Assembly (NCBI RefSeq): GCF_964355755.1
Contig: NC_092671.1
Location: 5,766,001 to 5,830,000 of the forward strand
From: Antedon mediterranea
Lineage: Eukaryota > Animalia > Echinodermata
Direction: 5' to 3'
DNA length: 64,000 nucleotides
Both the position numbers and the translations under genes were made by a program. The stretch's first letter is position 1. Each line of letters begins with the position of its first letter. The notes under the pieces were generated by a model. That model saw only the letters and a list, made by a program, of their open reading frames with translations. It was not told the origin of the DNA and made no database searches. Positions 1 through 64,000 of the stretch are shown here, piece by piece.

Positions 1-585
1 TATTATCATATATAGGCCTAGCAAATTATCAAAACAAACCATATTCTAAAAACAACTAAAATGTTTTTATGTTGTAAGGAGAGCTCGTTACAACACAAAC
101 GACATCTGTCGTCGATATCTTTATCGAATAAATTATTCTATAGGTGTAGGCCTAGATTACACTTGCAGAGGCCTACTTTGTGCGTGGGAACGAAGTCAAG
201 GTCGTTCCCGAAAAGCAACTTATGCGATTTCATATTAGGCCTATATTTATCCGTGATATGTGTATTTAAAATTACAAGGACCAGTGTATTTACTTATACG
301 TAGGCATTGACTCTATATACACTATTGTTTCATGAGTATGATACAATATTTTTGGGTTATATATCCGTTTTAAATCCAGCGTATTGCCGTCCGATTGAAC
401 GATTGTATACTATAACGTAACGACCTTCAAACAAATTTTATTAAATAAGTTATTAGAAAATTACAATTTTTTTTTCAAAACGGATGATGTTGTAACACTG
501 TCACAGTAGTGGATCAGCGACGGGATAAAAAAAACCACACCCATGAACAGGTAGCTAGCTCTGTGTTTAAATTGTCTATTGTTTC

Positions 586-746
586 AAGCTCACTATTAAA
601 CCATAGTTTGACAAAAAAGTGTGATGTGCCCAAATATATAGTAGTGATGTTCCCAAATATGTTAGTCATATGACATCATCATGTTCATATATGGGCACAT
701 CACATTGTTGTGTCACATAAACATTTCATAGTGTAGACAAGGCTTA
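586..746. mobile_element. MITE family A (termini AAGCTCTGTCTACACTATCAAAC...GTTTGATAGTGTAGACAGAGCTT, often within TTAA)
   Basis: Palindromic ~150-bp element with internal GTGATGTGCCCAAATATGGTAGTGATATGACATCAT core. Other full or partial copies at ~16071-16242, 24154-24295, 28993-29113, 51504-51647, 52370-52484, 53177-53243 and 53340-53421. Confidence 0.8.
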
Positions 747-2998
747 AAATAAACCTTACAATAACTTTGATAATGAACCCACTTATTTTCTAACAACGGT
801 GAACAGAATAAGAATCGTGAAATAACCCCATTTTTTTAAAGTTTGTTTATTCTATTCAGGACTTTTTAGTAATGTTGAAGAAGATAGGAATTTTAGGCTT
901 ACTGATTTTCAATGAATGACAATCGTTAACCGGGTAACATTGGTAATAAATAGGATTTTTTAATGTACATTCATTGGTCTTTCGATTGATATGTTTTTCC
1001 ATAAGAAAATACTTTAAATTTGCATAATTTTTAGAGTCAATTTTAGTGATTTTCCTATCCTAACATTAGGACATGGAATGTGATATTGATAATATTATGA
1101 AATCTTGATATCATTAAGATTCAAATTTCAAACGCGAAATTGTTAAATACTTTTATGAAATTATCACAGCTGTTTTCATACAATTAAAATGTGCGTCATA
1201 AAATATAGTAGTTTTGTTGTTTTCGATGTCTTATCAGTACAGTAGCGTTTCACTTTCGTCACTGCAGTTAAAAATAATAATACATAAAACATGTTTTTAT
1301 TACGTTGTTTCTAAAAATGGTTAGATTATTTGTTTTTTTTATTGTTACATCACGTTTTAAAGGTATATAATATAATAACACCCATATTTCTTTTGTTCCA
1401 AAATTCTACTTTTGCAAGGTTTCCACCAAACCTATGTTATTATTACATGTTTATATTTATTAATACACTAACACTTTCTTTGTGGAAATAATAGTTATAT
1501 AATAATTTCGAACTTCTTAAAAATCAAAAGTGATTGTTATGTAATTCTAATTAATAAACTGACCAAACAACACAAATGTATTTGGCTTTCGAATCTATTA
1601 TTATACAATTCAACTTAACTTTTGTTTCTTTGTAATTTCTTTGCATTATGAGAACATTGTTGATTTGGTGTTTGGTTTTTGTGTCGCCCACACATCACTG
1701 ATTTTAACACCAAAATGACTCATAATAATGCTTGCGTGACTAATCAATCAGAAGTTATCAATTTTGTAAAGAACGTAAATTTAAATTATAATTAGAAAAG
1801 AAATATTGTTCATTACTTCGAACTCTGTATATCAATGTATTGTTTTAATATCAATCACTGTTGAAGCATGACTACATTTTATTGCTCCATGCTTGAGTGA
1901 ACGTCATCTCCTCTCTCTTGTTGCATGCTTTCGAATCAGGGCCTTGATTTTGTGCAAAATAATAAATAATATAACATACTTTTTTAAAATTACAGTTTTA
2001 AAATCAACATTCTCATTACAAATCGAAAAAAACCTTAAAATATTGAAATGAAGCTCGTGCACAAAAAAATTGGAGTGAAATTTCATGTAAAATTGAAATC
2101 TTTTACTTTTGACAATTTCTTCGGGACATTGTTGGGATTGAAGCGTTTTTTTGCGTTTGGTTTAAGCTTACAGTGAAATCGTCGACCGATACAATGCCGC
2201 TAATATCCGTTTGCCGATGTTACTAATACAAATCTATAGAGAATACAAAACTTTGACAGTAGGCCCATAGAGATATAATATCTCTATGGTAGGCCTAATT
2301 ATCATATTTAAAATAATAAACACACACGTTTGGAATCTATAATATGACATGACAGATAACATATGGGATATAGGAAAATTTGGAAACGTTCCGTGCTCTT
2401 ATAGTTATCCTCTTTATTAGCTATACTCTACCTAATTAAAAATGGGTTAAGTTGCTAAAAAAAAAATAAATTGCTGGTTGTTTTTTCTCCAATGTATTGG
2501 GACTTTTAATAAGAATGAGATTGCTTGATCATGAAAAAAAACTTAGGCCTATTCCTCGTAGAACGATGGATATCACACTACCAGGAGTGAAATTCCGACT
2601 CATAGTATTGTTACAAGTACGTCACAGCCGGGTAACCGTCATAATGGCGGATTAATTCATCCATTTGAGTCACATAATCCTACATTATTTGATTAAATCC
2701 TCACAAGCATAATCACTGGTATTCGAGTATAATCGAAAGTTTGAATGAGGAGTAACATATAATCGTGATGACCTCAGAAATCGGGTTTGCGTTAAATGAA
2801 ATAAAGATTGTCTGCCACCGGAACTTGATCCATATTAGGAAATAGGCCATATTAGTACGCGTGCCTTGGCATAGAATATAAACAACACTTGGCTTCTTCT
2901 GGTGTCAGTTGTAGGATAAATCGCACGCTGCTTGGAACTCTATTGAATCTGAGAACAATTTCTAGAATTATTATTTGTGTGTTCCACTAACTTTGAAG

Positions 2999-5900
2999 AT
3001 GAAAATCCAAATAACATTAGCGTGTTTATTAGCTGTTGTGGTGTACTGTTCAGGAAGAAGAATTAAACGTAAGTAACAGAATCCAAGTAAAGTATAAGAT
3101 AGAATAAAGATTTCCTTTAAACATTTTTTTTAAATTTAGGTCACAGACTGTATACCGTTTCCTTTGTTTAAAAAAAAGAATAATAGCATACTACAGTATA
3201 TTGATAATTCTAATAGGCCTATATATTGTAATTTTGTTGTGACTATTACTCTTGATTTTTTCTCTAACTTTATCCGTGGGACATACCAGCCAGTATGTAT
3301 ACAAATCCTCCTTGCTTAAAACCGGTACAGTACAGATATATGAGAAGATGCAGTCCCTTGACCTAGTAATCTGATACCGAATTCCTAACTTCATGCTATT
3401 TTTGTTTATAAGCTATGGTAAATCCGTTCTGTCGTATGGAGCTATTATCTAATAATGTCCAGTTATACTACCTGTACTATATTTTGTGTTTAAAACAAAA
3501 ACGGCAGTGATATGCAATGGTTAAGATTCTAAATTATGTACGCATAAAGAAACCGGAAAAAGATACGACGTTATTACGTAATCATAGTTAGGCCTACCCG
3601 CTTCTCCAACCAATATCTTGTGTAAGATAAACAATTATAAAGAATTTTATTTATATTGAAGATCTTGCCTCAATTTGCAATGTTTTACAATACATATTTC
3701 CTTAAACAAGCACATGTTTATCGATTTCGTTTAAAAAAGGTTACAACACAGAGTATAACATTTGTTAATGAAAAGGCAGACGAAATAAAAAAAAATTATG
3801 GAGTTTTGTTGACAACATGATGAGACAGGTGGTTCTACTGTACCAATGATTAATACATTTGTTCGCTGTACTTTTCTTGGTGGTTACTGAATGTGATAGG
3901 TCAATTAAACTTTGTAATACAGCCCTATTAAACTATGGACCTATAAATTAGAATGTATAGGTCCATGATTAAACAAATAAAGTAACTTTGTTGTACGGGT
4001 ATTGTGTTATTTTAAAATTAATTTTAGAATTACTGTATTGGTTAATTTAAAGAGGGCGACAACACAGCAATATTTCATACCTTTTGTAATTTTGTAAAGT
4101 CATGGAAAGAGTGAAATTCTTCCCTGGTAAAGTGAAATGTAATTGTAATAAAACACTAGTGCAGTGGCTTTAAGATTGAACATTTTCAACATCAGTACCC
4201 AACTTTGGACACATTGAACTTTCGACTATAAATCTGATGGGTTGGCTTAAGTGATTTAAATCCTGATGATGAAAAAAATAGTAAACTGTCTAATAATAAA
4301 ACAGCAGGGAATGAATATTAATGATTTTTTTAGTCTAACTCCTGAACCTGGTATAATACTGGAACATTGCTGAAGGGAGACAAGACTCTCCATCGTATAG
4401 ATGTATGGTACAGTAAATGTCATCACTGAGCCTAGCACTTTATTATAAGAAGATTTCATTTAACATTAGAAATATCAGCGCATTAGTCTGTCATTCGCTA
4501 AGTGCATTAAAATATACCAGAACTGATGATGTACAGTAGTAGTAAATTACGCGAGATGTAATAATGTTTATTAATTAAATTAACTAAAAGATATATCAAT
4601 TGAACCATGTAAATGAATATGATGCATCATGACTTGACTATTTTCTAGAACTGGTTATTTTCTGGTAAATATTTATCAAGATAAAAGATGATTTTTTTTT
4701 TGCTTCAGATTTTCCTTTTTTTCCCTAAAATGTTATATAAAAATTGTAATTTTGAAATTTATAACAACTTGTCTGCAATACAGATACATTCAATGGAGAA
4801 TCAGCACCATACGAGTAAGCATTTGAAAGATAATGGTACATGTATTTAATTGTTTTTTTGTTTGTTTAATTGATTAACTTATATAGTTGGATGAAGCCAT
4901 GTCCGGTATCCAATAATTAGCATCCATGGTAGAATCGAATGTTTTTTTTAAAGATAGGCTATATATCAAAGGCTAGCAGGAAGTGATACTGTATAATGTA
5001 CGTACTGTATGGGAATTACTTCATTTTTTAACGGTGACGATGAGAGGATTTGTGAGACTTAAAAAAACCTGCCGCAGCCCCATTGACCTACGTGATTACT
5101 TGAAGAAAAGAACAAACTAATCTATATATGTGTACCGCCAAACCAAAACCAGGCGTTTGTCGGCAGCAAGGGATTTCTGTAAAATGCTTCTGAATGTGTA
5201 AAACCTATATCTTGACCATTTTTAGTTTTTTAAATATTCTTACAGAAAATTTACCGTAGATTCCAAAAATCTATGTATTTTAAAGAAATTATAAGTATAA
5301 ATCAATGAAAATAACATTTTAATGAGACCCCCTTTTTCGTCTTTGGTGAAAAAATCAAGTTCTATTCTGTAATTTGTGTCTATTTCTAACCAACTTTTAC
5401 CACTTTGATTATGAGAAGACCCCTTAATGTGTGGTATTTTTAGAAAGCTCGTGAAAAAATCTTTCCAAAGATGAAGGTTGTAGGTCATGTAAAATAATAG
5501 TATAGCCAATCAAACACATTCTTTAATAACCTTTTGGTATAAGCAAACCAGTCTTGTTGCTACGGAATCCTGAAACAGGCAATTTGATTGGCTAACAGAG
5601 TGGCTCAAGTCATTGAAGCGTTAAATTTGCCTTTAACAGCTATTCAAAGTACACTGAGGAAGCGGTAAGGTTTTAACAAAACATTCTTACTGTAAAAAAC
5701 ATTCAATATTAATTTATACTTGCTATTTATGCATCCTAGATAATAATAAAACAACATAGAATAGTTTAATGATTTATATAATATGAAAAGTAGAAATATT
5801 GGCTTCGCTAGCGAATCATAAACAACAAGAGGTTAGAAAGTACGAAATGACTTTCTAGCGCGACACACTCAGTTTGGTGAACACAGAAACACTTTTGATC

Positions 5901-7430
5901 AAAATATTAGGCCTAGCCTAGGCATAAGATAAGAGATGAACTGTATGCCAGCTTAGTACTTCAAGTTAGCCTAGTAAAACCACCTAGCATACCTTGGTCT
6001 AGGCCTAGGCCAAAAAAATGATTTTTTAATGTGTTTAAAAAAGTTTAATTTAATTTTTCATTCTGTTTTCAGATCTTGATTGGTAATACTGTAATGTAAT
6101 ACCAATAGTTTTGACAGTGGTGGTGATGCTGTTGCTACTTTCTCAAACAACTCCAATAATGGTGATACGATGCTTAATATAACTTTACAAAAATGACTTT
6201 GATTCTGATACATGAAACATGTATTCTATTATGCAACGTAACCCTGAATAAAACCGTGAAATAACTGTATAGAAAAATATGTATGTATTTAAAAGACCCG
6301 GCACAAAAGATGAAAATACTGTTGTTGTAACACGCAGCCTGAAATGACCAAAATGTTATAATTTAAAGTGTACCAATTGTAAATAAATTTAAACACATCA
6401 AACACAATCAACTGTCTGTGTATCTTTAATTTTGGTTCGTTTCTATGTGTTTATTAATAGTACTTATTATAGTTATTACAAGCCTCACACATAACATAAG
6501 TTTAGTAAAAAAAAGTTTACTAACGTATGTTGTTATTTGAAGTCTCATTTGACAATGTTAATGTTACTGGATTTCTTTGAAATTTTTAATGATTATAGAA
6601 AAATGTATTAGTTACATTTGTGCTAAATTTCAAAGTCATAGGTATACTACAAGTTAGCGTTGTCAAGGTGAACATGAGTCGCTGTCTGCCAGCACATTTA
6701 AACTTCCTGTTTGAACTATTGTTTATCTTTGAATGCATTTTTCACTGCTAAATAAAAATTAATTCTTACTTGTATTTCTTTACTTATTGTATCATAACTC
6801 TAAAAATACTTGACCAAATTGAATAATTTTTTCAGTATTTTAAAGCAAATTATGTGCTCTGTACAAATATCTTTAAAACTCAAAATGTCACATTTACGAC
6901 AAATGCCTGGTTTTGATTTGGCTGTACACATATGTAATCATGTGTATTTCATTCATTCAACATTTATTTAGAAACAATAAATAAAAGGAGAATAGATTTA
7001 CAATAGCTTTCCTAAAAAAATCATAAATGTTTTAGATATTCGATGTGATGCATACAGAAAAGAAAGAAAGACTACTAAATTTATCTCCAAGAAACCCACA
7101 GTTGACAATAATATAGTGGACTATTATAATCATCTGTTCTATTCTTGTATATTGTTTGTCATTGTATTTTAATCCGGAGTTCCGTTGCCTTAGAGCATAA
7201 TCGCCACAGTTGTCTTTATTTTCCGTCCCATTGCCAACTTGAACCTAAAATTCACGCTTTTGTCACGCAATATGCCAAATATAGTTAAATGCCTTATTAT
7301 TATAACTAATTTATATTAATATAAATCTTTAATAGATAAGACAGATAAGTCAAAGTAGTTTTGATAGTTCGGCGTAGGTGTTATATTGATGACAATACTG
7401 TAGTTATCAACTATTATACTTTTACATACA

Positions 7431-7497
<67 letters not shown>

Positions 7498-10400
7498 CAA
7501 TTCGAAATTATAGAGTAGGCCTACTACTGTGGCAATCAATCAATGTCTTGATGAATTTACAATTTCAATAAATACTGTGAAGAAATCAAGGTTATTTTTA
7601 ACCATGGACACAATGTTATCAAACACGAAGGTCCAATCAATTAATTGTGCGTGTCTTTAAGATAAATAACTTGATTAAAAAATAAGTTAATTAAAAAAAA
7701 TGTAGTGTAAAGTACACGTACACACAAAAGAAGCTACCAACGTGTGTATTGTGTGTAAATTAGTTGTGAAGAGAAGGCAAACGCTACATTTCATCTAGGC
7801 ATGACCAATTTCATTTCTGGGTTTAAATTAATATCTCTTGATTAAATTAATTCATTTTTGATGAGCAAACCCCAAAACAAGCTCAATCAAGTTGTACACT
7901 CAATGGGTTTATGGTCTGGTTGCCTGATAGATCCATAAATAACAAAAAACACCGCTCATCTCACAATAACTACCGTACTGTCTACAGGCATCTCAATATT
8001 CATAGCCTCTTTTTTCCCAGACGTGCTTTGGGGTGTGCGCATGTCCAGTCCGGGTTTTCAGATTATAAGTTACCGCATGGTAACTGCTTTATAATGTTTC
8101 CATTCTCTTTAAAATAACTTCCTAAAGGAGTGGCGCGAAACGTCACGCCACCGCACAATGTCATCCCGCTGTTGTCTGTGTAGGCTAACACTAGTAACTG
8201 TTGCATGTCAACAAAATCTGCCGATGATTGAACCTGAAATCTTCATACCTTGATCATGCTATCTATAAATTTTACCGAAGGTTTACAATTTCATTTCAGA
8301 TAAAGTTATGAATTTATGACAGGAGTGATATATTGAATTGCAATCGGATGATGCTCCTTTTATCCACATCGAACGTTAAACTTACGATGTTGGAATTTGT
8401 CTATGGATCTCTTTGCCTATAATATTAAGATTACGAGATTACATGACATTACTATCTTAAGATTCCGATGAAGTCTCAACGGTGATTATCCTGATGTTAG
8501 GTGTAAAACATTTGTCAAAGTGTTATTTCCCGTTGATCCTAATCCGCGAACCAAATAAGGCATGTTCCCGTTGCCTCGGTACCTCGCCGTAATATAATAT
8601 AATGAATAATAATAATAATATACTGAAGTGTGTTGGAATAAAAATAATTCCAACAAACTATATAAGATAAAATACGATCTTTCGTCAATTTCTACAAAAA
8701 ATGCCAGTTAAAGAAACGTGCGCGCGTAAAATCAGTTTGCGTTTTAGTTAAAGTTACGTGAAACCCTATTTTAAGGAATACCTTTTCGATCCAACGATGT
8801 TCCCCTTTAATACAGTAGAGATGTACCGGAATATAGGTTGGCTTAGTGATCTGTATATTTCTTCTCGTTTTACTGATATAGGGATGTCGCCCTTTCTTTA
8901 GATTGCCAAGTTAATTTTGATAATCTGTTTTTTACAGGACCGAATTGCGATTCGTCAAATGGGAAAAAGGTAGATGGATTCAGCTGTGGTGATGGACAAT
9001 GCATATGGAAAAGCTTGGTAATAATCTACTTATAACTACTGCTAGTATAAGATATATCGATAAGGATCGAAGAAAACTTAATAGTACAGTAGATGAATTT
9101 ACTACACGCTGTAAAGTCATCTACTTACGTTAAGTAACTCTGTAGAGTCAGTATTGATTAGTTTTCAGTTTCAGTCTTTTTTATAAAGATAGGTGTCTAT
9201 TTCAATACAGTTTAAGCTTAAATTTAGTTTTTATTGGTTTTGTTATGATACTGTACAGCAACGCAACTGTTGTTTTCCTAAACACGTTTAAAACTGTGTT
9301 TTTTCAGCAACCACGCGATGGAGAACAAGACTGTTGTAATAGATGACTATTTCAATACAGTTTAAGCTTAAATTTAGTTTTTATTGGCTTTGTTATGATA
9401 CAGCAACGCAACTGTTGTTTTCCTAAACAAGTGTAATACTGTGTTTTTTCAGCAATGCGATGGACAACAAGACTGTTTTAATCGATTTGATGAAGAAGAC
9501 ACGTTATGCGGTGTTGATACGTACGTTTGTAAAGAAGACGAGTTTGATTGCGGAGACGGCTCTTGCATCAGTGCCTCCAAAAGATGTAACAATAAAAGAG
9601 AATGTAAAAATGGGGATGATGAGAAAAATTGTGACGATATGTATTGTAAGTCGACTATTTAATGTTATCTATCGATTGAATATTGTTAATTCGGTCCAAC
9701 AATTTGTAGGTTAATTATCCAATAATTTAATCCGAATGATTTATTAACTTTATTATTATAGCTTTGAAAACAAGATCGTCATTAGTACGGTGTCGCATGA
9801 CATACAATGTAAACACATACCGTATTCAGTACAGCTGTGTTTAAAGAATAAATACTATTTAGTCTCATTGCTCTAAATTCAGATCCGTTAAGTATAAAAA
9901 AACAAACATCTCTGTGTATAGTGGTATTGGTACACATTTCTTGATAAAACTGTAGGCCGACATTTAATCATCTTTAATGAATACGGGTCCAAACGATGTA
10001 TACAGCCAAGCTTAACGTTGTTATTGTTTAATATTATTTTACCATTTCAGTAATCCGACCAAATTGTGACGAGACCAATGGTAAACCTGTCAATGGAATC
10101 GATTGCGGTGACGGTCAATGTATATTAACAAACCAGGTTAGATAAGCAACATAAGCCTATAAATACGTTTGTTTATGATATTTATGATTTGTTTTATACA
10201 AAGAACACCATCTTTTTAAATGAGGGACTAACTAAAAAAACAGTATACTCACAGTAGCACAGCACAGTAGTATAGTTGAAATACGTACAATATACGAATA
10301 AATCCGAATGAAGATCCGAGTGAATATCCGAATGTAGACGTAACAACGAGCATAACGTATATTAGTTTCTTCTTACATTCTCTTCTCCTATCATTTTTGC

Positions 10401-11446
10401 TGTGTAACGATGTTTTTGTTTATGATTTACATTTGTTTATATACTCAAGACCACCATCTTTTTAAATGAGAGATTAACTAAAAAAAATATTAGTAGTAGT
10501 AGTAGTACTCACAGTAGAACTGTTGCATAGTTTAAATGCGAATATATCCGAATGAATATCCGAATGAATATCCGAATGAATATCCGAATGAATATCCGAA
10601 TGAATATCCGAATGTTGACGTCGTAACAACGACCTGTTGAAACTGCAACAAGAAAGTGCTGCGCAAAGGTATATTGGTTTCTTTAGCTTACTTTCTCTTC
10701 TCCTATCATTTTAGCTGTGTAACGATGTTCAGGATTGTTTTAACCGGATGGACGAATCATCTTCGACCTGCCCTGACAAGTTTGCAAATCTTTGTACTAA
10801 AACAGAATTTCAATGTGGTGATTCTAAGCAGTGCGTACCGTTAACAGACAGATGCGACGGGAATAAAGATTGTAGAAATAACGCTGATGAATACAAGTGC
10901 TCCAACAAAAAATCGTGTGGTAAAGGCAAAATTGACTGTGGCGATGGTGTTTGTTACAAACTAGATAAAGTAAGTTATCCCTTAACAAGCGTGACTTACA
11001 AGCGATGGATTATCTGAATTTCGCTTGTGATTGGTCAACTTGCCTGAGTTGCGCTTACGTTCTTGCGTTGCGAACTAGTGGGAACCAAGCTTTAGGACGC
11101 AAGGTCGTAAGCGCAACAAAAACGTGTTGATCAATGACAAAGTGAGTTCGGATAATATATTGCTTGTGATTGGCCAATTACTTGCGTTACGTAGCAACCA
11201 AAAGATAGTTTCCATCGCAAGGACTAGGGGTAACGCAAATAATTTGACATGTCACAAAATAAATCACATCTGCACAAATTTAAATAGTGAAAACTAATGA
11301 CCCCAACTATCACGGATTTTCTCATCTTTATTGTTTCATATTATTTATTGTAATAATTGTAATTTTCTGTCTCTCCATAGTTATGCGATGGTCGACAAGA
11401 TTGTTTCAACAACTCAGATGAAAAACATTGCACACCAAATGTATAA
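2999..11446 (+). CDS. Secreted LDL-receptor class A repeat protein (5 LDLa modules, no TM), ~249 aa, 6 exons
   Basis: Exons 2999-3068, 8938-9017, 9453-9645, 10051-10136, 10715-10969, 11381-11446. All introns are GT-AG, phases are compatible and the total is 750 nt. Signal peptide MKIQITLACLLAVVVYCSG, then five LDLa modules, e.g. CKEDEFDCGDGSCISASKRCNNKRECKNGDDEKNC and CTKTEFQCGDSKQCVPLTDRCDGNKDCRNNADEYKC. Stop after ...EKHCTPNV. The exon 1 link is the least certain part. Confidence 0.85.
7435..7493. repeat. (TA)n microsatellite
   Basis: Uninterrupted TA run of ~29 units. Confidence 0.98.
10540..10613. repeat. 12-bp tandem repeat (GAATATCCGAAT)n
   Basis: About 6 copies; shorter related array at ~10296-10333 in the duplicated intron segment. 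Confidence 0.9.
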
Positions 11447-12260
11447 GCATAAATGACGTTCCTAACCTCAAATGAAGTCATTTACCTTTAACCTTTGACC
11501 AATGATGACCAGTGACTTTCGAAAGGAACTGTTCATTCAGTTTTAGCAAACTTTGTTTTACATTTAATAATTGTACAGTGATTTTGTGGAGCTAACGTGT
11601 ATATAGGAATAATGTGTCTGTCTTGTATATTTCAGTGTTGATAATTAAAATAATTAAAACACAAACTTGTTCATTCCGGTTTATGTGTATGTTTTCTGCA
11701 ATTTTATTGTTAATATTACTTCCAGAATATCACAAACAATTTATTTCCTTCATGAAAGGTGTTGGTTCGGACTCGTTCAGTCGACATAATAACCGATATC
11801 AGCATGCTTTCAATATCTCACGTAACTTAACAAACTAAGTAATTGTTTATTAAACCTAAAATTAAATTATTTTATAAAAAGTAGGCCTATAGTTTTTCCT
11901 CGCATATTCCCTGTTTTCGTGGGTTTAACACACCTTTTTCTTCCTATTTTTTATCCATAAACAAGTACAGTCAACTCTCCCAATGCCGGACTCTTTGAAA
12001 ACCAAGAACTCTCTCAAAACCACACAAATTAATATTTACGATTACAAATGTACTCCGAATACGAGACTTTCCGAAAAAACATGACATATTAGGAACATCC
12101 CAAACGGTATTGGGACAGTATATATACAGTATATCTAGATTTTTTTATATTTGTTTTCAGCTAAACACATTACAGCACAGGCGTCAATAGAAAAAATAAT
12201 AGTTTATACCTTTAGAAGTTTGTAATCAATGTAATAGTCTCAATGATATAATGTGGTTAA

Positions 12261-13343
12261 GGGTGTCACGAAACCTAAGACCACGAAAGCTAAGACCCCC
12301 TAAGACCTAAGATCACGAAAGCTAAGACCCAAGACCTAAGATTACAAATATTTATCTTTCGCACCTACCTTGTATTTTAACTCCCAACATTTATTCTGAA
12401 TACCACACCTTAGAATTGGTACTTTCATGAAAAAGAATCACATAAAAAGTAACAAATACATTTTTAAATTGATGATTTTACAGACATTTTTCTCGCACAC
12501 AAAATGACTAGCCTACAGTACAGTAGGCCTACCCCATGTTCAATGTTTTTGTTTCTATGGAACGTCAAAAGAGCAAACATTATATAGAGGGCTGAAAACT
12601 CTGTGGAGTCCATCTACAGTGTGGATGGAACAATGTAAAATTAAAATTGTAATGATAATAGTATAATCATGCAAGTACGAGGAAATAAATACTGGCAAAT
12701 AAATTTTAATTAAAAAATCATGATAAGTTTTTTTTTGTTTCGTTTTCTTTCTGTTTTTATACTTGTACTATTATTGTTGCTCTTTTGGCGCTCCATAGAA
12801 ACAAAAACATTGAGCATGGGGAGCTCGAGGAGTTACATTACAGGATACAAAGTCTCAAAGAAACACATCTGTAAAATCATAAATTTAAAGGATTTATTTA
12901 TTTGTTATTATGTGTTTCTCCTTCTGAAAGTACTTATAAGTCCTAATTTTAAAGTGTGGTGTTCAGGATAAAGTTAGTCAACAAATTTGGAGTCAAAATA
13001 CAAGAAAGGCAGGTGCGTAAGAAAAACATCCTCTGAACCAACACAATGGAGTAAATATATACAAACAAACACCCCGTCAAGTTTGTTTGTTGTAAAGAAA
13101 AAATATACATTTACTCAACGGGCGAAAATAATGTGAGTTTATCTATGTTTTGCGGTGGTATTAAATTATATTTATGGTAATAAATGAAACCTACTGTGTT
13201 TAAAATTATGTATGGATAAACAAGTATTGTTTTTAAGCTGTAGTATATCTTAGAATTTGTAATCTTAGGTCTTGGGTCTTAGCTTTCGTGATCTTAGGTC
13301 TTAGGGGGTCTTAGCTTTCGTGGTCTTAGGTTTCGTGACACCC
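12261..13343. mobile_element. Non-autonomous Mutator/foldback-like DNA transposon with repetitive TIRs and 10-bp TSD
   Basis: ~88-bp perfect TIRs beginning GGGTGTCACGAAACCTAAGACC, built of CTAAGA subrepeats. Identical flanks ATGTGGTTAA at 12251-12260 and 13344-13353. A second, diverged inverted repeat lies inside (~12360-12576 vs ~12776-13017). No transposase ORF. Confidence 0.88.
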
Positions 13344-13354
13344 ATGTGGTTAAA

Positions 13355-13527
13355 GTACAGTAACCGAGACCTAAACCAACACTCACATACATTGATGTAC
13401 TAGAGATGAATACTGGTACAGAGAGAAGAACTGGCTGTCACAATAGCAGATAGGAAGTTATGGAGGAATCTAGTCATATATAGTATAGTCATATAAGTTC
13501 GGCTATGTCCCGGACTAAGTAAGTAAA
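13355..13527 (+). mobile_element. Degenerate 3' end of an RTE-clade non-LTR retrotransposon
   Basis: Frame-shifted translation ...PTLTYIDVLEMNTG...ELAVTIADRKLWRNLV... followed by a TAAGTAAGTAA tail; resembles RTE C-termini (TYID...DR..WR). Confidence 0.55.
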
Positions 13528-14669
13528 ACGTGTAGAAATCCCGCGAATAATCGTCAACTTTTAAACGCAATAACTGTAGATTTTGTCGAAATTGTTATCA
13601 ATTAATTGTAAAATAAAAGACCTCAACTAACGCACTGCCACGGGAACGAAATGGTGATATAATTAGCGGAAAACAAAGTAAGCATATTAAGAATAGGCAT
13701 AACAGTACCTATATCTACACTAGCATTACCCAACATTTCTCAATGGACACGCAGCTTGTGTTTTACGTTTTGTCTGCACCTACCAGAGTAGGCTAGATAT
13801 TAACACATAACAGAAAACAACAAACATTGAGAAGAAATACTTTCAGATACATACGGTAGGCGTGTTAATGTTTGGCATAAAAACAAAATGAAAACATGCC
13901 AAGCCAAAACCTTCCTGTATGCGAAATTATCTGAGTCTGGGAAAAACAGAAAAGTGGGAAAATACAGATTCCATGGAGAAAACATTTACCGGTTCACATT
14001 TTACAGTGAACCTGACGTAAATCTGATTGGTATTGATTACAAATGACAGCTATTAAATGTATACCATCTGCTATCAGAAATTAAAGTTGATGATTGAAGG
14101 ATAACATGTGACGTAATAATGCTTCATAAATGTGTTGCTCCAAACGTGTTGTACCAAGGTTTTGATTTATAGAATGTCAAGTGCGAGGTGGTTACACAGG
14201 TGAAAACAAACTTAAGAGGTTTAGGATGCAGAATTATGAGCATGGCCTTTCTTGGCCATATGGTGTTAATCTGCTTCTGAGGAAACAGTTTTGTAAACGC
14301 TTGTATGCTATGTTGTTGAAAAGGGTTATTATTTCCTAAATGTTCAACATGATTTGTACTATTATAATATGTAGTAATTGAAACAGTTCATCGCAACTTT
14401 GCGTCTCGAACAACCCTTTCCTATAGCCGCCTTTATGTTTCGTTGACTTATTTATAAAAATGATAATGTTGCGGTCAGTGGCTGTCGTTATATGGAGAGG
14501 CCTAAATTCGATTTGAATAATGACATCTGATTCGAAGAAGAGCTATTGAGTTGCAATTGTTAACTATGTAAAAACACCCTAAAATATAAACACTTGTTTT
14601 AACTAAACACGGGTAGATTGGCGTTTACCTAAACATCACGATAATCTAAACACGCCCTTAGGCCAACCA

Positions 14670-15230
14670 TAGTCCTACAATTAGTTGCCGTAAGAGAGGG
14701 CGCCAATGCTGAAGTATATCATGGGGATACTCTGTGGAGATCGATAGTTCTCCCATCTATCAACTATGGTAGTTCAGTATGGTGCTCTTTAAGTAGAATA
14801 GATATAGATATCTCCAGCTCCAAATGGCGCGTTATATCTTAAAAGCACCTCGAAATACACCTTGTGTCGCCTTATATTGAGAGCTTGGTTGGTCTCCAAT
14901 TAACGAGATCCATAACGCTCTTCGTATGAAATACTTCCATAGAATTATAAAGATGGAAAACTATCGATGGCCAAAAATAATGTTTATTGGAATGCTACAA
15001 CTTAATTGTGAATTTAAAGACTTAAGGTATAAGTTTCTATCTTGTATAAACGATATTCTCTTGAAGTGTAATTGTGATTCCAAAAATATCTTCACCACTC
15101 TCTCAAATTATAAAGAAGTCTACTTTCCAATTTCCAATTTCTGAAATCTTAAGAAAACTTAACTCTATAATGATAGATGAATGGAGAATTGAATTACAAA
15201 ATAAATCAAGTCTCCACATCTATAGATAGG
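14670..15230 (+). mobile_element. Degenerate LINE (non-LTR retrotransposon) ORF2 fragment, post-RT region
   Basis: Broken frames read DTLWRSIVLPSINYGSSVW...LQLQMARYILKAPRNTPCVALY*ELGWSPI...RMKYFHRIIKMENYRWPK, typical of the RT C-terminal region of CR1/L2-group LINEs. Stops and frameshifts present. Confidence 0.75.
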
Positions 15231-16628
15231 ATAGAGGTTGATAGTTGCTTTTGCCTTTTTACTTTTCTGTTAATTGTTAGGCCTATATTTTATATTGTTA
15301 TTGTAAAGGATGCACCTTTGTGCTAAGTGTGCCACCGATCTAAAGGTGTAATTCCAAATAAAAATAAAATAAATAAATAAAATATCAGCGAATGCGGAAG
15401 TAACGACGACGACAACAACCAGTGCGCGAATTTTAAAGATTGAGATAGAAACCCTCTTTGTAAGTAACAGACACATATAGAACAAAGTCATAGAGGAAAT
15501 CTGGTGTAGGCCTCTTATAATCCACACCCTACAGTAGTTATTAATTTATTGTTGTAGGCCTACTGCATTTGTATTAGCCTACACAATCCTTCAGTTGCTT
15601 ATTATTGTAGGCCCCCGTGTAGGCCTTCGTGATATATATTGTACGTTGCCTCTGCTGTCCATCAGTCGACGTTTATACGTTTAAAACGCCATGTGTGACA
15701 AAATATTTATTTTTTTAACCAATATTAAGTTGAAATATGCGATGCGAGTGACCGAATGATATTAAAAACAATATATTTTTAATCTTCTCTTTTAATCCTA
15801 TATTATTATATTCAGGTACTTTATCATGTTAGGCACTCGGTTTAAGAAGGCACGTATGAATTTGTTTGTATGAACCATTACGTATGAAACGGTATGATTA
15901 ATAAAATAAAGACTACAGCAGGTACAAATAACATTTTAGTATTTTATTCGACATAAAAAGTGTAAAATCAACTCCGATAATTTGCCTTGGGGTTATAAAG
16001 GATATATACACCATTACTTAAAATACACATAGATACAGCATAATTCATCATTTGCTGCTTAACTACAAAAGGGCTATCTGCATTATCAAACTAGTTTGAA
16101 AAAAAAAAAGAGTATGATCTGTCTAAATATACAGTAGTAAAATGCCCAAATATGGTAGTGCTATGACATCATAATGGCAATATATGATATGTGCACATCA
16201 CAATTTTTGTCGCATAAAGTTTGATAATGTAGAAAGAACTTAAGCCTATAACATGAGTAAATGCGGAAAACAAGTTTCCTTTGGCAATATACGCGTTTAA
16301 CAGTGTGGCTGCTTTTTAAAACTATTTTCTATTGGCATAAAAAAGTAGGCACTAAATATTATATAAGTTAAAAAAAAGCTGTACAAAAGTACTATTTCGT
16401 CTACTCTTGTATATACAACACGTAATTGCGAACATTGTGTTTAGGTACACTGTTATCTTACAATTAATACGCTGGAATTACTGCCACATTTAATATTTGT
16501 ATTGGTTTAAACTCGATAAGCTGCCATGTAATTCTAAATGACCTTTTCTATTTACAATTACAGGATATATATAGTTTATTCAGATATAATCATGATACTA
16601 CACTACAAAAAAACTCATCAAGAAGATA

Positions 16629-16662
<34 letters not shown>

Positions 16663-16718
16663 AACCAGAGCTGCACCGACGAGATCTAATAAGATCGAAA
16701 CAGTACTGTCTGCAGATT

Positions 16719-16780
<62 letters not shown>

Positions 16781-16925
16781 ATGATGTTGCGTAGCACTGT
16801 GTAAATTATATATAAATCATACTGTAAATTATAGAAACAGTGCTCATATTCGGAACATGATCTCATAATCGCGTCGAGCATAGCTCATTGGCGAAAGTTC
16901 CATATTTTTTAGTTGTATGAAAAAA

Positions 16926-16997
16926 TGTCTCTGGCGGGATTCGAACCTGCAACCTCTCGCTTACAGGGCGAGTATCATACCACTAGACCACAGAGCC
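16926..16997 (-). tRNA. tRNA-like unit, copy 1 (identical to 17868-17939)
   Basis: Reverse complement of the unit at 17868-17939, inside repeat unit 1. Confidence 0.65.
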
Positions 16998-17292
16998 ATG
17001 TATGGTATTATCACAGATTTTCACCCACCAGATACATTCTCTCATACAACAAACGCCCTCACAATCAGTGGAGGCTTAACAAGTCAGAATAAATTCCAAC
17101 TTTAATTCGCAACGGTTTTTTAAATAATATTTTGTATATGTAAATCAATGATGTTGCGTAGCACTGTGTAAATTATATATAAATCATACTGTAAATTATA
17201 GAAACAGTGCTCATATTCGGAACATGATCTCATAATCGCGTCGAGCATAGCTCATTGGCGAAAGTTCCATATTTTTTAGTTGTATGAAAAAA

Positions 17293-17364
17293 TGTCTCTG
17301 GCGGGATTCGAACCTGCAACCTCTCGCTTACAGGGCGAGTATCATACCACTAGACCACAGAGCC
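17293..17364 (-). tRNA. tRNA-like unit, copy 2
   Basis: Identical copy in repeat unit 2. Confidence 0.65.
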
Positions 17365-17659
17365 ATGTATGGTATTATCACAGATTTTCACCCACCAGAT
17401 ACATTCTCTCATACAACAAACGCCCTCACAATCAGTGGAGGCTTAACAAGTCAGAATAAATTCCAACTTTAATTCGCAACGGTTTTTTAAATAATATTTT
17501 GTATATGTAAATCAATGATGTTGCGTAGCACTGTGTAAATTATATATAAATCATACTGTAAATTATAGAAACAGTGCTCATATTCGGAACATGATCTCAT
17601 AATCGCGTCGAGCATAGCTCATTGGCGAAAGTTCCATATTTTTTAGTTGTATGAAAAAA

Positions 17660-17731
17660 TGTCTCTGGCGGGATTCGAACCTGCAACCTCTCGCTTACAG
17701 GGCGAGTATCATACCACTAGACCACAGAGCC
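17660..17731 (-). tRNA. tRNA-like unit, copy 3
   Basis: Identical copy in repeat unit 3, in the left arm of the palindrome. Confidence 0.65.
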
Positions 17732-17867
17732 ATGTATGGTATTATCACAGATTTTCACCCACCAGATACATTCTCTCATACAACAAACGCCCTCACAATA
17801 TTGTGAGGGCGTTTGTTGTATGAGAGAATGTATCTGGTGGGTGAAAATCTGTGATAATACCATACAT

Positions 17868-17939
17868 GGCTCTGTGGTCTAGTGGTATGATACTCGCCCT
17901 GTAAGCGAGAGGTTGCAGGTTCGAATCCCGCCAGAGACA
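17868..17939 (+). tRNA. tRNA-like Pol III unit (tRNA-Pro-like body, TGT at anticodon position); probably pseudogene or element-borne
   Basis: GGCTCTGTGGTCTAGTGGTATGATACTCGCCCTGTAAGCGAGAGGTTGCAGGTTCGAATCCCGCCAGAGACA then T6. A box TGGTCTAGTGG, B box GGTTCGAATCC, anticodon stem CTCGC/GCGAG. One mismatch each in the acceptor and T stems; C rather than U at position 33. Confidence 0.7.
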
Positions 17940-18047
17940 TTTTTTCATACAACTAAAAAATATGGAACTTTCGCCAATGAGCTATGCTCGACGCGATTAT
18001 GAGATCATGTTCCGAATATGAGCACTGTTTCTATAATTTACAGTATG

Positions 18048-18087
<40 letters not shown>

Positions 18088-18534
18088 TTTACGTAGACGT
18101 TATATTTGCATTGTTTCAAAATGATATGAAAATGACTAAAACAACAATGCATTGTTAAAATGAAGTCCTAAATGACGTAAGTTATGAGATTCACCTGCCT
18201 GTAGTGTTTATTGTTTCATTATAAAAAAAACATCTATTGTTACATTTTATTATTATACTAATGAATGATAGATGTGTATATGTCATTGTTAAAGAAAAGA
18301 GAGAAATCCGCCTAAATTTGATTCTTTTGTTGACTTTTTCATTATGTGGCTTGTTCCAGATATTGTGAACTTTCTCAATTTCGTCATTTTCCTAGTATTT
18401 TAAACGCATGGATTTAGTTAATATTGTTGACGAATTGATGGTCTCTGAGGTTGTATAATTGAATTGGCATTCGTCACACCATAATAAAGTTCTTAAAGCT
18501 TGCTTCCCAAAGGAGAGAAAGCGCATAATAAACT

Positions 18535-21500
18535 TTACGTAGATCCATAGATAAACAGAAGAGTGCTAGCAAAACCTGTTCCGGCTTCTAGTCGGGCGCT
18601 ATATATAGATTTCATATAGTTTATTGCTTCCAACTTGGATATATTGTCAATTTGTGAGGTTATTGCGTAGCAAAATACTGCCCATTGTGTTGAAACTGGT
18701 TCTAGTGTATATAGTGATAAGTCTATGAGATTAGCGCCTGGTGCCGTCGTCGGATTTATAGCCCAACTGCAAACGTCTTCTATATTCCGCGCCCATTCCT
18801 AATAAAATAAAACACATTGTGTGCATCTACCATTTTCGATACATATTTTAATATGTCGCGAAAATGGTAGAAAATAATGGTAAAAATCAGTAACATTAAA
18901 ATGTTGGTGTTTTATGCGTGCAACTTAAGTACCGTATAATATACGACTAAAGCTTGGTTGCTTCCCACTTCACGCAACGTATGCGCCACAAGCGATGGTG
19001 GATTATCAGCCTGAACTGTCGCTTGTGATTGGTAAACTTATTTGCGTTTCGCTTACGCCATTGTGTTGCGTCTAAGTTGGAACGAAGCTTAAAGAGTCGC
19101 TTCAACCCTTTTTTAACAGTTAATTTACCTGATCCATATAATGTTTTGACACGGATGTGATTGGCAAAATTTGAAGTCCAACTATACATGCATGTCGTTC
19201 TGGAAATTGGTCTGGGTTACAAGGCCAGCTTAGTGTATAATAGAAAATTCCATCCTCTTGCATCTGCCCTAGTACTCCAAAGTTTTGAATAATTGGCGGG
19301 AAAATATGTTTGTTGTGCGCTCTAACGTGCCAATATTCCCTCGTTGATCTGATTTCGGTAGCTAACATCAGACGGCCTATATTTTGCATTGTTACGTCAC
19401 CAAGAGCGTGCCCGAGCGCCGCCACTGCGTGGTAACAGTTAATTGCCTAAAGAATAAATCAATGACGGTCAAACACCATGCGTTTTAGCGGTGTTTTTGA
19501 CAACCAATATTAGAGACCTTTCGATTTGGGACGACTACTAGAACCATGGTTGCATCATGTTCATGCATTTGGGGACATAGGGGTCTGCTTTATCGCTCGA
19601 TTCCTCGAAATGGTTCTATGGAGTAATTCATTTTACGCGATTTTAATCTTTTTTAAAAGAATGGCACTTTGTCGAATTCTTTTGACTTCTAATTTAGACA
19701 AGCATCGGTTCTATGGTGTAATGGTTAGCACTCCTACTACTAAGTCCAGGCAAAAACAAACAACAATACATTGTGCGCTAGACTTGCCCTAAGTCTGTAA
19801 TGTTGTCTTTTTTATGTTAGCCGGCATGTTTAGTTTTGTTTCAAGTCAAGCGTATACGTATGAAACGTATTTTTACTAATATTAAGTAAAAAAACTAACT
19901 AATTGTGCGCTGGCAGCTGCATCCCCGTCGTCGCAAATCGAAAGTTTCCATTTTACTTTACGGGATGGATTTATCATCATTTGTAAGTGTCGCCGTGCAT
20001 GATCAAAATTTCTAAATAATCTAAAGAATAAATAAAAATGATGAGGATCTTACTTCACTGGTTGATTCTGTAAGCCGTGTACCCCCTCCAATCCCCGTTG
20101 CCCAAGAATGACCCATGTACCAATCTTTATGGCGTACGGTTGGGAAGAATGTGTCATTTTTACTGGGATTTGCAACATCACGAACAATTGCTGTAATTCG
20201 TTCATACGTATCTAAAATAATAAAAGATAACTTTTTAAATATTTACAAAATTGATACAGTATATTATTCTTGCATTGTATGTATTGTTTAAAAAATACAT
20301 AGCGCCGCCTATCAGTGAGTTGTAATGTATTGCTACATGAGGGCAGTATAGAAAGAATCCTAAAGTTGATCCTCGTTTTTAAGAGCTGCAGTTTAGTCTA
20401 TAAACATGGAGGAAAAAATCACATGGTTTTACGTACATAATCCACTTATTAGGTTGAACGGACATTAGAAAGTTCCCGCTAAATCACCACTCAACATTTC
20501 AAATATGGCTACACAGATTCTTCTTACGGAAAATAAATCACATTTATATACTGTATAATATATATAGAAATCCACCGAACTAACCATTTCGTGCTGCCCA
20601 TTCCATGTGGTGCTTTGCATAGTAAGCTATACCATAGATCCAATACCCAAGATGAATATGATGGTTTGAATAAGAGACAAATCCAAAATTGGTCCAGTAA
20701 TAAATTGGTTCATATTTTCTATTGCTATACAGGAACATACCTCCCCAAATAGAATCGTACCTGATTAAAAAGCATATCATATATCAACCATACCATACAG
20801 TAATATTAACGGGACACCTTCGGGACCCAAAAGTGTCTTGGTTGGTTGTAGTGTGTTAAAACATGCCCTATATTTGCCTCATTCATGTCTGGGAAGTCCC
20901 GTTAATAGAGGGATGTCCCTGTTTCTCAAAGAAGGTGTTCTACTGTAAATGTTTTATAAGCATAAATTTAAAATATATACCATATTATGCCTATATGTAA
21001 TATGTCATAAAAGTGAAAAGTGTTTTGGAATGACTCGTATGTCTGTAGGACTGCGTTTAGGACCTAATTGGCAGAATGTCGTACCTAAATACGTTTGCTT
21101 CAGTTATTCCTTCAACTATACCAAGCCAGAGATCTAAGCACCGACGTAATGATTCATCTAGCTTAGTATAATGATTTGTCCCAAATGCCCTGGATATGCT
21201 GGCTAATCTTGATACCATTCCAATGGATTTACCAGCCCAGTAACTTTGAGCGCCCTCGCGCTTGCAGTCTTTATCAAGTGTGTGATTGGCGGCGTCCCTT
21301 GCAATTCCATCTATGATATCCTAATCGATTAAAAACAATTTAAATTGGAATAAAGCTTTGTAAATACATTATTTAGAATAGAACACAGCTAGTTTATTAT
21401 AAAGCACGATACGCTCGCTTAGGTTTACTTATGTGGTTTTTACTTGGCTCTTGTGCTTTGAGTTAAACATCATTATTTTTGTGGGACGATACAACCAGAC

Positions 21501-24500
21501 ATAATAATTAGACCGTTTTTTCTTATCATTTACTGTACTTAGAAAGATATTCGATTGCACACATTTTGCGGACAGTTGTTTTTATTGGGAATTCATCTAA
21601 ATCTTTACATTAAGCATAAAAACGGAATAATTTTCAATTAAAAATGAAATTAATTCCTCGGAGAAAATAAATATATTGTAAAGACAAAGAAGATAAAGTA
21701 ATATATTTTGTAACCCACACATAATTTCTTACCTGTAGCATTGTTGAATTTTCTTTTATTTTCTTGACCTCTTGTGGATCTGGGTCCATTTCAGCACGAA
21801 CCAGTGGCTCTTCCATTACCCATAGGTCTGATGTATAACCTTTGAACCCAAATATTGTTGGTATCAATGCGTCTTTTTCGAGTAAGACTTCCTTTGAAAT
21901 AACATTGTTAGAATAGAATTTGGACATTTTATAAAAGTTTTAGACCACAAAATTTATAGTATTCATAGAAATGTTGACTGATTTACAATTGTTACCTTAA
22001 TGTCTGTCTATGGAAATAGTATTTTTTCCATCCCATTTATCCATCACCACTTTACTACAAGTTACAACAACATTATTCAACTTATTCCTCAAGCTTTCAC
22101 CACCATAATTACCCAACACTACCAACAAACATTATTCGACTTATCCCTCAAGCTTTCACCACCATATTACCCAACACTACCAACAAACATTATTCGACTT
22201 ATTCCTCAAGCTTTCACCACCATATTACCCAACACTACCAATAAACATTATTCGACTTATCCCTCAAGCTTTCACCACCATATTACACAACACTACCAAC
22301 AAACATTATTCGACTTATCCCTCAAGCTTTCACCACCATATTACCCAACACTACCAACAAACATTATTCAACACTGCATTAAATCTATTCCACCACACAT
22401 TTGGAACATTTGTGATTCATCAGAATTTTGAGGACAGTTAATACAAAATGGATATTAGAAGCATTTATAAATCAAATATGAAATTGTTAGAGATTAGAAT
22501 AATTTTTATGAACCTTTATTTAATTTATTAGATGGATATCTTTGTTGTTTTTGTTTGCTTTTATATTTAATTTTTTATTTGATTATGTTTGTCCTTTGTA
22601 ATGTATTATTATGATGAAATTTAAAAAAATATGTGATTCGTATCTTCAGTGAAGAGTGAAATTAAATAACTTTCTGTAATTTCACTGTTCCCTGGTATCT
22701 TGTTTATCAACTTGAAAACAATGTATAAACTTATAAACAGTTAAGGAAAAAATGGAAAAATCAGCACTGTGGTCAAAACAATATAGATTATCTGATAAAA
22801 CTCCTAGAAAGTAGGAAGCATTGTGCCTTTTTCCCCTGACTATAAACCTACATGATGCGGTAGTGTAACGATCAGCAGCTGCGGTTCCTGTCTGTTTTGT
22901 AAATACTGGAAAACATGCGTATTCCAATCCCAACTTATGTATCCTGTATCACCGAGAACACAGGTTCGAGTCCTAGGCTTGTAAGAATATATTCCAACGT
23001 GATGTTCAAGCTGTTTAACTGCTTCGAAGTCACCTTTCTTGCCTGTACCGGCAAAAGCTAATTGCATGATGCCTGTAAAGTTTTCAGATTTAGAATTGAA
23101 AAACGCTTTCCCGCCTTTTATAGTCATCGTCATTTTTTCTGAAAAAAAGGCTGCAAACTTTCTAGTGTTTAGTTTAGGGTCGCCTAATGGTTCAGCTAAT
23201 TCTAATATAAACGAATTGCTGCTTATTTCCAATGGCGGCTCTTGAGAAGAATTTCTGCTACTTTCACAAACAACCTGTAAATAAAAACGAAGTAATAGTC
23301 AATTCTTGAGCCTTAAGTTTTATTCTCAATTATATTTCATAGGTCCATGTTATCACAAAGGTCACTGTTGAAGATGGACATTCAGAGAGTCAATATAGTT
23401 TTTTCCATAAAATTGAGTTGAGTCAAATACCGTACCTCAAATGGAGATCTCTTCCAATTAAAAGGAATAGGCTGGACAACATATTGACCTATAACATTAA
23501 CAGCATAGACATGTGTATTAGTAGACACGGTGGCCGTGTATGTAACTCTCCTTCTATCGTATGATAACTGACATGTATTTTTGGTACACTTTTCCCATAT
23601 TCTTTTGTTATGCCATTCACTTTTATTTCCATGGAGGAACTGGATCTGTAAAATAATTATATATTTTAATATAACGCATTGAAAACATACATACTATTAT
23701 TCGGTAGATGTCGATTTAAAAATAAAGCCATATTCTCCAGTAACTAAATAAATCTTCACTGTGTATATGACTCATTTCCACATTGTGTCAATTTTTTATA
23801 ATAAATAAACACTTGAATACATGTGCTTCTTTTAACATAACAAGAATTAAATATATTTGTAAGTTCTTTGAAATTTGCATTAAATTATATTTTAAAATAG
23901 AAAAACTTAGTCATTCAATCCTATTGAAGTGTCACATTTTTTAATTTTTAAAAAGGTGTGAACTAAACATTTGAAATTTGTATTATTAAACCTTTTATCA
24001 ATCACCATTTAAGTCAAAGTTTTAATTCACAAGGGATTAAACAGTAATCTTATGATATATCAATATTCAGACATAACGACTTATTACTAATAAATGTTAT
24101 CAATGATAAGTGGTACCGAAAGATGTTGTTATAAGGGATAATTATGTATGATATTAAGCTCTGTCTATGTGACAACAAAAAAGGCATGTGCCCAAATAAT
24201 AATGGTAGCGATATGCTCAAATATGGCAGTGATATGACATCATGGCACATCACATTTTGTTGTCACATAAAGTTTGATAGTGTAGACAAGGCTTTATATA
24301 GAAGATCTCCTTGTTTATAAGTAGGCAGTATATATGACACTTTCATTACATTTGACAGATGTATAGTATCATAACCCCACACTCTGATGACTAGCAATGC
24401 AATGAACTCAGTTTAAATAATTTATCAGCCTGAGTCCTAAAGTCTATTTTACTTATGGAAAAAACACACCTCTTCCAATCCACCAAAAACGTTTTTTGAT

Positions 24501-27500
24501 GTGACGTTTATCTCAAGTGTGGTTCTACCACAACTCGCAGATACTGATGCACTTCCGTAGAACCAATTATTCGGCATCCGAGTTCCAATATTCAATTGTC
24601 TTTCAGTTTTATTGTCACATGTCACGTGCATTGGGTTCGTAATCCAGTAGCCATAATAATCGTTGCTAGGAATCATATAGCGATCAAGAACATTAATGGA
24701 ATATACCATGTTTCCACCATTATAGTTCGGAATGGCCATCTCCACCATCATCTTGTCATCTGACAATTTGCATATAGCATTGTTGCAGGTTATCATTTCA
24801 GCGTCTGTGTACCACCTGTATTTAAGTTTAAAAATACACTTGTAACATACTTAAAAGGAAGTTCACATAATTGTAATTCTTCAGTACATTTCCTCTTGTA
24901 TTAGACTTAATTCAAAGAAAACAACTTCATAAAAAGTGGAGAACAATATCTCACTCAGCCATTTCCACTACTGCGGTACGTTCAATATATTATTGTACTG
25001 CAGTACCGTACTTACATATCAATTCGCGACGCTCCCCATTGTACATCGGTAACTTCTTCAATCGGTTTTGTCATGTGAAGTGTCAAGTAGAGAGTTTCTT
25101 CAGCACTGCTACAATAGGCTTCTACAAATCCAGATCCCGTATCCTCACCTAAAAATGTCCAATTGGTGAATAAAGAAAATATAAAAAGCATTTGAATTTT
25201 GCGGAAAGTATATATCCTAATCCACAAAACTGTGTACCAAATGTGTAATGACGTCATAGTTTCCCTAGGTTACAGGATACTGAGCTCGCCTTGCCAAGAT
25301 AGGAACTCGAGACAGTCTTATGTATATGGCTGCGACAAATACCAACAGTAAGCTACTGTACTATGTACATACTCTGCGCGGTGTATGTTAAGGGCGTGAA
25401 ACAGATCGTGTCGCAGCCACAGATAAACCCTTTAATCTTCGGAGCTCGGCATCCTGTTAGATTGTCTTGGGTCGAGACACATCGATTATTAGGCAGGAAC
25501 GTTACTAACACTAATATTCACAAAACTTATAATTTGCAAGACTCTTACTTGACTCTTCTTCTGGGCAACCAAGTGATACATCTTGACCATTAACGGCAAC
25601 CAGACAATGTGGTGTTAGAATGGGATTAGCTTGTGTGAATATGTGCGTCAACATTGCTGCTCCTCTAACCAAAGGAAGCTCTAGTGTTCCACCGTCAGAA
25701 GAAGTGTACAGAAAATTAGCATACATTTCTTCAAATGATGTCATTTCCGGATGATTTGTGTTGGCAATTCCAACTTGAACACCAGACAAGCCTACAGTAA
25801 TTGATAAACAAAGTTCGTCCTAATTTTCCCTTAACATTTTACATTGATTGTGCATTTAAAAGCTAGCGAACTGTTATGGACTAAACTAATAAATAGATGT
25901 TTTAATCGTGGATAATTATAATACAATTAATTATAATGTAATCAATTGTTTTTTATTTTTAAAAAATAAATAGCTTTTTTGTACCTGTAAATTTGCTAAA
26001 AGGATTGCTATCTGGACCGGAGACCATCTGTTTCATTCCTGTACCAAGGGAGTCTAACTTTATCCAGGGGTTATCTTTCTTTCCCGGTGTAAGTTGATGG
26101 AATGTATCACTCCGCGTACTCGCATTCCATCTTTCTAACGTGTATGCATCGTATGTTATACCGTCCTCATTCATAATAGCTATATATGTCAAAAAGTAAT
26201 CCCCAAATAAATTATGCCCATGTAAATTGATTACATTTTTATGAACGGAAATTGATGAATGTAAATGTCAAATTATTTAAGCATAAAGTCACAGTAATGT
26301 ATTACTGGATGCTGGTACTATCATCTCTATCAGGCACAAATAGAGAGATTTAAGTAGTCTCTATTACTTTAGATATTTCCATTACATATTTTATCATTCT
26401 ACCTATCATTGCCGACCATCATACTCGTACATAATTATCATTCAATCTCTATGCATGATATGTACTAACAAAGCATAGCTAATTATTACAGAATTACCTG
26501 AATAGGGTATTAAGCGTATAGGAGCTGGGTTATTATGAATTGCATTGCTAGCAAAATGTCCAGTTGGTAGGGCTCCCTCAGACCTTAATGTACCAGTGTG
26601 TAATGGAGGAGCGATCCTTTCCAGTATCGAACTTGTTCCAAATATCTCAGATACATCTTCTGTAGATAATGGCTTATCGTGAAGAGTATTACATGCTAGA
26701 GGTAAGCCACCTGATCCTAGAAAAAGATATATCCAAAATCATTAAAGAAAAAAAATATAAAATAAATTTCATTCAGATCTTAGTAGTTAGTCTGTCTTTC
26801 CATTTCAATATCTGGAAGTAACACCGGTTCATTGGAATTAAAAATAATTAGTTTCCTGCATATTGCGTCATACGTTACTTACAGCTAATCAAAAACCCTG
26901 ATAAAAAAGTGGGCGTGTAATGTTACCAATATCTATAACGTCAGTTCTTGCAATAATTGGCTCAATTATTTACAACATAATATACACACAAAAGTGTATT
27001 CATTAATTAAAGCTTTAATGTATTTAAATGATAGAACCGGCCGGATTATAGTTGCATATTCGTTTATTATGCCACTTGCATTTTAAATTAACAGGAATTG
27101 TCACACAAAGAATTTAATCATTTGTGTCCATCAGGAATTATAAATGAAACTACTATAAATATTTAAAAACGCCACAAATTAAATAATTTGCCTGATCGGT
27201 TCGATAAATCTTGTTGGAGACGCTTCCATTTAGGGCCTATACATATTGAATGAATTAAGTACTACAGTAGAATTCCTATACAAGAGACACTTGGACAGGG
27301 GTTCCCGTTTACACGGGAAGTACCGGCATGGTGTCCCCTAAATAGAGGTGTCAGATTGAAGGGATTCTGGTGCAATTTTTTTTTCAAATTGTTTTTCTTT
27401 CTTTTTTCGTATTTATACGGTGTTTGGTTATTTGTTAATATCACGAACTTGTATAAAAACAATCAATTGAACAAGTTGTACTGTGCATCAGTCTCGTGCC

Positions 27501-30500
27501 TAGTAAAGTTTATATATTATTCGCAGGTAAACCGAGAATTTAATGTGTGAACAAATAATTTAAAGGCAGGTTATTTGGTATGCAGTAGCTTGCTTGCTAC
27601 AAAATATAACCTGTCTTGATGAAGATAAACCCGTTAGTTCTATCATCTTAATCCTAAAAAATAACCAAAAGTAATGCACTCGGATAGCGTGGGTAGATTT
27701 ATAGTGATCAGTTTTTCCAATTAATTTTTATGACTACAGTTGTAATAATTAATTTTAGCAAGTTTGGTAAAAATCCATTTATTTAAAGCGATAATAAAAA
27801 TAAGAGAATAAGAATTATTTTTGGAGGACAAACATTAATAAACGCTTCCACTTTTCTCTTTATAAATTTAAATATTTAGAGTAAATTTAGCTCATGTCAA
27901 AGTTTATGATCAATAGTTGTCAAGTTATTTTTTTAAATCAAACTATGAATCTGTAACATCTAATCTAAATCCATACATAATGTTAAATATATTAGCAATA
28001 AGACTATACGGGTTTGTTAGCACACCTTAATTGCAGAGCTATATACTGAAAGAGAAGAAGAGATAAATAGTATAATTGATATGCAATAGTTATAAGCCTC
28101 TAGCGAAGCTTACTGTCGAATCCCACATTTTCCAAATTTGCTTGCAGCGTTTATTATAGGTTACATCACTACAAGTGACAGATATGACATTATTTTCTGG
28201 ATTGAATGATTCAGGCCAACGAGGTCAGCAAATAATATACAAATTCCTACATTGGGTACATATACATTACAATTATATATAATATTAACAATAATAAATA
28301 TATCTCATATTAATAGCACCTAATTTTCCAGTTTAATCTTCTGTAGGCCTAATGAAAGTTACCTGCGCATGCCCGTAAACATTTTTCTTTAGTTATAAAG
28401 TTGTTTCTATTTCCTTTACAACCTTTGTAAGTAAACTTTCTGCATGTGTTTCCGTCGAAACTCCATCGTTGATGTGTTTTGTGGCAATCTCCAACTTTAA
28501 TAGGTAATAAACACAGGTCTTCTACAAAATAAAAATAGTTTTTATGAAAATTATATTCTATTTTTCCATTAATTTATTATTATTTTATCCATTTATTATA
28601 AAGACAAAGATCATCCACACATTGGTTAGCGACGTCTATCAAAACTTGTCCTGTATAAATCTGTTCAATTATAAATTTTAGAAACGCTCTAGTTTTAAAA
28701 CTATTTGGATCTGCTTAGGAACCTGTTAATTTGAGTACATCGACGCCATTTAGGCTTTAGGAATTACGGAACAACTTGGATAGATAATTCTATGTAAGTA
28801 CTCGTAAGCCCATATAAAAACATCTCTTTTTGTACAGTTTAGACAGCTGACATAAACCAGGAGTAGTATATGTTTCATTAAATATTACTATGAATCCATA
28901 TACACTTAAAAATGTTAAGGAAATTAGGTTAAGGTTAGCCAGCCCAGAATACCAATTATCGTCCTTTTCGCAATTGGAATAGACACGCAGACTAAAGCTC
29001 TGCCCATGGTCATGATGGTGTCATATCACTACGATATTTTTGCATATCACTTCCATATTTGGCACATCACACTTTTCTTGTCAAACTAGTTTGATAATAT
29101 AGACAGAGCTTAAGGCCTATATATTAAACATGCCATGACGTTATAACTATATAATGGAACATTAATGCTTCATCGATTAGTTTAATAATTTCTCATTTTA
29201 AATCAATTTACCTGTCTGAACAGTGATTAAGATTGATATACAGATTACAAATTTGACTCGACCCTTATCAATAAATTAGCCATCGATAAAGATAGGTTTG
29301 TTGATTCATGTTGACAACATGACACGGTAATAAACTCTTTATTAATATATTCACATATCTAAATAATTAACTGTGTTTAATATTAACATTGTATATATTA
29401 TGTATTGACATATTAACATGTTTAATGCAGCAGAATGTGCACCATGATGGCTTCCATTTCCCAAAAGCAATTACAGCTTTTTACATAATAACTCTTTATT
29501 AGTCCTAATCATTTCTCAAGATATTTTTCATTGTTTTTTCTTCTTTTACAGGATCCTCAGTAAAGTCTTAATTATATTATGTATATTATTGTTAATTTGC
29601 CATTATTGAAACAAATAAATGTTCTTAAATTGAAAAATGATTTTTTCTTTCTCGTGAACAAAGTTGCATCAACATCAAGTTTTATCTTTAACTTTTTAGA
29701 TCACACAAAACGACAAACATTGTCATCACTCTGATTTACTGGTGTCATAATTGCTCGTTTGTTGCCGTCTTATAACAATATATAAAGAACTGAAATGTAT
29801 AGTCTAGTTTTAAAGGCATAGAATTGTTTCATGTGGTATTGTATCTTTTTATTTTGTTAATTATACGTATAATTATCTCGTTAGTCCTATTATTATGTAA
29901 CGATGAGAAGCAAGTATGCGAAGAATGATACATAAAATCATTATTTTATGAACTATTTTGATCTTTTTTTGCACCATAATAGGTATTTCTACACTTATAA
30001 TAATGAGACTGTCTTCAAACTCACTTTCATAATAAAATTATACTATTAATGTTATGATATTTTCTGGATCAAATAAATCGACTTGTGACTTGTGTCTGGC
30101 AATAAAAATGATAATAACGATGTAATGTGTTTAATCAGGTAAGATAAAAAGAAGAGATATCTTTATTATAGACCTAAATAACATTAAATCCTGATGCTAA
30201 TTTGATATGGGTCACTAAAACTTTTGTAGCAATCTTTAAACACACGTGACCATTAATATCAGTAACACCGCGCTGTTTTAAAGGAGCATGTCATATTCTA
30301 CCTATACGACAGCTATAGTAAATTTTAAGTAATCTTATAAAGTTTTACTAAATGCAATTTAATTATAGGATATTATGGACCACCTACCTTTATGTTATAT
30401 TATTATATCATCTACAATTATGATGAAACTGAATATTTTATGTTGTTTAATGTACAGCCTAATAATAGCATAACTTAGAATAGAATAACGGGTATATAAA

Positions 30501-32922
30501 AATTAAAGTACATCATTCGTTTCAGTTACCGCGTGATTTTATTGGATAATGTTCTACTAAAAGACAATAATAAGTTACTTCTTACTTTATTGTTCTCTGA
30601 CTGTATGTACACTTCTATAAATGCATGTCATAATTATTGAATGATTATTTATAGTGATCCAGTTGAGATATAAAATCATGTTATGTTTTTTTTTTAACTT
30701 TACGACACTTGAAGTCCATGGTGCGGGCACAATTCTATTGATCATACATTCTAATAATTATTATCGATCTATATCGATTTGTGTACAAGAGTTCATAATT
30801 TTCGGGATTGTTATTGTGACATAATGATTTTGTTGAAAATACAGTAATCATTTTCTTATCATCTACACAGTAAAATCCCTAAAATCCTATTCTCTTCTAC
30901 ATAAATGTTTAAACAATTAAGAAAAATAAACGGTGTGGTACCAATTAGGGTTAATATCCTAGTGATTATTCATTATGATTTAAATTATATACAAAAATAA
31001 TAGGTTAAACTTTTAATTCTCTATATGGGAATTGTACGGCAGTATAATAACCATGTGATGCCTTTGGGAAATATGACTTTGGTAACAGAGGACAAGTTAA
31101 AACAAGTATTATGACAGTCAAAGCATACCGGTAATGAAAAATTCGTCCATTTTATTTGATAATAATGTACCGTAAATTTTTTTAACACTTAAAGATGTAT
31201 TGTCCCCTGAAGAAATATTTTTTTTGTTGAATATGTCATTTTAATGTCACATAATAATAATAATTTGACCAAAAATGGGATCAGAAAAAAAAATGATTTA
31301 CCTAAAAAAACTGTAATTTAAAGCAAAAAAAATAGTCAAATTGGCTGCCAGTCATGATGGGATTTTGGTTGAATGTAACTATAGTTTTTGTCGGTTTTTT
31401 TCTATGGAAGTGATTAACTTTATAAAATCTACAAAATGACCTATTGAAAGTAAGAATTTTTATTAATGTTCATTTGTCATGGTTTTTTGGGAGCAATACA
31501 TCTTTAAGATATTATCGGAATTGATGTCCTTATGAATATAGGAATACTCTACTAACTTTCATAATCTACCAGTAGGCCTATGTAAATTTAATTATACCAC
31601 TGAAGTTTTAACCTATATTATTATTGCCAAAACGTTTAAGAGAGGAAATGTGGTAGTTTTTAGAAGAACTATGCTTTTATAGAAAACTATAATATCTCAT
31701 AGCATGGAGTACTTTAAACATTTATGATCCTGCAGTGGGATAAAATATTGGCTTCGATGAAACACTATTTTTAATTCATCTTTGTTTATTTTTTAACAAA
31801 TCTTCTTTTCCAATCTTCTGAATTATGTGTGTTTAGCCTAGCAAGCAATCGTTACACAGCTTCTATACCATTTACTATTAATGAGTATACAACATTAGTA
31901 GATACATTACCGACATTAACATATATGCCTACAAATGGCTTATACTGTAGTTCATCACTCTGTATTATGCATCATCTAACATGTGAATATTTCATACCAT
32001 TTAAATCAGACAGTATATAAATCATATTACCTTATTTGACGATAAAAGCTTTTAGTGTGTTCTGCGCATGCGCTTTGATACACGGCCGTCAACACTGTCA
32101 ATAATTTTTAACTCATTCATTCACAATTGCCTTCGTTTCTATTCTTCTGGGTATTTTCGATTCATAAATTGTTACATAAATATAAATGTTTTCTTATTTA
32201 TCTTTTAGTTTGATCTAAATCTTACTTAAATGCTTACCTTTGAATTACTTTCATTAATTAAGAAGCAAAAAGTGACGTTTGATGGATTTGCTTTCATTAT
32301 GCTATATTAAATATTATGATTTCTAATATAAATATATGACAATAATATCATTATTTAATCATAGTTTAAATAACATTTTCAAAATTTAATTTCATAATCA
32401 TTTATGTTTGTATTAAACAGTATAAAATTTAATTATTTTTCATCTAGAATATATATTAATATACCGGTAGGTATACATTAAATTAAGAAATGAGAATTGT
32501 TCAATAGGTATCATGAACCTCCACCTTATTGTATTCATAATTTATACTGTTTTACTTCTTAATTGCCTTTTAAAATTAGACAGATAGTTGCTATCAATAA
32601 CCATAGAACGTAATAATGTTTATTATGATGACATAATTACTTTAGGAATATCTTATTTTATTAATGTAACATTACACAAATACTTACCTTCCTTGTTAAT
32701 ATATTCTTCTCCCAAGTTTTTTATTTTATGATCTAAGAAAATGGTGTACAACGCAGCAACGATACCACCAATAATCAACAAGACAGTCGCGATGACAAAC
32801 ACACAGCAAGTAGTTGTCTTAGGCGTTGGTTCTTTCTTAGATGGCACTACTGAGGTTGAAAGACTTTCGTTTAATTGTTCTTTTAACTCCACATCTACAA
32901 GATCACATTTACTGTTTGCCAT
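18535..32922 (-). CDS. Type II membrane Kunitz-domain / glycoside hydrolase family 81 (endo-beta-1,3-glucanase-like) fusion protein, ~1157 aa, 15 exons
   Basis: Exons (minus): 32922-32688, 28521-28363, 26716-26498, 26179-25985, 25791-25549, 25148-25016, 24815-24470, 23645-23436, 23274-22852, 21891-21733, 21320-21085, 20760-20585, 20211-20054, 19446-19129, 18798-18535. All GT-AG, open through 3474 nt. GH81 motifs in order: LPTGHFASN..PIRLIPY, LPLVRG, TLPHH, SYWAGKS, RYDSIWGG, NFG..YSNHHIHLGY, RDVANPS.NDTFFP..RHKDWYMGHSWATG, ESTSEAIN, GLQILPIT. TM helix VFVIATVLLIIGGIVAALYTIFL in exon 1. Confidence 0.88.
19512..19950. mobile_element. MITE-like element with ~22-bp imperfect TIRs carrying a 5' tRNA-Gln fragment
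   Basis: Left GAGACCTTTCGATTTGGGACGAC vs right GTCGTCGCAAATCGAAAGTTTCC. Internal GGTTCTATGGTGTAATGGTTAGCACTC (19707-19733) matches the 5' 27 nt of eukaryotic tRNA-Gln. Lies in a GH81 intron. Confidence 0.55.
22062..22372. repeat. ~58-bp minisatellite, ~5 copies, intronic
   Basis: Unit ACATTATTCGACTTATCCCTCAAGCTTTCACCACCATATTACCCAACACTACCAACAA repeated head-to-tail without unique spacers. Confidence 0.95.
25280..25470 (+). repeat. Dispersed ~200-bp repeat, second copy at ~46813-47015
   Basis: Shared TGAGCTCGCCTT..AAGATAGGAACTCG...GGCTGCGACAAATACCAAC...CAGCCACAGATAA...GAGCTC..ATCCTGTT..GATTG. Confidence 0.75.
28363..28521 (-). CDS. Kunitz/BPTI domain exon (phase 1-1) of the GH81 fusion gene; absent from the ORF track
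   Basis: Translates EDLCLLPIKVGDCHKTHQRWSFDGNTCRKFTYKGCKGNRNNFITKEKCLRACA: six Cys in Kunitz spacing with F.Y.GC.GN.NNF. Flanked by acceptor ttttgtAG and donor GTaact. Confidence 0.9.
31189..31507. mobile_element. MITE with TTAA target duplication (Kolobok/piggyBac-type target)
   Basis: TTAA-AGATGTATTGTCCC ... GGGAGCAATACATCT-TTAA. Confidence 0.75.
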
Positions 32923-35900
32923 TTCTAGAAAAGTTTGTTTTCTTCAAGTTTCGTTCAACGTTTGTAAAAGTTCTGAAGATTAAAAGAAACTTCCGTATAG
33001 TCGTTGTTGATGTTAACTGTATAGTCTGTCTCTTGTTCAATAACTATAGGTTTTTAATAGACACCTTTTTTCTGCAGAGCTATGCATGGAATTACTAGTC
33101 GGCTACGGTAAAATACGTCATCTGGGAAATATCATACACTGCGCGGTACTGTCTAATGGACTTTAAACCAGTTGTCGAAAGCTTTCTAAAATGCACCAAT
33201 TCAATGCAGCCTACATAATTCCATAACATTAAATGCTTAAAAATAAGCGCGCATAGTGTTGATAATAGTCTGCTTTGACATGATTTGTGTGCAGTGAGTA
33301 GATTTTGGTGAACAGTCAAATTTTATGAATTAATTAAATATTCATGTATTTCTGTAATGGTTCAAATGGTCCTCATACATCATGCTATACTAAAAGAAAT
33401 ACACATATAATTTAAAATGTTAATCATTACAATTATAGATATCGACGTAAATATAATTTGACAGGCGAATTGTGAATGATTAGGTATAAAGAAAATCTGA
33501 CAGTCCATTGTCAGAGTCACCTCAAAGACAGTCGTCCCATCATCACGTGAAAATGATGGATAATAATTTCCTTGTGGAAAAGTAACTTGGTGCAACTTCA
33601 CGACGTCTTTTGTATTCTATTTCAAGGCGAATCTAATCGAATGAATTATGCATTGAGCTTTTATTTGTTTCGTATGTTTGCGCATACACCTCCATGCATG
33701 TTACACACTGTAACGATTTATTCCACATTGGAAGATTATTATGGTTCTCCGCGGTTCTACTCGGACTCATCATGAGAAAAATGTTGCACTTTTTTTACCA
33801 TTAGTCATGAAAATATATAGATTAGTATAATTAGTTTTCTATTAGTTAAATCATAAGTGTTCATAACTGTTCTTCTCATAATGTATGTAATAAAAAAAAA
33901 TGCATTGTTCATTACTTATTAACCGAATCTCCGTATCTTTGTCAATCGCGCCAAAGAATTTTATTTTTTTGGATTCTGCCTTCGTCCATTTTTTTTTTTT
34001 TTTTTTGCATTTCTAATTATTCTATCTTGCTTTTTGCTTACTGTTTGTCTGTTGGACGAAAATTTTGAATTGAATTTAAATAAATGTTATAATTAAGAAT
34101 TCCTTTAGAATGAAATTGAAGTTCGGTTATTTAATTTAGAATGTTCCCATGGCGTTATATCTTTTTGAATGCTATTCCTGCTATTTTATTCTTCGTTGAC
34201 ACTTTTTAAGGTCTTTATTTATGTATCTTTTTGTCAAGAATAAATAATAAACTTAATATATGCAAGTTGAATTCCTGCTTGTGATCATCGATGGGGAAAC
34301 TAGGCCTATTACAAAATAAGTTTAGGTGCGCCCTCAACAAAATCGATTGTACTGAAATATTTGACAGGCAGTAAGGATTTCATTGCAAATCTAAATTCAT
34401 TTCTTAAAGTTTTCCTTAAATTGACCTGAGTGTGGTCATAAGTCAGTCTGGGTCGATCTTTATGAAATTCGTGTATCCGCCTATGTGGTATCTATACTGA
34501 TTAATTGATGAACTGATTATCGCCACTGAGTATACAGGAGATCTGCCAAAATATGGTAAATTAACAGTGACAGTATCTTGTTAAATACGACAAGTTGTCA
34601 TAACATTTATGTTCAATGTTTAGATTAAAAAGACCGGAAGTTGTACATCCCGGTCATATAAAAATACTTCATGAATCATTTTAAGCTTTTAAAATGACAA
34701 CATAGAAAATTCATCACAAAAACATTCCCAAAACCTAACTGGTATGACGTCAGTCTAAATAGTTAAATGTGACAACCACTACGGATTGTGTTCCTGATAT
34801 TTCATTAAGGTATTCATTAGGCCCATAACAATACAGTTCACGTCTGTCATCCTCACACGCTTCGTAACTTTCATAATTGTATATCATATTTTTATTTTTC
34901 TGATTGTAATATTTTATTTCTCTGTAGAATTCCTACTTCTGGCAAGGACTACTATACTATCCAGCATAGAGTGGATTTTTTCGGTGTTGTTTACCCTTTA
35001 TTGGGCCAACCAAGGTGAACCCACGACATTTCTTTGTGATCTGGTCACACAATGTGGCTTCTTTCCAATGTTTTAGGCCTACCTTCAGCCTATCTGTAAT
35101 CAACTTATCACATATAGAGTGACATTTCTTTAAAACTTCAAGTATCAACCCCAACCAGGTTGAGGTTGTATATACAGTATGTATCTTACACACATCATAT
35201 TTTTATTTTCGCCTGGCCCAGCGTGGTTTGTATTTGGCCTAGGTAATTTTCCGATGTAGATGTGTTCGGACCACCGAAGAACCTTAAACATGCGGCTTGA
35301 TTCCATGGCGATATTAATGCCCACCTAAACCAAAATACACTTTTTGTTGCTCTACTCTATAACCGAGGTCCTTAAACTCTGTTCAATTTAATTTCTCTAT
35401 GTTTCACCAACACAACAACTCAAACCCTTACGTTACCTATTGGCTAGACACAAAGTTACCAGAAAAAAACTCCATCCGGCATACATACATCACTGATGTT
35501 ATCGACTTGTCTTAATAACATGAGATAAAGTTGATTATAACATTTACAATGTGTCATTTTGTAGTGCATGATGAATGATTACATCATTACAAAGTAATAA
35601 TGAATAACGATGCATCAAACAATGTACACTCATTATTCGTTTGGTTTCATAAGACAAACGCCCAAGGAGATATTTCTCTTAGAACTAATTAGATAGATCA
35701 TAGATATTTCATTGAGATAATATAAACATTAGATTACCGGCTTTTCTGTCAAACATTGGTCTGTGAAAAAAAAAATATATAAAAAATAGAGAAATAGGCA
35801 TATTGATCATAGGCCTAATTATTATAAGCATTGATTATTATTTCTATCATTGTTTTATATAGTGTAGATGTTTACTTTATTTCTTTTATATTGTTTTTTT

Positions 35901-37597
35901 CTCTTTCTTATTGAATTATTGTTGTTAGATCAAAATTTATGCATTTTGATTAATTTATTTTTTGTGACAGGAGTCAAACCCCGATTAACGAAAACTATTT
36001 TTTAGCTCCTTTTCACATATTGTACTGTTTGTATGATGTGAATAAAGTTGAAAGTAAATAATGATAATGATATCGGTAAAAATTCGAATTTGTCGCCCAA
36101 CAGAAAGTAGTGGTTACTACGAAAAATTGTCCCATATTATCCGTGTTCGATAAATTAAAATCTGTTCCGTGGAAAGCGAAGAATTTTGTTTACCTCACCA
36201 CAAGCTCAAAATCCTTATTTTAATACTTTCATAAATTCATCAACCGTGGTACTAGTTAGTTTTATTTGTTTACCATTATTTGTCTTGCGTCGATGGGGTT
36301 TACTTTATATAATCCGGTTTTGTGAACAAACAAATGACCAGGTTTCAGTATATAGCACGTAATAGAGGAAAGGAGCTATTATTAGTAGGCCTATATATTC
36401 TTTCCTTCATTAATACGTAGATAACTTGCTCATCTGATTTTGTGATTTACAGTATCAGACGTGTGCTAAAGAATTAGACGGATAAATAAATCAAGATGTT
36501 ATTTATCTCCCTAATTAAGTTTTACATCCAAAAGAAGTAGGGTGTAGTAGGCCTTCAAATTGATGTTGTCAACCATGACACTGGTCATTCGTGCCGGTTA
36601 GAGTGCTCCTTAGCGCGTGCATCGTCTTGAACCACTCCTGTGTAAGAAGGCTACATTCACTCTTAAGTTTATTTAATAATTATACTATTACAATTAATCT
36701 TATTTACCAAACTTAATTGAGCCCAAACAATAGAACATCTAGACTCAAACAGCGAAGCAAATTGATCTCCTCGCACGAGCCCAGTTGAGACCCAGCAATT
36801 TCGGTTTAACTGGATCAGTGCTGCTTCAAATACAAATAGTATATCGCCTGGGTAGGTTAACAAAACCCAATTATAATGTCGAGTTTAGCGGCTAATTAAT
36901 GAAAACAAACGAATATAGACTTGTGACTGTTATGGATATTTTTTGTGCACAGCCTACCTAAATATTGATTTAATATGTTGATGATTAAGAAATTTGGCTG
37001 AAATATCAGAACATTATGTTAGTGTTTAAATTTGTGCATTGTACTCCCATATCACCTGTTACTGTGTTTAGTTTAGTTTATGCTATTTTAAGAACGAACA
37101 GGTTATTTAAAGATACTTGCCTTTTGGCGAAGGTTTTTGCAAGATCACATGTAATTTTTTTTTCTAAACGTAATTCAGTCAAAATATTATTCCAAATGAT
37201 GTTTTATGTTAAAAACACAAAGTACAATGTCAAAAGAGTATTTAAGTGAAACAAAGAACTAAGGGAGAAAGTTTCGGTTATTTGAATTTATTTTGTGAAA
37301 ATGGGCTTTTAAATTGTATTTTTAAGTATTAAATTTTCTGTTGGCACTTTCAGCACAGGCTTTGCTTTACTGAAAGTGCCTCATTTATATTGTAAGAAAT
37401 CATATTTATGTTTGTTTATGAATGAAGGAAATGATTTGATTTGATTGATTTATTAATTCCTACAGTTAATACATTAATTTTGAATTGCTAAAAGTTTTTT
37501 AAAAATATAAAAAATAATATTAAAAATCATTTGTTACAATGATGGCGTTATATCTTATTGAATGATATTCCTGCTATTTAGCCTTTTTACGGTATTT

Positions 37598-37710
37598 TTA
37601 TTCTCCACAGCTCACTATGTCGGTCGGTCGGTTGATCGGTCGGTCGGTTGGTCGGTAAATACCAACGCAAATTTGAGCACGCGACTGCAGCCATGTATAT
37701 GGCCTTGTTT
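37598..37710. mobile_element. Short Helentron/DINE-like non-autonomous element
   Basis: (GGTC)n microsatellite, a near-terminal hairpin GCCAT-GTAT-ATGGC and T-rich flanks. Absent from the paralogous segment at ~34149-34270. Confidence 0.55.
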
Positions 37711-39156
37711 ATTATGTAGCTGTTTTGTCAATGAATAATAAACTTAATATATGCAAGTTAATTTTAGTATGCATACATTATGCGATATTATATTTTATGT
37801 TATGGGGGTGTGGGTGGTGTGTGTGTGTGTGTAGGCCAGTATAATGTTTCCCCTTGGACGTCATCCTTATCACATTGATTTCTCTAAGCTCGAATGATGA
37901 CATAATTCGTCGTTAAAGTAATGGAATGAAATAAATTGAGTAAACATACGTAATATCGATTATAATCTACACGTTCTTGCTTTAAAGCGAATTATCAATG
38001 GAATTACTCGTGAAAATAGAGATCATTTGTTCTATTTATAGCCGGTTACTGTTTGACAATGAGGGTGCGGCGCTGTATTCGTTAGTAATTTTTGTTCTAT
38101 TTACTCACCACTCGGTCATTGACTTTCAATTAGAATCTGCGATGACGGTTGTTTTTTTAGAATTTTCAAAATACGGGTTAAATCGAAGTTAAAGGTCTTT
38201 CCATGTACCATATTAATCAATATTTTTTCACTCCAGCCTGTGATTACGTTATATTTTTTATAAAAAAAAAAACATTTTTTTATTTCACTCTTGATGAGAA
38301 AATAAATGTTTACTGTTTTGTAGGCCTAGAGAATCACAAAAGGACAATAAACCAATTCATGTATTATAATTTGAAGAAATCTACAGGTTGTCGACGAAAC
38401 GAAACGTCACTTAAGGTAAATACAGATATGTTATTTTGGTTCAACATCGCACAAAGGTAGCCTACCGGTAACAAGTAACTGAATTGGTGTAATGCATTGG
38501 TATACTGTTTGTGTACAAATTCAAATTGTTGGTGTATAGGTTATATGTTGTGATACGAGATGAGACCCTTTTAAATCTTCATGGTTTTCCTACTTTTCTA
38601 AGTATTAAACAGTAGGCCTATTCAGTATATTAAAGCACGGTTAATTCACCTTCTTCATTGCCCTCGTGCTAACTGTAAGCTGAATATGTTTCCAAGTTTG
38701 ATTTACGTAATAGTGTGTAATGGTGGTATAGTTTAAATCAAGTTCCAACATCATAAAATGATTGACTAGTTATGCAAGATTTATTATAGATCTTACGCCT
38801 TCAGACGATTTTGACTGCTAACTAAAAAGTTATTTACTACAAGTGTTGTATTTCCGGTTATTCTCTGTCCGCTGATTGGGTAAATATCTTATGAATAATA
38901 ATTAAGTACGCCACTATTGAGAACCACGCCTACTTAGATTGTGTAATTTTCTCTCATTTTTCTGTTACTTCATCTTTCATGATTTGCATTTGATTTATTC
39001 TTGGTATGAGCCCACGGCTGGTTTTCAAAAGTGTGTAAACAGTGATTACTCGTCATACTATATTAAGCGGTGAGGAGACCCTTAGAGCAGACCTTCAAGC
39101 TTGCGCGTCGTAAGCTTTCGTCACATCCAGTGGTGTAACGCGTTAGAACAATCGCA

Positions 39157-42100
39157 ATGGACTACAGTTATGCATATTTTTATGTTCCATGCCTTCTATC
39201 GTTAATATTTTGTCATATTACAGAGTGCATGCGAATACCATGGCGAAATGGAGGCTCGGATTTGATTCTACAGGTAAGTACTACATATTATAGTACTGCA
39301 TAGTGTTAAATTCTAGATACACTTTGTTACAGCAATTTTCTAATGAGACAATTTTTACATTAAAATCACTTTACAGATTTTTTATATATCTACCTCCAGC
39401 CAGCCAGAATTGAAAACAAACTTAATATGCATTAGTTCAATACACAATTGATCATCCTAGCCATCTCGATAAACTTTACATGCCATCATTAAGGCAGGAT
39501 TTATTTTTGTAGTTTTTTATATTGATATTAATCCTATGTAATCTGTATTCTAATACTAATAAAAAGATAGATTCTTAAGAATTTTCTATAACCTATTGTG
39601 AAGCATATGATGAAAATAATAATTTTGTATTTCTTGGTGATATATCTGTCATGGAAGATAATAAAAATAGTTATTATTATTTAATTGCATTTATAAAAAA
39701 CGTGTATACTTTTCTAAATTGATAAAATCTATATATAGATGTATGGCAAATCAACTACGTATTGATTGCCCTTTCTATCAAAATCGATTACGATACGAGA
39801 CGAAGAGCCTACGTGTAGGAGGATACAACGGTCACGCTTTGGTGCACGTGCGTGTCTGACTATATTCGCCCCTTATCATCTTAAACACATTTGAGTGTTT
39901 TTGATTAATTCATTTTGCAATACACACAAACATTATTATTTGTATGTCATTATTTCCAACGGACAATGATTAGCTCATAACACTGTATAAATACAATGAC
40001 GCAACAACAATACCAACAAAAACTAATTTATTGAAGTAAATATGTTGTGTAGACTTTTCTAAGAACATCTTGTCTACCATTATAAAACAACAAATTGATA
40101 TGTTATAATATTTATTTTTGTTAAAGAATCTACTACTAGCTTTTTAAAATAACATAAATATTTCAATTAACATTAAGAACATACGTACAACACGTTTAAG
40201 AAAGAGACGGAATTTTAAATACATTCCTTTTGCTTGTAAATATAGGTCCTGAAAAATAACACGTGATCTTGTAATAAGTCTAACAGTTGCCTGTATTTTG
40301 TTTGCATGCTTATCTTTCCCACAATCTTACTACATAAATACCTATAAATTTGAGCAATTTGTATAATAAGTTATTGCTTTTCAGATAAAATCTAAAATTA
40401 ATATGTCGCCACCGTTTCCCTTTTGTCGTATGCCCCGAGAACTTTATGTATTGTTTTACTTTTGGCGTAATTATTAACCAAGACAAATTCCGAGTTGTGG
40501 AAACAGAGACAAAATTGCCAAAGGCAAAGAGCATGTGTCTTGACTGGTCAAAATGTGGCTTGTATTATTTGCAATTGCCAAATTTGAACATTTGACCTAT
40601 TTTGTGGCATACATACCCCGGGTCATGACCTAGACGTAGGGCAGATTTGAACATCAAGGTAGCCATGTGTTTAACTAATGTACACCCCCTATTGCGAAGG
40701 CCGCAACCCCCTCTATTTGGAAACAATCTTTACCCTGTTGTGAGAGCTTCTCCCCATTTCGTTGGTTACCCGGGCATTACGCGGGTTCCAACCAATTGTC
40801 AGGGAACAGTATTCAGTTAAGCATCCAGCTTCTGTATTGATTAATTATTTTAAAAAATCCCCTTTTCAGTTTAATTGGGCTTAGAGAATAAATATAGCTT
40901 TCAATATTTGTCAAAGCTTTAAGCAAAACTATTCATTGTAATTAAATGATAAGACATTTCACGTATCCAAAATTTAGTACCCATTTATTGTCCTGAATAG
41001 AGACCGTCTGATAAAAAGGTCTTGTTTAATTTTGCTTTATCAAAAAGATAATAAACAGTACTTCCAGTCGTTTGTTTATACTGGCTCCAAATTCAGCATG
41101 TGAACTTTTCCGTCGCTTTTTCAATTTTTTTTTATAGCGAACATCTCGCCAGTATCAACACACAAGATGTGTACTTAGGTGGAAAACTTGACGTCAGTGA
41201 TACTATAGAAACGTTCGCAGGTTGTGCAAGCCCTAAGATGTGGTTCAGTACCGTAACAATCCCCGCATTTTGTTCAGACCAATACCAGGTTTATTTCAGG
41301 TTGTTATATCGATTTCTTGAACAGCAATCACGATGTATCCTACTTTTTTTTTTCAATTTGCATACAAACGATCGACAAGAATAAACACAAGAACTACCAA
41401 TGACGTAGGTTGTGTATATTCATAATAAATAATAGAACCTGGGGGAAAGTGTCATCCCTACAAAAATGGTTTGACATGAGTAACTTAGGAGTTAAAGTAG
41501 GATTGTAGCCTATATCAGTTCAGAGTGTTGCAAAACTTATTTTAACTGGCTCTCGGAAAAAAATAAGACATAAGATAACTTTATTATCTCCAATTAGAAG
41601 AAATTACAAGAGCTTGCAATCAAAAACTACATAACAAATTGGGCCTACAGATATAAAAATATAAATACGAACAATACAAAAATCAGTAAGAAATAGAAAA
41701 ACGTCTCAGTTACCTTTTATGATCTTCATTAAAGAAGAGAACATTGCTTGTTCCATGTCAAATTTCATAGAACTGTACCATAACTAACACCATACCAATT
41801 TAAATGTACTCCTCATTCGATTTTAGACACTTCTAAACTTTGATATTGCGTGCAACACGCAATTTCAAACAACTCACCCGCTTATTTCTCATTAATTTAT
41901 CGTTTGATTCATCTTATCTTAAATATATACTTTTCTCAAAACAATTATCTTTTCCATGAGTAATTATGTGTCTTTGAAAGCAGGTTTTGCATGATCAAGG
42001 TAATAAAATGTACCTTTTATTAACAGATCAAATTTTGTTGAGAAAGTGCAATTGTAAATTGTAGAAAACCGTTTCAGATTAATAGGATATTATAATATAC

Positions 42101-45100
42101 TATATATCATCTTATTGTTGTTGTTGTTGTTGTTGTTACAGAACAAAATTAGAAAACGTTTCAATATTTCCTTGTGGTCTCCACACACAATTTAACACAC
42201 AAAACATAGATGCTTTCATGTATTCAACATTCCAACCAATATAGGCCTAACAACAGTAAAAGAACGCTTTATAGATTAGACTACGTGGATTATATAACAT
42301 TTTAACATACAAAACATATACTATCAAACTTTTTTTTATTACCTTGTCAAATAAAAAGTTAGAAGGATTGATAGAAAATGAATGTCGATTCCAACGTTTG
42401 TATAAGTTTAATTGGAGAGGATCTCCTCATTTGAAGAATAAAAATGTAAAATATGGGTAGGCCTATGCTCCAGGCGTTTAAACTATTATTATACCACAAA
42501 TAATATTTCTGCTTTTTAAATATAAAAATAAAGCATGGTACGTGTTCATGGACGTTGGTGTATTCTTTAGGTTAGGATAACATTTATTCCCACGTATAGT
42601 TTAAACGCATTTTTTTACATGCCACATAACAACGGCGAGACAAAATGGAAATGTGGACATCTCCATCAGTCTGATCTTTAGAAGTCACAGACTGCACTGT
42701 TTAAATACCATGATCGTTATGAAAACGTCTACAATGATTCATCAAGTTGAAGCAAGTACATAGCAAATTATTATAGAGAGCACTTAACCGCGCGGCAGGG
42801 TAGCGGTTGTTAAAAAATATAAGCGACTGCGCTGCGTGCTGGTCTGGTAATGAAAACGATTCACGTCGCCGCCATTATCTACCATTTAACCACCCGGGCA
42901 GCAGTGTCAACCTAGGCTGGAGGGATTGCCCACCATGTCTTACCCAGTCTATGATGGTTTTGTCTTTGATATGTTTTTCTGATTCTAATTAATAGACGAT
43001 TTAAGCATGCTGGGTTCTTGTATATGAGCTGAATTATGTCGAAATCCTAAGTCCAAATCGCGGCCTGAATATCGAAAGTACACGGACGTAAAAAGTCTAT
43101 TTTTAAAGGAAGATCGTAAATTATATATTATTAATATGCTATATTGAGCACAGTACACATAAATACAACATATTAAACTGTTATGTTCCACATTGCATCA
43201 TTAACGATGCAGCAAGCCAATTGTGAAATTAATTATTTTTAGAATGGGTGTTTGAAAAAAATACACTTTTTACCTAATATTGTAATTAGTTCATCGCAAT
43301 AAATGCAATGCATAATTAAGCTTTTCTGATAGTTTTACGTAACTATGCAAAATGTTATTATGTTCATGATCAAGGGGCCATTTGGAACATAAATGCGCTG
43401 ATACAGTAGTCGTTTACATTCATATGACCCCACCTCCGCTTTTTGAACTTTATTGTAAGATTTAAATGTACAGAAAATTCATCAAATATATTAGTGTCCA
43501 GTCTGTATTATTCTTACCTTCGACCCATGTCGAGACTGTTTGATTGTTTCTTTGATTGTTCATGTCAATGTATGTTTATTGCAATTGTTTGTGAGTATAA
43601 CCCCCTTGAAACAGAGTCATTTATTTCTTAGTTCAATATCCTCATATCCCGAAACTCGGGTCAGTAAAAATGGTAGTGTTTATCGATATTGCATCTAACC
43701 AATGAATCAAAGTGCCAATGAAGAAAGATATAATAATATACAGTGGTTATTATTGGCTTTGAGGTGAGGATCTGCGACTATGGTGCAAATGGATCGTCCG
43801 CCGACTTCAGACGTTTTTAAGCTCATCAACTTGTCAACAAAACACTATCATATAAAGCGAAAAATCTTTGATTGTTGGTATTTCCAATGTATTGAATTTT
43901 GGTGTTTGGTCCTGGTTTTTTAAGATTCTGTTTTAACGAAAACTAATTTCAAGCTAGGTTCATCTACAGGTTAATGGAGTTTTCCACTACCTTTCAATCA
44001 GGGGGAAAATGGCAAAAGGTTTCCTACTTTCTTGGATTTTTATCAGATAATCTATATTGTTTTGACAACTCTTGTAACATGACCACAGTGCTGATTTTAC
44101 CATTTTTCTTCTAACTGCTTTGCCTATTATAGCTTGATGTGATAGTGGTATCTATACTCAGAATGACGTTAAAGCTACGTCCGCGCTAAGCCCGAATTCT
44201 GTCCGATGATGACCGGAGAAAACTCCGGCTTACGTTCTGAGCACGTAGTATGCACGGTTCTATTCTTAAACACTACATCCATTCTTCAACATTGTTGTAT
44301 CCAGATATCGGACTGGAATCCAAGTGTAGTGTGAACGTAGTATCAAACACAATTTATAATGTATATATTTAAACTCGGGGAGTTTTTAATTAAACATGAG
44401 TCTTATACAAAACTTTACTTTACGTTTATTTTTGTACTGTACTAAATTTGTAAAGATAACGTGTACCATAAAAAGCCAATTACGATATAGAATAGAAGTC
44501 GGATATGTTTACGTAACGTACAAGTTTATTAATATAATCGGTTTAAGTGATGCCTTGGTGATGACATTTGTTGTAAATCTTCACTTGCTGTTTATTTAAC
44601 ATCACACGTTAATAAAGATCCATCCAATTTCAAGCAAACGTCGTCACAATCACCTGTATATTTAGATCTGACATTTAACAACTTTCACACGTTGAATATT
44701 CATATTGCAGTTATAGTATAACGGTACTGTATCTTTGTATTGTCTATTGATCCTTTGAAGTTTGTGGAAACCTTTGACAGGGTCCTAATTCGCGGAAATT
44801 GGAATGTTCATATTAGAATAATGTCGACTGTCATTGATCCTATGTGAAGTTTGTACTGACATTTAACAAGGTTTCAATTCACACAATTTGAATGTTCATA
44901 TTAGTATGTTGACTGTCTATTGATCATTTGTGAGGTTTATGACGACTTGCCTTCTAGGTCCTAATTCACACATAATTTGAATGTTAGTAGGACTAATTAG
45001 TATAATGTCGACTGCCTATTGATCCTTCGTGAGGTTCGTGGCAACTTCTGACAAAGTCCTAATTCACACAATTTGAATGTTCATACACCTGCCTATTAGT

Positions 45101-48100
45101 ATAATGAGGACTGGCTATTGATCTTTTGCGAAGTTTCTGACGACTTCTGAGACAATGTCCTGATTCACAAAATTTTAATGTTCATGTTGCTATAATCTCA
45201 ACTGTCTATTGATCCTTTGTGAAATGTGTGACTACTTTTGACAAGGTCCTAATTTAGTAGTATGTAGGACTGTCTTGACCATTCCTAGTACTCATTAACA
45301 ATTCTGATCTTAAAATGGAAGCGTGCAGTAGCAAAAAGATAACGAACAACCATAGGCCTACCAACTCTATCCCACCATGTTTATCGGTCAGTTTCCACAG
45401 GGGTTGAGTTCCCCTTGTTAATCCGGGATTGTTTCATGAAACCACTCACGCAATACAGACCACAGACAGTGACACACAATTGATTTAAATCGATAGTAAT
45501 TATTCAATGAAACATCACCACAGTGTTATTACATTATTTTGGGCTATAATGTGACAGGTTCGCCTGTACTTTCCAATAAACTGTGTGGGCAGGTATCCAA
45601 AAAATATTAGCACGCGAGTGTATCTGCTAATTATTTAAGGATCCTCACGTTTATTTTTTTTGTTTACTTGTTCATTTTTAACTTAAGCATGGATGAATTA
45701 GCTTTCAACTATATTTAGACTATATCATACATTCTAATAAAATATAAATTAGTTTACATATTATTTTGGATTATGTATTAATTCAGAATATGAATTATAC
45801 CATTATTCAGATGTTGATTGCATTGTCCTACGGTACAAACGAAGACAATATTTATTTAAACCAGGAAAGAGTAAAATTCACCTGATTTAAACTAGGGTGG
45901 ATCGGTTATTGTACACAACCTTTTTGCATTGTGTCTGCCTATATTAATATGATTCATAACTATTGCATTTAAAATGTTCACATTTTGTTCACAAACAAAT
46001 TCATTTTAATGTATGGTGAACTCACTTTTGGTAATGTGTTCTATTGTTTGTGTTTTAATTTATTAGTTGATAAACGGGACCATGACCGTGTTTACATGCC
46101 TGATTGTATTTCGCTATTTTATTTCGGTATTTTATTTATGGTTTAAGGGTTTAAGCCTTATTAGTCTGGGTTCCAGATGGAGTTTTGACTTAATATTGCT
46201 AAAAGATAATTATTTTGGCACATATGGCGTTTCATACGTACTGCTTGAAATTTAAAAAAAATTAATTTAAAAAAAGACAATACAGAGTTAGCGCAAGTCT
46301 AAAGCCTTATATGTACTAGCCTTATCTCGTTTTTTCGAACTACCAAGGTGTATATAGGCCTTTTTATTTTTACTTTTTGAAATTCTGCAAACATTATTGC
46401 GTACGCACGCGGCTTGTCAAAGAACTTCTGTTTCTAGCCTAATATTCTAATATCAACAGCAGTAAAGTCTAGAAATATTAAACAAACGATCATGTGATTA
46501 TACAACATCAAAAACCCGAAAAGACGGTGTTTATAATAAGGTACGCACTCGCTTTAGAAGGCCATAGTGTTACGACTTTGTCACAATACATTTAAATTTG
46601 AAGATCGTATAATTGAAAGACATTTCCAATATGCTATATTTTTTTACAATTTCTGTACAACTGGGGTGGGTTAATTGGAGGGGGGGGGGCGACCACTAAG
46701 CCCGAATTCGACCCAGTGATCGAATAAAACTCTCTCACCTTTTCGATTACCCGCGTTTTGTAAGGTTAAGTTAGGTTATTGTATATGAAACCAAGGCAAT
46801 CTAACAACACACTGAGCTCGCCTTCCTAAGATAGGAACTCGTAACAGTTCTTTGATCTTATGTCTGGCTGCGACAAATACCAACTTGACTGTAGGCCTAC
46901 ATAATACTGTCTGCGGCGCGCGGTGTCTGTTAGGGGGTGTGGAACTGATCGTGTCACAGCCACAGATAACCCCTTTGATTTCCAGAGCTCAGTATCCTGT
47001 TGTTAGATTGCCTTGATGAAACTAGGCGATACATAATATGTGATGTGATGTTGTAATGAGGGATTTTTCCTACGATACTGGAGAAATGTAGATACAGTTC
47101 CATTTTTTATCCGGCCACTGGACCGGAATCCGGGCTCAGTGTGAACGTAGCCTTAATTTATTTTTAATTATTAAAATTTGTATTTCTACAGCGATTTCCA
47201 CTTCCGCTACAGACGTTTCGTTGTCTAGATGGTCAACTAATCGATGTTGAAAATGTATGTGATGGCTATAGGCATTGCTTAGACGATGAATTATGGTGTT
47301 CAGGTACGACTTGTTTTGTTTGTTTACACGATAATAATCAATGTAACACTTCTTACGCTATTAACCACTGTAGCAATGTGAAAAACAATGCATTTTCAAT
47401 TAAATGAATCGAATAGATGAGAATTTCATCCACCCACGTTCTTAATAAAACACAGTTGCTATTAGCCGCCTGGTATCAGATCATACGTTTTTTTTACTAC
47501 GTCAATACAATCCTTCTCTAATTGATAACAATAATAATAACAATTATACCACATTTATATAGCGCCCTTTTCATAAATAAACATGCTCAAATGCATGTTT
47601 ATTAATCACTGTTGCTTGGTGGTTAAATGCGTTAAAATTGTATTTTTGTGTTCAACTTTATTTTCCCAATATAGGCTTATTGAAACGCTTTCATTTTTTT
47701 CATTCATTCATTTATTCATTCATATTTTCAAAATAACATTTTGTGAGGAAGCGAAATAGTAGGAGCCTATATCTAGAGGTATAACATGCTTCAATTATTT
47801 GAAATACAGAAATTGGTTAGGCCTATTAATTACATAAATGTGAACCCTCTTATCGCCTAATAATAGTGCAATCATGTATCATCCTTATTATTTATTTGCT
47901 ATCAAACTTTGTTTATATACTGTGTACACTGTCACTTTCATGCTAAATTTTTATATTAAATATATGTCATTCATCGGTAATGTCATCATTAAGTCATGTG
48001 GATCAATATGTTAGTAAAAAACGTAGAGTTTGTTTGAAAGGTGATTTAAATACGCTTACTTGCCAATCTGGAATGATCATGAATCAAGACATTTTACCAT

Positions 48101-51100
48101 AGTAAAACGTATGGATTCACCTCTGGGACCAGGAAAATGAGGCCTAGGCCTATCACGTCATATTATTATTTATTATAATTAAAATACTGTTCGACTGCGA
48201 CTTTGATTTTCTGATTAGTTGACCGTGTCAAGAAAATTAAATAATGAAATTCGACTATTCAAATTATGTGAGCCTAAACATAGATTGCATTTATATTAAG
48301 TTGATCTGGGGATATATTCCAGTTATGTTCTTATATTTTAGATATATAGGCACATAATTATGTTTAATGGGTATCGCCCGGTAGACTATACGTCGTTTAA
48401 AGTTAGTAATTGGTTCATTATACATAGACCTACATATAGGCAGGTTCGTTTAATCACTCGTAACACTTCAATCCATTTGTTATATTGACTATTATTATGT
48501 AAACTTAATTACCGCAGAATGATATATTTACGAAATAAAATGAAATATTTAGGCGCTGCATACCTAAGAAATGGTCCTTTTTTAAAGTATTTCCAATGAT
48601 TTATTATATTGCTTGTAAATATTGTTAGTTTCGTTAGTTACTATGTTTACTTGTTTTCCAACATATTCTTTTGTTTCTGAACCTTACCGCCACTGATTCA
48701 AAGTTCAATAAATGGTCAACAAATACAAAGGTCAATAAATGGTCAACAAATAAATTAAAAGTAATGATATGTCATGTTCATTCTTTATTCAACAATTTAA
48801 TTATTTAAATTTTCTGCATTTTTGTAATTTTTTAAATACACACACGAAATGTCAATAAATCATTTTTTTTACATAATACGTATACCTACATGGACTCTTT
48901 TTTTAAAGTGTGTCTTTTTAATAATTAGCTTGTAGTGTCGGAACAAAAGATGGTGCATTATCTTGTGAAATAGACGGACAACCGACGTGTGTTGAGGCCG
49001 TACAGGTAAGAACTTAGGGGAATTTATTAGATGGTAGTTATGCCTAGCAGGGAGTTGTACAATGTTTTACAACTCCCTGGACGCGATATTTCTTTTCGTA
49101 CCCCTCATGAAACGTCACAAAATAAACATGAATATCCATTAGTCACGTAAGAATTAAGCTAACTACAATTCACTTCTCTTCCTATCGAGCCGTCTGTAGT
49201 CGAGTGAATTCGACTATGGACTTAGTATGTCGATGTATGGGGGGTAGAATTCCATGAGCAACTTCTTTTTACTTTATAGTGAGAGAGAGATTATTTAGAA
49301 GGTTAGGTTTAGTTGTTTAGGAAGTAGTTTGACCATCTTTCACTTAAGGGGTCTCCAACTTATGTACGAAAAATAACATCGCTTTCTGGGATTACTAGTC
49401 AGGGTGCCTATATGTCACATATTGCTACACATCTCCTCCGTTGTGTTTTGACGATAAATATTAAATGTTTCCTATCCTATTTTAACACACTATCAATGTA
49501 CTTTGCAATACTATTAATTACCCATTATCCCATTTACTATCAATCAATCGGGCGCGCCCGAACCCTTGCTCAAAGCTCTCCACGTGTCCCTGTCTGTCGT
49601 AGCTCTTCCATTGTGAGATCTGTGTCATTTTCCAACTGGGTGACATCATCATCTTCCTGCCTCTCGGTGTCCATGATTGGGCTTCCGTTTACATTAAAAC
49701 GTATACAATTATTACAATTCTGATTACCTGGGCTTATATTATAAAATGCCAATTAAACAACTGTGATAATATCTAAAGTCTATAGGCCTACATTCCCCAC
49801 GGGAACAAAATCCTAGTTTAATGCGTTGCTTATGTGATGGGTTTTTGACCATCAGGTTGATTAATTGGTTATTAATTACAAAGTGCATTAGCTATGATTG
49901 TAAACATACTGTTAATTTTTGCACATCATCATGCCAGCTTAACACTATTGACTTGAAAATACATCGAGTTCTGAGAAGACAGAACACTGCAGATTCCCCT
50001 TCCACTACTTTGCTTACCTTACGCCTAAGTTTATTCACAAACGTTGGCATTCAAAATGTGTCCGTTAATTTGCTATCCTGTATAGGCCTACTGATTTTCC
50101 TACAAAATGTCAATGACATTTGTAGAAATTGGGAGGTTTAGTTACTATATTTATTTGCCGTTAGTATACATTTTATTTATTTTTACTTGTAAGATTTGTG
50201 ATGGAAGGCGCCATTGTGACTCTGGTATAGATGAACATAACTGCGAAAAAGACAAGTTCGTGTCTACATTAGCTAGAAGGAAAAGAATGCAACAAGCATC
50301 AAAAACTAGTAAGACTCAACAGTTTTTGTTTCGATACAAGTGCAAATCTGCGTGTACTTGTTTTCATTCTGATAATATTGTTGTGATATTAAGGTCCATT
50401 TACACTAAGGCGATATCGATAAATAGATAAATAAGGATTTTTTCATACCTGAAACAAAAGAAATTAAAACAGTTTTCATTCTAGAACTGTAGGATAATCA
50501 TCTATGCTGCCTTATAATAATAAATATAAATAATACAATTTTCACCCGCCCAATCAAATGACGTCATGATTAGTAAGACCAATAATATCATTCATAATCA
50601 TATCATCATCGATTTTATTATTTTTTATTGATCATGACGTCATTTGATTAGATTTTTTTTAATATAATTTTTATCAAAGACCGCATAAATGATTATCCTA
50701 TAGTTCTAGAACAAAAGTCTTTCTAATTTCTTTTTTTAATAGTATCTTTTTTTTTCTAGTATCAATATCCTAACTGCTATTACCAGGGAAGAGTGAATTT
50801 CTTCCCTGATATTACTAACTACAGTACGATATTTTTACTGGTCTTTAAATGAGTTATGTTTATGATTTCATCAAACCAGGTGGCCAATAAAGCGGAGGGC
50901 GCTAGAGTAAGCTAAAAAATGAAATACAAAGACGAATTTGAATTGATGTTTTTTTTGTATTTTTTTTTTTATTTTACAGGGGATCTATCAATAATTGAAA
51001 AAAAGAAGAGTTACGAGATACCTTGTCATCCTAATTTTAACAAATATTGTTGGAATGGAGGAAACTGTTTTTACATTGACAACCCTAAAAAACGTTTCTG

Positions 51101-51806
51101 CCTGTAAGTTAGTATTTGAAATACTGAATAATGTTGATGACGCAGATAGCCTAATGGGAGTGATGATGACAAGATGGTGATGACAAGGGATTAATAATGG
51201 TGTTGATAATTTTGTTTTAATTCCCAGTGCTGTATCTCCACATAATATCTATTTTCTAAGTATCATAGGAATATTTGGTAATACAGCATCACATGTGGTG
51301 CCTGTATCATGTAAGGGTTAGGTTACTCTAGATACATGTGATGTTGTATTACCAAATATTCCCACGATACTTAGATACAGTGACGAGAATCGGCTGTTTA
51401 ATGGTTGTTATAATTACAAGATGATGATGACGACGATGATGACGATGATATACGAATAATAATATATGATTATAAATATAATTTAATTATCTATGTTTGG
51501 CTCTAAAGCTCTTTATACACTAATAAAAGTGTAATGTGCCTAAATAGGGTAGTGATATGCCCAAATATGGTAGTGATATAACATCAGTCATGAGCACGTC
51601 ACAATTTTAGTCACAAAGTTTGATATTACGGTGTAGATAAGGCTTAACTCAATGTTCCAATTATAAATGCATTCCCCTAACTTTCTTTTGCATGTTTTTA
51701 TTTATTTAATAATAATCTATTCTATTGTATTTTATATAGCTGCAAAACTGGATTCGAGGGACCTCGCTGTATGCATCTTTCTCCAAGCGATTATTCTTCT
51801 TATTAA
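39157..51806 (+). CDS. Secreted LDLa-LDLa-(RRKR)-EGF protein, putative EGFR/ErbB-type ligand precursor, ~203 aa, 6 exons
   Basis: Exons 39157-39273, 47192-47303, 48929-49005, 50194-50308, 50980-51103, 51740-51806; phases compatible, 612 nt. Signal-like N-terminus MDYSYAYFYVPCLLSLIFCHITEC, a 4-Cys LDLa-like module, a full LDLa (...ICDGRRHCDSGIDEHNC), RRKR, then EGF CHPNFNKYCWNGGNCFYIDNPKKRFCLCKTGFEGPRC, with stop 11 aa later. Exon 1 assignment is less certain than the rest. Confidence 0.8.
44690..45275. repeat. Degenerate ~85-95-bp minisatellite, ~6-7 copies, intron 1 of the LDLa-EGF gene
   Basis: Recurring GACTGTCTATTGATCCTTTGTGAAGTTTGTG...GGTCCTAATTCACACAATTTGAATGTTCATATTAG. Confidence 0.85.
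50478..50711. mobile_element. MITE-like inverted repeat in intron 4 of the LDLa-EGF gene
   Basis: TTCTAGAACTGTAGGATAATCAT ... ATGATTATCCTATAGTTCTAGAA termini, plus inner AAATGACGTCATGAT / ATCATGACGTCATTT. Confidence 0.65.
51231..51380. repeat. Short inverted repeat (MITE-like) in the intron splitting the EGF domain
   Basis: CTAAGTATCATAGGAATATTTGGTAATACAGCATCACATGT pairs with ACATGTGATGTTGTATTACCAAATATTCCCACGATACTTAG. Confidence 0.7.
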
Positions 51807-54803
51807 TACGACACATTTTTTATCTTAAATCTTTATCTTTCAAAATTACGATATAACTGGTGGTATCTAATCTCTCTACGTAGAAGTATGGATCAGTAGA
51901 ATAAATTGTTCAATTGAGATTCTGTATACTAGATTGGTTTATCTATACAGATTATGGATTTAAAATTCATATCTGTAGAGTTTTTATGTCATACTACATT
52001 CGAGACTTTAAATAGTTAAATCTTCCGGTTTAAAAAATGTTTATTATTATAAAATTTAAATCTGTAACACTTGTTGTGCTTATTTTACAACGCTCCATTT
52101 TCACTGAAACGAAAAATAAGTGGGTTTATTGTGAATGCAGTTCATGCAAATGAAAACAATTTTAAACCCGGATTTGCCCTTTAAAGTTTTAGCTTTTTGT
52201 GGAAGTATGTTTATTAAGTGCATTATTATGAGATATGGTGGCGCTCTACAAATTATCATCTCAATTTGCTGTCTTGTAACGGAAAGACAATAGGATATGT
52301 AATGTATTAAGTAGCAGTGTGTTTAAAAATTCGTTATTTATTTAGGCCTATGTTGTAAAGAACTAAAACACAGTCTACACTATCAAACTAGTTTTACAGA
52401 AAAAAAGTGCGCTGTGCCCAAATATGATGATGGCACAACGCATTTTATTGTCACATGAAGTTTGATAGTGTAGACAGAGCTTAACGAGAAATTGTGTTTG
52501 CTGGACTGGATGCGCCGCATGGAATATGGGTTCACACACACAAATTAAGTCATATGTTTGTTATTTGTTTATCATAATTTAATTCTCATATTTCTGTTTT
52601 GATTATTTATTATTGGTACAGGAAATATGAAAGAAAGAGAGAGTAATATGAGGTTGTTATTTATTATGTGCACATATTGTATAATAGTCGAGCATTGTTA
52701 ACGCGTTGTTGACGCATTGTTAACGCGTTGTTAACGCTTGTGTATTACTGTAATTATTAAAGTTGACTTTGTTATTTATTTGTAAACATTGTTAGATCAA
52801 ATTTGAAATAAATTTATTGATAGAACTGCAATAGTAATATCGTATAATTATCATATACCTACGGACGAAATGCCATCGTTCTAAATCTCAAAACATTTGT
52901 GGCCTAAACTGCTTTAAAGTCGCACGGTGAATTTAAACTTTAAAATTGACAAAACACCAAAAGGTCCAAAAACAGAAAAAAAATAGGCTTATTTTTATTT
53001 TGGTTTGAAGAGGAAAATATTTTATTTTATTGTGTCTGTTTTCCCAGCAATGACTTGTTAAACGGCACATTTTGCCTGGTTAAGCCTAGTCTGCATTGCA
53101 AACTCGTAACAAACAAAGGTCAGATAAAGTTTCCTAGTGTTTAGACTGTTTACAAACTAATTAGTATTGAGCTATGCCTACACTATCAAACTAGTTTGAC
53201 CAAAAAAAAGTGTTAAATTAAATTTGTTTTTTAACACAAAGTTTGATAGTATAGACAGAGTTTCATAGTAGGGCCTATATTTCGCGCGTACGTACACGTT
53301 CTATCAATCAGCGTCGTTTCTGACTTCGTATACAGGCGTAGTGATATGACAAAATCATGTCCACATATGGGCATATCACATGTTTTTGTCACACAAAGTT
53401 TGATAGTTTAGACAGAGTTTCATAGTAGGGCCTATATTTCGCGCGTGTGTACACACGTTCTATCTGTTTCTGACTTTGTGTGTACAGGCGTTGGTGTAAC
53501 GTCCGCCCGACAAGGGTAAAGTGGTTCACAGCAAGCCACAATAGGGTCTTGGGTCTATAATAGCCCACTTAAGTCATATATAAATCTTCAACCTTCCTTT
53601 AGTCACTTAGATACGCCTACTGACATACATTTTAACCACATAATAACCTCCTCTTCTAGAATTGAAGTTGCGTAATGGAACTATATTTATTTGTGTTGGT
53701 TGATCAGTCAGTCTGTCTGTCGGCCTGCCAAATCCTGTTCGATACAGTGTACGTACGGTACGGGGACAATGGCCCAATCGGAATAAGATCAATGATGTGT
53801 GATGCACCTACGCATCTCTCTACTTTCGGTTGTCTGTCTGTCGGCCTGCCAAATCCTGTTTGATACAGTGTACGGTACGAGGACATTGACACAGTACTTG
53901 TCGGTTGGTCTGCCTGTCTGCCAAATAGTGCCTGCAATAAGCCAATAGTTTTCTTAAATCAGAAATCAATGAACTTAGAACGCAAATCCAAAAAAATAAA
54001 AGCACGGGGGAAATCTATTGTTCCGGCCGGATAATTCACGGTACTTTACCATTTAAAATGATATGCAGCACTGGCGCATTAATGTTAAAACACAAGATAC
54101 GACATTCTGAAGCACATTTTTATTCATGCTACATGGTACCAAAAACGGTTATTTGTAACGATAGTACATATCATAATGATACAAGTTCATTCTTATATAG
54201 CGTATATAAGCAAGCTCTTAATGCGCTGCATATTATTACCCCGGTCATTTTATGGATCAAACACGTATGGAAACATACTCCCAGAATGCAGCTAGTAATC
54301 AGTGCAAAGTTGTGTCTTGATCTAACCGGTACCCATTTGTACACCCTAGGATACAAGCAATACATATCACACGTTAAGGGCTTGAGTACGGTACACATTT
54401 TGTTGAGTTAGATTTTATTTTCAAGGAATAATTTACATTCCCACAAAGTATAATGTTTTGACTGATTTAATCCTCAAAATGTTCATATTATTTTTTATTC
54501 GTACAATCTGGCTTTTCAAGGATTGGCATTAACTACTGTGAATATAAACTACTGAGCTGTTTCTCATTATGGTATAGTATGGTCTAAAGTTTCATTCTTT
54601 AAAACCCAAATCAAAATTCCCTGATTGTATAAAGCCGTTACATGGATGTGTGACGTCACATGTCCTGAATATACTACACGAACGTTAAGTAACGATCAAT
54701 GTAAATACAACTTCAGAACGAAAGGAGTACATGGTCCTACACAGTGCGGGACACAGTGTGATACATAAATTCGATAGAGTGTTGGTCGATTTAAAGGAGG
54801 AAC

Positions 54804-57800
54804 ATGAAGAATAGAATTATACTATGCATCCTGGTTATCTTTATCAACGAGTCAACAGCACAGTTTTTAGGTACGTTTAGTCAAACTATGCGTTTAATCG
54901 TTCATAATCAGGCCTATAAGGCTTATTATGTAGATAGTAACTAGTGAGATAATTTAACACCTTGAAATTATATGTAACGGAATTAATACTAGGAAGTTAC
55001 GACCTGGCAATACATCGTCGTAAAAGGGCAATACATATAGGGTTATTCAAAGGATATGTCCAATACCGTTATTTTACTGGTATCAATGTACTTTTAGTGC
55101 AGCATTGTTTGTTTTTATAGCCTGAAGTTTAAAAGCATAAACGTTTTGGTTCCATTTATTAGAGGCTCACAGAAGGTATCACAAACTGTGACTGGGCCTA
55201 CTAGTAATGTTTTATAAATGGTAACTCGGTGGTTAAGATGTTTAATACCACAGGTCGGGATCAAATCTCTATTTTCTAATTAATAACTTTTGATATCAAA
55301 ATAAACCTGCATTTTCTTAGTCAATCATACATATTTTTTCCTTGAAAGTAAAGTATTATTTTATAAGCTTACACTCATGGTCGTAAAGTTGCCGTACACA
55401 GGAAAGGTATTAATGTATGTTCATCCACAAAGAAGGTATTCTTAATACCTTATCTTAATATAATTAAGACTATATTATTTTATTGTTTGATTTTTGTTAC
55501 ACTCATAAGCCTGTGTTTAATTTTGATGCACTCTCAGATGCTCTTTTGATCGGGATGTCATGGAACTTAAAAGAAACTAAAGTTCGCCAAGATGCATTGA
55601 CAAACATCAAATTCCAAATCGTCGTCAATGCGTCGGAAGAAAGCCAAGTTATTCGCGGCACTGGTCTCTGGGACGTGGCCGTATTTGGTAGTGCCCATTC
55701 TAGTGGCAGAGGTAAACGATTCGATGAGCGGGATAACCTTCTTACTCCATCGCAACAAGCAATCCCAACTCTACCTGCACAGGGTATGGTGTTTGATGAG
55801 GTATCAACACCATTTAAACTATCAGTTCTAGGCTGTTCAGAATATAAGTTTCTCTGTGTTGAATTCAAGCAAGGTGATGACCCCAATCCAAGCTTCTTCT
55901 TTGCATCTATGGACTTCGAGGACACTATAATTGTGTGTGCTAACATTGACTGTGAACAAGGTAAACACGAATGACAATCCTTTAATCAACAAGTCCCTCA
56001 AGTTTATCAGTGCGTGTATCGCGCTACTTGAGGTGTATGTGTTTAATAATATTGGCTGTAATAATCTAAACTGTATAAAAACACAGTCAGTACTGTACAT
56101 AACATTCATATGTTATGGTATGTCAACTACCTATACATTCTTTAAAACAGCATTCTTCTATTTCGCACTATAAGATATACATTTTGTTTAACATTCTTCA
56201 GCTCATAATGTTGACAAAGTTCGTAAATAGTGACGAGTTGTTTGTTCAAAGATCAACAAACAAAAATGATGAAACGACGTTATTTTTTTTATTTTGCAGG
56301 AACAGGATCAAACGACGTCATGTTAATCGGCATGTGGTGGACGGTTGACGCTTATGTGCGACAAGGCCTTCCATCAGACGTCACCATTACATCTACTATT
56401 AAAACATCACCAAACCACGGCGGTGTATCGGGAGAAGATCTTTGGAGGTAAATATTACAATATTAATCAAGCAACAACTTCGTAGGGCACTTCTACTTCA
56501 AAATTTTTGAAGGTTTATTGATGAGTTTATTTTTAGATAGTATTGTATTTTTACCATTTTTCAGAATGAAGCTGTTCATAAACTCACAGAATGATGGAAA
56601 AGGGGATAGTCTTCCACAACGAAGAGATCAGATTCTAAACAAGACAGAATCTTCAAAAGATATTCAGCCAGGACAAATGTTAAATATTACTGGAACAGCC
56701 TCAATTGACCTGACAGGAGTTGGATGTGGTGAATTCCGATTTCTTTGCATCGAATTTGGTAAAGGAAGTGATCCTAAACCTGAGTTTGGTTTTACTCTTG
56801 GTTCCGGTGAGCCTTCGATGATCTCATGCAGGGAATTGTCTTGTCCAGGTAAATCTTTTGCGTTTAATGCTCATGTAAATTCTTGAATATAGAATATTTT
56901 TTTATTTGTTAGATAGGCCTATGATGAATCTTTTTTTTTCTAATTTGAGATGGTGAAAAGGAAAGGTAAATAGGCATACGAAGTGGAGATTGTAAAAACA
57001 ATAGCAAATGCATTTCACAACTTTGAATCACGTTTGTTTAATGTCCCGGTCCACTACTATCGATGCGAATTTAATTTTGATATGCCCCTTTTTCTGACTA
57101 TGGCTGCCTCCCTTTCTTGAGGTTTTACGAAAATTGTTACTATAAATGATCTTTAATGCCATTATAGATGATCGCAGAGTGAAGGTTCCTGATGAAATCG
57201 TTTCAGATGGAACATCAGCAAATACTGGTGAAGCTCGAGGTACTACCTTGTTCGTTAAAATTGAACATGTTGAAGATGTCAATAAATCAAGATATAGAGG
57301 CGATGGTTTGAATGAAAGAAGCAGTAGGAGGAATGGCCGTGGTGATTGGTATGGTGGTAGCTATGGTGGTGGTGGTTCGGGTGGAGCTGCTGGTGGTGGT
57401 GATGGTGGTCGTGGTGATAGAGTTGGAGGTGGAGATGGAGGAGCAGGTGGTTTTGGTAGTGGTGGTGGCGGTGGTGGTGGTGGTGGTAGTGGTGGTGGTG
57501 GTGGTGGTGGTAGTGGTGGTGGTGTTGGCGGTGGTAATGGTGGTAGTGGTGGTGGTGGTGGTGGTGGTGGTGGTGGCGGCGGTAGTGGTGGCGGTGGCGG
57601 TGGTGGTGGTGGTGGTGGTGGTGGTGGTGATAGTGGTCGTAATGATAGATTTGGAGGTGGAAATGGAGGAGCAGGTGGTTTTGGTAGTAGAGGAAGCAGT
57701 GGAGCAGGCGGTGTTCGTAGAGGAAAAGGTGGTAGTAATATGGGAAAGGGAGGTAATGGTGGCAATGGTAGAAGGGTGGGTATCGGTAGTAACGGTAAGG

Positions 57801-60800
57801 AAGGTAGTGATGGTACGAGCGGCGGCAATAGTTTTAGTGATAAAATAGATGATGGTATTCAAAGTAATAGTAGTGTTATTAGCAGTAATAGTGGCGGCAC
57901 TAAGAATGCAGGGGTCAAACGACAGGGTGGTAGTCAGAACGAAGAAAGTATACGTAATGTGGGTAGAGTTGGTGACGGAGGTAGTATTAGCAATAAGAGT
58001 TATATTGCACGTAACGGTCAAGGTGGTAGCGGTGGTGATGTGACTGGTCAATATACTGATTCATCTAACAACAAACTAACATCACAAGAAGGTGTGTATA
58101 ATTAATAATATGTACATACTGACTCAGTCAGTATTCTACCATTCATTCCTATTTTCATATTCTTTTGCACTACTCGCACTATTAACGAATTCGTTGCTCT
58201 AACATATTAATACTGACCAATGTTTGGAGGTCTTCATACCTGTCTTGCACGCACTCTACATTCTATAGTTGCTCGTGCTTGTTTACAATTGGCTAACAAC
58301 ATACGCTACAACAATTAATATAACCACGATGATTGTAATCTGGTTATAGTTTGCAACTCTCCATTTCTTCTTTACAGATGGCAGAGTATTTCGCGTAGAT
58401 GCCTTGACATGGGAAATGACCGCCCGAGATGTAGCCGTTGGTACGCCAAGTGACCTTATCATAAACGTCATCGTATACGTCGCAGACGATAGCGATTTCA
58501 TTACCGGAAATAACCTCTGGCGCATTGGTCTTTATGGCAGTGAATCCGCAGACGGCAGTACCTCTTTACGTTCAAACTACGTGCGTCAGGTATTACCAGG
58601 TAGTCAACGGAACCAACTCTTTGCACAGGGACTGGACACAGTTATGATGGTTCGAACCATGTATGACATTAGTCACGTGGGATGTGGAAGCTTTAAGTAC
58701 ATCTGCTTAGAATTTACGAAGAATGATCTGGCGACACCTGATTTTGAAATAGTATCGAATATGGGTGACGTATTAAGCTCATGCCAGCAGGCTCGTTGCA
58801 TTAGACCAAAGCTGCCAGTAGGTAGGCAATTAGAATTATTATGAGACTGTTGGTGAATACAGTAAAACAATATTTTGGGACACTCCTATAGATTCAGGGA
58901 AAACGCCTGTACAATCATCATACCGTATCATACTACTGTACAGCCAAATTCTATTCTTCTGGAACCAGAAAGTGGCCCTACATAAAGGTTCTATTATATA
59001 TTAGGTTAGAGGATTCAAAATGATTCAATTATATATGAATACGTATAAAGGTACGGTATTCTACTAAGGCGTTGATTGACAATGTTATGTTTTATAAGAA
59101 CATTTTCTTTCTAGTTCTCGAATGATTCATATGAAATGATGTTTCATATATTTTAAATACAGTACCAACAAGAAGAATACCCGTAGCTTTGAGCGGTCTA
59201 CCATCATTTTATTTGTCTTCGATGGATTGGCAAATGCGGGCTCACATTAGTAAAAGTCACTTAAGTAGCTTTTTACTTGACATTTTTATCACGGCTGACA
59301 AAAGAAGTAACGATATAGATGGAATATCTCTTTGGCGTGTTGCAATGTTTGGAAGTCGCAATCCAGATGGAAGTGGACGAAGAATGGACATTTCAGATCA
59401 GGTCAGTTTACATGGTCATTTTACATGGTTAGTTTATATGGTTATTCGCAAACGTTATAACATGTTGAACAAAACTATCTCTGATAATTTATTGAGATTT
59501 TTCCATTTATAGATTTTACCTGTAATACACCAATCGGCATCTTTTTCAAAGACAGTACCACTTCAGTTTACTGGCATCCGAGGGCAAGAGGACATGAGAG
59601 GAATGTATTGTACAGACATTCGGTTTCTATGTATCGAGTTCGGTAAACATCGTAAACCGAATCCTGACTTTAACTTCTATGCCGGACCAGACTCGGACAC
59701 ACTTTCTTCTTGTCAAGAAATTCCTTGTGGTATGTTGAATTGAAACAAGAACATTTATGTTGGAGAGTGTTCATGACTTTAAGACGCATGAATAAACGCC
59801 ACTCTTTAATCGTTTATGCTCTTCTGGTTCTTCTTAAGGCGTTACCACAAATTATCCTGTCCGCAGTTTATGCTCACATTGTAATCGATACATATTTCCT
59901 AAGAATTATTTCTGGTTTTGATATAAGTCGGCAACATACCGAATAATAACAATATGTTTGTTTTCAGAAAACCCGGAGGATAGGACGACGTCCAACAGTG
60001 CGACTGAAGAAGAAGATGATAGTAATAATGGAGGTGCGGGCGGGCACGGAGCTGGTGGAAATGGGGGTGTTCGTGGACATGGGGGAGATGGTGGACAGGG
60101 GAGTGGTTCGTCTAACAGACTAGGAGGGGGCGGTGAACCAGCTGTTGGACCACCTATTTACGAAAGAGGTACAGTCGGATGGAAAAATGATTGCTATTGT
60201 TTCTGATACGGGATAATGAAAATACATAAATAAATCAAAATGTGTCGAGTCCTGTCTTCTGGTTGACGATGACAATACACCGAACGTAATTATTAACGAC
60301 CATAAATGCCACATGTATCATCATAAAATGCATACTGAGTGTGAGTACGGTAGTTAATATAATAATAGGCCTAATATATTAAACTTTACTTCGGTTTTGT
60401 TCTCTTTTAGGTGTTTTAACTGCATGTACCGTGTCAGGGGTCAGGATTGCCGTTAGAGCAAATATAGCAATAAGTCCTTGTCAGACTTGCCAGTGTAGTA
60501 GTAGTGGCGTTGTTGTCTGTGTTGAACTTTCGTGTCTTCGACCCTTAACATGCAACGAACCTGTATTCATAGCCGAAAAGTGCTGCGCAACTTGTTTGGG
60601 AGAGGTTGCACAACCAAGAGGTAAGCTTGTTAACATATTTAATGTATAGTTATTTTATAACACAGGCGGTATAGGATTACAAATTACAGGTACATTTTAC
60701 AGGCCTAAATGTTTTGTGTTTTAATGTTCTTCCTTTAGAAAACTTGCCGTGCATTTTTAACGGACAAATAGTTTTACATAACCAAGAGTTTCACACGAGT

Positions 60801-61856
60801 GACTGCATACAGTGTATTTGTCAAGATGGCTCTATGACATGCGTTCACACCTGCTTTCAATCATCGGATGTGGTTGGCCAAAATGTGACGCTGTCCACAG
60901 TTTCACGTAAGTTATAATATTGGCATCTTAGTACATGTACTTAAGCAACCACTCTTCCCTTTCACCCGCCCAACCAAATTCTCACCACTAGGATTATTCC
61001 AGCTATTCTTGTGTTCTCACAATACGATAAGTTAGTCTGGATTCCAGACGGAGTTTTTACTTAATATTAGTAAAAAGATATTTTTATTATTATGGCACAT
61101 TTAAAAAGACAATGTAGACTTGGGGCAAGTCTATATACGTAAGTGTTTCTCACGCAAATGATTTGATCCCACGTGTACGCAACGCAAAGAACGTAAGAGC
61201 ACCGGGAGCAATTTGACCAATAATGATGCGATGATCATCCTAACTGATGCTTGTGATTGGCCAACTCACTTGCGTTGCGCCTACGTCGTTGCGTTGCGTA
61301 CTAATGATAATCATCCTTTGTGCCGATGTCTTAGGTCTAAAACAAATCAACAAGTAAATAGAGGCCTATATCGTTTTCAAATTTGAGTACTGTTTCTAAA
61401 AATTAATTTTCTTATATTATTTTAGCCACATTGAGAGTTCAGGTGACGGCCACTGACGTACTAAACCCACCTCCTGTATACCCAAGAGATGTAAACATAA
61501 TCAAAGTAAACATCAGAATACAGTTCAACAACGAATTAAGTACTAACATTTTGGGGGCAGATCTCTGGAGTCTGCAAGTATGGGGAAGCTTGAAGGCCAA
61601 CGGAGGAGGGCCTAAATTAAGCTACTCAACAAATGCACTGAGAATGGCACAACGGTCACAGGACTTGATATTAGATCAACCATTTGTGTTCACGGACGTT
61701 ATTGTGGTGTTAGATATGTCGGATAAAACATGCAAACAGCTGAAATTTGTATGTGTGATGTTTGAGAAATCAGAAAACCCTCCTTTTGAGTTTGAGTTCA
61801 ACAAGACCCATTCGAAGGCAAATGTGAAATGCCAACGTCTGACATGTATCAGATAA
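54804..61856 (+). CDS. Large secreted protein (~1251 aa, 12 exons): 5 copies of an uncharacterised ~140-aa Cys-containing domain, two Gly-rich linkers, VWC plus partial VWC modules
   Basis: Exons 54804-54870, 55538-55960, 56300-56447, 56565-56848, 57168-58091, 58378-58821, 59163-59401, 59513-59729, 59968-60168, 60411-60620, 60739-60906, 61426-61856. All GT-AG, 3756 nt open. Signal peptide MKNRIILCILVIFINESTA. Repeat consensus LW..(..)GS....G.G...L...Q...C....(F/Y)(L/I/V)C(V/I/L)EF.K...P.P.F...C....C. VWC: CQTCQC...C...C...C...CCATC. Confidence 0.85.
57362..57640 (+). repeat. (GGT)n-based coding microsatellite (poly-Gly)
   Basis: GGT/GGC/AGT triplets within exon 5 of gene 4. Confidence 0.95.
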
Positions 61857-61970
61857 TTTTCGAAAATTCCATTCTAACTTAGCTTATCTAAACAATATTG
61901 AACTTGTTTTCATAATTTTATTATGCTTATAATTGGCTCTGATTTTGTATTGGCCTACGCTTATTCGTTG

Positions 61971-62270
61971 TTAAGCTTGGTTGTTCCCATTAGGACGCAA
62001 CGCAAGCGTGTTGACCAATGACAAGCAACAGTGCGAATAATCCATCGCTCATTGACGTTGCGTTACGTCCTTGTGTTGCGTCTCTAGTGGGAACCAAGCA
62101 TTAAGCTTGGTTTTCACTAGTACGTAGGCCTACGTTGACGCAATGCAAGTGAGTTGACCAATAACAAGCGACAGATCGAGTAATTTTGATTGAAAATGTC
62201 GCTTGTGATTGGTCAACTCACTTGCGTTACAACCTACCTGCTACGTCGTTGCGTTACGTCCAAGTCACCA
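61971..62270. mobile_element. MITE family B, two adjacent copies (TIR AAGCTTGGTTCCCACTAG; core TTGACCAATCACAAGCGA / TCGCTTGTGATTGGTCAA)
   Basis: Copies joined at TTAA 62101-62104. Related copies at ~10975-11200, 18948-19092, 61140-61310 and 63395-63500. Confidence 0.8.
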
Positions 62271-63192
62271 AAGTTCACCACGTCAAATACATTATGTTTA
62301 GTATGCAATTAGAATACAGCAGTATGTTCTTATCTTTTTCGAGGCAGATTCAATGACTTCTGATGATGTAACTAGGCCTACTTATGTATGTTATAATGCA
62401 TTTTTAGATGTTTAGGTCTACCTATATTTTTATCACTTATTAAATAAACAAATAATATGATATAATGGTAATTGTAATGCGTTTAATGTGTAATTATGTA
62501 ATATTAATCAGTTTAAGATAAATTTCAACTGAATATAATAATTATATTATTATTATAAAACCTATTTACAGTATGCTATCGTCTATGTTTTGGCTTAATA
62601 ATATGTAGACTTCTATATTAATAATAAAAGAATATTTTTGCAACGGAAAAAAACTCGTTCACCTGAAAGTTCCAATTTAAAAAAATGAGGAGCCGCCGGA
62701 TTTATTATTTCAAACTTTATTCATCTTCAGGAACCATTCAATAATTATCTATCCATTTTTAATCGAGATTCTGAGAACGGAAAAACATGCATTGCGCCCT
62801 CATTCGGCGACAAGTGTATTATTTATTTCGGAAGAGGATGATGGATTTCGGCGGAGGAGTAGTGTTGCTGCTGCATGTGTGTTGTCTTCTTGTAGATGAT
62901 AGTGTTTATGTTTTTTTTTGTAAATTGTAAATATTTACTGTCTTTAAACACTGCAAATAAACCTCATGCACTTTTTCCGCTTTTGCTTTGTACTTGAAAT
63001 AGGTTTTTTACAATCAGAAAGTCTTAAATAGATCCCCGATATGTTTAGGCCTAGCGTATGCTAAATTCCTATTCTAAACGTCGTTTGTGAATGCGCCACC
63101 AACTTCTGGTCTACCTAGGCCTACACAATCTTTTGTCAACACAGAAGTAACGTTTTAAATCAAAGTGTTTTGATTGATTGATTGATTCCGTC

Positions 63193-63842
<650 letters not shown>

Positions 63843-64000
63843 TAAAATATGAATAATGGCAAAAATCAAAATGTAAATGTATTAACCAAAAAAATATAGC
63901 CTTTTGGTTGCCTATATTGACAAATTTGGTGAGATGTAGATAGAGGTATTAAAACTAGAGAGCCCTCTAGTTGTATAATACCTCTATAGTCTTCCTGACA

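Follow-up and report, generated by a model that had tools for sequence, protein, structure and literature searches.

The brush-border type II glycosidases sucrase-isomaltase and maltase-glucoamylase are built from a short tail, a signal anchor, a stalk, a small disulfide module and a glycosidase. The soluble glucan-recognition proteins betaGRP, GNBP and LGBP combine GH16 with CBM39, the latter being the recognition module of betaGRP/GNBP, and employ a glucanase fold minus its catalytic residues as a glucan binder. Among the GH81 endo-β-1,3-glucanases, RmLam81A (4k35/5xc2), CtLam81A (6fop) and BhGH81 (5t4a) have been solved, and soybean and barley β-glucan-binding proteins belong to the same family. 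A 2022 list of characterised GH81 members names bacteria, fungi and soybean, with no animal (PMC9609564), and marine-mollusc endo-β-1,3-glucanases are mostly assigned to GH16 (PMC8949617). The preliminary description of the locus presented here knew of no described protein with its architecture; surveys of digestive enzymes in molluscs and annelids already include animal GH81s.

The locus is situated within a 64-kb window (i.e. the whole stretch of DNA analysed) from Antedon mediterranea, on the minus strand from 32922 to 18535. Fifteen in-frame exons, as previously proposed, were shown to yield 1158 codons with a single terminal stop (an intact ORF of 1157 aa), with GT-AG borders at all 14 introns, and the spliced translation is identical to RefSeq XP_071940914.1 (Antedon mediterranea, 'uncharacterized protein'; P0001 in this study). 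The encoded protein comprises an N-terminal membrane anchor, a Kunitz domain and a GH81 region interrupted by two unrecognised Ig/FN3-like repeats, distributed over the exons as follows:

Exon 1, 32688..32922, minus strand: aa 1-78; start codon, short predicted cytosolic tail, Cys39-Cys40, signal-anchor helix (~aa 38-62)
Exon 2, 28363..28521, minus strand: aa 79-131; Kunitz/BPTI, symmetric phase 1-1 exon, six Cys, P1 His92, P1' Lys93
Exon 3, 26498..26716, minus strand: aa 132-204; GH81 N-terminal region begins, conserved across all animal orthologues
Exon 4, 25985..26179, minus strand: aa 205-269; GH81 N-terminal region
Exon 5, 25549..25791, minus strand: aa 270-350; Glyco_hydro_81 N-terminal beta domain
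Exon 6, 25016..25148, minus strand: aa 351-394; inserted beta-sandwich repeat 1 begins
Exon 7, 24470..24815, minus strand: aa 395-510; remainder of repeat 1, repeat 2 begins
Exon 8, 23436..23645, minus strand: aa 511-580; remainder of inserted repeat 2
Exon 9, 22852..23274, minus strand: aa 581-721; post-insertion, GH81 N-terminal domain again
Exon 10, 21733..21891, minus strand: aa 722-774; link to helical barrel
Exon 11, 21085..21320, minus strand: aa 775-852; catalytic (alpha/alpha)6 barrel
Exon 12, 20585..20760, minus strand: aa 853-911; barrel with Asp motif
Asn885 codon, 20664..20666, minus strand: position occupied by Asp in 163/167 non-redundant GH81s
Ile888 codon, 20655-20657, minus strand: residue unique to the Antedon copy
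Exon 13, 20054..20211, minus strand: aa 912-964; barrel, rare changes Leu958 and Thr959, catalytic pair Glu960 and Glu964 retained
Exon 14, 19129..19446, minus strand: aa 965-1070; barrel
Exon 15, 18535..18798, minus strand: aa 1071-1157 and stop; C-terminus conserved among animal orthologues

An alternative exon-8 acceptor at 23488 was dropped, as it breaks the frame, and hexamers resembling poly(A) signals occur beyond exon 15, at ~18251 and ~18212. A second GH81 copy was not detected by tblastn inside the window, nor was a second Antedon GH81 protein in word-limited, and hence weakly informative, protein-database searches. With respect to the animal neighbours reported earlier, LDLa exons (9399-9659 and 10715-11014) were confirmed and an exon near 63700 is presumably NABP-like, judged by a motif, but no EGF exons were found among the 144 window ORFs of at least 58 aa that were scanned; VWC exons were also observed at 60383-60914. 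Because of its 14 spliceosomal introns, its animal neighbours and its position in an animal clade (see below), the gene is counted as animal, and contamination, which the preliminary description had likewise argued against, or recent transfer is rejected.

The single transmembrane helix, short tail and adjoining Cys-Cys pair noted earlier are present in the Antedon protein. A single hydrophobic stretch (~38-62) exhibited a mean hydropathy of 2.7-2.9, compared with 1.03 for the next best stretch elsewhere, and the net charge of +2 before and -1 after this helix predicts an N-in, type II layout with no further span, a topology call based on hydropathy and charge counts. All ten sequon types named previously were found, at 11 sites outside the membrane. 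Furthermore, in 6/6 full-length echinoderm proteins tested the N-terminal helix is preceded by more positive charge than follows it, whereas named full-length non-echinoderm copies mostly carry a signal-peptide-like N-terminal stretch instead (by eye and hydropathy). The membrane anchor is thus predicted to be echinoderm-wide, while non-echinoderm copies look secreted.

Pfam analysis of XP_071940914.1 identified Kunitz, Glyco_hydro_81 (E 8.7e-08) and Glyco_hydro81C (783-1075, E 1.5e-48), the latter two scoring 32.1 and 166.3 bits against a curated cut-off of 25.6, and no other family up to E 0.1. The AlphaFold model displays the beta domains and (alpha/alpha)6 barrel of solved GH81s and aligns with 5xc2 along the entire fold (target-length TM 0.77, E 1.4e-25), with Foldseek ranks 1-15 all representing GH81 (TM by target 0.62-0.77). 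The claim of a complete GH81 fold needs two corrections: the active-site Asp is Asn885, and ~235 residues (352-586) belong to a pair of repeated beta-sandwich domains inserted into it. For these repeats no Pfam match at cut-off and no Atlas match was obtained, and Foldseek returned antibody Fabs only (TM < 0.3), which does not imply a new fold. The top structural match of the insert was a chitinase ChiW domain (Z 9.5, rmsd 2.2, 87 aligned); CBM56 (Z 7.8, rmsd 2.7, 81 aligned) was tied with FN3 domains.

Phylogenetic analysis placed Antedon within a single animal GH81 clade (support 100/99) encompassing echinoderms, a hemichordate, amphioxus, molluscs, a brachiopod and an annelid, in an unrooted tree that excludes the long rows P0036, P0070 and P0071 and in which most other rows lack taxonomy. 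A quick tree yielded the topology crinoid, (asteroid, (holothurian, echinoids)). The nearest rows to the animal clade are P0073, an unnamed fragment, and P0074, an 'uncultured virus' protein (100/99), for which no viral relative was found in viral_contigs; the filasterean Pigoraptor joins at just 84/71. A metagenome scan retained 76 loci, the best of which (L001) shows 43% identity and is intronless, the remainder showing 24-35%.

What is new in the Antedon copy, and went unnoticed in the preliminary description, is an altered active site within an intact ORF. Asp at position 885, which we take to be a catalytic residue (one of the acid/base pair), is replaced by Asn in Antedon only, aligning with RmLam81A chain residue 475, the active-site Asp before the His-His pair; the crinoid Anneissia keeps Asp at the equivalent position. 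Three further rare changes (888, 958 and 959) adjoin catalytic residues. Altogether, 5/94 conserved family-wide columns are altered in Antedon, four of them beside catalytic residues, compared with 0-3 columns in 23 other animal rows, with a P of 0.003-0.006 for this clustering, or of 0.013-0.022 when position 885 is omitted. Both ExxxE glutamates are retained, Glu960 aligning with the Ala of CtLam81A E515A, a substitution named in the title of PDB 6fop, and with RmLam81A chain residue 553, and Glu964 with 557; Tyr801, Lys805, His886/887/889, Arg938 and Trp948 are retained as well. Binding, and not only catalysis, could suffer from the changes at 888, 958 and 959.

A near-invariant active-site residue is swapped, and the Antedon copy therefore likely holds β-glucan instead of cutting it; the Asp-to-Asn change speaks most strongly for a non-catalytic glucan binder, in Antedon mediterranea only. 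It is unlikely that the protein remains an active membrane glucanase, with Asn885 (known from one assembly) being a private allele or an assembly error, or with the two retained glutamates sufficing, perhaps with altered specificity. Such a reading would accommodate the single-base difference between the Asn885 and Asp codons, a barrel that is no less similar to outgroups (identity 0.51) than those of other echinoderms (0.47-0.52) and the emphasis on Glu as essential in barley GH81 (E500A). However, the Asp-Glu-Glu set occurs in 157/163 complete non-redundant sequences, and four separate rare changes, spread over two exons, lie close together at the catalytic motifs; an assembly error is disfavoured since one error would not yield four separate changes.

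Early decay in the Antedon lineage, in which relaxed selection would have made the active-site changes the first losses, is rather unlikely. Consistent with it are 23 changes on the Antedon branch versus 10 on that of Anneissia (P 0.035, 163 residues; Tajima P ranged from 0.001 to 1.0 across ten outgroups), a lower outgroup identity at aa 596-770 (0.38 versus 0.41-0.46) and the patchiness of the family, which is absent from 3/7 molluscs surveyed (PMC7560691). Yet if this excess were neutral protein-wide, ~6 stops would be expected and 0 were seen (P ~0.002, roughly extrapolated from the 163 residues), and the conserved-column changes are concentrated at the active site instead of being scattered randomly; very recent relaxation is still conceivable.

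The preliminary description coupled glucan sensing to protease control. In canonical trypsin-type Kunitz inhibitors, P1 is Lys or Arg and P1' is a small residue. The Antedon domain (82-130, E 6.9e-15), which keeps all six cysteines, carries His92-Lys93 where the closest solved human Kunitz has Arg-Gly. The domain occurs in crinoid, echinoid and holothurian GH81 proteins, with Gly-Glu in Lytechinus and Strongylocentrotus and Glu-Ala and Asp-Gly in the two domains of Holothuria; across 10 echinoderm proteins, which contribute 12 Kunitz rows, no Lys/Arg was present at P1, the Diadema domain lacks a loop cysteine and the Patiria gene model lacks the domain. As aligned, the reactive loop is neither conserved nor trypsin-type, and protease control is unsupported. 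The same applies to signalling, as the echinoderm cytosolic tails (~32 to 91 residues) share no evident motif and Cys39-Cys40 is confined to Antedon among six echinoderm proteins compared. A surface β-glucan immune sensor, in which the Kunitz domain restrains a serine-protease cascade until glucan binds, is consequently quite improbable and represents the weakest part of the earlier reading, even though a surface anchor, a glucan-binding fold with likely catalysis loss, the intact Kunitz cysteines in Antedon, CBM39 in a clam paralogue (Mactra, P0026) and a bacterial GH81 binding triple-helix-like glucan (PMC8949617, PMC7915573) fit it. The catalytic set is intact in every other echinoderm orthologue that carries the fusion, so fusion and catalysis loss are not linked, and the clade is mostly single-copy, which would be unlike expanded immune receptor families.

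The explanation that we favour, with about an even chance of being correct, is that the Antedon protein represents crinoids in an ancient animal GH81 clade whose echinoderm members bear a predicted type II membrane anchor and, in most of the classes sampled, a Kunitz module; that it likely derives from a gut-surface laminarinase; and that it is now probably an inactive or impaired enzyme retained as a membrane-tethered β-1,3-glucan binder. In this lineage, the uncleaved N-terminal helix would hold the protein at the apical face of digestive cells, the Kunitz module could act as a compact disulfide-bonded stalk or shield, by analogy with the sucrase-isomaltase trefoil domain, the two Ig/FN3-like inserts may aid polysaccharide grip, and the barrel would cleave algal laminarin or chrysolaminarin. 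In Antedon, amidation of one of the acid/base pair would have halted or sharply slowed hydrolysis, with the cleft still binding glucan and so retaining it at the surface, where it would be available to other glucanases or for uptake.

Mollusc GH81, single-copy in 4/7 species surveyed, is tabulated with high hepatopancreas expression (PMC7560691 Table 1), which speaks for digestion; for oyster, male gonad is listed too (PMC7560691). Potworm GH81 is listed among extracellular digestive candidates (PMC11083476), and urchin larvae were reported to digest laminarin at five times other glycosidase activities (PMC12079659). A gut location for echinoderm GH81 is inferred by analogy with molluscs. Of the two roles suggested earlier, digestion thus fits best. 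Laminarin is a large carbon reservoir in the sea and can make up as much as 50% of coastal particulate organic carbon (cited in PMC12079659). This overlooked, vertically inherited clade across marine bilaterians represents a second candidate laminarin route, membrane-tethered in echinoderms, and Antedon and Anneissia would provide a natural enzyme/pseudoenzyme pair inside one order.

Compared with known systems, the Antedon protein shares the whole fold, both Pfam domains, both glutamates and the His-His motif with solved GH81 enzymes, and differs from characterised members by its type II anchor, Kunitz domain, two beta-sandwich inserts and Asn for the active-site Asp. The mollusc and annelid 'endo-1,3(4)-beta-glucanases', known as entries in genome/transcriptome survey tables, belong to the same clade (36-41% identity over the near-full ectodomain) and have the same inserts, but look secreted, lack Kunitz and keep the Asp. 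No paper describing a TM, Kunitz and GH81 architecture was found in the literature, in line with its presentation as undescribed; it is not unique, however, as the echinoid and holothurian proteins XP_071488268.1, XP_041459073.1, XP_030856210.1 and KAJ8036269.1, all uncharacterised annotations, are orthologues by tree (~50% identity) with the same layout and, unlike Antedon, an intact catalytic set. Sucrase-isomaltase and maltase-glucoamylase are alike in layout, with GH31 and trefoil in place of GH81 and Kunitz, which represents analogy rather than homology. GH16 and CBM39 were absent from XP_071940914.1 (Pfam to E 0.1), distinguishing it from betaGRP/GNBP/LGBP; nevertheless, the change proposed for Antedon is of the same kind, a glucanase fold turned binder, and it is possible, albeit doubtful, that Antedon independently repeats the GH16-to-betaGRP change, beside an intact sister in Anneissia, for capturing or sensing algal and fungal particles.

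The gene on the minus strand at 18535..32922 was rebuilt as 15 exons separated by GT-AG introns, encoding a 1157-aa product with no internal stops. Exon 14 alone, used as a query, retrieved a 1157-aa protein identical to the rebuilt model (P0001; RefSeq XP_071940914.1, 'uncharacterized', Antedon mediterranea), the record of which is a gene prediction, in agreement with the in-frame 15-exon Kunitz and GH81 gene of the preliminary description. The Kunitz and both GH81 domains were recognised by Pfam, and the AlphaFold model of the protein (mean pLDDT 74) yielded GH81 structures at match ranks 1–15.

Exons of the Kunitz-GH81 gene and LDLa features in the window
32922-32688, 28521-28363, 26716-26498, 26179-25985, 25791-25549; minus strand; exons 1-5 of the Kunitz-GH81 gene (rebuilt model)
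25148-25016, 24815-24470, 23645-23436, 23274-22852, 21891-21733; minus strand; exons 6-10 of the same gene (rebuilt model)
21320-21085, 20760-20585, 20211-20054, 19446-19129, 18798-18535; minus strand; exons 11-15 of the same gene (rebuilt model)
9399-11014; plus strand; LDLa exons (domain search)
about 50095-50430; plus strand; further LDLa-like ORF (by eye)

Intron 9 contains a 58-bp minisatellite (22065-22369; 5.3 copies at 95%). Directly 3' of the gene (16768-18058), a 367-bp unit carrying tRNA-Thr(TGT) is repeated in 2.8 copies at 99%, with a perfect 518-bp palindrome (17541-18058) producing a fourth, inverted tRNA-Thr copy and with flanking (TA)n runs, representing either a real fold-back duplication or an assembly artefact. 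At 55468-61853 (plus strand), five exons encode related ~150-aa domains (pairwise blastp E down to 1e-16; no Pfam match) and alternate with a Gly-rich exon (57146-58105) and VWC exons (60383-60914), indicative of a large protein of secreted type in which the repeat domain has no name. The exon at about 63700-63830 (plus strand) is presumably NABP/SOSS-B-like, judging from a motif.

The proteins of Diadema, Lytechinus, Strongylocentrotus and Holothuria exhibit the same domain order as Antedon at ~50% identity, and there is good, indirect evidence that the anchor and Kunitz exons belong to the GH81 gene. Five of the eight members of the Holothuria cluster are complete at 1216 aa and were called from assembled contigs 4152-7915 bases long; since 1216 codons leave scant intron space in 4152 bases, these entries likely represent spliced transcripts. 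Kunitz domains were present in 5 of 34 near-length search matches, every one echinoderm or within an echinoderm cluster, with two per protein in Holothuria and none in the Patiria model. The Antedon Kunitz domain sits on a phase 1-1 exon, the usual mark of exon shuffling, and an exon of this kind could have escaped annotation in Patiria.

A single internal N-terminal hydrophobic helix was observed in all six full-length echinoderm proteins tested, with a lower net charge after the helix than before it in each (6/6), predicting an N-in type II topology. Non-echinoderm proteins with complete starts mostly displayed a signal-peptide-like opening (by eye and hydropathy). The cytosolic tails of the six echinoderm proteins vary in length and sequence, and the Cys-Cys pair beside the TM helix, mentioned previously, is confined to Antedon among these six.

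The TM-Kunitz-GH81 architecture had been thought undescribed; this holds for the literature searched (gene identifiers and GH81 terms, with subscription journals thinly covered), which held nothing on the membrane-anchored form in echinoderms, the fusion with Kunitz, the GH81 inserts or the Antedon active-site change, but the architecture is already on record in RefSeq/UniRef for several echinoderms, without description. The phrase 'glycoside hydrolase family 81' was absent among the literature matches listed, and further searches turned up only the mollusc and annelid surveys. Published tables already list animal GH81s.

Protease control by the Kunitz module, as originally proposed, was not borne out. 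The Antedon domain retains six cysteines, and the residues after the second, which we take to be P1 and P1' by BPTI numbering, are His-Lys, compared with Gly-Glu, Glu-Ala and Asp-Gly in other echinoderm domains and Arg-Gly in the aligned human HAI-1 domain; three Diadema proteins lack the second (loop) cysteine. A module conserved to hold a trypsin-type cascade in check would retain its reactive loop, and here the loop has not been kept; a structural or shielding role appears more likely, and weak inhibition of some protease may occur.

Residues 352-586 consist of a pair of mutually related repeats (24% identity, E about 5e-6). The repeat is present twice in Lottia and Patiria and in three copies in each of Glandiceps and Branchiostoma; it was not seen in the four non-animal relatives compared. 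Folded alone, the inserts formed two β-sandwiches (pLDDT 83) with generic Ig/FN3-type matches (Z 7-9.5), among them CBM56, tied with FN3; a glucan-gripping role may at most be considered a lead.

In the active site, Glu960 corresponds to the position changed in CtLam81A E515A, and Glu964 to the second Glu, whereas the Asp ahead of the two His residues (chain residue 475 of RmLam81A), presumably the other catalytic carboxylate, is replaced by Asn885. The 'complete GH81 fold' reported earlier stands as regards whole-fold structure matches and both Glu residues, but the altered Asp had been missed. According to the accessible text on barley GBP1, the first Glu is essential (bioRxiv 10.1101/2023.04.12.536646). 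The GH81 alignment comprised 182 non-redundant rows (from 227, after removal of rows at least 90% identical); among the 167 covering position 885, 163 carry Asp, two His, one Asn and one Ala, the last (P0074, 'uncultured virus') resembling a one-residue misalignment next to an Asp. Antedon departs at 5 of 94 family-wide conserved columns (885, 888, 958, 959 and 1055), while the other 23 animal rows listed show 0-3 departures each, none at the first four positions. Four of the five lie within 3-5 residues of catalytic positions (P 0.003-0.006; 0.013-0.022 without position 885, left out because it had given rise to the test). A 163-aa partial sequence of the crinoid Anneissia, 75% identical and ending short of or lying outside 958-959, retains Asp and Phe at 885 and 888, which places the change after the split of these two crinoids. 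That the Antedon protein acts as a pseudoenzyme-receptor seems rather unlikely. Elsewhere, the volvocine algal GH81s P0069, P0071 and P0217 have a domain in which His takes the place of the Asp and the second Glu is missing; P0070 lacks both Glu residues. All are apparent GH81 pseudoenzymes.

Plain decay of the gene and a change of job were weighed against each other. Over the 163 shared residues, other echinoderms matched Anneissia at 23 of the 40 differing sites and Antedon at 10 (7 ties; P 0.035), and Tajima tests of Antedon against Anneissia gave P < 0.05 with 5 of 10 outgroups, as decay would have it; however, the Antedon ORF and splice sites are intact, where about six stops would be expected by rough extrapolation. 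In the barrel, 101 columns are conserved among 25 animal proteins; Antedon differs at 8 of them, comparable to Patiria (7), Lingula (9) and Strongylocentrotus (12), and is thus no overall outlier.

The near-length search returned 34 matches, the first 28 at E < 1e-114 (next best 3e-38), a set that takes in named echinoderms as well as Glandiceps, Branchiostoma, many molluscs and Owenia; Lingula, Lineus and Anneissia were recovered by further searches. No cnidarian, sponge, arthropod or vertebrate was among the named close matches, many close matches being nameless. In the careful barrel tree, built from 32 rows and 303 columns, all 10 animal rows grouped together (100/99), as did the four echinoderms (100/100); the echinoderm order, not resolved in this tree, is crinoid, asteroid, holothurian, echinoids in a quick tree (46 rows). 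On the earlier issue of retention versus transfer, the picture is consistent with a gene inherited from a bilaterian ancestor and patchily lost. The closest non-animal relatives of the animal clade (100/99) are the fragment P0073 and P0074, the latter on a 548-kb contig, followed weakly by Pigoraptor P0082.

In the accessible parts of published surveys, GH81 is single copy in four of seven molluscs and highly expressed in hepatopancreas, in oyster also in male gonad (PMC7560691), and a potworm GH81, with earthworm homologues, is an extracellular digestive candidate (PMC11083476). In urchin larvae, laminarin digestion is dominant, the gene followed being a different one, LOC373274, without mention of 'family 81' in the accessible text (PMC12079659). 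Of the 'recognition or digestion' first envisaged, digestion is favoured as the lineage function by these mollusc, potworm and urchin-larva papers, none of which shows digestion for an echinoderm GH81. A second GH81 copy of the clam Mactra antiquata (P0026) carries an N-terminal CBM39 (E 2.6e-23), a module of βGRP/GNBP, and is a stronger candidate than the crinoid gene for a GH81 with a link to immunity.

What the first reader, a model, noticed from the sequence alone, without database searches (positions are those of the whole stretch)
20585..20760. GH81 catalytic-acid Asp replaced by Asn (YSNHHIHLGY): probable pseudo-enzyme
Seen: the codon at 20666-20664 (minus) is AAC, giving Y-S-N-H-H where the family motif is Y-N/S-D-H-H-F-H. 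The ESTSEA glutamates (exon 20211-20054) and the substrate-contact motifs (HSWATG, YWAGK, ILPIT) are intact and the ORF is unbroken. Established: structural work on bacterial and fungal GH81 enzymes assigns this Asp as general acid of the inverting mechanism. Inference: a D->N change would cripple hydrolysis while leaving the binding cleft, paralleling insect GH16 glucan-recognition proteins that lost catalytic residues.
Basis: partly seen in the sequence, partly recalled or inferred. Interest (0 to 1): 0.85.

Follow-up and report, generated by a model that had tools for sequence, protein, structure and literature searches.

The report
Feather-star glucanase missing its catalytic acid
A feather star keeps an intact, spliced gene for a predicted membrane-anchored beta-1,3-glucanase (family GH81) in which an otherwise near-invariant active-site aspartate is an asparagine, so the protein likely cuts glucan poorly or not at all and may serve mainly to bind it.

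Summary
Codon 20666-20664 (minus) is AAC, giving Asn885 in an unbroken 15-exon, 1157-aa protein (transmembrane anchor, Kunitz, GH81) identical to an NCBI Antedon mediterranea protein. Asn885 aligns with the DHH aspartate of solved GH81 structures. That position is Asp in 129 of 130 motif matches, including the crinoid Anneissia. Both catalytic-side glutamates are kept. A spliced contig from a second, closely related species keeps Asn, so it is not an error or a private allele. Exons 12-13 differ between the two species by 8 silent and 3 replacement changes (dN/dS about 0.09), so the gene is still under purifying selection. The cleft is not intact: F888I, Q958L and Q/E959T lie beside the catalytic residues. 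And, from recall only, engineered loss of this Asp kills one GH81 but leaves partial activity in two others. Best reading: a lineage-specific, catalytically crippled GH81 kept for binding (0.5); rival, a slow or retargeted enzyme (0.3). No activity, binding or tissue data exist. This is a new variant of a known kind (pseudo-glycosidase).

The parts
32688..32922 (-). exon 1: start ATG, cytoplasmic tail, predicted type II transmembrane anchor (about aa 40-62)
   Evidence: helix 40-68 in the model
28363..28521 (-). exon 2: Kunitz/BPTI domain, six Cys, His at the P1-like position
   Evidence: PF00014 E 1.5e-17
26498..26716 (-). exon 3: start of GH81 N-terminal beta domain
   Evidence: tblastn with sea-star orthologue
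25985..26179 (-). exon 4: GH81 N-terminal domain
25549..25791 (-). exon 5: GH81 N-terminal domain
   Evidence: PF03639 E 2.7e-4
25016..25148 (-). exon 6: first half of inserted beta-sandwich repeat 1
24470..24815 (-). exon 7: inserted beta-sandwich repeats 1 and 2 (FnIII/Ig-like; also in echinoderm orthologues that keep Asp)
23436..23645 (-). exon 8: end of inserted repeat 2
22852..23274 (-). exon 9: GH81 N-terminal domain resumes
21733..21891 (-). exon 10: linker to the barrel
21085..21320 (-). exon 11: barrel start, YWAGK (Y801 and K805 invariant in A1)
   Evidence: junction to exon 12 seen as a loose end in X9
20585..20760 (-). exon 12: carries YSNHHIHLGY
   Evidence: PF17652; both junctions seen in spliced contigs
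20664..20666 (-). codon AAC = Asn885, in place of the conserved Asp (general acid, role recalled)
20655..20657 (-). Ile888, in place of the conserved aromatic (Phe 87, Tyr 12 of 102 homologues)
20054..20211 (-). exon 13: D941, HSWATG, L958-T959 (changed), E960 (codon 20068-20066), E964 (20056-20054)
   Evidence: joint 20211-20585 in X5
19129..19446 (-). exon 14: barrel, ILPIT
   Evidence: PF17652 E 4.6e-11
18535..18798 (-). exon 15: barrel end and TAA stop

Best explanation
This is an intact, spliced crinoid GH81 gene whose predicted membrane-anchored protein has Asn in place of the aspartate thought to be the general acid, so it likely hydrolyses beta-1,3-glucan weakly or not at all and is likely kept because it still binds glucan at a cell surface. 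Shown: the gene structure, Asn885, retention of E960, E964, Y801, K805, H886, H887, H889, D941 and W948, Asn in a second species, and an excess of silent changes. From established mechanism (recalled): GH81s invert, a Glu activates water and this Asp protonates the leaving oxygen; an amide cannot donate that proton. Inferred: the ancestor was a gut-surface laminarinase (TM-Kunitz-GH81 in echinoderms; mollusc orthologues peak in hepatopancreas). After the split from Anneissia the catalytic pocket changed (D885N, F888I, A896G, P874Y; Q958L and Q/E959T cannot be dated) and purifying selection then held the new state. The folded barrel and its inserted beta-sandwich domains would grip algal or fungal glucan without cutting it.
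For: Asp in 129 of 130 motif matches and 31 of 31 other animal rows. Of 57 columns at least 90% conserved, the protein keeps 54; N885 is the only departure that is both radical and at a 59/59 column. Organism B keeps Asn in a spliced contig. Exons 12-13: 8 silent changes in 69 sites against 3 replacements in 264, dN/dS about 0.09, Fisher p 2e-4; all 12 indels shown lie in introns. Tree of aa 775-937: Antedon groups with Anneissia (88/85), branches 0.29 against 0.11. Relative-rate counts 19/4, 16/7, 18/3, 17/4, 16/5 with five echinoderm outgroups. The model is confident (pLDDT 86, pTM 0.85) and matches GH81 structures (E 2e-30).
Against: No assay, binding or tissue data. The acid role is recalled, not read. 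PMC3627985 lists D518, D588, E609 and E613 of yeast Eng2 as necessary; spacing could not tell me whether D518 is this Asp, and I recall it is not, and that the equivalent mutants of ScEng2 and TfLam81A keep some activity. F888I and Q958L may weaken binding, which cuts against a lectin role. The rate excess vanishes with the hemichordate outgroup (9/9), the five echinoderm outgroups are not independent, and the barrel as a whole is no faster than in other echinoderms. The inserted domain matches CBM56 no better than FnIII domains (Z 8.1-8.2). There is no signalling motif evident in the 40-aa tail.
Confidence: 0.5

Rival explanations
1. Still an enzyme, but slow or retargeted. Base E960 and E964 are kept, and water or a neighbouring His (H886, H887, H889) supplies the proton, or the remodelled pocket acts on a substrate with a better leaving group. 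Selection maintains that activity.
For: All other catalytic-site residues are kept. No second GH81 copy was found to take over digestion. A His general acid exists in GH117 (PMC11574756, abstract start in listing). Recalled: partial activity of ScEng2 and TfLam81A mutants at this Asp; myrosinase works with Gln in place of its acid/base.
Against: Asp is kept in every other sequence that matched the motif, which implies a large cost of losing it. Recalled: the soybean GBP Asp mutant is inactive.
Confidence: 0.3
2. The protein is kept for a role that does not need the cleft (Kunitz domain, FnIII-like inserts, or scaffold), and the catalytic pocket is drifting.
For: Several pocket residues changed together. 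Residues 591-774 also show 1.2- to 4-fold excess change against other echinoderms. Low dN/dS fits any folded protein.
Against: Y801, K805, H886, H887, H889, D941, W948, E960 and E964 are all retained. The Kunitz domain is ancestral in echinoderms and absent from the Patiria orthologue.
Confidence: 0.12
3. A young pseudogene-in-waiting: activity was lost and the frame has not yet broken.
For: Longer Antedon branch; 22 of 261 animal-conserved columns depart, the upper end of the range.
Against: dN/dS about 0.09 between two species that both carry Asn, exon frames intact while introns carry many indels, and spliced transcripts in both.
Confidence: 0.04
4. Asp is restored after transcription or translation: A-to-I editing of AAC to a GAC-reading codon, or deamidation of Asn885.
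For: A single A-to-G reading change suffices. The X5 spliced contig stops at 20664 and so does not cover the base. Contigs drop rare variants.
Against: The spliced X9 contig reads A at 20666. Editing would not explain F888I or Q958L.
Confidence: 0.03
5. Sequencing error or private allele.
For: Only one database protein carries Asn.
Against: No variant in two runs of sample S1; same base in organism B.
Confidence: 0.01

Closest known systems
GH81 endo-beta-1,3-glucanases (BhGH81 5t4a, RmLam81A 4k35, CtLam81A 6fop)
   Same: Pfam PF17652 and PF03639, beta domain plus (alpha/alpha)6 barrel, both glutamates, Y/K, HH-H and SWA motifs.
   Different: Asn for the DHH Asp; Ile for the following aromatic; Leu-Thr before the catalytic Glu; TM anchor, Kunitz domain and two inserted beta-sandwich repeats.
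Echinoderm TM-Kunitz-GH81 orthologues (Diadema, Lytechinus, Strongylocentrotus, Holothuria; Anneissia fragment XP_033118541.1)
   Same: Same architecture where full length, 48-51% identity overall and 75% to the Anneissia fragment.
   Different: All keep the Asp and the aromatic. None is among the characterised GH81s listed in 2022 (PMC9609564 section 21).
Plant GH81 beta-glucan-binding proteins (soybean GmGBP, barley GBP1)
   Same: GH81 proteins linked to glucan binding or perception.
   Different: These are active hydrolases; barley GBP1 needed an engineered E500A change to lose activity.
Insect GH16 betaGRP/GNBP receptors
   Same: Glucanase homologues that lost catalytic residues and are thought to keep binding (PMC6403176 passages).
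   Different: Different fold; they lost the glutamates, gained a recognition domain and arose by duplication beside an active paralogue. None of that is shown here.
Other pseudo-glycosidases: GH18 chi-lectins, Klotho (GH1, Asn at an acid/base position) (recalled, no call)
   Same: An acid-to-amide or similar change in a retained barrel; Klotho is membrane-anchored.
   Different: Unrelated families with demonstrated non-catalytic roles and wide conservation; this case is seen in two close species only.

Membership tests
GH81 | Profile match above curated cut-off (PF17652, PF03639) | tested here: met
   166.3 and 32.1 bits against cut-offs of 25.6
GH81 | Beta domain plus (alpha/alpha)6 barrel like solved GH81s | tested here: met
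   Predicted model; the top 15 Foldseek hits are all GH81, E 2e-30 to 4e-22, target TM 0.66-0.80
GH81 (active enzyme) | Catalytic Glu and Glu+4 | tested here: met
   E960 and E964; E960 aligns with the 6fop E515A site
GH81 (active enzyme) | Asp of the DHH motif (general acid, role recalled) | tested here: not met
   Asn885; Asp in 129 of 130 matches
GH81 (active enzyme) | [quoted passage not shown] | not testable with these tools
   Needs an assay
Non-catalytic glucan receptor (betaGRP/GNBP-like role) | Loss of catalytic residues | tested here: inconclusive
   One of three catalytic-site acids lost; effect on activity unmeasured
Non-catalytic glucan receptor (betaGRP/GNBP-like role) | Dedicated glucan-binding module | tested here: inconclusive
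   No CBM Pfam hit. Insert is a beta-sandwich: ChiW Z 10.3, rmsd 2.0, 89 aligned; CBM56 Z 8.1, rmsd 2.3-2.7, 82 aligned, tied with FnIII domains
Non-catalytic glucan receptor (betaGRP/GNBP-like role) | Glucan binding and downstream immune activation | not testable with these tools
   No data
Non-catalytic glucan receptor (betaGRP/GNBP-like role) | Active paralogue retained after duplication | tested here: inconclusive
   One GH81 in the window; no second Antedon protein; whole genome not held
Kunitz/BPTI | PF00014 match with six cysteines | tested here: met
   E 1.5e-17; six Cys in the exon 2 translation
Kunitz/BPTI | Protease inhibition | not testable with these tools
   P1-like residue is His and varies among orthologues

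The most novel reading that the evidence does not exclude
The first natural GH81 pseudo-enzyme: a single-copy animal surface laminarinase converted, without gene duplication, into a membrane-anchored beta-1,3-glucan receptor or particle-capture lectin in one crinoid lineage, with the active ancestral state still present in Anneissia for direct comparison.
Probability: 0.3. Interest if true: 0.65.

Novelty: new variant of a known kind. Interest (0 to 1): 0.42.

Why it matters
No animal GH81 appears among the characterised members listed in 2022, and my ten paper searches listed no natural GH81 lacking this Asp. An Asn-bearing and an Asp-bearing crinoid orthologue, 75% identical over 163 aa, give a natural experiment on how much the GH81 acid matters and on how an enzyme becomes a binding protein. 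If it binds without cutting, it adds a third fold (after GH16 and GH18) to animal pseudo-glycosidase lectins and a candidate glucan sensor in a poorly studied echinoderm class. If it is still active, the accepted GH81 mechanism needs an alternative proton donor. Scope is narrow: two close species so far.

Tried and rejected
No whole genome is held, so copy number rests on database searches and the window. Run X5 (organism A, independent sample, spliced) stops at 20664 and says nothing on the first codon base. No run was on record as RNA; transcription is read from spliced joints only. No other crinoid covering the site was found beyond Anneissia. ESM Atlas gave no usable hit for aa 352-465. 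Foldseek on the insert gave only weak Ig-like hits; VIA did not single out CBM56. Spacing could not map yeast Eng2 D518. Three look-ups of primary GH81 papers failed, and searches for the residue numbers found nothing relevant. Earlier scan notes: nothing. No complex prediction was run, since glucan is not an available ligand. The idea that TM or Kunitz arose with the Asn was rejected, because Asp-bearing urchin and sea-cucumber orthologues have both. Supplements of papers were not read.

Full report
Gene and identity. Six-frame translation and splice-site inspection give a 15-exon minus-strand gene from 32922 to 18535, all introns GT-AG, 1157 aa, no internal stop. A search with exon 14 returned a 1157-aa NCBI protein named for the crinoid Antedon mediterranea (XP_071940914.1), identical to my model. 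It has a short tail, a hydrophobic helix near aa 40-62, a Kunitz domain (E 1.5e-17) and GH81 N- and C-terminal domains. The N-terminal domain is interrupted by two roughly 110-aa beta-sandwich repeats. Sea-urchin and sea-cucumber orthologues share this layout, so it predates the change in question. Hemichordate, lancelet and several mollusc orthologues begin with signal-peptide-like ends instead (read by eye).

The substitution. Bases 20666-20664 read AAC, Asn885. Pairwise alignments place it on the Asp of the DHH motif of CtLam81A and RmLam81A and place E960 on the site mutated to Ala in 6fop. An Asp-bearing orthologue aligns the same way to BhGH81, with 76 residues between Asp and Glu (my count), which matches the D466/E542 pair I recall. 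Among 248 fetched proteins, Kunitz-only hits included, 130 matched the motif pattern; 129 had Asp and only this one Asn. In the 103-row alignment the other 102 rows had 100 Asp, one gap and one Ser from a fragment that does not cover the motif. The crinoid Anneissia japonica keeps YADHHFHLGY and groups with Antedon (support 88/85; 32 rows, one dropped for short coverage). The change is therefore younger than that split. The AlphaFold model is confident (mean pLDDT 86.4, pTM 0.85) and its 15 best PDB matches are GH81s. The tool gave no residue-level structural alignment, so the register rests on sequence.

Is it real and fixed? Nine runs hold the stretch; I laid seven. X1 and X2 (sample S1, possibly the assembly's source) agree with the window at the site. 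X5 (organism A, another study) has a contig joined across intron 12 but ending at 20664, so it is uninformative for the first base. X9 (organism B, a close relative) has a 1463-base contig covering exon 12 whole, with loose ends matching exons 11 and 13, so it is spliced. It has 4 differences: 20631, 20646 and 20716 listed, and a fourth unlisted, probably 20594 as in X6 and X8. None is listed at 20664-20666. Asn is thus shared by two species and present in mature transcript. Contigs hide rare variants, so low-level editing is not excluded.

Selection. The differences of organism B listed in exons 12-13 are 8 silent and 3 replacement (K868T, A909T, I920L), over 69 and 264 sites: dN/dS about 0.09, Fisher p 2e-4. 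The table showed 40 of 80 rows; rows shared by X6 and X8 appear complete up to 21008, but this is not certain. All 12 indels shown (19 more not shown) are intronic. Against Anneissia over aa 775-937, Antedon-unique changes outnumber Anneissia-unique ones 19/4, 16/7, 18/3, 17/4 and 16/5 with echinoderm outgroups, but 9/9 with a hemichordate. Against other echinoderms the barrel is not faster overall, while aa 591-774 is. The protein keeps 54 of 57 near-invariant columns. This fits a local remodelling followed by constraint, not decay.

The cleft is not untouched. Y801, K805, H886, H887, H889, D941, W948, E960 and E964 are kept. But position 888 is Ile (Phe 87, Tyr 12 of 102), 958 is Leu (Asn 54, Gln 26, Asp 7) and 959 is Thr (Gln 68, Glu 21); A896G departs from 31 of 31 animal rows, and P874Y from Anneissia and the other echinoderms. 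I recall that the Phe equivalent of 888 was important for substrate binding in TfLam81A. Organism B shows no listed replacement at 885, 888, 958 or 959.

Literature seen. PMC8949617 (passages): BhGH81 is inverting with an (alpha/alpha)6 barrel. PMC3627985 (passages): yeast Eng2 needs D518, D588, E609, E613. bioRxiv 10.1101/2023.04.12.536646 (passages): barley GBP1 E500A is inactive. PMC9609564 (passages and section 21): characterised GH81s are bacterial, fungal and soybean. PMC7560691 (passages): molluscs have 0-1 GH81 genes, highest in hepatopancreas. PMC6403176 (passages): insect GH16 receptors lost catalysis. PMC12276306, PMC8254974, PMC11084152 and PMC10441804 (passages) added nothing. Pluvinage 2017, Zhou 2013, McGrath 2009 and Fliegmann 2005 were seen only as reference entries. 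The acid assignment, and the mixed results of mutating this Asp (inactive in soybean GBP, partly active in TfLam81A and ScEng2), are recalled. Ten searches (listings only) showed no paper on a crinoid GH81 or a natural GH81 pseudo-enzyme; the library lacks most subscription journals.

Mechanism and verdict. With the base and most cleft residues in place but an amide at the acid position, the protein would still be able to hold a beta-1,3-glucan chain but could not protonate the leaving oxygen efficiently. Its retention under purifying selection, membrane anchor and extra beta-sandwich domains (FnIII/Ig-like; CBM56 tied with many others) make a binding role the likeliest reason to keep it (0.5). 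A slow or retargeted enzyme is a serious rival (0.3), the more so as no active paralogue was found (genome not held). By sequence and fold it is a GH81 member; it fails the test for a canonical active GH81 site; it is not shown to be a receptor. It is a real, clean and cheaply testable case: interest 0.42.

Noticed in passing
window 24470-25148 and 23436-23645 (aa about 353-583): Two tandem beta-sandwich domains inserted in the GH81 N-terminal domain, no Pfam hit; best structural match of the first is a domain of chitinase ChiW (Z 10.3), with CBM56 at Z 8.1. Possibly an unnamed animal glucan-binding module.
   Followed up: partly
window 16768-17940: A 367-bp unit repeated 2.8 times at 99% identity, each with a tRNA-Thr(TGT)-like gene, and a fourth inverted copy at 17867-17940, just downstream of the GH81 gene.
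   Followed up: no
window 22065-22369: 58-bp minisatellite, 5.3 copies, in intron 9 of the GH81 gene.
   Followed up: no
window 20804-20837: A short dispersed repeat of about 33 bp in intron 11 that draws unrelated contigs in both species.
   Followed up: no
protein P0126 (unnamed ENA record): A GH81 relative that keeps the Asp but lacks both glutamates and the HH-H motif in the alignment: another candidate dead GH81.
   Followed up: no
protein P0090 (CAH6421015.1): A GH81 annotated from an uncultured virus on a 548-kb contig.
   Followed up: no
protein P0014 (Lingula anatina): Metallo-beta-lactamase-fold domain fused to GH81; may be a gene-model artefact.
   Followed up: no
window 55468-61853 (+): Several similar 140-170 aa exons with no Pfam hit (4 scanned), a Gly-rich stretch at 57146-58102 and VWC-like exons near 60383-60914.
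   Followed up: partly
window 9399-11014 (+), 47168-50427 (+), 63627-63842 (+): LDL-receptor class A repeats (Pfam hit at 10715-11014; the others by eye) and an OB-fold exon at the window end.
   Followed up: no
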